Shown piece by piece: positions 1 through 64,000 of a DNA stretch of 64,000 nucleotides; within the stretch, counting starts at the first letter, position 1, and every line of letters begins with the position of its first letter. Position numbers and translations under genes: made by a program. The notes beneath the pieces are model-generated. The model saw nothing but the letters and a program-made list of their open reading frames with translations. It was not told where the DNA came from and searched no databases. Source of the DNA: Laetmonice hystrix (Eukaryota); assembly GCA_965235115.1 (NCBI GenBank), contig OZ249436.1, forward strand, positions 9,984,001-10,048,000. Direction: 5' to 3'.

Positions 1-2044
1 AACGTCTATCTCCAGGATCGAGTTAAGCCTTATCAACGTCGCGATTCATGCATATAAACGAGGCCAGCTGCTTCCCTTTGTGCTCCAGTACAATATCACT
101 GACCTTAATGTGCAATGGTGACCTTTCAAAATTGAAATATGAGCATCTCGAACAAGACATGATAAAATTGAGCTTTCGAATCTCGTTGGGTACACTGACT
201 TCTGGTTCAAGGGAGGAGCGTGTACTTTGAAACACTTGCAAAGTGTCCAGACCGTATTCTTCAAAACGATACTTTTGCTGCAAGAAAGATGTTCAGCTCG
301 CGAACATATTTTGAATTCACCTTCGAGGAAGTTTCACCATAGCCAAATTGAACATAATGTCACGCATGTCCGACAGCCCGAAAACCCTTGTCGTGACCCC
401 TGCCTTAGGGGGTCAGCTGCCCTCTGTCCGGTCGGCGTTCCATCCTACAAACTCATTAATTAATTAGCTTTCCCCTAATGAGATGCAAATTGAAAGAAAA
501 TTACAACGGCCGGAACATTAAAAATCAAATTACGAGCAGCGGCTGCGGTCGCCATGGGGGATTTGGATGATTCCTGGCGGTGAATCAGAGCATGAAATAG
601 ACTAACGGAGGAGATACGGGTTTGTCGTTGACCTGTGAACGTGTGAACCGCCAGCCTCCACCAGCGCACAGCCACTGTCAATCTCGTAAAGCATTTGTTC
701 TCGGGCGCTCATAGTCACCCATCCAGCTAATCGATTAGAAGCATGTTCGTTCTTTTGAACCGAAACGAGAAGCAAATAAGAAATTGTTGGTGTAGACAAG
801 GTCATTTCCCTCAGGAAATTGTCGTTTGCCTGTATCAAGACATTGGCCCGAGCAAAATGTGAGAACGCATATGATTTAAAGACATGAGGCTGGTCGGTTT
901 CACCACGACCAGAGTAACAACCCTCTCAGGAGAGGCAGTATCTTAACTTGCAATGGCGTGTGATGTTTAATACAATGAATAACGCATACTGCTGTTTGTC
1001 ATAAACAGCGCCTCAATACATGTACAGGCCCCTGTTCTACATCATTCGTCCAACCTCTATCAAGCTTTAAAAGGAGGCTGGAATAGTCCGCGTGATGCCT
1101 GCCATTATTGCAGTTTTGTCCATCAGGAATTCTGTTTTACCTATAAAACCACTTATACTCACCTTTATAAATACCGTTGTGCATAAGTGATGATTAGTGT
1201 CATATGATGAAAGACTCAATTATGAGAAAACACGTTAAAAATAATGACAAAATTATCACTTAGGAAACAAATCTTACTGGAAATGTAAGCGTCTTTACAT
1301 CAAGCCTTCTACACAAACGCTTAGATATATTTTAAAATGTTCTGTATAGCTTCGTATCCAACTGCTGCGGCATTTCATACAATATTTTGAATTGTCAGTG
1401 ACACTCGATACAGAAAGACATGAGTGTGTCACATCTTTGATCTTCGACAGCAGACCAGAAAGAAACGTTAAAACGTACAAGTTTAATAAAATTGTCATCA
1501 ATACTATATGCATGGCGTGAAAGGAGCATGACCGTGTTGGAAATGCCATGCTGGTCCATGCTGATTTAAATCGTTTCCATCAAAATGTTTCATGCAAAAT
1601 AAATTGGTAAAATGTGATATGCCATAATAAATGGTTCTAATGGTAAAAAGGGGATTTTGATTAAAACGGTCAAGCGTAAGTTCGGTGTACGAAAAATTGA
1701 CACCATATAAGACACTGCAATGAATTGCACATGCCATAATTGGTGAAGGGTTCTCACAAAGTCACAAAAATTACGAACGTGACGCGGGATGACGAACGTT
1801 TGGTTCAAAAGGAAAACATAAATGCATACGCCTGAGATTGGTTCGATATAAACGGAAACGGTGGGCATGGTGGAACAAACGTCCTAAAATCACGGAAGGA
1901 CTGGAACACTTCGGAACTGACAGCAACATCGGAAACACGGCAATGCAACCAACCAACTAGTTAACCAACCAACCAACCAATACGTATGAGGTATGTATAA
2001 TATAGATAGAGAGAGAACACAACGCAACACCTAGTGTGTCCTAC

Positions 2045-2233
2045 CTTTGCATGCTTTTCTGTTGGTTATTGGTTTGGTTTGATCTCGGTAATATCCCTCT
2101 TGACAATAATGGCAATGTCGGCCGGCCGTGTTGTGCCTACATTTTAGGCACACTCCCCCACTCCGCCGCCCCGACAAAAGGTATAATTCCTTATTGAAAC
2201 GACATCGGCGGGCGTGCAAGTTACAGTTGCAGG
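2045..2233 (-). CDS. NTN1: Netrin LE2 (V-2) exon, copy B
   Basis: ttgcag|CC..AAAG|gtagga; 189 bp; [63 protein letters not shown]. Confidence 0.93.
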
Positions 2234-5200
2234 CTGCAAGACAAAAGAGGAATGAGAACTATAATAGTATAAAATGCATGTTGCCTACCTTTGCACGCCT
2301 TACGATGAGTGATGGGCTTATGTTGGTCCCTATAAAAGCCCTCTTTACAGTAATGGCAATTGCGGCCTGCTGTGTTATGCCTACAGTTCACGCACACCCC
2401 TCCGCTCCTGCGGCCAGATAATTTGTATAGCTCCATATTGAAGCGACATTGCCTGGCATGGAGATTACAGTTACAGGCTGAAAGTAGATAGAAGGAAGAT
2501 GTTTAACGACAGTTAAAGGGTAGATCAGGGCAGAGACGAGCGGTTAGTAGTTGGGCCCACTGCAAGTCTACAGCACCATGGCGTGGCGTACACCAAGCGA
2601 CGCAGGATGACTTCTTGCACGGAGACTCGCTCACACAGTTGGAGAATGCAGTCTACACTTCCTATACCACAAGTCAACCAAGCGTCCCAACCGCCCTTCT
2701 AGAAAAGCAAGACACTGAGGCATTAGCACAGAAGACATTGCAATGCAGTTATCCAAAGAGAGGCGGGGAGTATTTAGACGCATTCCGTCGACCACATCGG
2801 CGTAAAGAGGCTAGCATGTCCGTATTAGTAATATCCAGGAATAAAAGATGTGTTTACTAGTCTAACAAATCAAGCAGTTACTGTCAAGTAGGACTTCATA
2901 ATTTTTCTAAGACCATGCATAATGCAAAAGGTACCACGGTCCACAAACATTATTGCAATGTGGACCCTATATAAACACTAACCTAGAAGCTGTAGCATAA
3001 AAGCACTGCTTAACATATAAAAGCCAATTTCTTTATGTAATGTGCCCCCCTCTTTCTATTCCCAATAATCCTTTGGAAACATTTCATTCATTGAATGTTA
3101 AAAAAATGTGTTAACAGTATTAGGTGGTTTTATTATTCAATGGGCATTATAAAAATCATGATAATTTCAAACTTGCTAAGGTTTCAATCATGAGGCATTT
3201 TTTAATCCATTTATTTATAGGCCCTGTTATTCCTAATACATCAAGGAATCAGTCTGTCAAAATATTGTAGAGTAGAGAAGTAAAAATATAATGTTTTACC
3301 GAAAATAATCCCCCCAGCTGATTATAAATTCACGGACAAAAAAATGAGAAGACGTATAGAATATCATAGCAAAATCCTAAGTACTTTAGGGGAACATTTC
3401 TTAGAATTAATAAAATCTGAAACGATCTTATTACATTATAGAAATCTATTCTAAGGTGGGTATTAAAAAGGCTTTCACTTTCCAGTGATTTACGAGTAAC
3501 AAATGGAGTGAAATACGGGTTAGATCTAATATAAAAGCATAATTAATCCTAACAAAATGGGTTTAAAAGCAAACACAATACAATCACTTCATGCAGTCTA
3601 TGCGAATATTATCGGCACAAGCAAAGCATAAAGCAACCGTGTGTCAAAAATGCAAGTGCGTTTATAAGAATTATTGAGCTTTCAGAATAATAGAAAACAA
3701 GAAAGTCTGGAGATTAGGCAATGTCGTGTCTCCCAACGAGAATAACAAAAAGCGTCAAAATGTAATATCCACCCACCCATATAGCCGCATTGCTTTTTGA
3801 TAATTGTATTTTGAAGACAAAAGGAAGGCATGCAAACAGTAGGCCAACATGCATGGGTCAACCTGTTAGGAAATCACCGAATCAATAAACAAGAGGTATA
3901 TGGCGGATATCAAAGTTGATTCGGTGATACATCACATAAAACAAGGATAATAAATAATTGTAGATATACATGCATAAAATATACGGTTAATCCAATGTAT
4001 ATCTATTACAGCAGAAACGAATACTAATCTATATAAATATCCTTTTTTCAGCATGTATAGAATAGATAAGCATAATCCAGACCAAATCCACCGATTTACT
4101 ATACTTTGTTTTGGCTATTACATATAGTTCTCTGGTGAAAATATGATGGTGCACATGGTACGTCGCCAAAAATAATGTGGGCCTATGTGTTATCTTTGTA
4201 GTCCTATGTGCGAATATGTATGCATAATATTTCATAACTTAATCTGAACCACTGCTTGTCTTATGTTCATGTTTTATTTCGGAAGGGTTGTTACCCTCAA
4301 CTTTCATACGAACCACTAGCCCACACCTTAGGCCTAAAACATAATCATGTTGGACTACTAAAAAATCATTTCAAGGTATTGTCAAGCAAGGTCGGGACCT
4401 ATATATTATAAATGTTGCCTAATAGCGGTGTAGTTTTTGAAGGGATAAATGTAAACACATCTGTACAATGGAAGTCAGGGGCCGAGATCTGACAGACATC
4501 CCTAACCTAGCACCAGGCAGGTGTTCCATGCAGCCCTAGACATCCAGACAATCTTTACGGGATCTGGTAGAGGCGTGGTTAGTATTGTATGCCGATATTC
4601 TGGTTATCTGTCCCACTCGCTGGGCTTGATACAATCATCATGTCTGGCCCGGATCTGTCGGGGTCAGCATCGTTTATTTTCCACCCTACCCATGTAGTGT
4701 CACGCCCCGGCTATCGGACGATCGGGCCGACAAAACCAAGTGGACATGTAATAGGTACATGGGTTTATATACACTTTACGGGGATGGCGAACAGGCTTGC
4801 AAAGTTAACACGCCCATGTTTTTCTGCTATGTCAGCAGATTTGAGAACAGATTGCTCGTGCTCTGTTCATTCTGTATCAGCAGTCGATTTGCGATATAAT
4901 TTTGTTTTTGATCATGTTTTCGTGTAGGAAACAAATGGCCCCGGTTTCTGTCTGTTTGTAGACACGTCGGCCGACGTGTTGGGATAACCCCGACGGTCTC
5001 CAAGTACAGGCGGCCCAGGGCCGACAGATTGGTCGGCGCAGCCACTGCGGTGAAGACGTAGCCATACGTCACACGTTGACACCACTTGGGACGGCGCAGT
5101 ACAACTTGACACCCCTTATCGACTTCATTGTACCAGCTTGTTCCGCCTGGCCCCGGCGCGTGATCTTTAACCTGAGCAGCCCGTCGTATAAAGACTGCCC

Positions 5201-8200
5201 TCCACGAACTTTCTCCCCGCCCAAATCGCCGAGTACATTGACATCAACTATAGGAAGTGATAACGGGGAAACGCAACTTGGTATTATACAGGGTCAGGGC
5301 TCTGATGTTCGTGACCTTGACCCCAGGAGGAGATTAATGACAACTCAATAATACGGCCTTCCGCTAAATGATGTAGGCGTGTGCCATTCACGAGTTCAAC
5401 ATCATTTTCTCGGTTCGAGATCTGATATACAAGACTTTGGACTATAATCTTGATCTCCATAATATATGCCTCATTCAAACATTGCACTCGGCCGGGAATA
5501 CGCCTACTATAACATAATCTGAGCCTGCAACAACAAACATTTAGCCCTGTAGACCCTATAAAACATGACAGTACATGTACTTCCTGACATACCTATATGT
5601 GGCATCCATCTCTCCTGCCTGACTGTTCAGTATCAAAGGAGAGAGGGGTAGGAGAGACAGAGAACAACACTGTTGAGGAGGGTTATCCTTCTCGATGGTT
5701 TCTGGGATATCTAGTATAATGTACATGTAGTCGGGGAATTCTGCAGACAGTCGCTGAATCCGATGGAGATGTGAGACGTATGGGGCTGAATCATTGTTGT
5801 CATAGGGGGTGAAGAAATGTTGTGCTTATACTGGTTGGTGAACCCGGTGAACTTACACGATGCAGCACTCCCATGAACCCTCTATATGATATTGCTCACT
5901 GTTGTCATAAGACATACATATCACCCATGACCTAATGCACCCCGTCGGAAATACCTGCATGCCGAATGGAATCTAATATAAAACAACCAGAAGCTACATG
6001 AGTAAAAAGTTTATGTAGAAAGGGAACTGAAGGGTCAATAATGATAAAAACACAATTTAAGGGTTATCGAAAACCTACATCGGGATCGCTGTGTTTCTGA
6101 AGCTTTACTTTTATATTTCAATAAATCTCTTTCTCACAGCGATTTTCCACCAGTGCCGGGGTCAGTCGTATAAAGGGATACGCCAGCTGCTGAGCCGACG
6201 TGGTGGTGAGGGGGGGGGGGTGCACGTGCTAAAATATGTAAATGGGGCAAGGACAGACAACCAGATTGACTTCTCGTTTTACAGAAACTTAAACTTTGAA
6301 GTTGTTAAAAGTAAAGTACCACTAAGCCTTTATCGAGGTTGTTGGAAAAGCCGTATAACCTAGGGCTGGATTGGTGTCGTTAGCTTGTAGGCCTAACTGT
6401 GAGTAGATCTATATAATGGTCACTGAACACAGAGCTCACGATAACTTTCAGGCCACCGAAATCAACACCTGATAAATCCTGCAGGGCTGATGCTCTACTG
6501 ACCACAGCTATAATATACGCAGGTGTTGGAATATAAGGGGTAGGGGACCGTGCCACTCAAAATTAGAGGGGGGGGGGGGGGGTAAGAATATCATTCAGCT
6601 CCCTATATCACCCCTGGCCCCTGTTTTAGTTCGTCATTTTACCAATCTTAAGACTGAAATTTTAAGACTGACTTGTGCTATGACCTCTCATTGGCTGACT
6701 GCATTTCAAGGACCACCAGAAGCTGTGAAAGAAGAGTTCAGTCTTAAGATTTGAATCTTAAGACTTGGTTTGCAAACTAAAAAGCCGGGCCAGATATATA
6801 ATTGATAGGAATAGGAGTGATTTGATAAACTAGTCCAAACGACTCCCCATCTGGAATAGATTATACGCGCCGACATTATAGCTCCACCGTTTTAAAAACC
6901 TGTAAAATCAGGTTAGTATCACATGCAAAACTCAGATAAATTGAAGTGAGACCAACTACATACATGTAATGTGAGAACGCTCAGCTGACTCCGTTGCGAT
7001 CTAACATCTTCGAACCGCTTTGCCATATGGGGAATTCCCTTATGCGCGCGCAGATGACCTACTTCCGCTATCCTTTTTAGATTTTTAGCTGATTCTGTTG
7101 GATACAGCGGTTTTCGTCGCTTAAAAGCCCCTTTCGTCGGAGGCATATTTGCAAAGCAAGCGTATGCTCAAATATGGTGGAGAGATACGGGTAGTTATCA
7201 TGGGATTCCCTGGAACTTGGGACTATTATGGGATGTTGTTTGAGCGTCATTTGCAGCGCCACTTTCGGAGAGGAGGCAAATTCAAACTCCTGCTATTATC
7301 ATGTTATAGCTTCGGCCCCAATCCTAGTCAACAAAGATCATCATATTGCAGTACTGCAGCAACAGTGTGTCTTCACATTTTATATGTCAATAGGTTGCTA
7401 TGGGTGACAGGTAAGTGTTTTATTTTCGAAGTTACTTCCAGTGTACTTTTAATTTGGTACCATCCAAGCATTTCATGGGTTTACATGTCTAGTTAGGCCT
7501 ATTCTTTAGATGGACGATTTTCCAATAACATCAAACATTGGCAACTATCTATAAAGGGCCTATCATCATTCCTTTACGCCACACTTAATAATGCTGCACA
7601 CGCGAGCGAAAATTGCTACTGCTTCCGCCATTTACTGCACCATGTAGGAGTAGGCTTATGCACTGTTACACTACACATCATGGGTGCTTTTCATTACACA
7701 CTAAACAAAGGCACATGAAGGGACATGCATGCCTTTCATACACATCATATTGCCTACTATAACGACTGTGATTTTACTCATCCATGCCTCCACTGTATCA
7801 ATATCATATCATATCATGAGCAAAGGGATCAAAAAAGGTTCTAAACTCGAAATTGGAGTCTGCACCAGTAGGCCCACGGTATTACGGATAGGACACTTTA
7901 AATTCAGTTGAAATCCTGCATGTGAAAAATATTTGTTGGCAGATGTCAACACTACGTCATGTGTGAGTGTATGGCTCACTGTGAAGACGAGAGGAGAAAA
8001 TTGCATGATTCCGCATAATGTGGACCTAGGCCTAACCTACACAGAGCAAAGTCTGCAATGCTGGGATGGCAATTCCTATAGTTATTGATGAAGCTATTTT
8101 CACGTTTCTGGGCCATATTGTGGGAGGTGAACACACCAGACGAGTCATGTCGTATCTGAATGGACCCACGTGACTAGTGATCGCTAAGACTTCCCTGCGT

Positions 8201-11200
8201 CCATCCATCTTCTCGGATCTGTCACGTGACGGATCCGCCAAACAAGGCGGTCACTACGTCTGAATGGAGACGGATCGAGATACGTATGAAACCTCACAGC
8301 AGAGTACGGGTCGTGATGGTAACCTAGCCGATTCTTCTCACACCAAACGAGGTGAAGTCATCATGAGATGGCATGCATGCTGAAAGTTAGGAGGGTCCTT
8401 TTAGGTGGGTTGAAAGCCGCTCTCTCTCTCTCTTTTATTGCGTATCGATCAAGAGAAACCTTCTGGGGTACGTGGTCAGCATCCGCGACAAGCCACGCGC
8501 ATCCTTTCCCACCACGTCACGTCATGTGTTACGTTACGTCACGTCACGTCACGGACGCGTACCGCTCCAGTGATCAGACCGCCAGGACCATCGCTCGCGT
8601 TTCTCTCCGGTTGTGGGGCCGGGTTTGAAGCAAACCAGAATTGGCGGGACAGGCGTTAGTAACACGTTGCACAATTTGTCGGGACGGGTACTAAACAGGG
8701 GTGTGTAATGTGGTAAATGGTCGGAATGTACAGCCATCGGGCAGGGTGTGAGGAGCGGGCGGCGCCCGCGGCCTCATAGCGAGACATGAACGCCCACCCC
8801 GTCACCGCTTCTGCCTCCCGGAATGAAGATGGATGGCTGACCGAGGTCGGCCCGACTCGGCCTACCCTTCTGTTGGTCGACCGCCTGGCACGCTCGCCTG
8901 CCCGTCACAGACCTCCCGCCCACAAAACCCAGCTCGCATATATACCTAGTTCAATCAAATCCATACGGCGAAAAAAAGTCTGTGCTTGAAAATACTGAGA
9001 AACTGATTTCGCAACCTTTTTCTACTTTGGCCTGCACTAAATGCTCCTCCGTTGCCGGGTAACGACCTCCTACGGGCTCAGCCATGTAGCGTCACGAAGC
9101 TACGGGTGCCCTGATTAATCGGGGGCCTCGGGTGGCCGAGTGGTCTAAGGTGTCGGCTCCATCATGACACCTAGGACCATCGCCTCACACCGCTGCGACC
9201 CGGGTTCGATTCCCGGCCTGGGCTGCATGTGTGAAAGGTTTGTCAGTCAGTTCCTTCCCGAAGGTCGGTGGTTTCCTCCGGGTACTCCGGTTTCCTCCAC
9301 CAAGAAAAACTGACTTTCATCTCATCTTCACCGCCGTGATATGACCCTGGCTGTTGCAAGGCGTAAAACCCCAAATACCCACCCACCCTGATTAATCCAG
9401 GCTTTCTTGTACCAGACAAAGGTCAATGAGTAAAATACTAGTACAGCGTCTTCGTTCAGGTTATTTCCCAAATTTCCAAATGATTACTCAGGCCGTCATG
9501 CACGGGCTCACTTCCTCATTACTTGATGGATTCTCCTTTCCAAGGAACTGTGCCAGTTGCTTGGATTCTTGCGGCGAGGCCTACTCTACACAGAGGTCTA
9601 TAGGCTATCTCTCAGTTCGACTCCAATGGGGTTGAATATCGAGGCCTCGTCATGTGCTAACCAGACGCTCTGGGACTATCACGAAGAAGATGGACAGTGC
9701 TGGTTGCAGTCACACTGTTGTTACCAGCTGCTATGGATATCTTCACTCACCCGCCAATTTTCAGTATGGACAAAATTAATGTGCTCCTGCCCAGTGCCGA
9801 CATGTTTATTTGGCTGTCATTGACGGCTCGAACAAACCGGAGGCCCCCAAGAACAAGTTCAAGAGCTGCCGTCATGAAAGCAGACAGCATCGACGGAAAG
9901 CTACTGCTATACGTAAAGACGATCTTTACAAACAACCACAACTTTTTGTCAAATCCTCTGCATACAATTACTGGAGATGTCATCCGATGTTTCTGTACGA
10001 GGGTATTTTCTCTTTTTTCACTCCTACCGCCAGAGTTGGAGCATTGCACCATGGTGTGTGCCGAGACACGGACGAATTAAGATGTTTCAGGGGGACAAAA
10101 CTGGTGAGATGTTGGTGGATCTGTCAACAAGCTTGTCAGTAATCCTCCCTGAAAACTATTCTTTCGTTGCGGAGATTGTAAATGATAACACACCTGGAAC
10201 AAGATTGCTAATCCGATCTGCGCTCGTTGACAAAGTGTAAACTCGGCCGAGGCTCCAGCCTAACAAACATGTGCCGTGTAGCTGTGATTAAACAGTCAGC
10301 AGAGAACGAAGGAGAACGTGCACAAGTGGCGAAGTCAGAAACTCTCTTGACATCAAAGAAACTGTGTGAAGCTACCTGTATCAATAGTCCCGCTGCGCAC
10401 ATGTCATGCAGGGAGTGACAGCGCTGAGGCCCTGGCGGTGTACAGGGGCATCCAACCAGCAGCCTGGCATATACACGACAGTCCATTAAGCCACCTAGAT
10501 CCGACTGTCTGACAGGACATTGATACAGTACGGCTGGAGACGGTAAGGTACCGGGGTCCCGATCCCTCCGTGGTGTGGGATTGTACCACTCGTTCACCGA
10601 CGTCCCATGGCGAGGACAGTTGCCGGTTGTTTGGTTGACTTGTTTAACACTAAGACGGCATTTAAGACCATTTCAACAAAACACTCACAAACACCTTTTC
10701 AACTGGTGATGAGGAGATGATCACATGGAAACCTCCAACTCGCCAGGTTAATAATACCCTACAGTTTGTGATGAGATCTGGCTGCAAATATCTCATATAC
10801 GCCCACTCTCAAAAACTCGGCTGAATAAACCGATACCTTTTATATGTAGGAAACCTTGAGGGGAGCAGTGTGGCTATACGTGGAAATACTCAAGGCTTAT
10901 AGAGTTCCAATCCTAACCACAAACTTTTCTTACCGCTCCGCGCATTTTTTGCTCGTGGTGGAAAACTAAACGCTTACATAAATAAATTGACAATTTCTAC
11001 ACAGTTTTCGACGATATCCAATATGTGTTCCACTGTGTTCCAATTATATACTTCTGTTCGTGATTCTGCAGCCTATAAAGATTTTGAACTAATGACAGAT
11101 TTGACGGACAAGACTAGTAATCGGTTTATTCATGTTAATTTTCAGTAGATCTATTTGTTCAAGGCATTTTACTTTAGAACATCCCAGAAATAAAAAACTT

Positions 11201-14200
11201 ATTTCTGCTTTCTTGAGAATTAAAATCTCAAACTTGAGAGAAAATGTGTCGTTTATTCATAGGCCTACATGAAGTTAAATTGATCTCTCAATTTATATTT
11301 TCTTTATTACCGCAAAGTCATGTCTTTTTTGGTACATGTATGTATACCTCCACCCTGAGAAACCGTGTACCCTTCCTTTTATCCTTTCTACGCATTAACC
11401 TGTATACATACGCTTAATTTAGATATCTAAGTGATGAGCCAGGGAAAGGGATCCAGGATAGCGCGGGGATAGGCCAGCGGGTTATCCCAGCGGGATACCG
11501 ATAAACTGGGCGGTGGAGTTGGAACCAGTACTCAGTTAAAAGATTCCGGGTCGAATATCCCCCACCAGTCTGCCACATTGACACCAGGATTAGGGCCGGG
11601 TACGTTCTCCACCCCCAACACCCCCCGGCCTACAAAGAAAAATCCCGACGGGTCAAAGCAGAGTCAATTCATCACACATATGTCCGCAGGTGTAAATAAA
11701 CAACTTGCGAGCCAATCTCCGTTTGCCATCGAGCGTAGATCCACACTCGAGCACAATTAGCTAAAGCTAAGGTCTGTGTAGACGGTTGGCCTTCTGTGTA
11801 GCGGCGCTGGAGCAAAACGCACGATACACCATCGGTGGAGGCTTATGCCAACTCAACCAGTAGCATATGCAAAGGTTCCATACAATCGGAGGTATACAGA
11901 GGGGACCACATACAGGCATAAAATGGGGTTGGCTGGGCGGAGTCATCCGAGTGCAGCCCGCCTATAGTGTGAACGTCGTGTCGGTGGCACACTCGGTTGA
12001 ATGCCAGGCCGGGAGGTGTTGGGGGGGGGGGGACTTGCGGAAACTCTTCATCAATTATTGTCAAAATGGACAGCAATAACAGGAACACCATAAAGTGTGC
12101 ACCTTCATATCGTGTCGTTGGGAAGTGCCGATTTGTTAAATATTCATCGGTAGCTCGTAACTTTTAGATCGTGTTAGGGTTTACACGAGAAATACCTTGC
12201 CGCGATATGTATCTGATGAGGCTTCCATTCGTGCCGCGACATGTATCTGATGAGGCTTCTATTCGTGCCGCGATATGTATCTGATGAGGCTTCCATTCGT
12301 GCCGCGACATGTATCTGATGAGGCTTCCATTCGTGCCGCGATATGTATCTGATGAGGCTTCCATTCGTGCCGCGATATGTATCTGATGAGGCTTCTATTC
12401 GTGCCGCGATATGTATCTGATGAGGCTTCTATTCGTGCCGCGATATGTATCTGATGAGGCTTCTATTCGTGCCGCGATATGTATCTGATGAGGCTTCCAT
12501 TCGTGCCGCGATATGTATCTGATGAGGCTTCCATTCGTGCCGCGATATGTATCTGATGAGGGTCTATTCGTGCCGCGATATGTATCTGATGAGGCTTCCA
12601 TTCGTGCCGTGATATGTATCTGATGAGGCTTCTATTCGTGCCGCGATATGTATCTGATGAGGCTTCTATTCGTGCCGCGATATGTATCTGATGAGGCTTC
12701 CATTCGTGCCGCGATATGTATCTGATGAGGCTTCTATTCGTAGAAAGGATATATGATCTCTCCGTGCTATATACTCTAATATCAATAATGCATTAATACA
12801 CAATAATATAGATACTGCATGCATATGGTAGGCCTATAGTCATGAAGATCTATAGATAAACACAAAATAAAACGACTCCGTGCCTTGTCAGATGAGCTTT
12901 TCATACACATCTCCATAATTATCGAACCACAGGGAAAGCTTTCAACATCCTCACTGAGTAGAAACTGAGATGACAATGAATCAATGGGCGTGTTCGCCAG
13001 TCATCCGCCATTCAGCATAGAAATAGCGTGGTTACTGTGGTTGTTGTGATTCTATCTCATGGTCCCGCCGGACTAGTTCCGAGTCACGGAGATGAGCAAG
13101 ACTTGATCAGTCTGTGGCCCTCATGACACACTCCCATATCGGGGCTAAAATCGGTTAGCTGATCCACTGAGTGATGGTCAGTGCCAGCCCAGCGCAGACA
13201 TTGCTATAAATGACGGATATAGCAGACTCACTGAGGACAAAAGAACATTTCTGTCGTTTGGGCCAGTACCCGCCGGCAGCTATATGGTGGTGATGACACC
13301 GCAGAGATCAAGGAACGCGTCATTATGGGCAGTTTGATAGAATCACGATAAATCGTCTCGCCAGAGATACGCCGGGCCGTATGGATCATCGCAACTTTCC
13401 ACTTTCGGTATGCGAACAAAATCCCGAGCGCTTGCAGAGACAGGAGCCCGTGTCTGGCCACCTTGTTCTTACACTGAAACCAATTTGTTTGACCTGTCAT
13501 TGACGGAATCGATTCTATGCCGTCTGCCACAATGACGGACATCGCCCGCGGTGACGGGTAAATGTACTCATTGTAAGCTGTCGGTATGGGCGTCCATGTA
13601 CAAGTGGGATGGTAGGCTGGTAGCGAGGGGAACAATGGCCAGCCTCGCCCCGTTCAGGCCGTCTTAATTAAGGATCTAGCCGGGCACCATCTGCGGCGGT
13701 TTGCTTAAAAGCTACTACGTCATGAAGAGATCCAGACAAACTAGTGTAACTCCCTTAAGTGCTTCAATGAAAGGGAAACGTTTCGATTGTTTCCGGGGTA
13801 GAATAGAGACACGTAACACTGGGGTTCTAATGGTACTTAACTTGGCAGACGGATTCTTTGTGCGACAACTCAGCGGAACTGATGCAACCTCTGTTTGCCG
13901 ACAGTCGGGAGAGTAATACTTTTGCTGGAATACTTTGAAGAGAACATCAAAGTACCGCTAAGAACTGGCTCGCTGCTTTGTGATGAATTTATCTAAAAGT
14001 TTCTTCAAGGCAGCGTGGTTTGATTAATTTGACACCCTGTGTTTGATTAAAATCAATCTACATGGTTTTCAATGGTACAGGTCCTGCACGACGAGCGTCC
14101 GACCTCGGTCCGCCTATACGACATGTGATATCAGGGTTCGACGCGCCGTCTAGCGGTGACCTTTCATCGCCTCCCAGGTGTGAAGCACCATTTAGTCCGG

Positions 14201-17200
14201 CACCCTGCTCTCTAACAGCAGTGCGTGCCAATCTCTGCTCTCCGAGTCCCTGTCTCAGAATAATGTGGTTTGAATATACCTCTGACAGTGTCGGGGCGCA
14301 TATCTCAACACCAATTCTCAAACCGCTGGAATCTAAACAAAAATATGAGTCTTAAATGTTACTGTAATTACACTGTAATATTAAAAACATCATGGTCTAG
14401 TTGGTACGGATGTTTGCTTTTTCTTTCTTCCTTTTCTTTTTCCCTCCCAACACTTGCAAAGTGATGAAATGACTGTTGCGAAACGGAAGCACTAAGGTAT
14501 AGTTGTAAGCACATGATGTAGTTTTATGTAGATTGATACTGCCAGTTGGTGTTGAATGAATGCGAACTAACCCTGTCCAAACTCATCTATTCCGAACGTC
14601 TGCAGCCCTGTATACGGTGTCTGAACGATGAAAGTACAGTTCAAATGACCGACACACATCCGCCTTCATTTAGCCAGTACAATGCAAATGTACGGTGTAC
14701 AGTTACGACGGAGTATTAAAGGGCACGCAGCGCCCCCTACAGGGGGAAGTACCTCCCCACACAGATATCTTACGTCACAGAGCGTCCTGACGGGTAGGGA
14801 GGCGACCTGCTCGCTAGGTTGCTTTGTTCATAATGATAGCTGTCACAGTGGTCCTAGGTCAATACGAGTACGATTTGAAATGAGACCACAGTTCGAGTTT
14901 GAAGAGTCAGTCCAACAAATATTTCTGAAGACACGAGGTCACAAATAACAATTGACCTGCAGAGATAATCAAAGAAAGACGCCGAGAGGTCGAACGGTAC
15001 AGTTTAGTTTTGAAAGCCCTTTGATGAAGGGGCATGTAACCCGAGGCTTACAGCAGGTTGGCGCAACATGGACAGATGTATGTAGGCCCACATGGATATA
15101 TGCACAATGAAGTTCCAGAGCTTATGCCAGCTTATATAATATAGGCCTATTCTGCATGGAAATTCCGGTTAGGGGTAGGCTATATTCCAAAATACCCTCG
15201 GGCATGCCTGTAGAAATGGAGTAGAGAAAGAAAGAAGCCTACATGTGCAAGATCAATTGTCCGGCCGGCGTCATTATAATGACCATTTCTATACATGGAG
15301 GACAACGGAGTCCCCCAGAAACTTCTAAACCTCGAAGCAAGAAACTGACAAACTTTCACACGCAAAGCAAGAATGTAAAAGTTCAGAGGCCAAGACCAGT
15401 TTTCGAGGCCCACTAATGACGATTCTATCGAGCAGTTCCAGCGGTTTCAAAGCCATACTTTTAGTATTAACGAAAGAGTATTAATGTGTGTATAGGCATA
15501 TACAGTGTAGCCCTATGTCCATCAGAGGAAGATGCTGGGATACAAACAATCCTATGATTTCGTACGAGTTCTCGAAACTGCATGCAGGCCCGATACATCG
15601 AAATTTGGTGACCTTGAAGACTGGGTGGGTCAAAAGCGGGAAAAATAACAAGAACAAAGCAACCAAAGGTAAAATACGTGTTCTGGTGAAATGATTGTGG
15701 ATTCTGGTGAAACTGTATGTTGAACAGATCTGAAACTAGGCCTCCTTGGATGTAGCTCGACTGGAAAGTACGCTATATGTGCTGGGAGTGTTTCAAAGGC
15801 TGTTGTCGGGGAGCGCCGTGTAGGGAGGTGTTTACCGTACGTGTGATGCGGCCGGTGGTAGGCGGCCGCGTGTGACCGGCCGCTCAGTCGATTCAAACAT
15901 ATACGACAGGTCCGGGCTCCCCGTCAACAGCCACAGAATCCACATCCATGTGTACACACGGACACCTAACAGACCCCGTCAAACAGCCAAGTGTGTACAA
16001 AATGTTCTCCTTTTAACAAATACAAATTCAGAAGCCAGACGTAGGCCTATAGCTGACGTTACAGTATGGATGGACCGCAACCACCGATAGAGGGCGGAGG
16101 TGTATGGTTCTTAAAGCAGCACCAGTTACTAGTTCTTTGTGCGTACGATCTCATGGAGACTTCATGCATGGTAGACTGCTAACCAGAACTTTGACAAAGT
16201 TTGTCCAAATTTATCATAAACACACAGATTGTAAGTTTATTTGTAAAATGTGTTCTCAAAGACTTGTATTTAGGCATTTATTGATTTAAGGTATATCATG
16301 AATACTATGTCTTAAAGGATACCTCCGGACAGAATTCAAAGAACCGATTATCCTATTATTATGATGACAAAGATTCTGACTCTACACGTATCGATCAAAA
16401 CTTTCAGTCACTGAACAATAATATGCATGTACCCTTGCGAAGGACGGTACCTTTGTCACATTTAAATCAGCAAACAGCGTGACTGTTTTATTACTTATAT
16501 AGGCTATAAGGGAAGTCGCGTTCCTGTTATATTTTGGGGTTACAGTGAGGCATAAATTGTAATACCGGAATAAAGTAGGGTTTCAATTGGGGCCAAGGAG
16601 TTGGATGATAAAGGAAAGTAGCGATAACATCGTCCAGAATTTAGGGGAACTGGAGCCCCCCCCCACCCGTAGCCCCCTGGATCCACCACTGCACACTTCT
16701 AGTATAATCTAACCCCTATACAAAAACATGTTAGTTGAAACAATTTATGACAGGGGCCTAATTGCTATAGGAATAACCAATGACATGTTCTACTACAATG
16801 CAATAATATTTATAGAGCTTAACTTCGGCGAATAGCACACGAAGATCCTGCTTTGTAACATGTAGTTTGAAGCTATCTTTTAAGTACATGTGGGGGGGTC
16901 CCCTTTTGAAATACTTGTTGTACTCTGTTAGGTGTGAGATAAGATCTCTCATTTGCCACAACTGTGCTTAAAATGGTTGTCGTATAGGCTAGAATGTCAC
17001 AACTCGAGTCTAACAGGGACGTATCCCTGTATGGAGGCATGGAGACGGTATCGTTTAACTTTAATCCAGGCGCCATACCCGACTCTACAATATGGGCAGC
17101 TATATATAATATCACCAAAATGGAAACATATTGCTTCCCCCCCCCCCCCCATAGATCCCTATAGGCACCTATACACGTAAATAGGCTCCTTTTTTACATT

Positions 17201-20200
17201 TATGACATTTTCAAATAAATCTTTACGTTACAAACGTTTTCAAAGCCGAACGACCTTCCTGTGTTAACACATCTGTAAAATTGTCATTATGTATTAATCA
17301 TGTAAAATTGTCATTATGTATTAATCATGTAAAATTGTCATTATGTATTAATCATGTAAAATTGTCATTATGTATTACAATCAAACGATTGTACTAATTC
17401 CAATAACCGACGATTATAACATGATAGCAGCTGCAGGTGCAGTGCATTGTGGGAGAATTGTTCCTGATTTGTGCCCCCCCCCCATATATGGCTGAATTGT
17501 TCTGTTTTTGCAAGATAGCTTTTGAAATATTGACACCCCCAGGTGTTGGCATTATTCCGCCGAGATGCTGAATAATGTTTCTCCCTTGTAGTCTGATATG
17601 GGATTAACAATGACAAATAATGATAAAGGAATCGGTACCAGTTGGTGACGGAAGCCTTACAATTACATAATTTGTGATAAATCGTTAACAAAACTACGGT
17701 AATTCTTTTATTCGGTTATACCGAACTAGTAGTTTATACATTCACACATTCACACCCACACACACCCGCGTGCGCACGTGTATGGCTATACGTTGTGTCC
17801 AATATATTTATAGGTCTATATATATAATAGTATATAGGCCTACTATACGCCTAACGTCGACATTTTTGACTGTCAGGGGGGTCGGTGGTGATTTATGAGA
17901 GTTCTTTATCTCCGTGTTTAATCTTGATTTGTTAATTGGTAGTTTATGGTCACAATGGACCGCAATAATTTTACCACCGTCTATTGTCGCCGATAGCGGT
18001 AAATCGGAGGCTGGTTTCATGGTCGGCCTGCCATGGGTCGCTCATTTGCTGGGTGCCCGTAGCTCCCGCGGCCCTATCTACGACGGGACAGGCGTTACGG
18101 GGGCCCATTAGTGAGTCGGGCACCCCTCGGTGCTCACCGTGGACTGAGAGACCCCTGCTGACCGGCCGGGTACCTGCTGATATTCCCTCAGGTCGTCGTC
18201 TTGTACCGCCCATCTCCTATAGCCCTCCTCTCCAACTATCACAGGACTTGTGTCTGAAAGTGGGTCCGTACACCGCCTGTGTTCTGACACTGGTGGTCCC
18301 TTTGTGAGGGTGACACTGTCAGAATCAGCTGTCACACAGCTATTTGTAAGACACACCGATCTAATCGGACTGTAATCTGCTTACCCGTCAACACCCGGGT
18401 GGTGGAACGGGTCGGCGGAGACCATTGGTCGGAGTTGTACGGACACGGGTCCCCGCCGGGCGGTGGCCTCCCGCCTTCACCATCCCGCCGATCATATAGT
18501 ATAAGGCGCTCTCTGATGTGAGCTCCGGTTTGGGGGCACACCTCGCTGTCCACCTGCGGGGAACTGGTGAACTAAGTCTACCTGCCGTCCAGGCTGTGGT
18601 CCCCGCTGGTAGCGACAGAAAGCATCCCGCCAGGCCGTGCCACCCGGCTTCTCTAACCAGGCACACACACGGTTCCCAACCTATCGGCTTGCCTGGCGGG
18701 AGACTGCCTTCTACTTTAATACAGGCTTCCAGACAACTAAAGGAGGGGGGGGGGCACTGTGGACCCTACAAATTGCTAAGTTTTAAATGCCAGATGAGGG
18801 AGACACAATATATGTGAGGCCTGGCTTCTCTCGGAGGGTGGGCCGGCCGATATCAGCTCCAGGTACGCAACCCGCTCGAGCAGGGCCCCATGTGGTGCAC
18901 TCTTTTATCGAAAAACCTAAGTACATCTATTGCATCATTACTTTGTGCCCTGTTTCTCCTTATGTACTTTACCCTGTGTCTCAATTGGTTGCATTTTTTA
19001 AATCTGAAAAAAATATATATGAACAACCTCATAAGAAGGTGAATCGTAAACTTATGCTTGCATGATAAATTGAACACACTATACACTAATAGGCATATAC
19101 AGGGCATAAGTTTTGGGAAAGTTTCAGTAGGTAAAGTGCTCAGTATTCGGCCATAATTATTGAACCGACGAACTGGGAATTATAGGCTATACGATATCAC
19201 CAAGATACAGTGTACGCATCCGACCTGGCAAACGTCAAATGGTTGGACCCTTTGGTCTGAGCAGACCACCCTCGTCACCGGCCGCGATTAAAGGCAACCA
19301 ATGTCTGCGATTGGAAAGGGGCGGGCTGACCTACAAAGGCCATCCATACTTTCAAGGACAGTGGTCATTAGAGGAGTAATAGGAACGAGCTGTCTGGGGG
19401 ACAGTTCGGGGACAGTTTGGGGACATTCGGGGACAGTTCGGGGACAGTTCATTGGGCGAGTCTGAAGTCTTCGACACATTAGTGTCCGCAGCTCTGAAGA
19501 TTAAAAAAGAACGCTGGTCGGGTCAAGGATGCTTGGTCTGCCCTGTCTCCTGTCTGATGCCAGTAGACATGAAGTCTTGTTGCCGGTGAAGCAGCCTACT
19601 TGTGCACGCCACCAGTTAGAGTCTCCCCCTGCTGTGCGGTATTAGGCCCGGGGTTGGTGAGGGTGGGCCACCGGGGCCAGGACCGGCCGTGTATCGGGCA
19701 ACGTCAGGACCCACGTGTCGGTAACCTCACAGCTGGGTAATGACTACCGGCACACCCTCGTCAGCATACCCCCCTCCCCCCACGACACCCGCACCCCCAC
19801 CTCAACATCACGGACGTGCGAACTCTACACGTGCGCTACAAGACATTGCCCTTTCCATCGACGATATCAGCCGCGTGACTTGTAGAAATCAGTGGGTAAT
19901 CGGGCCTGATTCAGAACCGAATATTTGGGATACTGCAAGAATTTTCTTATCGTGTCAGCGAGAGCTACCTCAGCCACGTGGGAACACCCTTCTCATTTGT
20001 TACTTGGATATTTTATATAGCACCTCAAAATTCACCATTCATGCAGTATATTCAATACGGAATATACCTGCAAGCCTTTACACCCCGGCCTGGTTTTCCA
20101 TGATGAAATTTAACATTTCATATAGCGACACCGTATGAAACTTCAGAATCGGTTGATCCTTGTTTAGGTAACTTCCTTAATGATCGATGCAGTCTATGGA

Positions 20201-22258
20201 AGTTAAACATTTAACATAACAAAAGCTACAGAGCCGATAATACCAGGACCCAGTTCGTGTGGGTGGTTTCGTACAATAGTTGCCTGTCAAGTAACGAGAC
20301 ACAGAAAGCCCCACACGTCACCACTCCTGCAGCATTCATTCTGCCGGAGTGTATACTACAAACTGTTGTGACAAATGTTTACTTGTATCACACACTCTAT
20401 GCACGTAATATACCTCTCGCTGACGGATAACATGTTGGTTCATTTTTTGGCCAGTACAACATGTTAGCCTGTCTAAGTTGTGCTGCTGCCATCCCTTTGA
20501 TATCCGGGGTTTGATGACGTTTAGCTACCATGATAAAGTAACTGGCAAGAAACACGTGTTGACCATATGCTGGTTTATATACGATACGATCCTAGGTTTG
20601 AAAACTTGCAAGATGCAGCAGCAAAGGGGCGTCCCCTTGCTGCTGGGTACCAGGCTGATACATGGAAATGGGAATGATAGTCTATGTTATATATAGTCTA
20701 AAAGGTTTTGTGAGCGAATCAATATGTTTGGTGGGTAATTCCATATCGGCGAGGGCAGTGTTGGGAGACGGTTGCCGGCCGACCGATCAGGGCAGGCAGT
20801 GAGGAGGGCGATGGTTTGGGTATGATTGGCGTGGATGGCGGTCCAGACGTCTGGTTTACGTCAGGCTGCCGTCATTCCTCACACTTATGTCATGTTACCT
20901 GCGAATGACTGCGACTATGGCATAGTAAACGGGATCGAGAGGGGGAGAGTTTTGTCAGATTGACAGACCATCAATGCCGATACCTTGGATGATTATACTC
21001 AATTTAAAAGCTAACTGATGTGTTCCAGCCCCTTTCTGTGTTCACTGAGTTATGTTGGGTGGGTGTTTTGTATCGTGGTTTCTATAATGTTACCTCGATT
21101 GAGGCCGCACCATGTGCACCATGTGTAAGACAAGTCGACAATAAAATACGAGAGCTGAAGGAAACTAAACGCATGCACGTCATAATGTAAGAAAAAGGTT
21201 TCATGAGGAGACGTAAGACGTTACTTACCTACGCACTCGTTGGCTTCCTTAGCTGTGGCGCGAGCCCACGGCCGGTCAAAGTGAAACGGTTTGCATCGTT
21301 CGCAGTCGGTTCCCGCAGTGTTGTGCTTACAATCGCACTGGAGTTTTCCCTCCTTGTTTGTCGTACAGCGAGACGCGTGACCATTGCATTTACAACGACC
21401 TCCGACGGCGAAGTCGGACAGGGCGTAGAAGTAGCTCTCCCGGGCCTCTTCCTCGTTCTCCTCGTCACCGTAGGTGTTGAGGCGGTTGAAGACCACCATG
21501 ATGTCCGTGGCTGTCACCCAGTCCTGGAGGACGGGTGAGTTGTCGAAGTCGTAGGCGGACGGGCGTCCTTCCAGGGTGCTGAAGGCGACGCGGGCCCCAC
21601 TCAGCGGGTCAATGTTACTGTAGGCATCAGTACATAACGCCTCCTGTTCGTTAGCTTTGGTGATGACAGCACGCGGTGATTTCGAGTACATTTTCTTACA
21701 CTGGCTGGAATAGAACTGGAAGGGTACCCAACTGTTGCCGTAATCCGTACTCTTGAAGATAGCCATCGAGTCTGGCCGCGCAGAACAGAACTGCAAGCTG
21801 ACATAGGTGAGCTCATACTTCTTCTCGAGAGAAAGAGTGAGCGTAACGTTTTGAGGGAACTGGACGAACGGTTCCGACATCCAGCACGTCAAGTTGTTGG
21901 GGTTGTTCAGATCGGTTAGATAAGTTGACGGGTGGCGTCTTTTAGGGTGGTTGGAATCGCAGATGAAACAATTGCGTACCATCTTGCCCTCTTTATCAGT
22001 TGTCGTCTGACAATAGCGAGAGGGTGGTGACCCGCACGTGCTCGACGCCTTCACGTCCTTGCCGAAAGCGGCATTGACAAAGTCGGGAATACAACGTCGC
22101 GGCTTGTTCTGCTCGTCAACACAAGGGTCCGGCGGATTCTGCTGGGCCGCAAACATGTTTAGAAAAGACGCCGCCCCCGATGTCCGCACGTGCAACCCCA
22201 GTAGGCACCACGCAACGCACAGCAGAACGTGCACACGCCACAACCTTCCCGCAAACAT
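2045..22258 (-). CDS. NTN1: Netrin gene, 5' part (exon 1 21229-22258; LE2 exons 2289-2477 and 2045-2233; LE3 and C345C exons not found, presumably left of the window)
   Basis: Translation matches netrin-1/UNC-6: [67 protein letters not shown], then [23 protein letters not shown]. Phase-1 junctions are compatible. Confidence 0.96.
2289..2477 (-). CDS. NTN1: Netrin LE2 (V-2) exon, copy A
   Basis: tttcag|CC..AAAG|gtaggc; 189 bp; [63 protein letters not shown]. Confidence 0.95.
3825..3854 (-). promoter_or_regulatory. Candidate intronic RNA docking element complementary to the netrin exon A 5' splice site
   Basis: Inverted repeat with 2274-2301: 26 Watson-Crick and 2 GU pairs, two 1-nt bulges; contains two UGCAUG motifs. 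Confidence 0.6.
6615..6792. mobile_element. Palindromic MITE
   Basis: Imperfect long inverted arms TGGCCC..TCTTAAGACT. Confidence 0.6.
9121..9385 (+). mobile_element. Full-length tRNA-derived SINE with a V-domain-like core
   Basis: A box TGGCCGAGTGG, B box GGTTCGATTCC, core GGTTTCCTCCGGGTACTCCGGTTTCCTCC, (ACCC)n tail, 12-bp TSD CCCTGATTAATC (9109-9120, 9386-9397). Confidence 0.9.
12198..12740. repeat. 34-bp minisatellite, about 16 copies
   Basis: TGCCGCGATATGTATCTGATGAGGCTTCYATTCG. Confidence 0.95.
17274..17377. repeat. 27-bp tandem repeat, about 4 copies
   Basis: TGTAAAATTGTCATTATGTATTAATCA. Confidence 0.9.
21229..22258 (-). CDS. NTN1: Netrin coding exon 1: signal peptide, laminin N-terminal domain VI, LE1
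   Basis: ATG at 22258, hydrophobic leader, ends ANECV G|GTAAGT (phase 1). Confidence 0.97.
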
Positions 22259-23329
22259 GTTTATAGACTCTCGATTTGTAATAAAAATCTGAGTACCAAA
22301 AGTGTGTTTTCTAGGCTACTGTGATACTAAAGAGGGTCTAACTAAGCTAGCATCCTTTATAATGAGCCCCAACAGTGGTCGGAAATAATTTACCTGTACA
22401 ATGTGGTCAAACAGACCTGCTTCAATAGATTTCCATCTGACACAAGGGGTTGGTTACAAACACATAAACATCCAGGCTTCAGCTTAATGAAATAAATCCA
22501 AAATACGCGCAAAACATAAACTTGTAAAATCCGGACCCGATCTTAACACTTGATTATTAGTTGTGATATCCACGACTTGCTATGGCATTCGGTTGCTCTT
22601 CGGTTGAACACAAATTTCGCAGTTTTTAATCTAGGCTTAGTCCGTCCACGTCACTGCAAAAGTCTTTGAAACTCGCCAAATTGTGTTCAAATGTCTCCAC
22701 AGATATGTTTTTACCCTTACGTTCCGAGTGAGGTATGGTGGTTCTCACATATTTGGCGAAGGTTCTCCTTAACTTCAGGTCAGTAATTACCTTGGTGTTG
22801 GGTCGGCGGTTCTCTTTCCTCACTTTGGCAGCGGTCAAGGCAAGACGATCCAGATGTCAACTGCGACTACTAGCTTGAACTTGTTAAGTTGTCGTGTGAA
22901 CTCGAATCATCCTTTTCTACTTTAAAAGTCCTGAGCCGGCCGAACAACCAACAACAAGCAATTTAAGAGTAAAGTGAGATTTGTGAAGTTTGTGGCCCAA
23001 CTGATAGCTGTGACGCTGAAGCCACTGTAGGCGTCAGCTCCCGGCTCGGCCGTGTCTGTACTGGGCGATGAGCGGCCCGCCACACACCGGCGGCAGCGAG
23101 TCGCTGGACCTCTGCTGGGAGTTCTGTGAGCCGCTCACTCCTTGCAGACGAGGAGTAGGTGGACATCACACTTTACCCTGGAACCATGCCACAGAGTAAT
23201 CGGTGATGGTGTTTTCTGCATCAATAGTCATAATCGTCAGCTGCTCCCTGCTGTCTTACCGTCGAGGTGTGAAGTCCTCGCGCGATTAAATGTTCATGCT
23301 CGTGTCGCCTCTGTTTGGAGGTGTGATTG

Positions 23330-23600
23330 TGTGCGTGCCTGCACACCAATCGGCCTACTCGCAGCAGCTACCCCCACAAACAGCGCCACCATCGGCCGAC
23401 TGCTTGCTCTGACGCCGTGCCCGCCGCGCTCCCTCCCGGGGTGTGGGTGAAGTAGCAACCCGGGCGGGCGGGCGGTGGCGGCCCGCCCCGTTCGTTGGTC
23501 GCCTCATCGCCAGCGCCACCACTTGCGAACAGGCCAGGGCATCACCAGCGCCATCTACCGTCGGGTGCAATTACCTGGGTGGGCCCGCTTTGGAAATAGC
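23330..23600 (-). promoter_or_regulatory. Putative netrin promoter (GC-rich, GC boxes, CCAAT)
   Basis: CpG-rich patch with repeated GGGCGG/CCGCCC (about 23460-23490) and CCAAT near 23346, about 1.1 kb upstream of the ATG; TSS not determinable. Confidence 0.5.
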
Positions 23601-24577
23601 AATTTGTTGTTGTTGGGAGGGGGGATTACGTAACTCACAAGGGTGGGAAGCGAGATATTTGAATGTTTGATTGAGACTATATGTCTAACCGTTACCAATT
23701 AAAGCTATGACGTGCACATTGTATATAAGAATTGTGTACATGTAGGCCTACGCATGTGCCAACAAAGGACCTTTGTTCGTAGGCCTACAGTCGAAAATAA
23801 AACAGGTATATAAGGAACATGTAAGACTCTGTTTGTTTTCGTGAATGTATTTGTTTATATCATTCAGATCCAGTATGTAGTAATGTATTATATTATGTAT
23901 AGCCTACTGTGTGTCATTGGAGAAGTAACATATAGCTTATACATGTCTATTACATACATACATTCCTAGAGGTGTACATGGCGATACTGAAATGTCCGAC
24001 ATGGTGAGGGATGTATATTATAGATAGAGTCTATGATACGTTCATATAAATATTTTATCAGGTGCTACTGTCACACTATGTGACGCCCAAATCATACCAC
24101 ACATGAAACTTTTAACACATTGCTGTATCTTTGCGACTGCGGCCAGAAAACCGTTCCTGTCCATGCAATTAACACCTGTGTTTTTATTCTGAATGAACCA
24201 GCGGCTATTCGCGGCTTCATTTTGATTGAAAGAGAACCCATTCAACGGCCACAGATGCAAGCAGCCATGATTGATAATCTGTTAAACCAACGAACGAGCA
24301 ATATACGCGTAGCTTGATGTCAATTGTCTGTCGTGTTTTCTCAGTTTCACACTTAGATCCCAACATTGTTCTAGCTATCGATGGCCTAACTCTGACGTAG
24401 CCCATGCAACCTGTATTTTCCAGGTGTCGAAGTGTAATCCCTACTCGCTAAACTACACAACTTTTCTGTTAGACGTGAAGCTTTATGGGACGATAAATAA
24501 ACAGGAAGTTGTGCTTGTTGTTTGGACCCAAGGGAAATCCCAACAAAGTAAAGTTTAACCAGACGTCTGACTTAGAG

Positions 24578-26231
24578 TTTCAATGTCTCCACAAACCTCA
24601 CTGTAAACTGTGTGTGTTTCAATGTCTCCACAAACCTCACTGTAAACTGTGGGTGTAAGACTGTTTCAATGTCTCCACAAACCTCACTGTAAACTGTGGG
24701 TGGAAGACTGTTTCAATGTCTTCACAAACCTCACTGTAAACTGTGGGTGTAAGACTGTTTCAATATCTCCACAAACCTCACTGTAAACTGTGTCTGTTTC
24801 AATGTCTCCACAAACCTCACTGTAAACTGTGTCTGTTTCAATGTCTCCACAAACCTCACTGTAAACTGTGTCTGTTTCAATGTCTCCACAAACCTCACTG
24901 TAAACTGTGGGTGTAAGACTGTTTCAATATCTCCACAAACCTCACTGTAAACTGTGTCTGTTTCAATGTCTCCACAAACCTCACTGTAAACTGTGTCTGT
25001 TTCAATGTCTCCACAAACCTCACTGTAAACTGTGTCTGTTTCAATGTCTCCACAAACCTCACTGTAAACTGTGTCTGTTTCAATGTCTCCACAAACCTCA
25101 CTGTAAACTGTGGATGTAAGACTGTTTCAATGTCTCCACAAACCTCACTGTAAACTGTGACTGTTTCAATGTCTCCACAAACCTCACTGTAAACTGTGTG
25201 TGTGTAAGACTGTTTCAATGTCTCCACAAACCTCACTGTAATGTGTATGTGTTTCAATGTCTCCACAAACCTCACTGTAAACTGTGTCTGTTTCAATGTC
25301 TCCACAAACCTCACTGTAAACTGTGGGTGGAAGACTGTTTCAATGTCTTCACAAACCTCACTGTAAACTGTGGATGTAAGACTGTTTCAATGTCTTCACA
25401 AACCTCACTGTAAACTGTGTGTGTAAGACTGTTTCAATGTCTTCACAGACCTCACTGTAAACTGTGCATATTCCAATATCTTCACAAACCTCACTGTAAA
25501 CTGTGTCTGTTTCAATGTCTTCACAAACCTCACTGTAAACTGTGTGTGTTTCAATGTATCCACAAACCTCACTGTAATATGTGTGTTTTAATGTCTCCAC
25601 AAACTTCACTGTAAACTGTGTGTGTTTTAATGTCTCCACAAACTTCACTGTAATGTGTGTGTGTGTTTCAATGTCTCCACAAACCTCACTGTAAACTGTG
25701 TGTTTCAATGTCTCCACAAATCTCACTGTAAACTGTGTGTGTTTCAATGTCTCCACAAATCTCACTGTAAACTGTGTGTGTTTCAATATCTCCACAACCC
25801 TCACTGTAAACTGTATGTGTTTCAATGTCTCCAAAAACCTCACTGTAAACTGTGTGTTTCAATGTCTCCACAAACCTCACTGTAAACTGAGTGTGTTTCA
25901 ATGTCTCCACAAACCTCACTGTAAACTGAGTGTGTTTCAATGTCTCCACAAACCTCACTGTAAACTGTGTGTTTCAATATCTTGACAAACCTCACTGTAA
26001 ACTGTGTATGTTTCAATGTCTCCACAAACCTCACTGTAAACTGAGTGTGTTTCAATGTCTTCACAAACCTCACTGTAAACTGTTTGTTTTTCAATATCTC
26101 CACAAACCTCACTGTAAACCGTGTGTGTTTCAATGTCTCCACAAACCTCACTGTATACCGTGTGTTTCAATGTCTCCACAAACCTCACTGTAAACTGTGT
26201 TTCAATATCTTGACAAACCTCACTGTAAACT
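24578..26231. repeat. 39-bp minisatellite with length variants, about 40 copies
   Basis: TTTCAATGTCTCCACAAACCTCACTGTAAACTGTGTCTG. Confidence 0.97.
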
Positions 26232-28269
26232 AAAGCAATGAACCGGCTAAAACTCCCAAACAGCAGCTTGAATTCCTATCGTGATATAAATTTCCGATAA
26301 AAATTTGACTCATGCATGGCCAAGTGCAAAGGGCCGGAAAATATTTATCAAAGGCCACAAACCTAATGACTTTACATGGTCATTTATTGAAGGTGGAATC
26401 ACCCCAGGGTGCCGGTGGAGGAGGTGGATCCATTCAACTGTTTATAACAGTTTGGACGTTTTGCGTACAGAAAAAAGGCCGGGCCGGAGCAGGCAGGCGT
26501 CCAGGCTGAGTTAATTCAGGCCCATCTCACGCCTCTCCTGCATGCAGCGTCCTAAATCATCGTAAAACTTGACACCTTTTCTGTTGTCCTCACGTCCGCC
26601 AACCAAGAAAGTGTCGGCAGCATTCAACATATCAAGTCGTCTTGACCGACTAACGTATGCAGGCGCACGCTCAGGGTTTGGGCTTCACAGTCGACAGCTG
26701 AAATACTTTCTCCGGCAACTTTACCAGTGATCTATCACCGCATGGCTTGGCCGGGCGTTCACTTCACACACCATCCCGTTTAGTAGGCCTGTTTGCAAGT
26801 AGGCATTAACAGTTTTACCCTTTTTTTATCCGCTATGTACGAGCCAGACGCAACTAAGCCGGTATCTATAATAATGAAGATGGAATAGCGTTGGAACGCA
26901 TATTCAGTAATCAGTAGGCCTACTGGAACATATATACATACGTTATTGTATAGGCTACAAGATACATTGCATATTAATATTTTATTCTAAGTACGATCGC
27001 GAATGTGCTAAACTATAATGATAGGCCCAAACTGTTTAGGATTTCTAATAATATTCAGAAACCAGTCGTCCAAGCATGTAAAGAAGAAGATATGTTGACA
27101 CTCGGTGTGTGCAAGTATGGCGAATTCAGCAATCCAAGTCCGATAAACGCTCGCCGAAATGTGGTCGCTCTTTCACCGGCCGACGAATGCAGCGGCAGCC
27201 TTTTCTTCACTCACAACCTATTTGTCGTGCCTTAAGAAAACATGGTCAAATTAAATTTGTCACTGATACAAAGCGACCTTTAACGGCTATTAATTTAAGA
27301 CGGCGATAAATTGTTAGTGCACTCAGGACGTTCGTAGAGGAACTCAAGTGGCCGTGACCCGCAATGGTTCACACCCCAAACAATTTCCAGCACACCTTGC
27401 CAACCTTCGTGCCATCTGATCGCCACGGTATGCGCCACCTTTGACAGCATTTCTTGCTCACTTCACGCTAACTGTAGATATTGGATCCTCCCACTTACTG
27501 ATCGGATTTCGGTAATTGTATAGTGTATTTTACATTTCATGTATAGTCCTGCCTTTTGTATGAGAAATTCTGGAGATTATGTAATGTTTCTTTATGATAG
27601 GAGAAACGGCGGCACAAAGAGGCAGCAAGCATTGGTAGTGAGGGTAAAGGCATTCAATATGTGTGTGGACTCATCTCTCACTATTGTTCTAGGTCCTAAA
27701 ATCACAAAAAGAAAACATAGGTCGACTTGAATTTGTGGTGTGTAAAAGAAGAAGAAGAATAATATAATTGGGATTATTTAGCAATGTATAGGTTTGGGGC
27801 GTAAACTCTGGGGGACTATCCAAATCATAGGAGTATCGATGGGTCAAAATACCCCCTGGGGCAAGACGCCCTTTCCCCATATAACCGGACAGAAATCTGC
27901 CCGGTTTGCTTAGTGTGTACCTGCCTTTATTTTCACTGAGTGTATTTTCATACAGAGAAGGGAACCAGCCAGAAGCGGAACTCGAGCTCAAGTGAGGGAG
28001 GGGGGAGGGGGGGGGGTCGTACGAACCCCCGACCCCCCCCCCCCAGTTTCGTGCTTGGGTTTACTGTAAATAGGAGACGTGCAGTCCAAGGTGATTATCT
28101 CTCATCTTATAGAAAGTATAACGTTATAGACGCTATTCAGTCGTCGACTCTACACTCGACTTAAAACAAAATCAGCCTCCTGCTACCTTAATGATAGACA
28201 GCTGATGACGTCAGAGCTTCAAGTGGTGTTGATTGGGGGGGGGGGGGGGGGGGCTTACACATATACTTC

Positions 28270-28728
28270 ACGGGTGTTGGGGGGTGGAGCTTAAGCTTAT
28301 ACGTCAAGGGTGATGGGGGTGGAGCTTAAGCTTATACGTCAAGGGTGATGGGGGGGGAGCTTATACGTCAAGGGTGATGGGGGGGGGGAGCTTATACGTC
28401 AAGGGTGATGGGGGGGGGGGGCTTATTATGTCAAGGGTGATGGGGGGGAGTATACTTCAAGGGTGATGGGGGGAGTATAGGGCCTACTTCAAGTGTGATG
28501 GAGGGGGAGAGCTTATTATGTCACTTCAAGTGTGATGGAGGGGGCAGAGCTTATTATGTCAAGGGTGGTAGGGGGGGGGAGTATACTTCAAGGGTGATGG
28601 GGGGGAGCTTATACGTCAAGGGTGATGGAGGGGGAGGGAGCTTATACTTTAAGGGTGATGCGGGGGGGGGGAGCTTATACTTCAAGGGTGATGGGGGGGG
28701 GCTTAAACACTTCAAGGGTGATGGGGGG
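28270..28728. repeat. G-rich minisatellite of about 30 bp
   Basis: GAGCTTATAC(G/T)TCAAGGGTGATG(n). Confidence 0.9.
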
Positions 28729-28773
28729 TCCTTTTTCAACGTAAGACGTGTGTTATTGAAGAAGGCACACGCT

Positions 28774-29058
28774 TGCCCTCGTGAAGACGCAATGTCATCG
28801 ACTTTAAACCCTTGTACCTGTGTTATCTCATGCCCGCGTGAAGTCGCAATGTCATCGACTTTAAACCCTTGTACCTGTGTTATCTCATGCCCGCGTGAAG
28901 ACGCAATGTCATCGACTTTAAACCATTGTACCTGTGTTATCTCATGCCCGCGTGAAGACGCAATGTCATCGACTTTAAACCCTTGTACCTGTGTTATCTC
29001 ATGCCCGCGTGAAGACGCAATGTCATCGACTTTAAACCCTTGTACCTGTGTTATCTCA
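28774..29058. repeat. 57-bp tandem repeat, 5 copies
   Basis: TGCCCGCGTGAAGACGCAATGTCATCGACTTTAAACCCTTGTACCTGTGTTATCTCA. Confidence 0.95.
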
Positions 29059-29188
29059 CCCCCAGAACACTATTACTAACAACGATTTCTTTTCGCTGTT
29101 TCTTGTAGTTGCATAATTGTTGTCACCTGAAGGCTCTTGTAGCATTCCAAAACGCGTTAATCAAGATATATAATTTTGCATGCTATCT

Positions 29189-29194
29189 TTTATT
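29189..29194 (-). terminator. Candidate polyadenylation signal of the GPCR gene
   Basis: AATAAA on the minus strand about 460 nt after the stop. Confidence 0.4.
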
Positions 29195-29650
29195 CATTGA
29201 AAGCCTAAAATATGATCAACTGCTTGAACCAAACATATATACATGTAGGGTATATTACTATAATTGTTACAAATTTTGATATACAAAGTCATATTCTAGT
29301 ATCATTATGCCTACACCAATCAACTATCCACCAATCACGGTTAACACCTATGACTAGGACTAGATGTCTATAGCACTCGGTAAATTGATAATGATAATTA
29401 TTTACAAATTAGGTACAGTTTACTGCATTGGTCCACTTTGTGCGTGTCTGTTCAGCGATTATCACTACATGCCTCTGGGTCCGAAGATCTTCAGTGTGGT
29501 GTCCAACATTTGCGATATAACAAAAGTATGGGTGCAATATATAAGATTACGTGACGAACAGATTTGGAGGAAGGGCTACATTTGTTGTCTCCTGATCAGA
29601 CAGGAACCAGGATCGGGTTGACGTTTTACAAATTTTGGACATCAAAGTCG

Positions 29651-29795
29651 TCAGATAGAATTCTGGGGCGGCGATTTTCCTTTAGAGATCACTGAGAGTT
29701 CGTTACTCTTGGTGCCGATCGAAGTTTCACTCACACCCGTGCGCAGTGTTGCACTTGAGGCAGCTGTAGTCATAGCCTGCCGCTTCTTTCGTCCT
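29651..29795 (-). CDS. GPCR last coding exon: Ser/Thr-rich cytoplasmic tail
   Basis: Phase-2 acceptor, [21 protein letters not shown] stop. Confidence 0.8.
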
Positions 29796-32700
29796 CTGAA
29801 ATTGTCATTGACAGTACATTTGTATTTTGTTCTAGTTGTCTCGGAACAACAAATTAACCAATCCTTATTTTACGATATACTATAACAGGTTGAAATGAAG
29901 AAAGTGAAAAGATTTAAATATTCAGGTTTAACTTATTTCCCACGGATATTAAACCAGATCTGTCATACAAACACAAAGAGAGTTTTTTTACCCTGAACAG
30001 TCCAATGCGGACATAGTGTAGAGAATAGGGTTCACAGCCGAGTTGAGCGGTAAAACGAATACAGCGACCCAAGCGGAAACTTGCGGCGGAACAGGCACGC
30101 CCCCTAACGCCGCAAACCCTATCAGTATGATTGGTACCTGCAGAGAGAGAGAGAGAGAGTTAGATATCGGATCAGTATGATCGGTACCTGGCAGACCTGC
30201 CAAATCTTCTTGCATACCAAGCGGGAGAATCTCCCACTTGAGGTAATCTCAAACGGGAGATAAACGGTACCAGTGATCAAACGGCTTGTAAATACAAGTA
30301 TAATATTCTTATCCATAATTCATGAGGGGACGCATGCAAAGATATAGGCCAAAGAACGGCAGAGAGGCCACATGTGAGCACCATCAACTGTCTTTTTCTG
30401 CAAATGAAAGCAGGCGGGAGATTTCAGAGGTCAGTCGGGAGATCAGGAGAAAAGGGCAAATAACCCCCAAATTCGGGAGTTCTCCCGCCTAAGCGGGAGT
30501 TTTGGCAGGTCTGACCTGGAGAGAGTTAGAGTTAGATATCGGTATCAGTATGATTGGTACCTGGAGAGGGAGAGTTAGATATCGGTATCAGTATGATTGG
30601 TACCAGGGAGAGTTAGATATCGGTATCAGTATGATTGGTACCTGGGGAGGGAGAGGTTCATAACTTAAAATAAATTAGTTGGTGCTAGTGAAGTTAGATG
30701 TTACAAACCCAACAAATCAGGTCCGAGGCGACAATGAGCATGAGTTTCTTAGCGAGGGCGTACTCATCCGTGGCGGCTGTAGACTTGTTTCCCATTCTCT
30801 GGGCCGCCGATTTAACAGATATAAAGATGACTGCATACCTGGAAACAAACAGCCTCGGACTTATTACATAATTGAAATTAAAATGTAGCACTTTGTACTA
30901 TCCTAAGGATGTCATATAGATAATTACTCCTACACACAGAGCATTATACCAAGGAGAATAGTGGAATATGACCACCCAAGACTGGGACAACCTGCACAAT
31001 ATACATGTGGTTCACATCGACGGTTTAAAGAAACTTACCCGAGCTATGAAAATAAACTTACCCGACGGCTATGAAATAAACTTACCCGACGGCTATGAAA
31101 AATAAACTTACCCGACGACTATGATAATAAACTTATCCGACGGCTATGAAAATAAACTTACCTGACGGCTATGAAAAAATATTACCCGACGGCTATGAAA
31201 ATAAACTTACCCGACGGCTATGAGAATATACTTACCCGACGGCTATGAAAATAAACTTACCCGACGGCTATGAAAAATAAACTTACCCGACGACTATGAT
31301 AATAAACTTATCCGACGGCTATGAAAATAAACTTACCCGACGGCTATGAAAAAATATTACCCGACGGCTATGAAAATAAACTTACCCGATGGCTATGAAA
31401 ATAAACGAGATTAGATTGAGGACGAGAAATATGAAGACGCTGTACTCCCAGCCAGGTGGATGTTCATTAGTCAGTTGGAACGGTAGGCACACCCCTTCAG
31501 GTGGAAAAATCAAAACCATGACCGCATGGCGTCAGATATTCTTGTACAAAACAATGCTTGAATGTGTAGTTGGATAAGAAAAGGACACTTAGAGTTAAAG
31601 AGTTAAATAGGTCATTTCTCAAAAGTAGCTTTACATAAGGGCTATGTTTATAAGGGCTAATATATTAATCAGTGCATTATAATTCCTTGTAGTTATTATC
31701 ATGTGATAAGTCTCAGAAGAGCATCAGATTCTGTCCATATCAATTTTTATTATTATCAAACCTGTTCGACCAAAGAAAGAGTCCCCAAAGTAAGCGATCC
31801 TCAAGGCCGGTAGAAGGCTGAGTACGAAACAGCCGATCCAGCCGGCAATCACCACTCCCCGGGCGTGCGCCATCCGGAAGGTGCCGATCCTGAGCGGGAA
31901 GAGGATGGCATAGAGTCGGTCTCCGGTGATGACGGTCAACATGTACACTGACACCTCACTCGATAACATGGCCAGGAACCCGGCCAATTGACACAGAGTG
32001 CTCGACCGCCACTTCTCGGCGTAAATGATGTACACACCGCGGTAGTAAATGTCCACGCCGGCAATGATCAACAGATACACTCCCATGAGGAGGTCCGAGC
32101 AGCCCAGGTTGATGATGAAGAAGGAGGATATTTTTGACCTGTCCGTTTTCACGCGCCAGATGACGACGAAGAGGTTGCCGAAGAAGGCGAATATTCCGAG
32201 CACCCAGATGCTGATCTGAAGAGGCGCGTTTGCCATGAGGTCCTCGCAGGATGAGAACTCGTCCGGTTCCGGGGAACACGACACCACGTGTTTGGCGATA
32301 CAGCAGAACTTGAAGGCGTCCGTGTTGAGGACGGAGAGGGTGGATACGGAGTCAAAGGTGTTCTCTGTAACATCGTCCATGGGGTTCTCCGTCAGGATAA
32401 GGTGGTTGATACTCGCCAGTGGGGAGAAGGTGCTCCGATCCACGCACGATACCAGGTTATTGTGGAGATTCAGGATCCGCAGAGATGTCAAGCCAGTGAA
32501 GACCTGGGGCTGTATGGAACTCACCGCATTATCACTGAGATCAAGTTCGAACAGGTTGCGCAAGTGACTGAATGCGAAGTGGGGGATGTAGGAGAGTTTA
32601 TTATGACTCAGGTCAAGCTTGCCCAACCAGTGGAGATGGAGAAATGACTCGACAGTTATGTTCAGCTGGTTGTGAGAGAGTATTATTACACGTAAGGTTC

Positions 32701-35700
32701 TGGTAGTTGTGTCGTCTGGGACACGAAGTGAGGAGAGACTCGAGTTGGAACACGTGAGGACATGTCCCCGACACACACACGGCTCCACACACAGCACGTC
32801 TGGAAACCACCGAGTCATATTGTTTTACTCTTCTCATTGCTCTTATTGCTTTTATCGTAATTAATAAATATTCTCATCAGCGCTTAGCATAGTCATGACC
32901 GAGCAGGAAAGGCGACAGTACATATATTTACTAGTATTTAAGTATCAGGAGAAATATATGAGGTGTACCTTCTAATTTACAATACCGTTCGTCTTCCCCG
33001 TATTTCTTACAGTGTACCTCACCGTCGCATACTTTGCTGTGCGGCAAACAGTAAGTCTCTCCTTTACACTGGAGAAGGCCTGTTTGGGAACAAAGATGTC
33101 ATTAAGGCCTGTTTGGGAACAAAGATGTCATTAAGGCCTGTTTGGGAACAAAGATGTCATTAAGGCCTGTTTGGGAACAAATATGTGAACCGTATGTCAT
33201 TGTGTCTTAACCCTGCTCAATTCATGGGTAAAAAATGTGTTGTAAGATGTAAGTGTTCCTATTCCTGACCTCATGCAGTGTGGATTATCTGTAGCACATT
33301 ACTGTGACACCGCATTCAGTGTGGATTATCTGTAGGACATTACCGTGACACCGCATGCAGTGTGGATTATCTGTAGCACATTACTGTGACACCGCATTCA
33401 GTGTGGATTAGCTGTAGGACATTACCGTGACACCGCATACAGTGTGGATTATCTGTAGCACATTACCATGACACCGCATGCAGTGTGGATTACTGTGTGC
33501 ACCGCATGCAGTGTGGATTATCTGTAGCACATTACCGTGACACCGCATGCAGTGTGGATTATCTGTAGCACATTACCGTGACACCGCATGCAGTGTGGGT
33601 TATCTGTAGCACATTACCGTGACACCGCATGCAGTGTGGATTATCTGTAGGACATTACCGTGACACCGCATGCAGTGTGGGTTATCTGTAGCACATTACC
33701 GTGACACCGCATGCAGTGTGGGTTATCTGTAGGACATTACCGTGACACCGCATGCAGTGTGGGTTATCTGTAGCACATTACCGTGACACCGCATGCAGTG
33801 TGGGTTATCTGTAGCACATTACCGTGACACCGCATGCAGTGTGGATTACTGTGTGCACTGCATGCAGTGTGGATTATCTGTAGCACATTACCGTGACACC
33901 GCATGCAGTGTGGATTATCTCTAGCACATTACCGTGACAACGCATGCAGTGTGGATTATCTGTAGCACATTACCATGACACCGCATGCAGTGTGGATTAT
34001 CTGTAGGACATTACTGTGACACCGCATGCAGTGTGGATTATCTGTAGCACATTACCGTGACACCGCATGCAGTGTGGATTAGCTGTAGCACATTACTGTA
34101 ACACCGCATTCAGTGTGGATTATCTGTAGCACATTACCGTGACACGTGTAGTTGAGACAGTTTTCTTCATCCTGCCCGGAAGGACAATCCCTAATCCCGT
34201 CACACACTTTGTTGTATGGTACAAAGTAGGCGTCGGGACAGTGGAACACACCATCACAAGTCATGTCGCCTGAATCAACAGTCAAAAATGAGGTTTTTCA
34301 AAAACCTTCTTTAAACAGGATTTCCAATGAGATTCTTTTCCCGTAAAATGGAAGACATTCCTAGCATATTGTCCTTTCCATGCCATTGTCCATTACAATC
34401 AACTGATAGCAGATGCTACAGTTCTTTCGTAGCTACCTCCGACCACATAGCATTGCTCTAATTTTACACCTGCACCGTTTTCTCACAGCGTCGCCCCGTG
34501 AGTAGTATATGAAGAGTCGACACTGTAGCAGGTACTCTTTATAAGATACATTTATACGCTTAAAAGATATACAAACCACACGCTTTTCGGACATGACTAC
34601 CATCCCGGCAAGACTGTTGGACCTCAACAAGGCCTTCGATGGCAGCGAACGTGTCAAACTGACACGTTTCTGCCCGAGAAAAACAACGTTCGTGACCCAG
34701 CTGACAGAACACCTGGTCGGGTTCAGGGCATCCAAGGAAAGTAGTATTCTCATCTTCACGGAGATTCTCAGTGTATATGGTGAACAGCGTTTGTAATTCT
34801 ACAACATAGGTACAAACAGGCCTTTCATAAGTTTGGTAACACGGGGTACAGAGATCACTGTGAGATCGAGACAGGTGGGAGGGGGGTGGGGGAGAAGCAT
34901 CAGGAGTCGGGGGTGGGAGGGAGGTAGAAGCGTCAGGAGTCGGGGGTGTGAGGGAGGTAGAAGCGTCAGGAGTCGGGGGTGTGAGGAAGGTAGAAGCGTC
35001 AGGAGTCGGTGGTGGGAGGGAGGTAGAAGCGTCAGGAGTCGGAGTGGGAGGGAGGTAGAAGCGTCAGGAGTCGGGGTGGGGAGGGGGTGGGTGGGAGGTA
35101 GAAGCGTCAGGAGTCGGGGCGGGAGGGAGGTAGAAGCGTCAGGAGTCGGGGGCGGGAGGGAGGTAGAAGCGTCAGGAGTCGGGGGCGGGAGGTAGGTAGA
35201 AGCGTCAGGAGTCGGGGGCGGGAGGGAGGTAGAAGCGTCAGGAGTCGGGGGTGGGAGGGAGGTAGAAGCGTCAAGAGTCGGGGGTGGGAGGGAGGTAGAA
35301 GCGTCAGTAGTCGGGGATGGGAGGGAGGTAGAAGCGCCAGGAGTCGGGGTGGGAGGTAGGTAGAAGCGTCAGGAGTAGGGGGTGGGAGGGAGGTAGAAGC
35401 GTCAGGAGTCGGGGGTGGGAGGGAGGTAGAAGCGTCAGGAGTCGGGGGCGGGAGGGAGGTAGAAGCGTCAGGAGTCGGGGGCGGGAGGTAGGTAGAAGCG
35501 TCAGGAGTTGGGGGTGGGAGGGAGGTAGAAGCGTCAGAAGTCGGGGTGGGAGGTAGGTAGAAGCGTCAGGAGTCGGGGTGGGAGGTAGGTAGAAGCGTCA
35601 GGAGTAGAGGACTGAAGGAATTTTACCGGCATACTGAGTTTCATCCTCCCGAGCGAGCCCCGCGCAGTCGCTGACCATATCATGATGGAGACCTTCCGGT

Positions 35701-38700
35701 ATACACTGCCCCGAGAAGCACTGGAAATCTCGACATCGTCCATCTAGAACGTCAATGTACATTTAGGTACAGAAACTATAGACACAGCATGGAGTTATCA
35801 GACTTGTATTTAATAACAGACTTGCTTACGACATGCTTCATGCCCTTCATCAGAACCATCCAAGCAGTGGACCTTGAAGTCACAAACACGCTTGACATCA
35901 ATGCACTGCCCATTATTACACCGGAACTTTGTGAATGGACATGCTTCGTGAACTGAAACAGACAGACATTTACTGATTTGTTTTAGGTATAAAAAAGGAT
36001 ATAAATCAGATAGTAGCCCACTAGAATTACCCATACCTAGTGTATTTATTACAAGGCACACCTACCTATCAACTAAAACTGTCAACTACAATGTATATAC
36101 AGAGGTTTGAAAGCAACCCACCACAATTATCCTCATCGGAATTGTCACCACAGTCATTACGGAAGTCACAGAACAATGACATCGAGATACAGCGACCGTT
36201 CTGACATCGGAACCTTTCCCGCCCACAATCTAAACATAATCCACATTTTTAGTGTAAGACAGCATTATCATCTACTAAGTAGTACGGAATTCCTACAATT
36301 TAAATTAATTGCCTCACATGAGTCGTTAGGGTAATCTTCGAAGGCAATGTTTATATGTTCTTTCTACATTGTGTTTTATTATGTGAGATATTTGTTGATA
36401 TAAATTCTATGAATGTTTATAATACATTGTGTTTTATTATGTGAGATATTTGTTGATATAAATTCTATGAATGTTTATAATACATTGTGTTTTATTATGT
36501 GAGATATTTGTTGATATAAATTCTATGAATGTTTACAATACATTGTGTTTTATTATGTGAGATATTTGTTGATATAAATTCTATGAATGTCTATAATACA
36601 TTGTGTTTTATTATGTGAGATATTTGTTGATATAAATTCTATGAATTGGAAGTATCGTACCTGAGCAGACCTCGTCTGTGTTATCCAGGCAGTCATTTTC
36701 TCCGTCACAGTAATAATCGTATGATATACACACTCCATTTCCACATCGGAATTCGTTCAGTCCGCAATCCTCATTAAAGGCTGCCATTCAGAAGTAACGT
36801 AATGTTGCATCAAATGTTCACCCATTTTGTGTTTCTGCTCTAGGCTAAGATTTGCTGAACGAGAGTTTCCACTTTTTGATGAAATAATAACTTACTTATT
36901 GCAGCAGTTTGACAGAGAACGTTATAGGATAGGCCATCATGATTAAACTGAACACATTCCCCTTCCTGAAGTCTGTACCGAACCTCAGTACTAAGTCGGT
37001 GGTTCTTATACACCTGTACATGAAAAACATGAAACGATGACATTCGTGATTTGATAACTGAATTCCACTCATTTTAATAGGAAATTCTTCATCTTTTACC
37101 ACTGACAGCTATCCTGCATTTTAATAACCCGACTTCATCCCATCTTGCGCAAAATCTAGGATTTAATCATGAATAATAAATTTAGCAACGAAACGCATGT
37201 CTCCTGCTCTGACATAGGCCGATATAATAAACCTACTTCAATAAACTTGCACGTGCTGTTAGAAGTCGATAACCAGATGTTGCCCATGTAAACCTTATGT
37301 CTCCACAGGTCCAGAAACTTGACAAACACAGTGAACAAGTCGGTGTTCATCCGTGCCATCCGACCATTTCTTGTCTGACAGACTTGTTCAGCGTCCTTCA
37401 CACTCATGCCACCAGGCGGCGCCACCTTGGACTCGGAGTTTTTCTGACGTTGAATCACCTTATCATAGTCAGTAAACATTTGGTAGCACGTTCCCTGCAC
37501 GTAAATCCAGCCTCTCGGACAGCCTGCAAGGACACTCAGGAAATGGATAATTTGATATAGAGGGATAGAAGCTTGTGGCAAATAACTGAACAATGATTTT
37601 GAATAACACAATGTTATATAAATAGACGCACAAACTTGAGTATACACGTATATACATGTAGGCCTACATCATTGTACTGTACATTACTCTACTGACCTAT
37701 GTATCCTTTCTCCTGATATTGTTGTAGAGTGTAGGTTTGGTTAACTTCTTTGTTACCTGAAACGAGCATGCTGGTCAATAAACCCTAATAATAACAATTT
37801 TCATCTTCACAAATAAGGACGTTTCGTAGTTGTCCTAATATAGGCCTATTTCAACCTCTCAACGAATCCACTGAAGGGGGCCAGGACATTCACCTACACA
37901 ATTATAGGCTACTGCCGTGAAATGACAAAAGGAAGCAAGTCCAAAGGTTCAAGTTTCGAGAAATGGACATAAACAAGTTGTCTCTACAGTGCAGTTGGAT
38001 GGACATGCTTGCTTCTGTCATGCGACTGATAGCTTCATAGGATGTTTAGCAGAAATACACCCATTGATAGATAGGACTTACTTCCCTGAATCCAAATTTA
38101 CACTTAAGTCGATTTTGATGAAAGTTGGACTTGCTTCCTTTTGTCATTTCACGGCAGAATACTTGTAGGCCTACCAGTCAAACTACGACCAAGAGTTTAA
38201 AGGTAGCCATACCCTTAGCCTGAACACTGCCCTGCGTGTTGGCGACCTTTTCACAGATAATTCCAGCGAAGAAGAGCGGGTAATCACAAGGCACCTTCGC
38301 CCAGTTGAGAGACGTGAACGGTGATACGGCAAGAATGACCGTGCACAGGGAGCCAAAGTCTGATTTAGGTTCCGGGGTACGCAAACCCAAGAATTCCATC
38401 GTTTCTACCATGTCTTCGTGTACTATAGTCTGCTCCCAAGGCTTGCGTGGCTGGTACCAGTCGTTATACCTGAACCATCGCCCAGAGTTTCATAATTAGG
38501 AAAAATCTAAACCTCACACGTATTCCTTTTTACGAATAGGCCTAGCCTACCCAATTCTATTTTAATCTAGTAGAGGCATAGATTGGCATACACATTCACT
38601 GGCGGATCCAGGATTTCACTAAAGGGGGGGGGGGGGCACAGAAAAGCAATTAATAATTGTTTGCATTACTAATTAAAGCTTATGCTCTTGAATGAGAGTT

Positions 38701-41700
38701 TTAGAGGTATAGATCTATAGGCCTACATAATAGCTCGGGGTTTCCCTGAGATACACCGTCAGTGTTAAAATTAATTAAAAGTGAGTAGGCTATATAAGCC
38801 TATAATTAGTGAAGCTAAAAGGCGGGGGGCACGTGCCCCCTGTGTCCCCTGGATCCGCCTTTGACATTGTTGCACGCGCGGCTATGTTTTGAAATATAGT
38901 AATGTCACACGAACGCGTAGGGGTCACGTCACAATGACGGAAGCGTTGTCCGTGTGCGTGCTCGATTTTAGCCACTTATAAGGTGGGCGACTATGGAATT
39001 TGTGGCCAACAAAGTCCCTTTCTACCAATACTGTTTTAGTGGCTTTATTGTTTCTGCACTGTAGAAATAAGATGCACCGATATACTTACGACATGAGGGT
39101 GCCATCAAGCCATTTGTAGCGGCCGTTACGACTGGTTAAGCCGAGGTATATGAGTCGGTGATTTACTTGCCAGGTGGCCGATGGGTCGACAAACCATTTA
39201 TTGGACAACTGATACTGAACAAAGAAACTGATGATTGATATTCTAAACCTCAAAAAGGAGCATTCTAATCACGAATGTAGTAGCCAGTAGGCGAATGAAA
39301 CAAAGTTTTGTCCACCCTTTTCAAAGAATGATGGCATTTTAGACATATTATTATGCTCTATAGCTTGAGGCTCCAGGATCTGGCAGATCTATACCAGCAG
39401 CTACTAAATTATGAAAACGCTACAACTCTGATGGGTCATTCGGCTTTTAAGCATTCAATGGTCCAATGTCAGCTAACTTTGTAACGCAAAGTCGGGAATT
39501 TGTTGTACCATGCTTGCTACTTTCATACACCGGATGCAGGACAGTACCCATGTCAGCGAACAGTCTGTTACATGAATTAAAAATGAACGGTAAATATTAG
39601 GATCAATTGGCTGTTTGTATAGGTCGCAGGTGCATGAATGACTTTTGAAGAAGAAAACAACAGCACATCAGTAAATGCCTTGACGGTGGACTACCTTCAG
39701 CCAGGTGGCGTCGTCCTCGTCTTTGATGGCGAACAATGTGGCGTTTTCCGACTGGCAGTGGTCGAGCGCAGTTTGCCAAGTTTTGTGATAGGCCGACTGG
39801 ATGGGTTCGTAATGCCGGTCCGTCCACATGTAATACCGGTAACAATGGCCGCGATAGTAATCATAGTACGTCGGGCATGACCCGTCCGATGTAGTACCTG
39901 TAGGGTTCCAGGGTTAATCGGCATCAATGGTTATCTAAATATAGGATAGTACCTGCAGGCCTACATAACTGAGTGGATTTATACTGGTACTTACTCTCTG
40001 TGAACGGAGGTTTTTCCATGTATGCGGTGGAATAAGACAGTTTAAATTCCCATCTTCGCGGTAGTGTTGTTCTGATGGTACTCAACTCAATTCCCAACTT
40101 CTGTCCAGGTGGAATCTGACAAGGACACCAACAAGTGCAAGAAACTTGTGTTTCTTTATGTGTGTGTCTTTTTTAAAACAAAAAAATATCTAAACGGTTT
40201 CTATGTGTTAATGCTTTGAGCTTTGAAGGTAAGTTTTGCTAACAGCAGATGCATAATTTATTATATTCATCTATCAGGAAGGCTGGACAGAGAAGTGTAC
40301 CTTAATTTGTTCCTGTGCTATGAATAGTTCAGTATCCTCGCACAGTTTTTATTTTAAAGGAAGGCTGGACAGAGAAGTGTACCTTAATTTGTTCCTGTGC
40401 TATGAATAGGTCAGTGTCCTCGCACAGTTTTTATTTTAAAGGAAGGCTGGACAGAGAAGTGTACCTTAATTTGTTCCTGTGCTATGAATAGATCAGCATC
40501 CTCGCACAGTTTCAGGGGGGTTGTCTCATACTGACCTTAATTTGTTCCTGTGCTATGAATAGATCAGTATCCTCGCACAGTTTCAGGGGGGTTGTCTCAT
40601 ACTGACCTTAATTTGTTCCTGTGCTATGAATAGATCAGTATCCTCGCACAGTTTCAGGGGGCTTGTCTCATACTGACCTTAATTTGTTCCTGTGCTATGA
40701 ATAGGTCAGTATCCTCGCATAGTTTCAGGGGGGTTGTCTCATACTGACGTAATTTGCCGGAATCCTTGGCAATCTCTATCACTGAAACGGCATGATTGCA
40801 TTTAGCGATTAGTAGGCTACATCTATGATCTAGTGATCCATCTCCAGGCTAGAGTCTGAGATGAAACACTAGAACTTGATATTACTCTACAACACAGGCA
40901 CCTATAATTATGGCGGAAAGCCAGAGTGGCAAAGAGAAGGAGCTCGTTTCAGTAAAGGGCCTTATCCACTAAGCCGATTTCCCTTGCGACGGCCATGCGA
41001 TTAATGGTGAAATTTTTCCTGGCTGGCCTTCCCTGTTTCAGGAAATGGGTTCCATCCTTTAATCTCAAAATAACAGTGAAATAAAAGGGTGATGTCAAAA
41101 TCGCATGGACGTGGCAAGGAAAATCGGCTTAGTGGATAGCCTATGGCCCTTTAGACTCTACGAGCTCGTATGGCCCTACAGCTCGTAAACAAGATAAAAC
41201 TCGTACATTTTGTTATTATGACCTACAGAAAATACGAGTTCGTAAATTACGAGTGTTTAGTGAAACGGTTCCCAGACGCATAGACTCTATGTTCTACTTA
41301 CACCTGAAGAACTCGTTACACTGTCCCGGGATAGCCGGCCCCCTGACGTAGTGTACACTGACGGCGAAGTAGACATGTAAGTCTGTCTTGAGTACCCACG
41401 ACCACAGACCCGGGCTCACCTGACCCGGAAAACCGGGCGACAAAAACACACCACAACGCGACGTCTTGGTCGTACTGGTCGACGTCTCCATGGTGTATTG
41501 GTCGCAGGACGACGGCCCTACGACAGTATTCTACTTACATGAACAGGTCGATTGTGGGCACTCCCCAGCATTCAACATTGAACTTCTTTCAACCCTTATC
41601 TGTATCGACTTTCAAACTTTGTTGTGATGGTATTTTAAAAGCAACGGCTTGTCAAAAATCATATTTGGACCACCGCAAGGCCACCATGTATACTCACCTT

Positions 41701-44700
41701 TCACAGTAGTGGTTGCAATTAAATGTCCCCCCATTCCAAAAAGTCATATGTCGAACATGACAATCATGTCAAAATCACCGACTTTAGCAGCGCAGCCATT
41801 GTGGCACTGTTTGGAAGTCTGTTGACGTCACAGTGTCTTATAGTTGCAGTCTATATCTATTCACGCATGCGCATGCTGCTGTCTGCCAGCAAGGGGGTAG
41901 CCTGGTCCCCTGTGCCTACCATACGCATCCGCTATGTTAGGCCAGGGGCTGGCTGACCAAAAGCCGCGAAACGGAAATGATTAAACTCCAAGCACTTCCG
42001 CTTCCGTTCCGTTGGTCAGCGTTAACATAGTGACCGACTTCTGCTTGGAGCGTGGCCGGGAGTGGCCAACATGCCCATGTGTATGCAGACCGTAGCAGGT
42101 GTGGGGACCGATGACGCTATGTTTACATCCAGAAAAGCGAGGACATTTAACACTTGTATTTTAAAGGGAAATATCTGTATCTTGCTGGAGAAATATGGAG
42201 GGTACGGAACTACCTCGTTTGCGTCCATGTTTTCGATGGGCCAATCACAATGCTCGCTTCGATTAGCCTTCACCAGGCTCAATATACGTAGTCAATATAG
42301 AGCTGGGGACCAGGCTAGCAAGCGGGTAGACCGATCCTGAATTGTTGGTGGGCCAAGAGCACAGGGCTAAGCTAGAGGCGGCCAGGGTGGGTAGGTGATG
42401 GGGGGGGGGGGGGGGTCAGTCCCACGAGAGGCTGGACGAGTAGGCCTAGCACACAGACAGGGAGGGATTCAGGGGGTCGCCGATGGTGAGGGAGCGCCTG
42501 GGTGTCCCAGCATGCGCGTGTTGACGGGTGACTCCAGCCTTTCGGCCACCAGTCGGCCTATACGACTTATCGCCATCGGGTAAATCGATGTCGGCTAAAC
42601 CCAACAGTCAAGACGCAACAGGTCTGCTCACTGCTTGGATCTCAGTACCCGTTCATAGTCAGGGTGGGGGCCCTGCAGCCGGGCTGAGCTCCGTCAACAT
42701 CACACCTCCGAGCGTAGTTATGAATTAAATACACGTGTCCGAAACCCACGGCGGCCCAAATCCGTGTCCACCCTGATATATCCTGCACCCGATGTCGGTA
42801 GGTTTAATTACTAGCGACTCCTCATCACTATCGATGGTTGGTTCTTAGAAATATGGCTAAGCTGCCAACATTCGCTACCTTCCGAATCACTCAACGCCAC
42901 ATGTGTGTAGGTTTTTAGAGCAGTCCGGCTGTGATTGGTCAGACACTGTGACGTCAAGTTAGCAGACGCTATGACGGCATCCACACGCTGAGCAGGCTGG
43001 CACTAAACTGCTTAGGCCTATATCTGAACTATTTGAACTCCAATTGTGCTCACGGCCTTTGTGTCTGGCCATGTGCCTTTTCTTTTAATAACGGACGAAA
43101 AACGTCTTTAACGCATGCTATACTGGTGCCAAGAGAATCACTGGAGATTGTGTTGTTAAATCCAATGCGTCTAATAATAGACTGAAGCGGGTGTAATGAA
43201 TGTGTTACAATGTTTCCTTATACAACCACCTATAGAAGAGCATTCTGATGTTCTGACCTGCTGACGTAAAGATGGCCCGAAGCATGCAGTCTGAGCGGCG
43301 GGGCCCGCGAGTGTCGGAATAAAACACGACCACCATAGTGGGACCCGTCGACGTCAACGTCATCTTCTGGACTTTTTCTGATGCCCCACAGTACGGGCCT
43401 GTTGGCCAACAACAACCACATACATACAACATGCCACACAATGTTACCAGGGGACACTCAAACCAACCAATCGTTATGTATGTACTGGAGGATACAGTCG
43501 TGGCTCGCTACAGAATCACAATCTTATAAAGAACACAGGGAAATTTACGAAAACAGCTTTCGAATCGTGGAAAGGTTTTGGCGCTGCCAAACGATTTCTC
43601 GGCGTCTGTAAGTTGATCCCGTATTCAAGTCTCAGACATACCTGGCAGTTTGTGACAGGTTGTCACCGACTTACTTTTGACAGGAGCCATCGTTGTGTTT
43701 CCATCATACCTGGCAGTTTGTGACTGACAAGTTTTCACCGACTTACCTTTGACAGGAGCCATCGTTGTGTTTCCATCATACCTGGGAGTTTGTGACTGAC
43801 AAGTTTTCACCGACTTAGCTTTGACAGGAGCCATCGTTGTGTTTCCATCATACCTGGGAGTTTGTGACTGACAAGTTTTCACCGACTTACCTTTGACAGG
43901 AGCCATCGTTGTGTTTCCATCATACCTGGCAGTTTGTGACTGACAAGTTTTCACCGACTTACCTTTGACAGGAGCCATCGTTGTGTTTCCATCATACCTG
44001 GCAGTTTGTGACTGACAAGTTTTCACCGACTTACCTTTGACAGGAGCCATCGTTGTGTTTCCATCATACACAACAAGGCCGTCGGACACACAGGTGTCGC
44101 CATGGGGCGGCACGTCGATGTCGAGGAAGGACATGCTGATCCTTGACCCCGGCTGACCTCTGATGGTCCACTTACAATACAAACCTGGAGAGAGAAAGGG
44201 ATCGCTCCAGGTGTGTAAGGCTACATGTAATAATAACTAATTCAATTTTCGATAAAACGATGATCAATTCAATTTTTACTTGTATATAATTATTATATGG
44301 GGGTGGAGTCGGGGGAAGATAGCCCCTTATATTGTATGGTTTCCCTCGTTCACGACTTCCGAACACACCCCTGCCGGGAGGCGAGTGATTTACCTGCACC
44401 ATATCCAGGGTTTGTCTTGTCATAGGTTGTCTCGGAGACCATCACTACTACTGGCTGATCGGGAAGTACCACGTTATTCTCCAGGGCAACTCTGTCGGTC
44501 CGCGAGGAAAACCACGGCCGGTAACACCCAGACAGAACCGGATTCCAGTCTGGTCAATTAATACAGAGAACCACAATGCACTTCGTACTGCTACAGCACT
44601 CCTATTTTTGTATACTACTATGTAAGCCCAAGCTGGTACCTCAGGACCTGTGTCAGTAAGTCTACGTTCGCCTTCCAGTTTGGCGACTTCTATGTGTTCT

Positions 44701-47700
44701 GCTATGTTCACGACATAATTTAGTAATTTGTGTGCGTGTTTGTGTGGGTGTGTGTGTGGGTGTGTGTGGAGGGGCATAATTAGTTCCAAGGTTCTTATAA
44801 ATACGTAAACTCTTGGGTTTTTTTTGGCGGGAGAAAATGATCATTAGGAAAATAGGACTTCCTTAGTATCGGTATACACAAAAACAATGAATTTACCTTT
44901 GGCACCATACGTAGCCTCAAACCTGAACCGACTGTCCCGCCTGGTACTTGTAACCTTGACGACCAGTTGAAATCCCGTGGCTACAAGCTGGTCACTATAT
45001 GTGCTGTCATTGATGGAACGGTCAACCCTGTTTGTGGAAAACTCGGAATATCCGTCATATATCTGCAAGAACAAGGTCGCTTGTACAGATGAACACAACA
45101 GCATAAAATTGTTCGATGCATCTAAAGATTTTAGCACTAAAATCTTCTGCCCACCCATAGACTGCATGGCCCTGGTACCAGCAGTCTTTAACACGGCTCG
45201 GTGTATTTACCTGTAGGGTCGCTGAGACTGAGGCGGACATTGTCCACTCCAGGCCGAGCGTGTCTCCGACGGGGACCTGGACACGCCACACGTGGACGTT
45301 AGAGTTGATGGTTTCCATGGTAACCGGCGAGGTGGACGCCGAGAAACTAGACAGGTTCTGCTATCCCGGTTCCGTCTCCGGCTCCGGCTTAGCACCGCGT
45401 CGCGTCATCAGAAAATACCGTGACGTCATCGATACGCGCGTATTTGAAGCTGAGCCGTTCCCGGGTCCCGAGATAGATCGGCTCTGTCCCGTAAGTGTCT
45501 AACGGCGTAGGGTTTTCCTCGATTTCTTCTTTCCATGAGTTGACACAATGGATTTGAAGTGTCAAGTAGTTGGATTAATATTTGAAGACTTTAGTGAATC
45601 GGCTGTCCGCACATATCTCGTGGTATTTTCAACTATTTTGGTCATAAAGTGATGTGCTGTTTTGCCTTCACTGCAGCTAGGCCGTGTCATCGCATGGCGT
45701 TCGCAGGGCGACACAATCTGTCAGAGCAGCCAACTCGACCAAAGTCAAATCACCCGCCATATGTAATTCACTCTTGTTTTTGTTGTTGTTATGTTGTTGT
45801 CAGGGCCGTAGCCTGCGGGGGGGGGGCAGGGGGGGGGCAGCTGCCCCCCTGGGTTTTTTCAGTTTTTTTGTGTTTTTTTAACCCACACCCCGGGCCAGCT
45901 CGACCGGCGCAATGATGCGCCATCACTTGGCAGGCCTACTGCCCCCCCCCCCCCCCCCCCCCACGCATTTGGGCCAGGCTACGGCCCTGGTTGTTATGGT
46001 AACCTGGCCACTTCCTATTACGCGGCGGCACCGGCGTAGCAGAACCAAAATACGACGTTCCGTCTCCGGCTCCGAGATCGGCATAGCCGATCCCGGAGCC
46101 GGAGACGGAACGGGATAGCAGAACCTGTCTACTGCCGCTTCGTCCGCGGACGACGGACACTGGGTTCACTAGGCGGCGCCTGGCGGGGTCTGCGTTACCA
46201 GAGACGAGGTTACAAGTGTTTTAGTCGAGCCGTCGTGTACTTTTGGGCCACCGTATTACGTACATCAAATCATTTTTTGGGGTGGGGTGGTTTTTCATTG
46301 ACTTGATCTGCAAGTTTATAGAGTCTAGGTATATCAGAACTACAGGGCGAGACTTACTTATAGAGTTGTACGTAAACACTATCTTATGACGCGAACTAAT
46401 CCAGTTGACATTGTCAAGACGAATCCGAAGGTTATTGGAGGATGACGTCACAGACCACGAGACCTGTCTACCACAAGCTCGGATCAGGACGGGGTCGTCT
46501 TCACGGGAGCCATTGGTGACCGCGAACGCTCCATTTTCACAGTATGGACCTGTTGTCAAATCAGCCATAGTCGTGTTGTCATAATCATTTAGGGGGACGG
46601 AGATGGCTTATTGAAATAATACTCGTGCCATATTTAAACCATTTTATGTTTGATATACAGAAGTTTTATATCACTGCCAAAATATCAAAGTGTGAGCGGC
46701 CATTGAGGAGCGTAATGTCTTACCGGTATCTTCCATGTTAAACTGAGTCACAGTAAAGTTGACGTAGAGACCGCGTCTGACGGAGATGATCCACTGACAG
46801 CCTGACTCAGAGGGTGGACCGTCCGAGATCTCCACGCTACCACAGTCAGCCGTGAAGGTCTTCGGTGTGCCACAGCCAGACTCACCCACGCCACGGCCAC
46901 ACGCTGCGCAAACACCAAACAGCTACGTCAAACTACGTCATGATCACCGGGGATTCATGAAATAAATCGGCATCAAAAACGGCTACGTCAAACTACGTCA
47001 TAATCACCGGGGATTCATGAAATAAATAGGCATCAAAATACTCCTGAGGTAGCAAATGGTCTCTGGAATAATGAGTGAAGAAATGATTTTTTTTGCATTC
47101 AACCATTTGCATTGTTAAACCGTATACCCCACAGAGAAAACTGAGTATAACGTACAGTCGGCGGTGTAGGCAAGCTGGAATCCGCCAAGGTTCACGGAGC
47201 CGTCTGTTGTAAAGATGACGACAGCAGACGACCCGGATGTAGATACAGGTCGGCTTTATTAACATCGTAGAAAAAGTTCGGTCAAGTCCGTCATTTCTAA
47301 CAGATAACTTAAAGAGGCTAAGCCTTTTCAAAGCTTGCAATGGTCTAATCAAAACTGAGGACTCTAGACTCAATGTAGAAAAAAGCTCGCTAATAAAAGA
47401 TAATAATTGATCATGATATATTAAAAGGGGACCATATATACAGACTGAGACCAGCGTTTTTTAATTATGTTTTCTTTAAAACGATTTATTTGACTATCAA
47501 CGAATACATTATAGATGTTGAAGCGTTCAGACAGGACGTCCGACCTTGTGTTTATGTATACATGTCATGTACCTGAGTACGACGTCTGTTCGGTTGTCAG
47601 TGAGTGTTCCACAGATAGGACCCAGCAGGATGGTACGGGTGGCGGCATTCACGCCATCCAGAACAGTCAGAGAATCAAACACACAATCTTTGCTTCTCTC

Positions 47701-50700
47701 CAGATCGAGACTCTTGATACTGTCAGGATAAGATCAACTCACACTGGGATGACCAGACTACAAAACTTCCACAACTCCAGAACATCATTAAACGCTTTCA
47801 TGTCTATATTTGATGTCTCTAGCCCGTTTTGTATACAACAAAGTTTTAAAAACTGAACAGGTCGAGTGTGATTCAACTAAAAATCCCAATAGTTGAGGGA
47901 TTGTGCAGGAGTGGGTGAGTTGGACGTACGTTATGGCGACAGTTTTTGCGGGACCCACAGTGATGGTCCAGTGACAGCGGGTGTTGGGAGGGTATGACCT
48001 AGGGTAGAGAGGGGAGGCGATCTCACCCTCCGGACCCGACAGGTCGGTGCTCCCACATCGATTCCACACCTCGCCCTCCACAACTGCAATCAATAATCAA
48101 TCAATCGGTAGAATGAATACATTGTGGGGACCAGAGAGATGACTGTGTTGAACGACGGAAATGTCAACGATGACAACATGATAACCCAATTTAAAATCGG
48201 AATAATTATGAATGGAATGACGGGACAACACTTTTTTTTTTTTTACATAAATACGAAGTTACTGCCATGGGTGACTGGAGAGCATTAATTTTATTGTCTG
48301 GTGTGAAGCGTGGGCCGGTTTCTTTGTCACATTTGAGACCTCCAAAATAGTCACCGTCCTTGCCTAACCATTTTGTGTGTAGGCAGCTGGACAGTCCATT
48401 CATTGCTCAAGTTAGGCAAGGGACTTGCCCAGCGGCTGAGAAATCGTCCCAATATCTGATATATCTTTGAGTAGCATGCAACTGAAATAAACAGCAAAAA
48501 AAAATCCATTTGCTAATATATATTGTATCCATTATCCAACGTATCCAAGTATTCTTACGTGTTATTTCACAGAGCTTCCCCACGTGTCCAGAGGTGCAAT
48601 TGCATGTGAATTCTTCCTTCTGTTGTCCGACATAATAACACGTGCCGTTATTTTGACACGGGTTTGGGTCGCACTGCAATGTATCTGAATCATATAACAG
48701 CAATGGAAGACGATTGATAAATCAAAAGGCAGCGACAATTATCGTACTCCACTTTCCGTAGCTGATGTTCACAACTTATATCAGAGGACACTTTTCATCA
48801 ATGATATCCTTTGAGATGTTCTTTTCCCGCCAGTACACGACAGGTACATGACGTCAAATCGAACCAGACGCGGACAGTGTTGATGAAGTTATTGCGTGCT
48901 AAACGAAGCAATGTTGAATGCGGTTTTGTGAGAAGCGAATGATCAGTAGGCATTAATTGGCCAAATTGTCAGACGGCGGAGACGATTTTGTCGCATCCAT
49001 CTTGATGACACTCTGCTTCTGGCCTTAAGATGTCGACAAGGTGCGGTAAGTATAATGTATATGTCGATACTGGTCACCAGTACTTGTACTTTAATTACTC
49101 GCCCCGACTCACCTTCGCAGACATAGCCCTGGATCTCGAGACCTGGGTTGACACCACAACGATAATCTCTCCACACGTACTCGTCCAAGGTGACCTTCCT
49201 TTTGTGCCAGAATCGGTAGTTGGTAATAATGGCGCAGTCCTCGGCCTGACCGGCGTCGTCCGGCTCGCCCGGATACCAGTAGTGCCATTCACTACTCGGG
49301 AGGTTCATGGCACTACCGTCCACCCAGCGCCACTCCCCTTCTGGTAGGACACAGACACAGTCACAGACACAGACACAGACACAGACACAGACACACCCAC
49401 ATACACAGACACAGACACCCCCACAGACACAGACACAGACACCCACACAGACACAGACACAGACACCCACACAGACACAGACACAGACACCCACACAGAC
49501 ACAGACACAGACACAGACACAGACACAGACACCCACACAGACACAGACACAGACACAGACACAGACACAGACACAGACATAGACACAGACACAGGCACAG
49601 ACACAGGACAGCGACAAAAAGCTTGTTTATTCACTTTTAACTGAAGGACATTCTATAGTTTCGTTCCTCATCATACCGCGTACAGAGACAGCCAGAAAAA
49701 CTTTAGAAAAGAGTATGAAGTTTACTAGGTGGGCGTCGTTGGGGGTGGGGGTGGGGGTGGGGGTGGGGGTGGGGGTGGGGCTGGGGGTGGGGGGCAAAGG
49801 ACGAAATTCCGTAATGTGTCGAACAAGTGAACAGATAAACGTATAGCTATACAAGGAGCAGGTCCAGACTCTTTAGTTCTACCTCATGATAATAACTATA
49901 GCCACGCAAGTATTGGTCTGTGTCAGTTTAACGAAATATTATATTGCTGTCATGACATTGTCACTGTAAATAGTCCTGTACGCACAAAATAAAATAGAAA
50001 AAAAGAAAGTCAACTGAAAGCTAAAACATATATGTCAAATTCTATAGCGTATACTTTAAGTCGTAACGCTCAAGGTCCTGCTTGGCCAAGCCCTACCTTC
50101 GACCCTGTCAGAACCACCGAAGAAGGCACTCAAGGTGCGCCTGCGCAGTACCCTTGTACTTATAAACTCCTGCTCAGCCTGACTATTCACACTGAGGAGA
50201 AGGGCACCTCTCTCCCGACATGCATCGCGCGATCCTTCCCATGTAATTGATTGGTCAGCAAAGAACTTGTATGTATGGCCATGGTAATCAACCCATTCAT
50301 CCGACCACACGAAGTCCGCTGAAACAGCAAACAATAGCATTTTCTTATACACAAGTTTTACGCATATTTAGTATATGTGGTACAGTACAAGGAAGAACTG
50401 CCTTGTTTCTTAACCGCCCAAGAAAGGAAGTCAGAAAGGAAGGTTCGTATATCGCCTCGAACATCTACCATTATAGAGGTGGAACCGTTGAGACAGAGGT
50501 CGGGAACGGACCATGAGCTCAGTGGGAAGACCTTGTTCCATTTAATCCTTTACCACGTTTTATTAATTCACAATTGAAAAGGAAAAAAAGTCGTATTGAC
50601 CGCAAACAAATAAGTGAATAAGATCATGGTTGTCAGCATTGATTTCCAATAACTCGACCGGCCCTATACTGGGAGGGTTCATGCCTTTATAACACGGCAC

Positions 50701-50928
50701 CATCGTCTGATGCCAGAGCTCTGTGTCTGGCTATATGCCTTAAAATAAAAACGTCCTCAAATTGACGTCATGACGTACGTCTACAAGCCGGGTAATAGTC
50801 AACACAACAATTTTCAAACTGGTCGCAAGCCGAGTTACAGTAGCACGGGTGTCCTGGGACGTACGACTCATCACACCGACCCCGACACAATGAATAGTCG
50901 ATGGGAGGCGACGATGTCAACTCCTGAC
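29651..50928 (-). CDS. GRL101: GRL101/RXFP-like LRR-containing GPCR with SMB, 3 C-type lectin, EGF, 5 CUB, 7 LDLa, about 6 LRR and 7TM; 35 exons, about 2100 codons, 5' end missing
   Basis: All exons join in phase with GT-AG. LGR hinge [25 protein letters not shown]1 GNLFV, TM2 [18 protein letters not shown]3 GDRLYAI, TM7 [12 protein letters not shown]; stop TGA 29651-29653. Confidence 0.9.
29992..30137 (-). CDS. GPCR exon: TM6 end and TM7
   Basis: [27 protein letters not shown]. Confidence 0.94.
30192..30513. mobile_element. MITE with 6-bp TSD
   Basis: TIR CAGACCTGCCAAA; ACCTGG duplicated on both sides. Confidence 0.8.
30709..30838 (-). CDS. GPCR exon: ICL3 and TM6
   Basis: [24 protein letters not shown]. 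Confidence 0.93.
31031..31406. repeat. About 25-bp minisatellite containing an exon end and donor, about 15 copies
   Basis: Minus unit TTTATTTTCATAGCCGTCGG|GTAAG. Confidence 0.95.
31386..31494 (-). CDS. GPCR exon: ECL2 and TM5
   Basis: [40 protein letters not shown]. Confidence 0.93.
31762..32799 (-). CDS. GPCR exon: LRRs, hinge and TM1-TM4
   Basis: LxxLxLxxN repeats, FCC/SSCEDL hinge, rhodopsin-family TM1-4. Confidence 0.96.
32969..33079 (-). CDS. GPCR exon: LDLa7
   Basis: [34 protein letters not shown]. Confidence 0.88.
33075..33186. repeat. 29-bp repeat containing an acceptor, 4 copies
   Basis: Minus unit AATGACATCTTTGTTCCCAAACAG|GCCTT. Confidence 0.92.
33273..34145. repeat. 41-bp minisatellite containing a donor, about 21 copies
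   Basis: Minus unit TGTCACG|GTAATGTGCTACAGATAATCCACACTGCATGCGG. Confidence 0.95.
34138..34269 (-). CDS. GPCR exon: LDLa6
   Basis: [34 protein letters not shown]. Confidence 0.9.
34577..34798 (-). CDS. GPCR exon: LDLa5 (atypical, GRL101-type)
   Basis: [37 protein letters not shown]. Confidence 0.85.
34878..35606. repeat. G-rich 33-bp minisatellite, about 22 copies
   Basis: GGGAGGGAGGTAGAAGCGTCAGGAGTCGGGGGT. Confidence 0.95.
35627..35743 (-). CDS. GPCR exon: LDLa4 (atypical)
   Basis: [32 protein letters not shown]. Confidence 0.85.
35830..35952 (-). CDS. GPCR exon: LDLa3
   Basis: [32 protein letters not shown]. Confidence 0.92.
36122..36229 (-). CDS. GPCR exon: LDLa2
   Basis: [35 protein letters not shown]. 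Confidence 0.92.
36365..36646. repeat. AT-rich 58-bp repeat, about 5 copies
   Basis: TACATTGTGTTTTATTATGTGAGATATTTGTTGATATAAATTCTATGAATGTTTATAA. Confidence 0.93.
36661..36780 (-). CDS. GPCR exon: LDLa1
   Basis: [34 protein letters not shown]. Confidence 0.92.
36896..37013 (-). CDS. GPCR exon: C-type lectin-like 3 part b
   Basis: Phase 0-1; EC..YNVLCQ; A|GTAAGT. Confidence 0.75.
37237..37523 (-). CDS. GPCR exon: C-type lectin-like 3 part a
   Basis: [33 protein letters not shown]. Confidence 0.85.
37697..37756 (-). CDS. GPCR small linker exon (optional)
   Basis: 60-bp open phase 1-1 segment with tttcag acceptor and G|GTCAGT donor; no domain motif. Confidence 0.55.
   Translation of the reverse strand, partial: VTKKLTKPTLYNNIRRKDT
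37912..38157. mobile_element. MITE
   Basis: 33-bp perfect TIR CTGCCGTGAAATGACAAAAGGAAGCAAGTCCAA. Confidence 0.85.
38213..38469 (-). CDS. GPCR exon: C-type lectin 2 part c
   Basis: [27 protein letters not shown]. Confidence 0.88.
39090..39214 (-). CDS. GPCR exon: C-type lectin 2 part b
   Basis: [27 protein letters not shown]. Confidence 0.88.
39695..39897 (-). CDS. GPCR exon: C-type lectin 2 part a
   Basis: [45 protein letters not shown]. Confidence 0.88.
39995..40115 (-). CDS. GPCR exon: CUB5 part c
   Basis: [28 protein letters not shown]; phase 0-1. Confidence 0.75.
40277..40748. repeat. Compound 71-bp and 82-bp repeat derived from an exon 3' end
   Basis: Exon-end equivalents at 40678, 40607, 40536 and 40465 (71-bp period), then an 82-bp period from 40277. 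Confidence 0.92.
40678..40781 (-). CDS. GPCR exon: CUB5 part b
   Basis: [43 protein letters not shown]; phase 1-0. Confidence 0.7.
40963..41138. mobile_element. MITE
   Basis: Inverted arms TATCCACTAAGCCGATTT..CCTTGC. Confidence 0.7.
41302..41517 (-). CDS. GPCR exon: CUB5 part a
   Basis: [29 protein letters not shown]. Confidence 0.82.
41898..42317. mobile_element. MITE (TA-flanked)
   Basis: TAGCCTGGTCCCC ... GGGGACCAGGCTA. Confidence 0.7.
43258..43398 (-). CDS. GPCR exon: CUB4 end
   Basis: [19 protein letters not shown]. Confidence 0.88.
43637..44069. repeat. 72-bp repeat containing an exon end and donor, about 6 copies
   Basis: Unit translates openly as [24 protein letters not shown]. 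Confidence 0.95.
44035..44184 (-). CDS. GPCR exon: CUB4 middle
   Basis: [34 protein letters not shown]. Confidence 0.9.
44394..44549 (-). CDS. GPCR exon: linker and CUB4 start
   Basis: Open 156-bp phase 1-1 exon [25 protein letters not shown]. Confidence 0.7.
44897..45062 (-). CDS. GPCR exon: CUB3 part b
   Basis: [26 protein letters not shown]. Confidence 0.85.
45211..46189 (-). CDS. GPCR exon: CUB3 part a, interrupted by a MITE at 45350-46129
   Basis: Removing the element and one TA restores [36 protein letters not shown] (197 bp, phase 1-0). Confidence 0.75.
45350..46129. mobile_element. 780-bp MITE with TA TSD inserted in a coding exon
   Basis: About 37-bp TIR GACAGGTTCTGCTATCCCG(G)TTCCGTCTCCGGCTCCGG; TA at 45348-49 and 46130-31. 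Confidence 0.9.
45801..45989. mobile_element. Nested hAT-like MITE
   Basis: 15-bp perfect TIR CAGGGCCGTAGCCTG; 8-bp TSD GTTGTTGT/GTTGTTAT. Confidence 0.8.
46358..46549 (-). CDS. GPCR exon: CUB2 part b
   Basis: [37 protein letters not shown]. Confidence 0.85.
46724..46903 (-). CDS. GPCR exon: CUB2 part a
   Basis: [33 protein letters not shown]. Confidence 0.85.
47156..47253 (-). CDS. GPCR exon: CUB1 part c
   Basis: [26 protein letters not shown]; weak AAG acceptor. Confidence 0.8.
47573..47719 (-). CDS. GPCR exon: CUB1 part b
   Basis: [26 protein letters not shown]; phase 2-2. Confidence 0.88.
47930..48083 (-). CDS. GPCR exon: CUB1 part a
   Basis: [32 protein letters not shown]. Confidence 0.9.
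48559..48684 (-). CDS. GPCR exon: EGF domain
   Basis: [27 protein letters not shown]. Confidence 0.92.
49113..49340 (-). CDS. GPCR exon: C-type lectin 1, C-half
   Basis: [44 protein letters not shown]. Confidence 0.92.
49348..49606. repeat. (ACAGAC)n microsatellite abutting an acceptor
   Basis: Seen directly. Confidence 0.95.
50097..50318 (-). CDS. GPCR exon: C-type lectin 1, N-half
   Basis: [40 protein letters not shown]. Confidence 0.9.
50779..50928 (-). CDS. GPCR exon: somatomedin-B domain
   Basis: [35 protein letters not shown]; phase 1-1. Confidence 0.88.
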
Positions 50929-51280
50929 CTGAAACACGGTATAATGGAATCGTATTTTTACAACGGCAATAGTCCGCCAAGTTCCGATGTGTCACACAAA
51001 CTTTTAAACCTATTGACAAAAATGTCGCACTTGGACGATTTATCAGCGCACTCCATGCCGTCCCCTAAAGGATGTCTTTACGGCCTGTTCTGTATTCACC
51101 CACCGACCGTTAGCAGCCAGATTCGATGAAAGGATCTGGCAGTCTATCTTCAGGTATTCAATGGCATGCTTTCGGGGAAGTCCACATGCACTGAAGATCA
51201 GAGCTTGGGTCTTTTCTTTGTCGTGCAAATCCGAAGAGATTCCTAAAGTTAATAAGTGCTACAAAGTTCCCGCACTGAGA

Positions 51281-51627
51281 GAGGACTTGTGGTATAAGAC
51301 CTCGGTATATTAGAGGACTTGTGGTATAAGACCTAGGTATATTTGAGACTTGTGGTATAAGACCTAGGTATATTAGAGACTTGTGGTATAAGACCTAGGT
51401 ATATTAGAGACTTGTGGTATAAGACCCAGGTATATTAGAGGACTTGTGGTATAAGACCTAGGTATATTAGAGGACTTGTGGTATAAGACCTAGGTATATT
51501 AGAGGGCTTGTAGTATAAGACCTAGGTATATTAGAGGACTTGTGGTATAAGACCTAGGTATATTAGAGGACTTGTGGTATAAGACCTAGGTATATTAGAG
51601 GACTTGTGGTATAAGACCTAGGTATAT
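51281..51627. repeat. 32-bp minisatellite, about 11 copies
   Basis: AGAGGACTTGTGGTATAAGACCTAGGTATATT. Confidence 0.95.
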
Positions 51628-52676
51628 CTCACACCAGAGGTTGGTATGTAGTGCACACACTACCAAGGGACTCGGGCACAATGTCACGGTGCATCTTTAC
51701 GTAATTCACGGATCTCGCTCCTTGTCTCAATGACGCTAAACAGATAAGCCCTGGCTCTGGCTCTGGTCCCACGATACTGGTACATGTGTATAGGTGAAGG
51801 ACAAAGAATATTTTCAATTTTTAGTATTGTATTAAAACTGTAATATTATATTAAAAACTTGATAGAGGTCAGTAAACTACTTTGTAATAAAGGCTATACA
51901 CAGTTCATCCATGGCGCCCACTCCAGTAAGACGACATGGCAAAAATTTTAATAACATAACTTGTGCATTATAGCGATAACACAGCGATGACGGCATAAGG
52001 CATAAAAATGATGGAGATATAAGGTGACTTTAGCGGTCTGGATACAGCAATGAGCGTTTTCTTTGTCTCAATCCGCTTAGATTGGTCTGTAATATAAGCA
52101 CCTTCCAGGGGGAGTAGATCTAGGCCTAAGCTAGGCCTAATCTCAAAGCACAGAGGGCAAAATGCCTATACTCTTCGGTCAGCAATTCATCGACGAACGG
52201 TATCATTCACTTTAAGTTTGAGCCTTCGTTAAAGGTAAGTGCGACGTAATTACAGTCCCTGACACAAGCTTAGGAAAGACATGTTTTGACTTGATTATCT
52301 GCAAATCTGTAAATAAAAAACGCCGTCAAGACCCATAGACGTTCTCGGCCATTATTGGAATTTTAATTTCAACCAGTATATCATGTTTCATTTGTTTATC
52401 AAATAACTTTTACCTAATTACACCCAGGTAATTATGTCTACGTGACGACATTCCCTTGTGCTATAAGACAGTTGGCTTTTCCTGGCATCATCTGGCAGAT
52501 TGGGTTATTTTCAAAGAACTTGACGACTTCGATTGTGTCTTGTGATAGAGAACGACATGGTTGAGTTACCACATATTATGTCGTATCCAGGACATAGCAC
52601 GCAATAGACTTCACAACAGTGGCACGATTTCTGTAGGACTCTTGTCTTGGGCAGAGCCCTCATTGCCCTGGGGGCA

Positions 52677-52975
52677 ATCTAATTAAAATTAGATCTTAGT
52701 TATTTCGCATGGGCTCCATACTAGGATCTAACGGCATCCCGTACGGGGTCACCTCAGGCTGCCCTTTGACCCAGATTCTAGTGTGCCGTTGAAAATGCCT
52801 ACGAGCGCCCACCGAAGATTTCGTAGGCGGCTCGCTGATTGGCTGAATCCCGAGGTCAACCTGAGGTGACCCCTAATGCCAGTAATGGGATGTCCTTAGA
52901 TCTAGGTATGGAGCGCAGACAGAACTGACACAGCCGAGAGAGACGCGGAATACCAAGATCTAATTTTAATTAGAT
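52677..52975. mobile_element. Foldback or nested palindromic MITE
   Basis: Nested inverted pairs ATCTAATTAAAATTAGATCTT, CCATAC..GATCTAA and GGGGTCACCTCAGG. Confidence 0.7.
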
Positions 52976-53000
52976 AATAACTAATTAGATAATAATTTAA

Positions 53001-53268
53001 TAACTGACTGTTCTACATAGGCTAAATCAATGGGCCAATAACTGACTGTTCTACATAGGCTAAATCAATGGGCCAATAACTGACTGTTCTACACGTATAG
53101 GCTAAATCAATGGGCCGATAACTGACTGTTCTACATAGGCTAAATCAATGGGCCAATAACTGACTGTTCTACATAGGCTAAATCAATGGGCCGATAACTG
53201 ACTGTTCTACATAGGCTAAATCAATGGGCCAATAACTGACTGTTCTACATAGGCTAAATCAATGGGCC
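53001..53268. repeat. 38-bp minisatellite, 7 copies
   Basis: TAACTGACTGTTCTACATAGGCTAAATCAATGGGCCAA. Confidence 0.95.
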
Positions 53269-54313
53269 TATAGATCGCCCTTTGTCTCCTCCATTTATCA
53301 GGACTTGATCTAGGACTAAATATGTTTGGCACAAAGTCATGTCATGGTTGACTGTCCACAAACATTTGGCTATGCCTGTATGGTTATCTATGCTAGCACA
53401 GGTCTGTGTCTCTAGGACTATAAGCCTAGTCGTGGGCTACGTGACGGAATTTCAACCACAGATGGTCCGTCACGAAGCCGAAGTCCGTCACAATTAACAG
53501 TTAGGCTAGCCTACTCGTCGCAGTCATCAACCTGGCTATCAGCCTCAAGTGGCGAGCTTCTCTCACGGGCTGTTAAACCTAGGTGACCCCCCCCCCCCCC
53601 CACATACACACACTAGTAATAGTGCATCTGGTATTATCGGCATCCGAGTTGTCAGGTGGGAGAAATATCCCCGGTCCGATCAAAGGTGACACAGGTGGAG
53701 GCATAGCCCCAAGGGGCCGTTCAAAAATTACGTAACGCTATTTTGGGCCAAATCTGACCCCACCCCCACCCCCCTAACGCTCTGCAATATACTTCAGCAC
53801 TGTCCGTAACGTTTGGACATACACCCCCGACTCCCACCAGGTGGAGGCTTCAATACACAGTCATGCTGCCCTCCACGTCCATCACTGCTGGTCCATCAGT
53901 AGCCTACATCACTGGCAAGACCTCTAACCTGACCTTTGCAAAACGTTATCTTTTAGTTGAGCAGAGCGCTTGGGTAATGAAGCGTGTCTGTAGGCCTAGT
54001 CTCCAGCGTATACATATCAACGATGTTGCTTCCAAGGTCATTTTCTTCCTAACTATTTAACATTTTATTGTCAAAACCAAACAGGAGTCTTTAAATAAGT
54101 TTAGGCCTAAAGAAGCAATATTCGTTGGGAATTAAACGTGTTCCTATCTGCTTTAAGAAATAGATATCGACCGAATTACGATAAACCATATTTGTTTACG
54201 TTACGAATTCCTGATGAATACATGCTGAAAGATGTGATCATTTCATGACGGAATTACAAAATGGAGTGGGTCATAGGGCCTACAGCAACACGAAAAATCA
54301 GGTGACCGTCGAA

Positions 54314-54460
54314 GGTGGGTGGGTGGGTGGGTATTTGGGGTTTTTCGCCTTGCAACAGCCAGGGTCATATCACGGCGGTGAAGATGATGATGAAAGTCAG
54401 TTTTTCTTGGTGGAGGAAACCGGAGTGCCCGGAGGAAACCACCGACCTTCGGGAAGAACT
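54314..54460 (-). mobile_element. 5'-truncated copy of the same SINE
   Basis: Reverse complement is nearly identical to about 9250-9385. Confidence 0.88.
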
Positions 54461-54509
54461 AGAGTATAGAGTAACCTACAAGGCAGGAGCTTAATGATAT
54501 TTAACTTAC

Positions 54510-54620
54510 CAGGGGTCGGCGTTATAATTCGTGGATGGAAAAAGTTTAAAATTCGTTTGACGTGTGACGTAGGTTTGACCTTTCGCGCGCCGGATATTTG
54601 CGCATGCGCAGAAAAGCGGT
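54510..54620 (-). promoter_or_regulatory. Candidate promoter and non-coding first exon of the GPCR gene
   Basis: NRF1-type palindrome TGCGCATGCGCA (54599-54610), E2F-like TTTCGCGC (54581), TGACGT, then minus-strand donor CTG|GTAAGT at 54510. Confidence 0.5.
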
Positions 54621-56415
54621 AGCTGCTAAAGTACGGGCAACACCTATTGTGTTATACGGTGCTTACTTTATTTGAATATTTAAAGAGATGGCATGCCATA
54701 ATTATGACTGCATGATCTGAGATACAATCATAGATCTATAAGTACGGTACTATAGTGTAGACTCTATGGGGTATAGATCTATTAGGGGAGAGGCGGGTTA
54801 GTTGAGCCGTTTTTCAGTCAAGGTTATCCTATAGTTTATGGTTTACATACTCCGAGACAATTCATAGGCCAATGTAGGCTACACCAACTATTTATGCATG
54901 TCTGGTATAGCGATATTGGCGATGTACAAGTATCAACAGTGACGTGATGAGCAAACAAACACAAATTTAAACTGGCTCATCTCTCCCACCAATTTGGGGT
55001 AAGATGTACCATGTGATAGGGTAAGTTGAGCCACTACCTGGCATTGAACCCGAAACAAACTCAGTATTTAAAAAAAAAACATAAGAGCAGACGACTTTAA
55101 TGAAATGTATAACAATAAAATAAATGATCGACAATACAAAACGCAACATCAAAATTAGGCCGCTCCTTGCCACCTCAAATTCACATTCTATAGAATTCAC
55201 TCTTTTATTAAATTAATGTGAAAAGTTAACCATATACACATGCCCTAATGTCTACTTGATATTCCATGTATTTTAAGACATAAAAAGCTTCAACGTCGAT
55301 AGTAATATTAATGCCCGTACACACCTCGACGAAGTTATAATAAAATAGGCTTAGATAATGTGGCATACATTGTGGTTGACATACTGACATACAGTCCCCC
55401 TTACAGAAGTCACGAATCTTCGCGCGCATGGCTCGACTTGCATAGCAGACTTCCCGCAACGTTCAGTCAACAAAAACGCCAGACTATATCTAGTCAGAAA
55501 ATGCCCCAACAGGCCTAGGCCTACATTGGATGAGGTCAAGTCTGGGGTACAGTAAGGGTAAACTGCAGATTGTTTACCCCAGGCTAATTTTAACCCCCGT
55601 TATACCCAAGATTTGACTTCTCAACGAGGGGTAGGCCTAAGAAACCATGCATGGCCATGATACCAAAACCGGGGGTTCCATAGGATACATTTGGTTCCCT
55701 TTTACCTCTAGAGGTTGAAGGAATTTCAAATAATACGTCGTTTTTCACCAAAGATATGTCTGCACTGCGGTTCTCAGATATGTCTCAAAGCTCACCTACC
55801 TTTTTATGTAAATTTGGTCGGTATTTTGAAAAATAAATTCAAAAAGTCGCCAATCTTATTTAAGTCACTGAAAATGACACACTTGCATTCTGAGACCCCG
55901 GAATTTGCATCCGGCTGTGTTTGCATCCTTTTCACACGATGTGTTATTTTGACTCAAGTGAATACAAAATATTTTTACTGCCACAATGGGTACACGAAAG
56001 ACAAGATGATATCGCAGGTCTTGTTTTTTATGTTGCAAATACGTATAGGCCTATATGTCGCAAGCGGGGAAGAGCCAAGGGTCGAGAGTACGGTCCGCAG
56101 GTTGTTTTCATCACGGCGGCAGCCAAAATGGCGGTAATCATCGTACTTTGCGGCCACTGGAGCTAATATTTTTAATCTTTCTACCATCAGGGAGAATTTC
56201 ACAGCAGTCTACTCATAGCATGTGTTAACAGAATCAATATGGAAAACAATCAGTGCCATAAAGTACGTTAGTGGTGAGCATGTGCAGGTAAGCAAGAAGC
56301 TGAAGATTTCGGTCTTTAGGCCTACCACGGCTGAGCCATTCCCTTTAACCTAGACAGAACACCGTCCCAGCCGCGACCTAGCAACTGAAGGCTTGTAACC
56401 CCAGGTTACCTTTAA

Positions 56416-56812
56416 AGGTAATATGTCACGAATTTCAAATAATACGTCGTGTTTCAGCAAAAATATGTCTGCATTGCGGTTCTCCGATATGCCCCAAAGG
56501 TCCCCTACCTGTTTATGTGCTGTGTTTTGCACCCTTTTCACACGATCGGCGGATGGGCCATTACAGTCCCGTGTTTACATCTCGAGTAATCACAACGAGA
56601 GTCACGTGATCATGGGACCCGTTCAAACGATTTGCTAGTTTTATTCATTTTTCAACATTAGGGAGAATTTCACAGCTGTCTACTCGTAGTAGCCTATGTG
56701 TTAACAGAATCAGTAGGCTATGAAAAACAATTAGTGCCAGAAAGTACGTCAGTGGTGAGCAGGTAAGAAGAAAACTGAAGATTTCGGTCGTTACCCCCGT
56801 GACATATTTCCT
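56416..56812. mobile_element. Kolobok-like non-autonomous element; related copy at about 55715-56347
   Basis: TTAA TSD; TIR AGG(T/A)AATATGTCACG; internal similarity to the adjacent copy. Confidence 0.75.
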
Positions 56813-57039
56813 TTAACCCAGAGTACATATCAAGGAAGAGGTCAAATCGTGGGTAAAAGGTTTTAGTAAAAAAAAAAAAAAGATCTAAGTCAGACATGTT
56901 TTGGATGCCAATTTTGGCCGCTGCTGCAGCTGAAGACGGGTAGCAATACTTCGAAAGGAAGCCAGCATTCAGTGCGGAACCTATTCGCAGACACGGCTGG
57001 CTGATTCCCAGAATCTAGAACAGTTATAGAAGGCCTTAA

Positions 57040-57214
57040 GCTGTGAACACATGTAGCGTTTTTGCGGCAACGGCAACGATAATGCGGCAATGCGGCAGCG
57101 GCCAAAAAAATCGCCAAAATGAAATGCAGTGAATGTGTACACATGCGTACGGTAACGGCAATACGACTATCCGACTATTTGCCTGACAGATAGTCGGATA
57201 TAGTTGTTCACAGC
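57040..57214. mobile_element. MITE flanked by TTAA
   Basis: GCTGTGAACA ... TGTTCACAGC. Confidence 0.6.
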
Positions 57215-58472
57215 TTAATCCACTTCCCTGAAATAGGGCCTACCTTTGGGTTGTTTGTTGGGTAATTCTCAAGTAATCTCACAGTTGCTTGGGGATAATC
57301 CTGGGGTTATCTCTCACTTTACTTCATCATGGCTCAGCTGTGACTCAATCAAATTGTACTTGATACGTGACCTCTCCCATTCTCATAAGTACGCTCAAAA
57401 CGAGTCTCACTACGAAATACGGCCCTGAACAATCCAGTCATTTTACGTTTTTGTGAAGCATGTTTTGACCTCAATTTTGCGCCGCTTAATGGGAATCAAA
57501 ATATTTTAAATGAAACTTTTCAGAGATAACCTGTCCTGTCTGTACAGAAGTATATCATAATACAACAATCTACGTCATTGTGTGTCGATTTACTCTAACA
57601 ATAGCGTCACTGGACGAGCAAACGTGCCAATCTTCGCTTGGACGGTGAATCTGGCCTACCTGTGGATGGAATTACCAGCTGATGAAGTATTCCTGTAATA
57701 AACGCTATCTGCGTCACTGTCCGTTCGTCCATGGTGGTGGGCCACTATGATGTCACCAAGCGCCACTTGTTTTTGACCGGTTTAAAACGGATTGCCGCGA
57801 GACACGTCACGGGTCGGTTAAAGCGCTCCCAACTCGGTCATGTGATGACGCCTCAGCCAGCCATCGTCGACCAGGCCTTGGCGGCACCTCTCGTGGAGGC
57901 GGGACGCGGCTTCGTATTGCGATGGACACTTCGTCAAAATTCATTGGGACTGAATACATAAAAAGACAGGGTCGTCAGGGGCGGATCCAGGAGTTTTAGA
58001 TCTATACTGGGCGGGAAGGAAAGGGAGGGGGCGTGGCTATAGAGTGTCTAAGGTATACGCTGTTGGTGCACTGCATTCGGGTCTGAGGGTAATTTGCCTT
58101 CTAAAGTTTGGAATTTGAATCAAGTGAGTGAGTGAGTGAGTAATGGTGGTTTTACGCCGTGTCGGCATCCAGGGCCATCTTCAAGGCGAAAACAGGGTAA
58201 AAAGACCATAAAATGGAAGGGACGAATTCATGTTATTATGTCCAGATTATTGTTCCTTTCTCAGCTAAAATGCAGAATGCAGGTAGGCCTACTAGAGTCT
58301 ACCTATATGATAGCGTTTCTACTTCATGTTAAAAGCGTTTGGGGGGGGGGGGGGGGTATAGGCCTATAGGAAAATTGTCAACATTGGATGTAGGCTACGT
58401 ATAGCACTAGGCTATGTTCGATCGTTTAACAATAGGGCCTATTCGTCAGTCGTGCACCGTCGGCACAGGTCA

Positions 58473-58577
58473 GGGAATGGCCGTGACGTCACCAAATGAG
58501 CGATAAGTGTTAGGTAACGGCTAGGGTTAGGTTTAGCATCTTTTATCGCTCATTTTGATGACGTCATGGCCATTCCC
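58473..58577. mobile_element. Short hairpin MITE
   Basis: Arms GGGAATGGCC.TGACGTCA.CAAA.TGAGCGATAA inverted around a GGTTAG loop. Confidence 0.7.
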
Positions 58578-58602
58578 CGACATGAGCCGCACCGTTCTTG
58601 CT

Positions 58603-58998
58603 GCTTTTCCACGAGGTGGATGCGGACCCGGAGGCGGGCGTGGGCGGAAAAAATCGATCCAACATATTTCCCTTTAGCTGTCTGCACGACGCGGGTGCAG
58701 CTGCGGAGCGGGTGGACGGACGCGGACGCGTTTTTTTGAATCGCTCATGTAGCGATTTTTTCCGCACCCGCTTGCTGCCCTCGCGGTATTGCGTCATCAT
58801 CTTCTGGGAATTCCCCTGGTAACAATGAAATTATGAATTTTGCAACGGACTCCACGGACTGAAGACCCAAACCCGCGCGAAAACTCCCGCGTGTGTGCCC
58901 GTTTCGTGGAAACACAACGCCCGCACCCGTACCCGCGCCCGCCGCCGCCTCCGCCTCCGCCTCCGCCTCCGCCTCCGCATCCGCCTCGTGGAAAAGAC
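58603..58998. mobile_element. GC-rich Harbinger-like MITE with internal (CCGCCT)n
   Basis: Inverted arms CTTTTCCACGAGG.GGATGCGGA..GGAGGCGG. Confidence 0.6.
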
Positions 58999-59124
58999 AT
59001 AATAAGGGCAGCACAAGTCTGGAATCGACGAATTTCGCTCTCTGCCTGTCGCGGCCATTTTGACCTCCCGGGCCAGGGAGTAGCCTGGTACTCTGCCTAA
59101 CAGACGCGTTCGCTATGTTACGTA

Positions 59125-59357
59125 TGGAATACCGGCGACGACATGCGAGATGCGAGAAGCGACATAAGACCGAACAGTGTCAATTTAGCACATAGAATGT
59201 TTCTTATTGACACCGACATTAAGATCCACTGCTCAATTAGTGCCTATTTAACAATAATTTTGGGGCTAAAGTGAAAACTGACACTAACCCTAGGCCTAAC
59301 CTTTACCCTAACCCAAACACACTGTCTCGCATCTCGCATGTCGTCGCCGGTATTCCA
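59125..59357. mobile_element. MITE copy 1 (TA TSD)
   Basis: 33-bp perfect TIR TGGAATACCGGCGACGACATGCGAGATGCGAGA; internal TAACCC-like units. Confidence 0.88.
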
Positions 59358-59957
59358 TACGACATATGTAGAAGGGGACCTTGCTAGATGCATGCTGGGA
59401 CATACGCAGGCAACGGAAGCCGCAGCTGTACGACACTTCGGAATTTGATGTTTTATCCTTAAAATACTTGTCAAACCACTAAAAGAAGACCTTGTCCGTG
59501 ATAAATGGATGCCGGTGAGTTGATCGGTACATGAATTTGCGCTGCCAGTGACACACCAATTTTTAACATTGAGTGGTCGTAAGCCTCACTGGCTGAGGCT
59601 TAACTAGGTAGGATAGGTGGGCTACGACTTGGTTGGAACAGAGAAAAGGATGATGTCATACTTCTCGGCTGTGCTCAGTGGTGTGTGAACAGAACTGATT
59701 GGTTACATCACACAATGCCCAGATTGGTACCGCATGCGGGTGAGTAGCAAAACTGGTCAAAATACTTAGTTATCATACCTTAAAAGTATTTTAAAAATGG
59801 GTTTATTTTTTTGCTGGACATAGGCCCTACTGTAGTATGGGTAACGACTAGATTCTATAAATTGTTCACCCTGATACCCATTCGGGAACCCTCGGGAAAA
59901 TCCGCCACCTTCCGGTGGGTTCGGATTTTCACCTCGGGTGTAATGGACAGATTTGTA

Positions 59958-60200
59958 TGGAATACCGGCGACGACATGCGAGATGCGAGACAGTGTGTTT
60001 GGGTTAGGGTAAAGGTTAGGCCTAGGGTTAGTGTTAGTTTTCACTTTAGGGAAAGTTTATCCCCCAAATTATAATATAGGCTATTAAATAGGCACGTGGA
60101 TCGTGATGTCGGTGTCAATAAGAAACATTCTATGTGCTAAATTGACACTGTTCGGTTCCATGTCGCTTCTCGCATCTCGCATGTCGTCGCCGGTATTCCA
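59958..60200. mobile_element. MITE copy 2, opposite orientation
   Basis: Same TIR; internal sequence is the reverse complement of copy 1. Confidence 0.88.
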
Positions 60201-61366
60201 TAGATTTGTGTGACTGTGATGCGGCGCAAATTAATACTAAGTAAGCAGGCAGGGGGGCACAATGCGCGCTGACCAAGTAATCCCTACATCGTAATGGCAG
60301 CAGTTGATGAGTGTTTGTATTATGCACTTGAAAACTGTCGGATAACCAAAGGAAAGTCGCGGCAGTTAAACCAAAACAGAGAGAAACATGCACACAACTT
60401 ATGGCTTATGCCTCCATTCGCCACACCGCCCACACTCAACACATTGACAACATGCACTCGCTGACTCAGTCCCAGCCGACAGCGGCGGCACGGGCTCGGA
60501 AACTGGTGAGGCAGTCTAGGCGAGATACGAAGGAGGACGTTATTTCACATAACTCTGATCACCGTCGGCAGATTCCTTCCGTAAACACCAACTAGAATTT
60601 TTTTATAGCGACAAAGGCTAAGATGGCAGCTGTGGAAAGCACATGGGTTGGTTTTGTTGTGTGACTACTTTAAAAAATGGCGACCTGACCTTTACGGCCG
60701 AGACATGATCTGCCATCTGTCGAGTAGCGCCGGGTGCCTGATACCATGTTCAAATCGGAAATTAGCTATGTACATTTGTACTACAGACCAAACGTCCAAA
60801 GTCACACATGCCACTATAGTAGAAGGATCTCAGCAAGCCCGGCCTTGTCATTGGGTCGCAACTCCAACTCCCGTAAATGCGTGCAGCGCTCAAATGCATC
60901 GCCGATAAAAATTCTACGCTGAGATCTACTAATATCTCGTTCATGTTTCCTGCATTTTTTAGCTGAAGTTGTGCCCTATGCGTGGCATGTTGCCTGTTCA
61001 GCCTTTGCAGCAAGTAGCCTAATGCAGACGACTGTACTGTTTACATTACATGCACCTGTGGGGCGAGGCGTGAGAATGCGTGAGAAGATAAGAAGGGCGG
61101 TCGACTTTCTGCGAGCCGCCGTAATTCATGAGGCAAAAAAAAAAAAAAAAAAAAGAGTCCCAAGTTGCCACTTAAAAGTCTCCGTTATTATGAGTCATTC
61201 GCCGGGTATCAGGCCAGTTCCTTGTTAAATAAGTTCAAATGATATCGTTCGGGTTGGACAGAACCAGTTTGTGATTCTCACAGTATGTGCAATTATAATC
61301 CTTTAATTTGTTAAATAACAACACAAGAGTCATTGTTCATTGAAATAGGTAGGTCTAAATGCCTTT

Positions 61367-61506
61367 CAGGGCCGTGCCTGGGGTGAGGGTGGTGTCTGTA
61401 ATCCCCCTGGGTGCCAAAGATTATTTTTTTAGTCTTTTTTGGTCCTAACACACACTTCAGACTTGGATCTCCCCCCCCCCTGCACCAATCTCTGGGCACG
61501 GCCCTG
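61367..61506. mobile_element. hAT-like MITE
   Basis: CAGGGCCGTGCC ... GGCACGGCCCTG; termini related to 45801-45989. Confidence 0.65.
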
Positions 61507-61620
61507 CCTTTTCGGACTTAAATGAAACGTAGTAACGGGAATTGTATATACACATGTACTATTGAACTCCAAATACTGATGTGGATCCGCCCTCCACAAG
61601 TAGGCCAACACGAACACTAC

Positions 61621-61860
61621 CATTTCCCCAGTAGTACCAACGTGACTCACCATGTGGCGCTTTGAACACTCACATTATCCTTTAAATTGACATCTAATTG
61701 TAAGCATGAATATATATACGTCTGTATTTCAATGGCATACGATCGTTAAGACATATTGATACATTATCATCAATACCACCCTCACCTTTTGTGATTTAAA
61801 GGGAAATGTGAGTGTTCAAAGCGCCACCTAGCGAGTCGCGTTGGTACCACGGGGGAAATG
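61621..61860. mobile_element. MITE with about 70-bp inverted arms
   Basis: CATTTCCCC..GTACCAACG..GTGGCGCTTTGAACACTCACATT inverted. Confidence 0.78.
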
Positions 61861-63281
61861 TGCCTGAGCATTGCCGGGATAATTACAATAATAAACAAAC
61901 TTCATAGTCACGTATTGCAACAATAATTTCTTTGTTTATTATTTCTACAACGTAATCAGCTGTTGATAACAGTATCCCTTTAAATATAGTCACCATCAGA
62001 TGGCGTTAAAAAAAAGCATAAAAGCGCAATGGCTGTCTTTATAAAAGTGGCACAGGCGACTTAATGTGGAACAGTTTTACACTCATTACGGCTTCATTTT
62101 GAACACCACCAAATTACCATTAAAAGAAATTTGCTGAAAGCCATGCATTAGCCATACTAATACAATTGTACATTTTTAAATCATTCATGGCTGTTTAGCG
62201 CAAAAATACATTATTATTACTCTCTAAAAGTAAACTAAGAGGTCCGGGAAATACCTTTCCACCATCTTCCAATGAAAAATCCTATACTGTAGGTTTTATG
62301 TTTGTGAATACATAAATTAAGTTTTTTTTTGGGTCCTCTACTATTGGCTACAAGACGGCAACTTCTTATTGCCATGTGTAAACATAAGGGGATTATTAAC
62401 AATGGGGTCAGGATTCTTCTTTTTGCTGGGTTCCGATCAGGACCATACAATGACCAAGGCATTCATATACATAGAACCACCGGTTCAGGATTTGTTCGTG
62501 AATATATTTAAATCCTATCCTAACTACAAAAAGATAAAAAGTATACCTGCCACCAGCAATTATACTGCTAGCAATTTCTCCATAAAAAACTAAAATACAT
62601 AAGCTGGATAATGTTTATCATTACAAATAATACAAACGTCGCCTAAATACATGAAGATGATCCATCACTTTCTCTACCCCTGGGTGTCTCTTCATTCACG
62701 CCACACACTTCAGTTAATGCACATTCACTACCTAATAGAAAGAGGGAAAAAAGCAACGCAGGGCACCGACACAACACATGTTCACAGGAAACATTCTTGT
62801 CGCACACTTAGTCCAGCCACACCTGTAGCGAAACCCGACACAGGGACGCATTTCTCTGCTACATCAGCAATAACAAATAAACCTTCCTGGATTTTACTTT
62901 CCACTTGTTATCTTATTTATAGGATCCAGATTTGTTCAAGCAAACAGTGTCCAGGGAGGGGCTATTTAGACAAAGTACGAATAAACACGTACCGTATACT
63001 ATAAATGAACAAATAGTATTCAAAGTGCTTTTTGACTGTTTTTACCTTTGAAATTGACCGAAGTGTCAAAACTATCCGTGTAATTCCATTCTACTGTGAA
63101 ATGCTGTTTCGCTTCGATTGATCTGTTGAACATAAAGGAACAGAATGCCATCCCATCAGAACCTGATAGAAAAAATGTTTGGCAAAAGCCATTCCCAATT
63201 TTTTCAGAGCAAAATTCTCTGGTGCTGAAACTAGCCATTAAAACTTCCTCCAGCATGGAAGATTAGGCAATGTTGAATGAA

Positions 63282-63499
63282 GACATATCTAGTTGTGCGA
63301 CCACCGCCAGCATTCCCAGATACCTGGGGACTGCTGTCATCAGGAGCAGTAAGTCCTGGCTTTCACACAAACCATACACCATCCGTTCTAAGACATATTT
63401 GGGTGTGCGACCACCGCCAGCATTCCCAGATACCTGGGGACTGCTGTCATCAGGACAGTAAGTCCTGGCTTTCACACAAACCATACACCATCCGTTCTG
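63282..63499. repeat. 110-bp tandem duplication
   Basis: GACATAT..GTGCGACCACCGCCAGCATTCCCAGATACCTGGGG..CCATCCGTTCT occurs twice. Confidence 0.9.
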
Positions 63500-64000
63500 C
63501 CGCCGACCTCCGCCGACCAACGACAACCAGTTACCCAGCTTGCATTGGGATAGAAAGAAACAGGCATACAATTTTAGCATCTTCCACACATTACCCGACC
63601 CCGACCCAAGCCGCCCTGTTAACCCACATACCACCCTACCAACCCCATCTGCAGCAGTGAACTCATTTTTTATCCCTATAAAAAAAACCAAAAAAACTTA
63701 CAGAACCCTTTTTGGTCAATTCCTTGCCATATGAAGCAGGCATTTCTTTTAAACTTTGCTTACACCGAAGTAAGCATTTCTCACATTTTATTTTCTGAGT
63801 CAAGTTTTATCTTGACCAACCCTATGTACGTCATATCTATTTGCGATGTACAAGAAGACAATGTAAACGCAACTTTCACGTTCAACAGGCCTCAGTGTGC
63901 CAATAACCAAATCAACTTGCTGAAGATCTTGTATCCATCATCTAAATTTGTCTTAATTTCGACTACTTTACAAATATAAACGAACTTCACGGACCACACA

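Follow-up and report, generated by a model that had tools for sequence, protein, structure and literature searches.

An old tandem pair of LE2 exons in a netrin gene, probably used as mutually exclusive alternatives

Netrin is a central axon-guidance cue, and explanations of how one ligand can attract via DCC and repel via UNC5 have usually looked to the receptors. Vertebrate netrin-1 and C. elegans UNC-6 have the same domain order as the gene described here (LN, LE1, LE2, LE3, NTR), but with a single LE2. In public annotation, LE2 can be found in two forms, which we call A-type and B-type after the upstream and the downstream exon of our locus. In RefSeq, molluscs, Lingula anatina and Lineus longissimus have netrin-1(-like) isoform pairs with the same exon pair, the two isoforms being of equal length and differing only in LE2. 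Examples are Ostrea edulis X1/X2, Crassostrea virginica X2/X1, Mytilus edulis X1/X2, Haliotis rufescens X1/X2, and Patella vulgata X1/X2. The B-type modules of these pairs read ..FN[KR]ELYLLSG..GR[HF]C.., and the partner isoforms carry the A-type module. Such pairs are known from automatic annotation, and none of the proteins found comes from the studied species. Within the literature searched, no paper describing or naming the A/B pair was found; it is publicly annotated in molluscs, a brachiopod, and a nemertean, yet seems undescribed in print.

Exon pairs of comparable construction have been described in other genes. In PMC4165533, alpha-tropomyosin exons 2/3, C. elegans let-2 exons 9/10, and egl-15 5A/5B appear as homologous tandem 3n exons of equal length and phase, separated by a very short intron. 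According to the same source, the C. elegans clusters with too-short introns all consist of 3n exons, and the minimum spliced intron in this species is about 40 nt. The human criterion for steric interference, as given in PMC5740500, is a donor-to-branch distance below 50 nt. Introns of about 40–55 nt are spliced in some animals. In C. elegans unc-32, the choice between exons 7a and 7b is made by the CELF protein UNC-75, and one exon of this exclusive pair is followed closely, in its downstream intron, by a UG-rich UUGUUGUGUUGU (PMC3585155).

The window (the whole stretch of DNA analysed, 64,000 nt) contains a netrin gene of the netrin-1/UNC-6 type on its minus strand, with the following features:

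Positions 21229–22258, minus strand: netrin exon 1, with start codon, signal peptide, laminin N-terminal domain (VI), and LE1 (ORF 21221–22315, 364 aa; from Pfam and the donor as read).
Positions 2478–21228, minus strand: intron 1, 18,751 nt, bounded by the exon 1 donor and the exon A acceptor.
Positions 2289–2477, minus strand: exon A, an A-type LE2 module of 189 nt ending ITHRKACK, phase 1-1, with a Pfam EGF_laminin match.
Positions 2234–2288, minus strand: A-B intron, 55 nt, GT..AG (GTAGGC...TTCTCATTCCTCTTTTGTCTTGCAG), as read from the letters.
Positions 2045–2233, minus strand: exon B, a B-type LE2 module of 189 nt ending ITNRKACK, phase 1-1, with a Pfam EGF_laminin match.
Positions 2016–2031, minus strand: UG-rich intronic element GGTGTTGCGTTGTGTT (also the GUGUUGCGUUGUGU element), starting 14 nt past the exon B donor.

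The exon 1 ORF matches the Pfam family Laminin_N (PF00055) at 4.7e-82 over profile positions 1–233, a placement also given by a whole-genome profile search, and EGF_laminin (LE1) matches it too; the closest protein match to exon 1, among the proteins found, is 87% identical. The exon ends in phase 1 (...ECV plus G, i.e., ...GAGTGCGTAG followed by GTAAGT), its last base being 21229. The LE3 exon was found in L002, about 11 kb downstream of the LE2 pair, with an acceptor ...TTTCAG in front of CTTGTGAC. The NTR domain (domain C) was located by profile match farther downstream, outside the window and on the same strand, with PF01759 at G000:C1:9965796-9965963 and 9963691-9963831. Domain VI is followed by LE1 in exon 1, LE2 in A and in B, and LE3 in L002, i.e., by the three LE modules of a netrin. 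The gene codes for four LE modules, of which each mRNA is expected to have three.

The first-pass annotation had described two 189-nt phase 1-1 exons coding for LE2, each with its eight Cys. Both were recovered on the minus strand, A at 2477–2289 and B at 2233–2045, with eight Cys in each and with peptides in agreement with the earlier readings, and the 55 nt reported between them form a GT..AG intron (2288–2234). The branch-like CTCAT that had been pointed out is also there, its A being at position 36 of this intron, 19 nt before the acceptor, and there is another YTNAY whose A is at position 19. The acceptors of A and B consist of a pyrimidine tract and CAG, both donors read AAAG/GTAGG, and the Pfam EGF_laminin scores are 37.5 bits for exon A and 39.9 bits for exon B (cut-off 21). 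From the phases of the exon 1 donor and the LE3 acceptor, it follows that the five joints exon 1-A, exon 1-B, A-B, A-LE3, and B-LE3 all keep the frame (phase 1).

Being neighbouring, homologous, equal in length, and of the same phase at both ends, A and B have the form of tandem duplicates. They are identical at 137 of 189 nt (72.5%) and, in protein, at 52 of 62 residues (84%), so that 10 residues differ. Different codons are used at 32 of the 52 conserved residues, which argues for an old duplication and against an assembly artefact. The earlier claim to this effect, made from the many synonymous changes, is therefore upheld, and the related contigs L005–L008, from independent assemblies, carry the same pair in tandem. 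A Nei-Gojobori comparison of A with B gave a pS of 0.96, above saturation, which we read as a method artefact of the many six-fold codons, and the codon counts were preferred.

Selection was evaluated against the orthologues in the four related contigs. The pN/pS ratio was 0.10–0.22 for exon A and 0.05–0.10 for exon B, with synonymous differences of 0.45–0.72 per site, i.e., near-saturated; judged by these ratios, both exons are under purifying selection. With eight Cys, intact splice sites, Pfam matches, and low pN/pS, A and B would both be functional coding exons. Moreover, each copy is closer to its own orthologue (80.6–84.4% nucleotide identity) than to its paralogue (67–76%). In a tree of 57 LE2 modules, exon A falls in an A clade with support 95/96 and exon B in a B clade with support 95/93, and each clade includes molluscs, a brachiopod, and a nemertean. 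The order is upstream A-type, downstream B-type in six of the seven sequences with two copies. The LE2 exon was probably duplicated in tandem before the split of molluscs, brachiopods, and nemerteans. The vertebrates, arthropods, echinoderms, and amphioxus sampled have one LE2 type, in which A-like (FNMELYK) and B-like (GRHC, RRCR) characters are mixed. In one group of loci, A-type and B-type exons are found on separate contigs, e.g., L055 and L017.

We think it quite probable that this netrin-1/UNC-6 type gene, of a mollusc-like lophotrochozoan, underwent a tandem duplication of LE2 and has retained both copies as alternative exons, for the most part mutually exclusive. Each mRNA would then run from exon 1 through either A or B to the LE3 exon, and the outcome would be two 3-LE netrins differing at 10 of the 62 LE2 residues. 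Since A and B are both 3n, nonsense-mediated decay cannot police double inclusion. The policing would most likely be steric, the candidate branch points for the B acceptor being only 19–36 nt away from the A donor. Regulators that act on conserved elements in the flanks would decide which of A and B is used. Given an A-B intron of 55 nt, any branch point is necessarily less than 50 nt from the A donor. In the orthologous contigs this intron measures 49 (L005), 57 (L007), 69 (L006), and 76 nt (L008), and it spans 45–129 nt in ten read-through ORFs of other taxa. Across the taxa compared, homologous A-B introns span 45–188 nt, and the steric model is not general, since the intron reaches 99–188 nt in some of them.

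The use of A or B in relatives bears on how this reading compares with others. The gene might instead make a constitutive 4-LE netrin, with A and B always included and the 55-nt intron spliced normally; the frame would be kept, the splice sites of both exons are good, and gene models of Plakobranchus, Pinctada, and Bradybaena, of other origin than RefSeq, do link A to B. These three joined models are partial, however, whereas 15 of the 19 RefSeq species examined have A-only plus B-only isoforms, mostly of equal length, among the automatic models listed (one cluster being covered by 15 of its 24 members); the remaining 4 of 19 show A-type models alone among the rows listed. A single LE2 was also found in all nine full-length netrins on transcript-like contigs of 2.3–4.5 kb, and no tandem LE2 occurs among 120 listed netrin/laminin proteins longer than 636 aa, which makes a constitutive 4-LE form very improbable. 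A looser arrangement would be that of two independent cassette exons without strict exclusion, giving A-only, B-only, A+B (4-LE), and perhaps neither, with regulators setting the proportions. It could draw on the fact that every combination keeps the frame, on the taxa whose A-B intron of 99–188 nt is long enough for splicing, and on one RefSeq model that has A+B, Saccostrea cucullata X4 (692 aa), the only such case among 58. But exactly one LE2 is present in the other 57 of these 58 listed models, as it is in the nine transcript-like proteins, no model devoid of LE2 was found among the full-length netrins examined, and the A-B intron is short (49–76 nt) in the window and its four nearest relatives. 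We regard independent cassettes as unlikely.

Another explanation is that only one copy is spliced in, the other being an unused relic (a pseudo-exon). Copy loss does happen, as can be seen in one lineage: there, L060, L064, and L078 have a decayed upstream copy (truncated, with Cys changed to Tyr), and none was found in L072–L075. At this locus, in contrast, the eight Cys, splice sites, and phase are intact in both exons; the pN/pS of 0.05–0.22 for the two copies against near-saturated synonymous change speaks against decay of either, and many species have annotated isoforms of both the A and the B type. We regard a relic as very improbable. We thus keep the reading of alternative, mainly mutually exclusive exons. 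The mutually exclusive arrangement put forward in the first-pass annotation holds, by comparison with relatives, as an old, conserved, and alternatively used pair, and its strictness is tempered by the one model in 58 with both copies and by the three other gene models with A joined to B.

The intronic sequence around the pair is little conserved: in a blastn comparison of 5 kb of the window with L005–L008, just both exons and at most 28 nt of flank align. An invariant TCTACTTTCAG tract just before exon A is identical in all five sequences (the window and L005–L008). The UG-rich element downstream of exon B is kept although the remaining intron is unalignable, with blastn alignments reaching window position 2017 and then stopping. 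It reads GTGTTGC(G/A)TTGTGT in four of the five sequences (window, L005, L006, L007) and is absent in L008; we propose it as a candidate site for a splicing regulator. TACTAAC is found at 2549–2543 in intron 1, its ACTAAC being 71 nt upstream of exon A. A search of the flanks for GCAUG (RBFOX), YCAY clusters, and ACUAAY gave no conserved placement.

Regarding what the exchange of modules might do, the LE2 region aligns to residues 341–402 of the 604-aa netrin-1 chain 8snp_A, with UNC-6 (8edk) matching too, and is 84–89% identical to the vertebrate module. In PMC13759497, the loop-b segment of vertebrate netrin-1 is reported to bind UNC5B, NP137, and heparin, and the mouse mutation K358L to reduce binding. 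Of the ten A/B differences, three (349, 354, and 358) are located in the loop-b segment as delimited there. The RRXR motif is weakened to RQCR in copy A, which retains Lys at the K358-equivalent; copy B has the motif intact (RRCR) together with two additional Lys, and at the K358-equivalent, where mouse K358L lies, it has Leu. A-type exons differ among themselves at this residue (K, T, Q, N, S, E, I), which weakens a functional reading at that position. The first-pass annotation had attributed UNC5 binding to V-2 and its Arg cluster. The Arg cluster part of this claim has to be modified, as RRXR acts through heparin and outside the direct protein-protein interface according to PMC13759497. Between the two isoforms, the LE2 face that binds UNC5 and heparan sulfate would differ. 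That A and B isoforms bind UNC5 or heparan sulfate differently is a reasonable hypothesis, because three of the ten differences are within the loop-b segment; the vertebrate binding data may not be transferable to the UNC5 of the studied animal.

A broader and more speculative picture can be drawn, which we hold to be possible and clearly short of probable. Over more than half a billion years, spiralians might have tuned one netrin gene through exchange of the LE2 loop-b module: A would provide a vertebrate-like UNC5-binding helix with a weakened heparin motif (RQCR), and B a more basic, heparan-sulfate-dependent form with a natural equivalent of K358L. The exon choice, perhaps made by a CELF-type factor on the UG-rich element, would set whether UNC5-bearing axons are repelled or only DCC-bearing ones are attracted.

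Attraction and repulsion have been approached through the receptors; here the ligand itself has two forms kept across phyla, which differ in the stretch by which vertebrate netrin-1 holds UNC5B, heparin, and the therapeutic antibody NP137. We think that A and B offer a natural variant pair for probing the role of loop-b.

Compared with the known systems, the likeness to unc-32 is one of motif and position only, GUGUUGC(G/A)UUGUGU following exon B as the UG-rich sequence follows one unc-32 exon in PMC3585155, and the netrin element is lacking in one of five sequences. The worm pairs have introns of 14–30 nt, clearly under the minimum of their species, whereas the netrin pair has one of 55 nt, spliceable in some animals, with a branch point that is a candidate only. 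In the known pairs covered by PMC4165533, as in this netrin gene, the equal 3n length means that exclusion is not enforceable by nonsense-mediated decay. The A/B exons would thus add a deeply conserved 3n pair to those in which exclusion without nonsense-mediated decay can be studied.

The Laminin_N Pfam search of the whole genome gave its best match (2.8e-80) on the minus strand at 21398-22093 of the window (G000:C1:9984001-10048000). It lies in exon 1 of a netrin gene, an ORF that opens with the start codon at 22258, encodes a signal peptide, domain VI and LE1, and has its last exon base at 21229 (...ANECV plus one base, then GTAAGT). Intron 1, of 18,751 nt, separates it from a tandem pair of LE2 exons, the layout of which was read from the reverse complement of window 1950-2560:

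2477-2289, minus strand: exon A, a 189-nt open stretch after a pyrimidine tract and CAG, followed by AAAG/GTAGGC
2288-2234, minus strand: A-B intron of 55 nt, ending in TTTTGTCTTGCAG
2233-2045, minus strand: exon B, a 189-nt open stretch, followed by AAAG/GTAGGA

The 3' part of the gene is beyond the window. In stretch L002 the LE3 exon, about 10.96 kb beyond exon B, begins CT TGT GAC TGC after TTTCAG, in phase 1, and NTR-domain matches are found still further downstream on the same strand. Given the phases of exon 1 and the LE3 exon, the junctions exon1-A, exon1-B, A-B, A-LE3 and B-LE3 are all in frame (..V/K-A-C..). The gene is an ordinary netrin-1/UNC-6-type gene, plus one additional LE2 exon. 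The window outside it was skimmed only; an ORF at 31727-32824 (minus strand) encodes leucine-rich repeats and then a rhodopsin-type 7tm_1 domain, as an LGR-like receptor exon, and a CUB-domain fragment is present at 43628-44236 (minus strand).

All four splice sites of the pair are GT-AG in a U2-type context. Both peptides contain the eight cysteines of the laminin-type EGF module and exceed the Pfam EGF_laminin cut-off of 21 (A 37.5 bits, B 39.9 bits). They align without gaps, with 137/189 bases and 52/62 residues identical, and different codons are used at 32 of the 52 conserved residues, which bears out the many synonymous differences reported in the first-pass annotation. Its account of two 189-nt LE2 exons with eight cysteines each and 55-nt spacing was right in all details. 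YTNAY candidates are found 19 and 36 nt from the donor of the A-B intron, the latter being the branch-like CTCAT, whose A lies at 36 nt, as had been proposed. A perfect TACTAAC at window 2543-2549 (minus strand), with pyrimidine-rich sequence on its 3' side, precedes the exon A acceptor by about 70 nt and is a possible distant branch point of A; a related locus, L008, carries ACTAAC at -74.

The search with the exon 1 protein returned netrins, the best at 84-87% identity. The best named matches are molluscan (Sinanodonta 82%, Lottia 81%, Gigantopelta, Solemya and Littorina 80%), and nemertean, brachiopod and annelid netrins rank after them at 69-75%; no netrin protein of Laetmonice hystrix itself was found among the matches. 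Full-length relatives have a single LE2 each, but of two kinds, an A-type with the motif ..AR(Q)[21 protein letters not shown] and a B-type with ..ARRCxFN(K/R)ELYLLSG..GR(H/F)CHYC... The members listed for the 90% clusters of ten representatives include 58 RefSeq models, which come from 19 species. At least one A-only and at least one B-only model, mostly of identical length, are present among the models listed for 15 of these species: Patella vulgata, Mytilus edulis, M. galloprovincialis, three Haliotis, Mizuhopecten, Argopecten, Pecten, Ostrea edulis, two Saccostrea, Crassostrea virginica, Lingula anatina and Lineus longissimus. The remaining four have A only among the models listed, the Mytilus cluster being represented by 15 of its 24 members.

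Maximum-likelihood analysis of 57 LE2 modules over 62 columns, which are too few for fine detail, gave a tree that separated a B clade (22 rows, support 95/93) from an A clade (26 rows, support 95/96). Molluscs, Lingula and Lineus are present in both; the B clade also includes the annelids Owenia and Capitella, and the A clade two further brachiopods and a second nemertean. The two copies of the window are split accordingly, A grouping with the A clade and B with the B clade, and the single-copy LE2 modules of arthropods, echinoderms, hemichordates, amphioxus, fish and Xenoturbella are outside both. The A/B labels of the tree table were set by one module residue, which makes them partly circular, and three rows are mislabelled. 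Gene position is independent of the labels: six of seven two-copy sequences have an A-clade copy upstream and a B-clade copy downstream. The exception, P0196, comes from a divergent taxon, and its two copies are sisters (97/94), which suggests that they arose by an independent duplication or were homogenized by gene conversion. In the Capitella teleta model P0200, the end of exon 1 is followed by about 40 codons of apparent intron and a B-type LE2; an A-type exon seems to be absent between exon 1 and the B-type exon of this annelid. The 112-aa model P0197 of the tick Hyalomma asiaticum contains two LE2 stretches without differences in the part they share; an artefact of assembly or prediction seems more likely here than an old pair.

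Scanning metagenome contigs with the A and B peptides gave 80 loci. In four close relatives of the window (L005-L008) the same tandem pair is present, with A-B introns of 49, 69, 57 and 76 nt, respectively. Identity to the window is 80.6-84.4% for exon A and 80.6-82.8% for exon B, against 67-76% for A-against-B crosses, and blastn aligned nothing longer than 28 nt beyond the exons. Eleven prokaryote-style ORFs from ten taxa, found among the longer proteins of the B-peptide search, continue from A across the intron and on into B on genomic contigs; their introns measure 45, 48, 51, 69, 75, 78, 81, 99, 108 and 129 nt, in a sample biased towards stop-free introns of 3n length. One lineage has an intact upstream copy in L071 (1139-1324) and L083 (1124-1309), 173-188 nt from the B-like copy, and a decayed one (Cys to Tyr, truncated) in L060:1278-1388, L064:697-789 and L078:1280-1369; this lineage is in the course of losing one exon of the pair. 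No upstream copy was found within 1.5 kb in L072-L075. Contigs L052, L055, L058, L059, L062, L063, L076, L081 and L084 carry A-type exons (ARQC..GRNC), and L009, L012, L016-L018, L021, L028, L029 and L041 carry B-type exons ([14 protein letters not shown]). These two groups share record-name prefixes, and none of their contigs combines the two types within 1.5 kb; the A and B exons of that taxon may lie at a large distance from each other or be parts of separate genes. A third LE2 type occurs in L068, L069, L077, L079 and L080.

We think that A and B are probably, in the main, a mutually exclusive pair. One LE2 is present in 57 of the 58 RefSeq models listed, and single LE2 modules were also found in nine of nine full-length netrins encoded on contigs of 2.3-4.5 kb, which must be spliced RNA because the gene spans tens of kb here:

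P0027: B clade in the tree
P0198: outside both clades
P0036, P0054, P0056, P0059: B-type by motif, no tree rows
P0163: repeats the A-clade scallop module, no tree row
P0026, P0038: resemble the Dreissena module (A clade), no tree rows

A constitutive netrin with four LE modules, which the in-frame A-B junction would permit, is very improbable beside these counts; no tandem LE2 was seen in 120 exon 1-matching proteins longer than 636 aa, among the matches listed. Looser cassette behaviour of the two exons is unlikely, if somewhat less so. A precedes B in the one remaining RefSeq model (Saccostrea cucullata X4, 692 aa), and A is joined to B in three partial gene models (Plakobranchus, Pinctada, Bradybaena). 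That one copy is dead, as in the lineage with decayed upstream copies, is the least probable reading: against L005-L008, synonymous differences amount to 0.45-0.72 per site and pN/pS to 0.10-0.22 (exon A) and 0.05-0.10 (exon B), so both exons have been translated in the lineage of the window.

A second region of isoform variation, independent of LE2, was seen in relatives. Immediately behind LE3, 13-25 residues are present in some isoforms and missing from others in Ostrea edulis (P0072 vs P0171, P0073 vs P0175; for example, PCI-IATTTTPPLINTTTDGAPT-KRPKTT vs PCI-KRPKTT), with the same pattern in Mytilus, Haliotis, pectinids, Lineus and Lingula; this stretch resembles a small cassette exon, placed in the linker that precedes the NTR domain. 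Many vertebrate RefSeq models named netrin-1 isoform X2 (about 553-556 aa; fish, turtles, frogs and lizards, among P0084-P0120 and P0204-P0276) join LE2 directly to ..ACKEIPV/I, skipping the LE3 of the ~604-aa form.

The first-pass annotation had proposed that splicing switches netrin between isoforms with different UNC5 or heparan-sulfate binding. Alternative use is well supported by the comparison with relatives; a difference in binding is a well-founded hypothesis, suggested by where A and B differ. Exon A aligns with residues 341-402 of the 604-residue netrin-1 chain 8snp_A, and the differences (A/B) are 349 Q/R, 354 M/K, 358 K/L, 369 V/L, 370 N/K, 379 N/H, 384 K/Q, 387 F/Y, 392 H/T and 397 H/N. 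According to a 2026 structural paper (PMC13759497), whose numbering is that of 8snp_A plus two residues, the LE2 loop-b helix (350-366 in the paper, [17 protein letters not shown]) is one jaw of a clamp on UNC5B Ig2 and doubles as the NP137 epitope. A key residue is the lysine of LYKLSG, and mouse K358L reduces binding (credited to Grandin et al. 2016). The main heparin contacts are the RRXR Cardin-Weintraub motif, which is outside the direct protein-protein interface, and the Arg of CRHNTAG, and high-affinity binding requires heparin. Copy A has RQCR and retains the LYKLSG-equivalent lysine. In copy B the motif is RRCR, Lys is gained at 354 and 370, and Leu stands where A has that lysine. In the taxa compared, K/R at 354 is almost constant among B-type modules and L at 358 is their most frequent state, whereas 358 is variable in the A-type.

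Searches of a full-text collection with few subscription journals turned up no account of a netrin with alternative LE2 exons. In PMC3319590 netrin appears in the reference list only, and netrin/NTN is absent from the main text of a human survey of mutually exclusive exons (PMC5740500). The isoforms are present in RefSeq, and thus already in databases, but, as far as searched, not in print.

Since both exons are 3n long, nonsense-mediated decay would not remove double inclusion or skipping. As other routes to exclusion, PMC4165533 names steric interference, incompatibility of U2 and U12 sites, competing RNA structures, and control by regulators. The steric criterion for human clusters in PMC5740500 is a branch point less than 50 nt from the donor, and any possible branch point in the 55-nt A-B intron lies within that distance. 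Steric interference is a plausible and likely candidate here and in the closest relatives, whose introns measure 49-76 nt; homologous introns of 99-188 nt in some taxa, and a minimal intron of about 40 nt in C. elegans (PMC4165533), set a limit on this model, and it is therefore not regarded as the general or sole mechanism. The choice between A and B may be regulated by two conserved flanking elements: TCTACTTTCAG, which precedes exon A in 5/5 sequences (window, L005-L008), and GTGTTGC(G/A)TTGTGT, which 4/5 of them have at a distance of 14-40 nt from the exon B donor, on its downstream side. A short TTGG microsatellite, interrupted by TTAACTAG, is present in the intron just downstream of B, with (TTGG)4 starting 66 nt past the donor (window 1940-1980, CAACC repeats on the plus strand), and is absent from L005-L008.

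The pair probably belongs to the well-known class of tandem-duplicated mutually exclusive exons, and what is notable in it is the gene, the site and the conservation across phyla. Five C. elegans clusters with too-short introns, all with 3n exons, are described in PMC4165533, and the A/B pair follows the same logic. The CELF protein UNC-75 selects unc-32 exon 7a via a UUGUUGUGUUGU site (PMC3585155), which GTGTTGC(G/A)TTGTGT after exon B resembles in kind and in position; the resemblance is no more than a lead.

What the first reader, a model, noticed from the sequence alone, without database searches (positions are those of the whole stretch)
2274..3854. Long-range RNA duplex that would mask the 5' splice site of netrin exon A (docking/selector-like)
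Seen: pre-mRNA 3854-3825 (AUGCAUGUUGGCCUACUGUUUGCAUGCCUU) can pair with all 28 nt of 2301-2274 (AAGGCGUGCAAAG|GUAGGCAACAUGCAU) by 26 Watson-Crick and 2 GU pairs with two 1-nt bulges, spanning the donor. Its core also pairs with the exon B donor region GCAUGCAAAG|GUAGG (about 2040-2054), where GCAUGC matches better than in A. Known: competing docking/selector pairings control mutually exclusive exons in Dscam and 14-3-3 zeta. Inference: one upstream element silences one donor at a time.
Basis: partly seen in the sequence, partly recalled or inferred. Interest (0 to 1): 0.85.

Follow-up and report, generated by a model that had tools for sequence, protein, structure and literature searches.

The report
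Intron stem covering netrin exon donor
A 30-base piece of intron in an invertebrate netrin gene can pair almost perfectly with the splice donor of one of two alternative exons, which could push splicing toward the other exon, but the pairing is seen only in this species and nothing yet shows that it is used.

Summary
The main observation holds. On the minus strand, 3854-3825 pairs with all 28 nt of 2301-2274, the last 13 nt of netrin exon A plus 15 intron nt. There are 26 Watson-Crick and 2 GU pairs, two bulges, and about -41 kcal/mol. This is far beyond shuffles (mean -27.3, sd 1.6) and 13.6 kcal/mol better than any other site in the 18.75-kb intron. It dominates a 1.8-kb fold.

The pairing with the exon B donor is present but no better than background, so one element alternating between two donors is not supported.

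Exons A and B (189 nt each, 55-nt intron between them) encode alternative copies of netrin's second laminin-EGF domain. All 30 full-length lophotrochozoan netrins I checked carry only one copy. The short A-B intron is conserved in relatives (49-76 nt), so steric exclusion probably enforces either/or use.

The stem is absent from the nearest relatives and from 64 homologous donors, but those relatives are distant. No RNA data could be obtained.

Best reading (about 0.4): a lineage-specific stem that hides the exon A donor and favours exon B. The main rival is a neutral short inverted copy.

The parts
3825..3854 (-). Upstream intronic element, arm 1 of the duplex. It lies about 1.35 kb upstream of the exon A acceptor and contains two UGCAUG hexamers (3853-3848 and 3834-3829).
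   Evidence: pairing. (a 161-nt stretch around it is single-copy in the 627-Mb genome). (inverted similarity to the donor region is confined to these 30 nt). (UGCAUG positions).
2274..2301 (-). Arm 2 of the duplex: the last 13 nt of exon A (2301-2289) plus the first 15 nt of the A-B intron (2288-2274). The exon A 5' splice site lies in the middle of the helix.
2289..2477 (-). Exon A, 189 nt, phase 1. It encodes a complete laminin-EGF domain with 8 Cys, the A-type second EGF repeat (LE2) of netrin.
   Evidence: borders, translation. (PF00053). (aligns to netrin-1 residues 341-402 of 8snp_A). (dN 0.066-0.107 against dS 0.68-1.86 versus relatives).
2234..2288 (-). A-B intron, only 55 nt. A branch-point-like UUCUCAU, read by eye, sits about 36 nt from the donor.
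   Evidence: length. (49, 69, 57 and 76 nt in relatives L009-L012). The branch point was recognised by eye and not tested.
2045..2233 (-). Exon B, 189 nt, phase 1, the B-type LE2 repeat. It is 52 of 62 residues identical to A.
2034..2064 (-). Exon B donor region, which can pair weakly with 3844-3818 of the element.
   Evidence: (I4): -22.9 to -24.6 kcal/mol, within background.
21229..22270 (-). 3' part of the upstream constitutive exon (laminin N-terminal domain plus LE1). Its donor GT is at 21228-21227, so the upstream intron runs from 21228 to 2478 (18,751 nt).

Best explanation
The window holds part of a netrin gene on the minus strand, from a lophotrochozoan that is probably a mollusc. Its second laminin-EGF repeat is encoded twice, by tandem exons A and B that are used either/or.

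Inferred: the either/or rule is set mainly by the 55-nt intron between them. It is too short for U1 at the A donor and U2 at the B branch point to sit together.

In this species a 30-nt element lies 1.35 kb upstream of exon A. It can form a 28-bp helix with the end of exon A and the start of the A-B intron. When the helix forms, the exon A donor is buried and exon A is looped out, while the branch point and pyrimidine tract of exon B stay free. Splicing should then shift from A to B. The element is transcribed before the donor, so it can compete with U1 as soon as the donor emerges.

Shown: the sequence, its statistical rarity, its thermodynamic dominance, single inclusion of A or B in relatives, and the conserved short intron.

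Inferred: that the helix forms in vivo, that it lowers exon A use, and that it is maintained by selection rather than merely tolerated. It is a feature of this lineage, not part of the ancient A/B mechanism.
For: - Exact duplex: 28 pairs, 26 Watson-Crick plus 2 GU, -41.3 kcal/mol.
- Best partner in the intron by 13.6 kcal/mol.
- 0 of 100 shuffles come within 9 kcal/mol; z is about -9.
- 0 of 150 natural controls reach its fraction of perfect pairing.
- 0 of 64 homologous LE2 donors from other animals exceed 0.55 of perfect, against 0.78 here.
- The helix is in the minimum-energy structure of 3950-2180, with pair probabilities mostly 0.85-1.0; lower at the bulges and the outermost pairs.
- The element is single-copy, so it is not a repeat family, and no Rfam family matches there.
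- Both differences from a perfect complement are G.U wobbles that keep pairing.
- Exon A is intact and under purifying selection, so its use matters.
- A/B single inclusion: 30 of 30 chosen full-length lophotrochozoan netrins carry one LE2 (17 A-like, 13 B-like). Ostrea edulis isoform X4 carries A and X2 carries B.
- In another clade (L083, L073, L055) RNAalifold predicts a 23-pair intronic helix around exon B. RNA structure at this exon pair is therefore not without precedent.
Against: - No conservation. L010 (9.7 kb of upstream intron) and L012 (6.4 kb) have no partner for donor A better than -27.9 and -27.4, which is shuffle level. L009 and L011 have none within their short contigs.
- These relatives are distant (dS 0.7-2.4, introns unalignable). 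Recent origin or loss cannot be told apart, and no close relative was available.
- One wobble (UG opposite CG) is what CpG decay of a copied segment would give, so the wobbles are weak evidence for selection.
- Without the element, the folding model still predicts the donor mostly paired (0.86 against 0.94), so predicted accessibility does not separate the two states.
- Inverted repeats of similar BLAST score are common in the window.
- There are no RNA data for this species, so usage of A against B and formation of the helix are untested.
- Relatives keep A/B either/or without this stem.
Confidence: 0.4

Rival explanations
1. Neutral by-product. A short inverted copy of the exon A donor region was written into the intron by a replication or repair template switch. 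It has since picked up two transitions and two 1-nt indels, and it has little or no effect on splicing in vivo, for example because the intron is coated by proteins or the helix is outrun by U1.
For: - The inverted similarity has sharp edges and covers only 30 nt.
- It is absent from all relatives and from 64 homologous donors.
- The intronic half of the donor arm is itself lineage-specific.
- One wobble is a CpG-to-TpG type change.
- Inverted repeats are frequent in this genome.
- The scan that found it looked at very many exons, so rare accidents will turn up (inference).
Against: - A -41 kcal/mol helix over a splice donor is expected from established splicing biochemistry to hinder U1, so being entirely without effect is not the default.
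- Exon A is under purifying selection, so a harmful stem should have been removed.
- Both substitutions keep pairing.
Confidence: 0.35
2. One reading: a docking site that pairs alternately with the A donor and the B donor and silences one donor at a time, so that the competition itself decides the choice, as with Dscam or 14-3-3 zeta docking and selector sequences.
For: - The element's core does match GCAUGCAAAG|GUAGG of exon B (9 Watson-Crick pairs, one GU, 5 Watson-Crick pairs, one bulge). A 3' extension of the element matches exon B at 16 of 19 positions (I4).
- For an exon-extended B query the element is nominally the top partner in 31.9 kb.
- Tandem exon duplication is a published route to competing selectors (PMC6071210, abstract read).
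Against: - The B pairing is -22.9 to -24.6 kcal/mol, equal to or worse than unrelated sites, and is not among the element's ten best partners. It follows from A/B homology.
- A is favoured by about 17-19 kcal/mol, so equilibrium competition would be one-sided.
- No conservation.
- Covering a donor represses it, whereas selector pairing activates.
- The short A-B intron already explains the exclusion.
Confidence: 0.08
3. Editing-site complementary sequence. The helix exists to make the end of exon A double-stranded for an ADAR enzyme, recoding one of the two conserved lysine codons (AAG 2301-2299, AAA 2292-2290). Any splicing effect would be secondary.
For: - A 28-bp near-perfect helix spans an exon-intron junction and has six exonic adenosines inside it.
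- That geometry resembles known exon/intron editing duplexes such as the GluA2 R/G site (recalled, not checked here).
Against: - No RNA reads could be laid, so no A-to-G signal was seen or excluded.
- The lysines are invariant in the relatives' A and B exons, except for one K-to-R in L009 exon A.
- Abundant recoding is known mainly from cephalopods (recalled), and this 627-Mb genome is not of cephalopod size.
- No conservation.
Confidence: 0.07

Closest known systems
Docking site / selector sequence pairings in mutually exclusive exon clusters (Dscam1 exons 4, 6 and 9; 14-3-3 zeta; srp). Seen: PMC4691838 in the search listing with the start of its abstract; PMC6071210 abstract.
   Same: A single intronic element lies kilobase-range from a cluster of homologous either/or exons and is complementary to sequence next to a variable exon. 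The homology of A and B gives the element a second, weaker target.
   Different: Only one exon has a significant partner. The target is the donor itself, so pairing should repress rather than activate. It is not conserved in any relative examined, whereas these systems are defined by conservation and covariation.
Competing and looping intronic structures at the two either/or exons of human ATE1 (PMC7797038; search listing with the start of its abstract).
   Same: A two-exon cluster whose ratio is set by long-range intronic helices.
   Different: ATE1 has five conserved elements, with two arms competing for a third. Here there is one helix, no demonstrated competitor and no conservation.
Stems that sequester a 5' splice site, such as the MAPT exon 10 stem-loop and the SMN2 exon 7 terminal stem and long-distance stem
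   Same: The 5' splice site lies inside a helix, which is expected to compete with U1 snRNP and lower exon inclusion.
   Different: Those stems are local (tens to a few hundred nt) and have been tested by experiment. This one closes a loop of about 1.5 kb that contains the whole exon, and it is untested.
Steric-interference either/or exons: a too-short intervening intron or donor-to-branch-point distance. Passages read: PMC5740500 (under 50 bp in 57 human clusters) and PMC4165533 (five C. elegans clusters). Alpha-tropomyosin exons 2/3 is recalled.
   Same: The 189-nt exons keep the reading frame if both are included, so exclusion must be mechanical. The A-B intron is 55 nt and stays short (49-76 nt) in relatives whose other introns are kilobases long.
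   Different: The minimum splice-able intron of this animal is unknown. A more distant clade has 169-188-nt A-B introns, so steric exclusion cannot be the universal rule for this exon pair.
Rbfox 'RNA bridges': distal (U)GCAUG sites brought to a regulated exon by long-range pairing (Lovci et al. 2013, recalled; only papers mentioning it were listed).
   Same: A distal intronic element with two UGCAUG hexamers is joined by base pairing to the flank of an alternative exon.
   Different: Here the hexamers lie inside the helix, so protein binding and pairing would exclude each other. Rbfox involvement is pure inference. UGCAUG enrichment in the window is modest once a tandem repeat is set aside.

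Membership tests
Docking-site / selector-sequence competing RNA pairings | A cluster of homologous exons of which exactly one enters the mRNA. | tested here: inconclusive
   30 of 30 chosen full-length lophotrochozoan netrins hold one LE2, and Ostrea edulis has an A isoform and a B isoform. No RNA data were obtained for this species.
Docking-site / selector-sequence competing RNA pairings | One docking site is complementary to a selector at each variable exon, so the pairings compete. | tested here: not met
   The A pairing is -41.7 and unique. The B pairing is -22.9 to -24.6, which is background level.
Docking-site / selector-sequence competing RNA pairings | Docking and selector sequences are conserved, with covariation, across related species. 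| tested here: not met
   There is no partner in L010 or L012, and 0 of 64 homologous donors are comparable. Caveat: the nearest relatives have dS of 0.7-2.4.
Docking-site / selector-sequence competing RNA pairings | Pairing activates the exon next to the selector. | not testable with these tools
   The geometry predicts the opposite, because the donor is buried. A minigene test is needed.
5' splice-site-sequestering stem | The 5' splice site nucleotides (-3 to +6) lie inside a stable helix. | tested here: met
   2291-2283 are all paired within the 28-bp helix, which is in the minimum-energy fold with pair probabilities near 1.
5' splice-site-sequestering stem | Helix formation lowers use of that splice site in vivo. 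| not testable with these tools
   No reads could be laid.
Steric-interference either/or exons | The intervening intron, or the donor-to-branch-point distance, is too short to be spliced. | tested here: inconclusive
   The intron is 55 nt, and a branch-point-like motif read by eye lies about 36 nt from the donor. Relatives have 49-76 nt. The minimum intron size of this genome was not measured.
Steric-interference either/or exons | No mRNA contains both exons. | tested here: inconclusive
   0 of 30 full-length proteins have both. Only two ab initio partial models (P0011, P0013) and unspliced read-through ORFs do. This species was not tested.
ADAR editing-site complementary sequence | A-to-G differences between RNA and DNA inside the duplex. 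| not testable with these tools

The most novel reading that the evidence does not exclude
The stem is an evolved, protein-gated RNA switch. Its upstream arm carries two UGCAUG hexamers, one of them created by the very G.U wobble that departs from perfect complementarity. In cells with an Rbfox-type protein the arm would be held single-stranded and exon A used. Elsewhere the helix would form and exon B would be used. That would give tissue-specific versions of netrin's second EGF repeat. Together with the unrelated helix around exon B in another clade (L083, L073, L055), it would mean that different lophotrochozoan lineages have independently recruited long-range RNA helices to steer one ancient, apparently undescribed either/or exon pair in a core axon-guidance gene.
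Probability: 0.12. Interest if true: 0.7.

Novelty: new member of a known kind. Interest (0 to 1): 0.4.

Why it matters
Netrin is a central axon-guidance cue. From recall, its EGF repeats take part in binding the DCC/neogenin and UNC5 receptors; the exon maps to residues 341-402 of solved netrin-1.

An either/or choice between two old versions of the second repeat would give lophotrochozoans two netrins from one gene. I found no paper describing this: full-text searches for netrin with 'mutually exclusive exons' and with 'tandem exon duplication' listed nothing on it, judged from titles and abstract openings only.

If the stem works, it is a simple and testable handle on that choice: one helix, one donor. 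It would also be an example of a splice switch that arose recently on top of an ancient exon pair. If it does not work, it is a caution that very strong long-range complementarity at a splice site can be accidental.

Tried and rejected
There is therefore no evidence on expression, junctions, editing or polymorphism.
I used genome searches and one fetched stretch instead.
- Earlier findings of the scan: nothing for this place, its relatives or netrin.
- RNAduplex with a long 44-nt query and 100-nt targets gives many hits near -40 through large internal loops, so it is not specific. I switched to short target windows. A sliding 30-nt energy scan is dominated by G-rich exon parts pairing with C-rich runs and was dropped.
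- Extended inverted homology around the element: none. The local alignment returns only the 30 nt, and the longer 'B' alignment is within the shuffle range.
- Local hairpin at the exon B donor (exon GCAUGCAA against intronic UUGCRUUGU). RNAalifold proposes it, but single-sequence folds have z-scores from -0.5 to +0.5. It is not supported as a stable structure; the conserved motif may bind a protein.
- Predicted donor accessibility with and without the element barely differs, 0.94 against 0.86 paired, so it is uninformative.
- UGCAUG enrichment: 77 in the window against 43 expected, but about 16 lie in one 41-nt tandem repeat. Only a modest excess remains.
- Known RNA families near the element: none at E up to 1. 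The element's own local fold is ordinary, z -0.5.
Full report
WHAT IS THERE

The window is G000:C1:9984001-10048000 of a 627-Mb, 35-contig genome. A netrin gene runs on the minus strand.
- A large exon (laminin N-terminal domain plus the first EGF repeat) ends at 21229, with GT at 21228-21227.
- An 18,751-nt intron follows.
- Exon A is 2477-2289. The next intron is 55 nt (2288-2234). Exon B is 2233-2045.
- The next exon (third EGF repeat) lies about 11 kb further on, outside the window.
- A and B are both 189 nt and in the same phase. Each encodes a complete eight-cysteine laminin-EGF domain (PF00053) that aligns to residues 341-402 of solved netrin-1, its second EGF repeat. They share 52 of 62 residues.
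- The best named matches of the large exon are molluscs at 80-82% (Sinanodonta, Lottia, Gigantopelta, Solemya, Littorina). The animal is a lophotrochozoan, probably a mollusc.

THE OBSERVATION

3854-3825 pairs with every one of the 28 nt 2301-2274 through 26 Watson-Crick and 2 GU pairs. Two single-base bulges sit on the element side, and the energy is -41.3 kcal/mol. The exon A donor lies in the middle of the helix.

IS IT MORE THAN CHANCE?

- In the real upstream intron the element is the best partner of the donor arm at -41.7; the runner-up is -28.1.
- One hundred dinucleotide shuffles of the intron gave -27.3 on average (sd 1.6, best -32.3).
- Of 150 random natural 28-mers from the window, each scanned against 18.75 kb upstream of itself, only a poly-C run had a lower energy. 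None reached the same fraction of its perfect-duplex energy (0.72 at most, against 0.78).
- As an independent natural control I scanned 64 distinct homologous LE2 donors in 80 contigs from other animals. The best reached 0.55 of perfect and -31.8 kcal/mol.
- The 161 nt around the element occur once in the genome.
- No Rfam family matches there.
- The inverted similarity stops sharply at the 30 nt.
- Against this, plain inverted repeats are not rare in this DNA. Sixteen other pairs less than 8 kb apart score as well by BLAST, most of them short-range pairs that look like transposon ends. Here, though, one arm is a conserved exon end and splice site, so the pair cannot have arrived together in a transposon.
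- Folding 3950-2180 (1771 nt) as one molecule puts the helix in the minimum-energy structure, with pair probabilities mostly 0.85-1.0.

THE EXON B DONOR

The described core match is in the sequence, and the element's 3' side extends it into exon B (16 of 19, I4). The energy is only -22.9 for a symmetric 28-nt window, where two unrelated intron sites do better. For an exon-extended window scanned over 31.9 kb of pre-mRNA it is -24.6, against -24.0 and -23.9 elsewhere. With the element as query, donor B is not among the ten best targets. The B pairing is what the A/B homology gives and no more.

ARE A AND B EITHER/OR?

No RNA data could be had for this species, so the evidence comes from relatives.
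- I picked 30 full-length netrins (573-664 residues) of molluscs, annelids, nemerteans and brachiopods from the hit lists. They were named records plus transcript-sized assemblies, and not an exhaustive set.
- All 30 carry a single second EGF repeat, 17 nearer to A and 13 nearer to B.
- In Ostrea edulis isoform X4 carries the A type and X2 the B type in an otherwise matching protein.
- Both copies together appear only in two ab initio partial models (P0011, P0013) and in eleven unspliced read-through ORFs, which show A followed by B across a short in-frame intron.
- A-type and B-type exons are each closer to their counterparts in other species than to each other, so the pair is old.
- Both exons are under purifying selection between this genome and its nearest relatives: A has dN 0.066-0.107 and dS 0.68-1.86; B has dN 0.035-0.069 and dS 1.5-2.4.
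- Including both would keep the reading frame, so nonsense-mediated decay cannot enforce the rule.
- The A-B intron is 55 nt here and 49, 69, 57 and 76 nt in L009-L012, while neighbouring introns are 11-19 kb. Neutral intron sequence is unalignable between these species. A short intervening intron is a published cause of either/or splicing (passages read in PMC5740500 and PMC4165533). I take it as the likely basis here, with two caveats: the minimum intron size of this animal was not measured, and the branch point was read by eye.

CONSERVATION OF THE STEM

One scan of metagenome contigs gave 80 loci with this exon. Four of them (L009-L012) are the nearest relatives with the A-B tandem.
- L010 has 9.7 kb and L012 has 6.4 kb of upstream intron. 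The best partners of their A donors are -27.9 and -27.4, which is shuffle level.
- Inverted BLAST of the A/B region against each whole locus finds nothing equivalent.
- The intronic half of the donor arm differs in every relative right after GUAGG.
- The stem is therefore specific to this lineage. With dS near saturation, the comparison cannot say whether it is young, nor test covariation.

MECHANISM

What the anatomy predicts is clear. The helix would bury the A donor and loop out exon A, and it would leave the rest of the A-B intron as free as before (0.31 paired with the element, 0.27 without). That favours exon B.

The element is made before the donor, so it can compete with U1. In a steric-exclusion pair the upstream exon might otherwise have a first-come advantage, and such a stem would give exon B its chance.

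This is inference. Predicted donor accessibility hardly changes when the element is left out (0.94 against 0.86 paired), because long-RNA folding pairs most bases anyway. The difference is one 28-bp helix against short helices.

Exon A is intact and constrained. The stem therefore cannot have silenced it for long. It is either regulated, partial in effect, recent, or ineffective.

RIVALS

- Neutral short inverted copy from a template switch, 0.35. It fits the sharp 30-nt limits, the absence from relatives and the CpG-type wobble.
It fails on the B pairing, on conservation and on the sign of the effect.
- An ADAR editing duplex, 0.07. It fits the geometry but could not be tested.

COMPARISON WITH KNOWN SYSTEMS

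It works most like a stem that sequesters a 5' splice site, combined with looping-out of an exon, set inside an either/or pair that is probably enforced sterically. It is not a member of the docking/selector family, because two defining features were tested and not met: a selector for each exon, and conservation.

The published idea that tandem exon duplication automatically yields two targets for one complementary element (PMC6071210, abstract) explains why a weak B match exists at all.

SEEN ON THE WAY

- In a more distant, AT-rich clade (L083/L079, L073, L055, L078) the A-B intron is 169-188 nt.
- In L083, L073 and L055 a purine-rich arm in that intron is complementary to a pyrimidine-rich arm about 60-130 nt downstream of exon B. 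RNAalifold on these three sequences predicts a 23-pair helix enclosing exon B. Three sequences give little power, and some compensatory counts may come from the alignment. Even so, it suggests that RNA helices act on this exon pair elsewhere.
- In the window's own clade a motif GGUGUUGCRUUGUGU downstream of the B donor (2031-2017) is kept in L009, L010 and L011, although the introns are otherwise unalignable.
- The B exon end keeps GCAUGC at synonymous sites in 4 of 5 species, while the A exon never has it.

VERDICT

This is a real and statistically exceptional complement of a splice donor, and a plausible B-promoting stem. It is confined to one lineage and untested, and the docking/selector reading is not supported. 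Interest is moderate. The old either/or exon pair in netrin, which I could not find described (listings only), may be the more durable result.

Noticed in passing
window 2045-2477 (-), with proteins P0001-P0013, P0133-P0252: Netrin's second EGF repeat is encoded by two tandem 189-nt exons that look like an ancient either/or pair. A-type and B-type copies are recognisable in molluscs, an annelid, nemerteans and brachiopods. All 30 chosen full-length proteins carry one copy, and Ostrea edulis has both an A and a B isoform. Two full-text searches listed no paper describing it.
   Followed up: partly
L083 9882-9909 and 10289-10319; L055 and L073 at equivalent places: In a distant AT-rich clade with a 169-188-nt A-B intron, a purine-rich arm in that intron is complementary to a pyrimidine-rich arm downstream of exon B. 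RNAalifold on three sequences predicts a 23-pair helix that encloses exon B. UGCAUG motifs downstream of exon B are also kept in these loci (read by eye).
   Followed up: partly
window 2017-2031 (-): The intronic motif GGUGUUGCGUUGUGU just downstream of the exon B donor is kept in L009, L010 and L011, although the introns are otherwise unalignable. It can pair with the exon B end GCAUGCAA, but the hairpin is not unusually stable (z near 0). It may be a protein-binding site.
   Followed up: partly
window 2045-2057 (-) and the same place in L009-L012: The exon B end reads AAAGCAUGCAAAG at synonymous sites in 4 of 5 species. The Ala codon of exon A at the same place is GCG, GCU, GCC, GCU and GCC, never GCA. 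This may be an RNA-level constraint on the exon B end.
   Followed up: no
window 2291-2307 and 2203-2219: The 3' end of exon A is 82% complementary over 17 nt to the 5' part of exon B (I8). This is a local alternative partner for the same exon A bases, but it lost to the long-range helix in the 1771-nt fold.
   Followed up: partly
window about 33477-34071: TGCATG hits on the minus strand recur every 41 nt, which points to a tandem repeat with a period of about 41 nt. It inflates the window-wide count of that motif.
   Followed up: no
window 59114-60202; 45348-46131; 37912-38157; 40953-41153; 58604-58996; 52677-52975: Strong short-range inverted repeats (33-252 nt, 85-100% complementary, 100-700 nt apart) that look like terminal inverted repeats of small transposons.
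   Followed up: no
G000 contigs C8 (about 7.21-7.29 Mb) and C13 (about 21.72-21.76 Mb): Further netrin-like loci in the same genome matched the Novocrania netrin exon by exon. I did not check whether they have duplicated LE2 exons.
   Followed up: no
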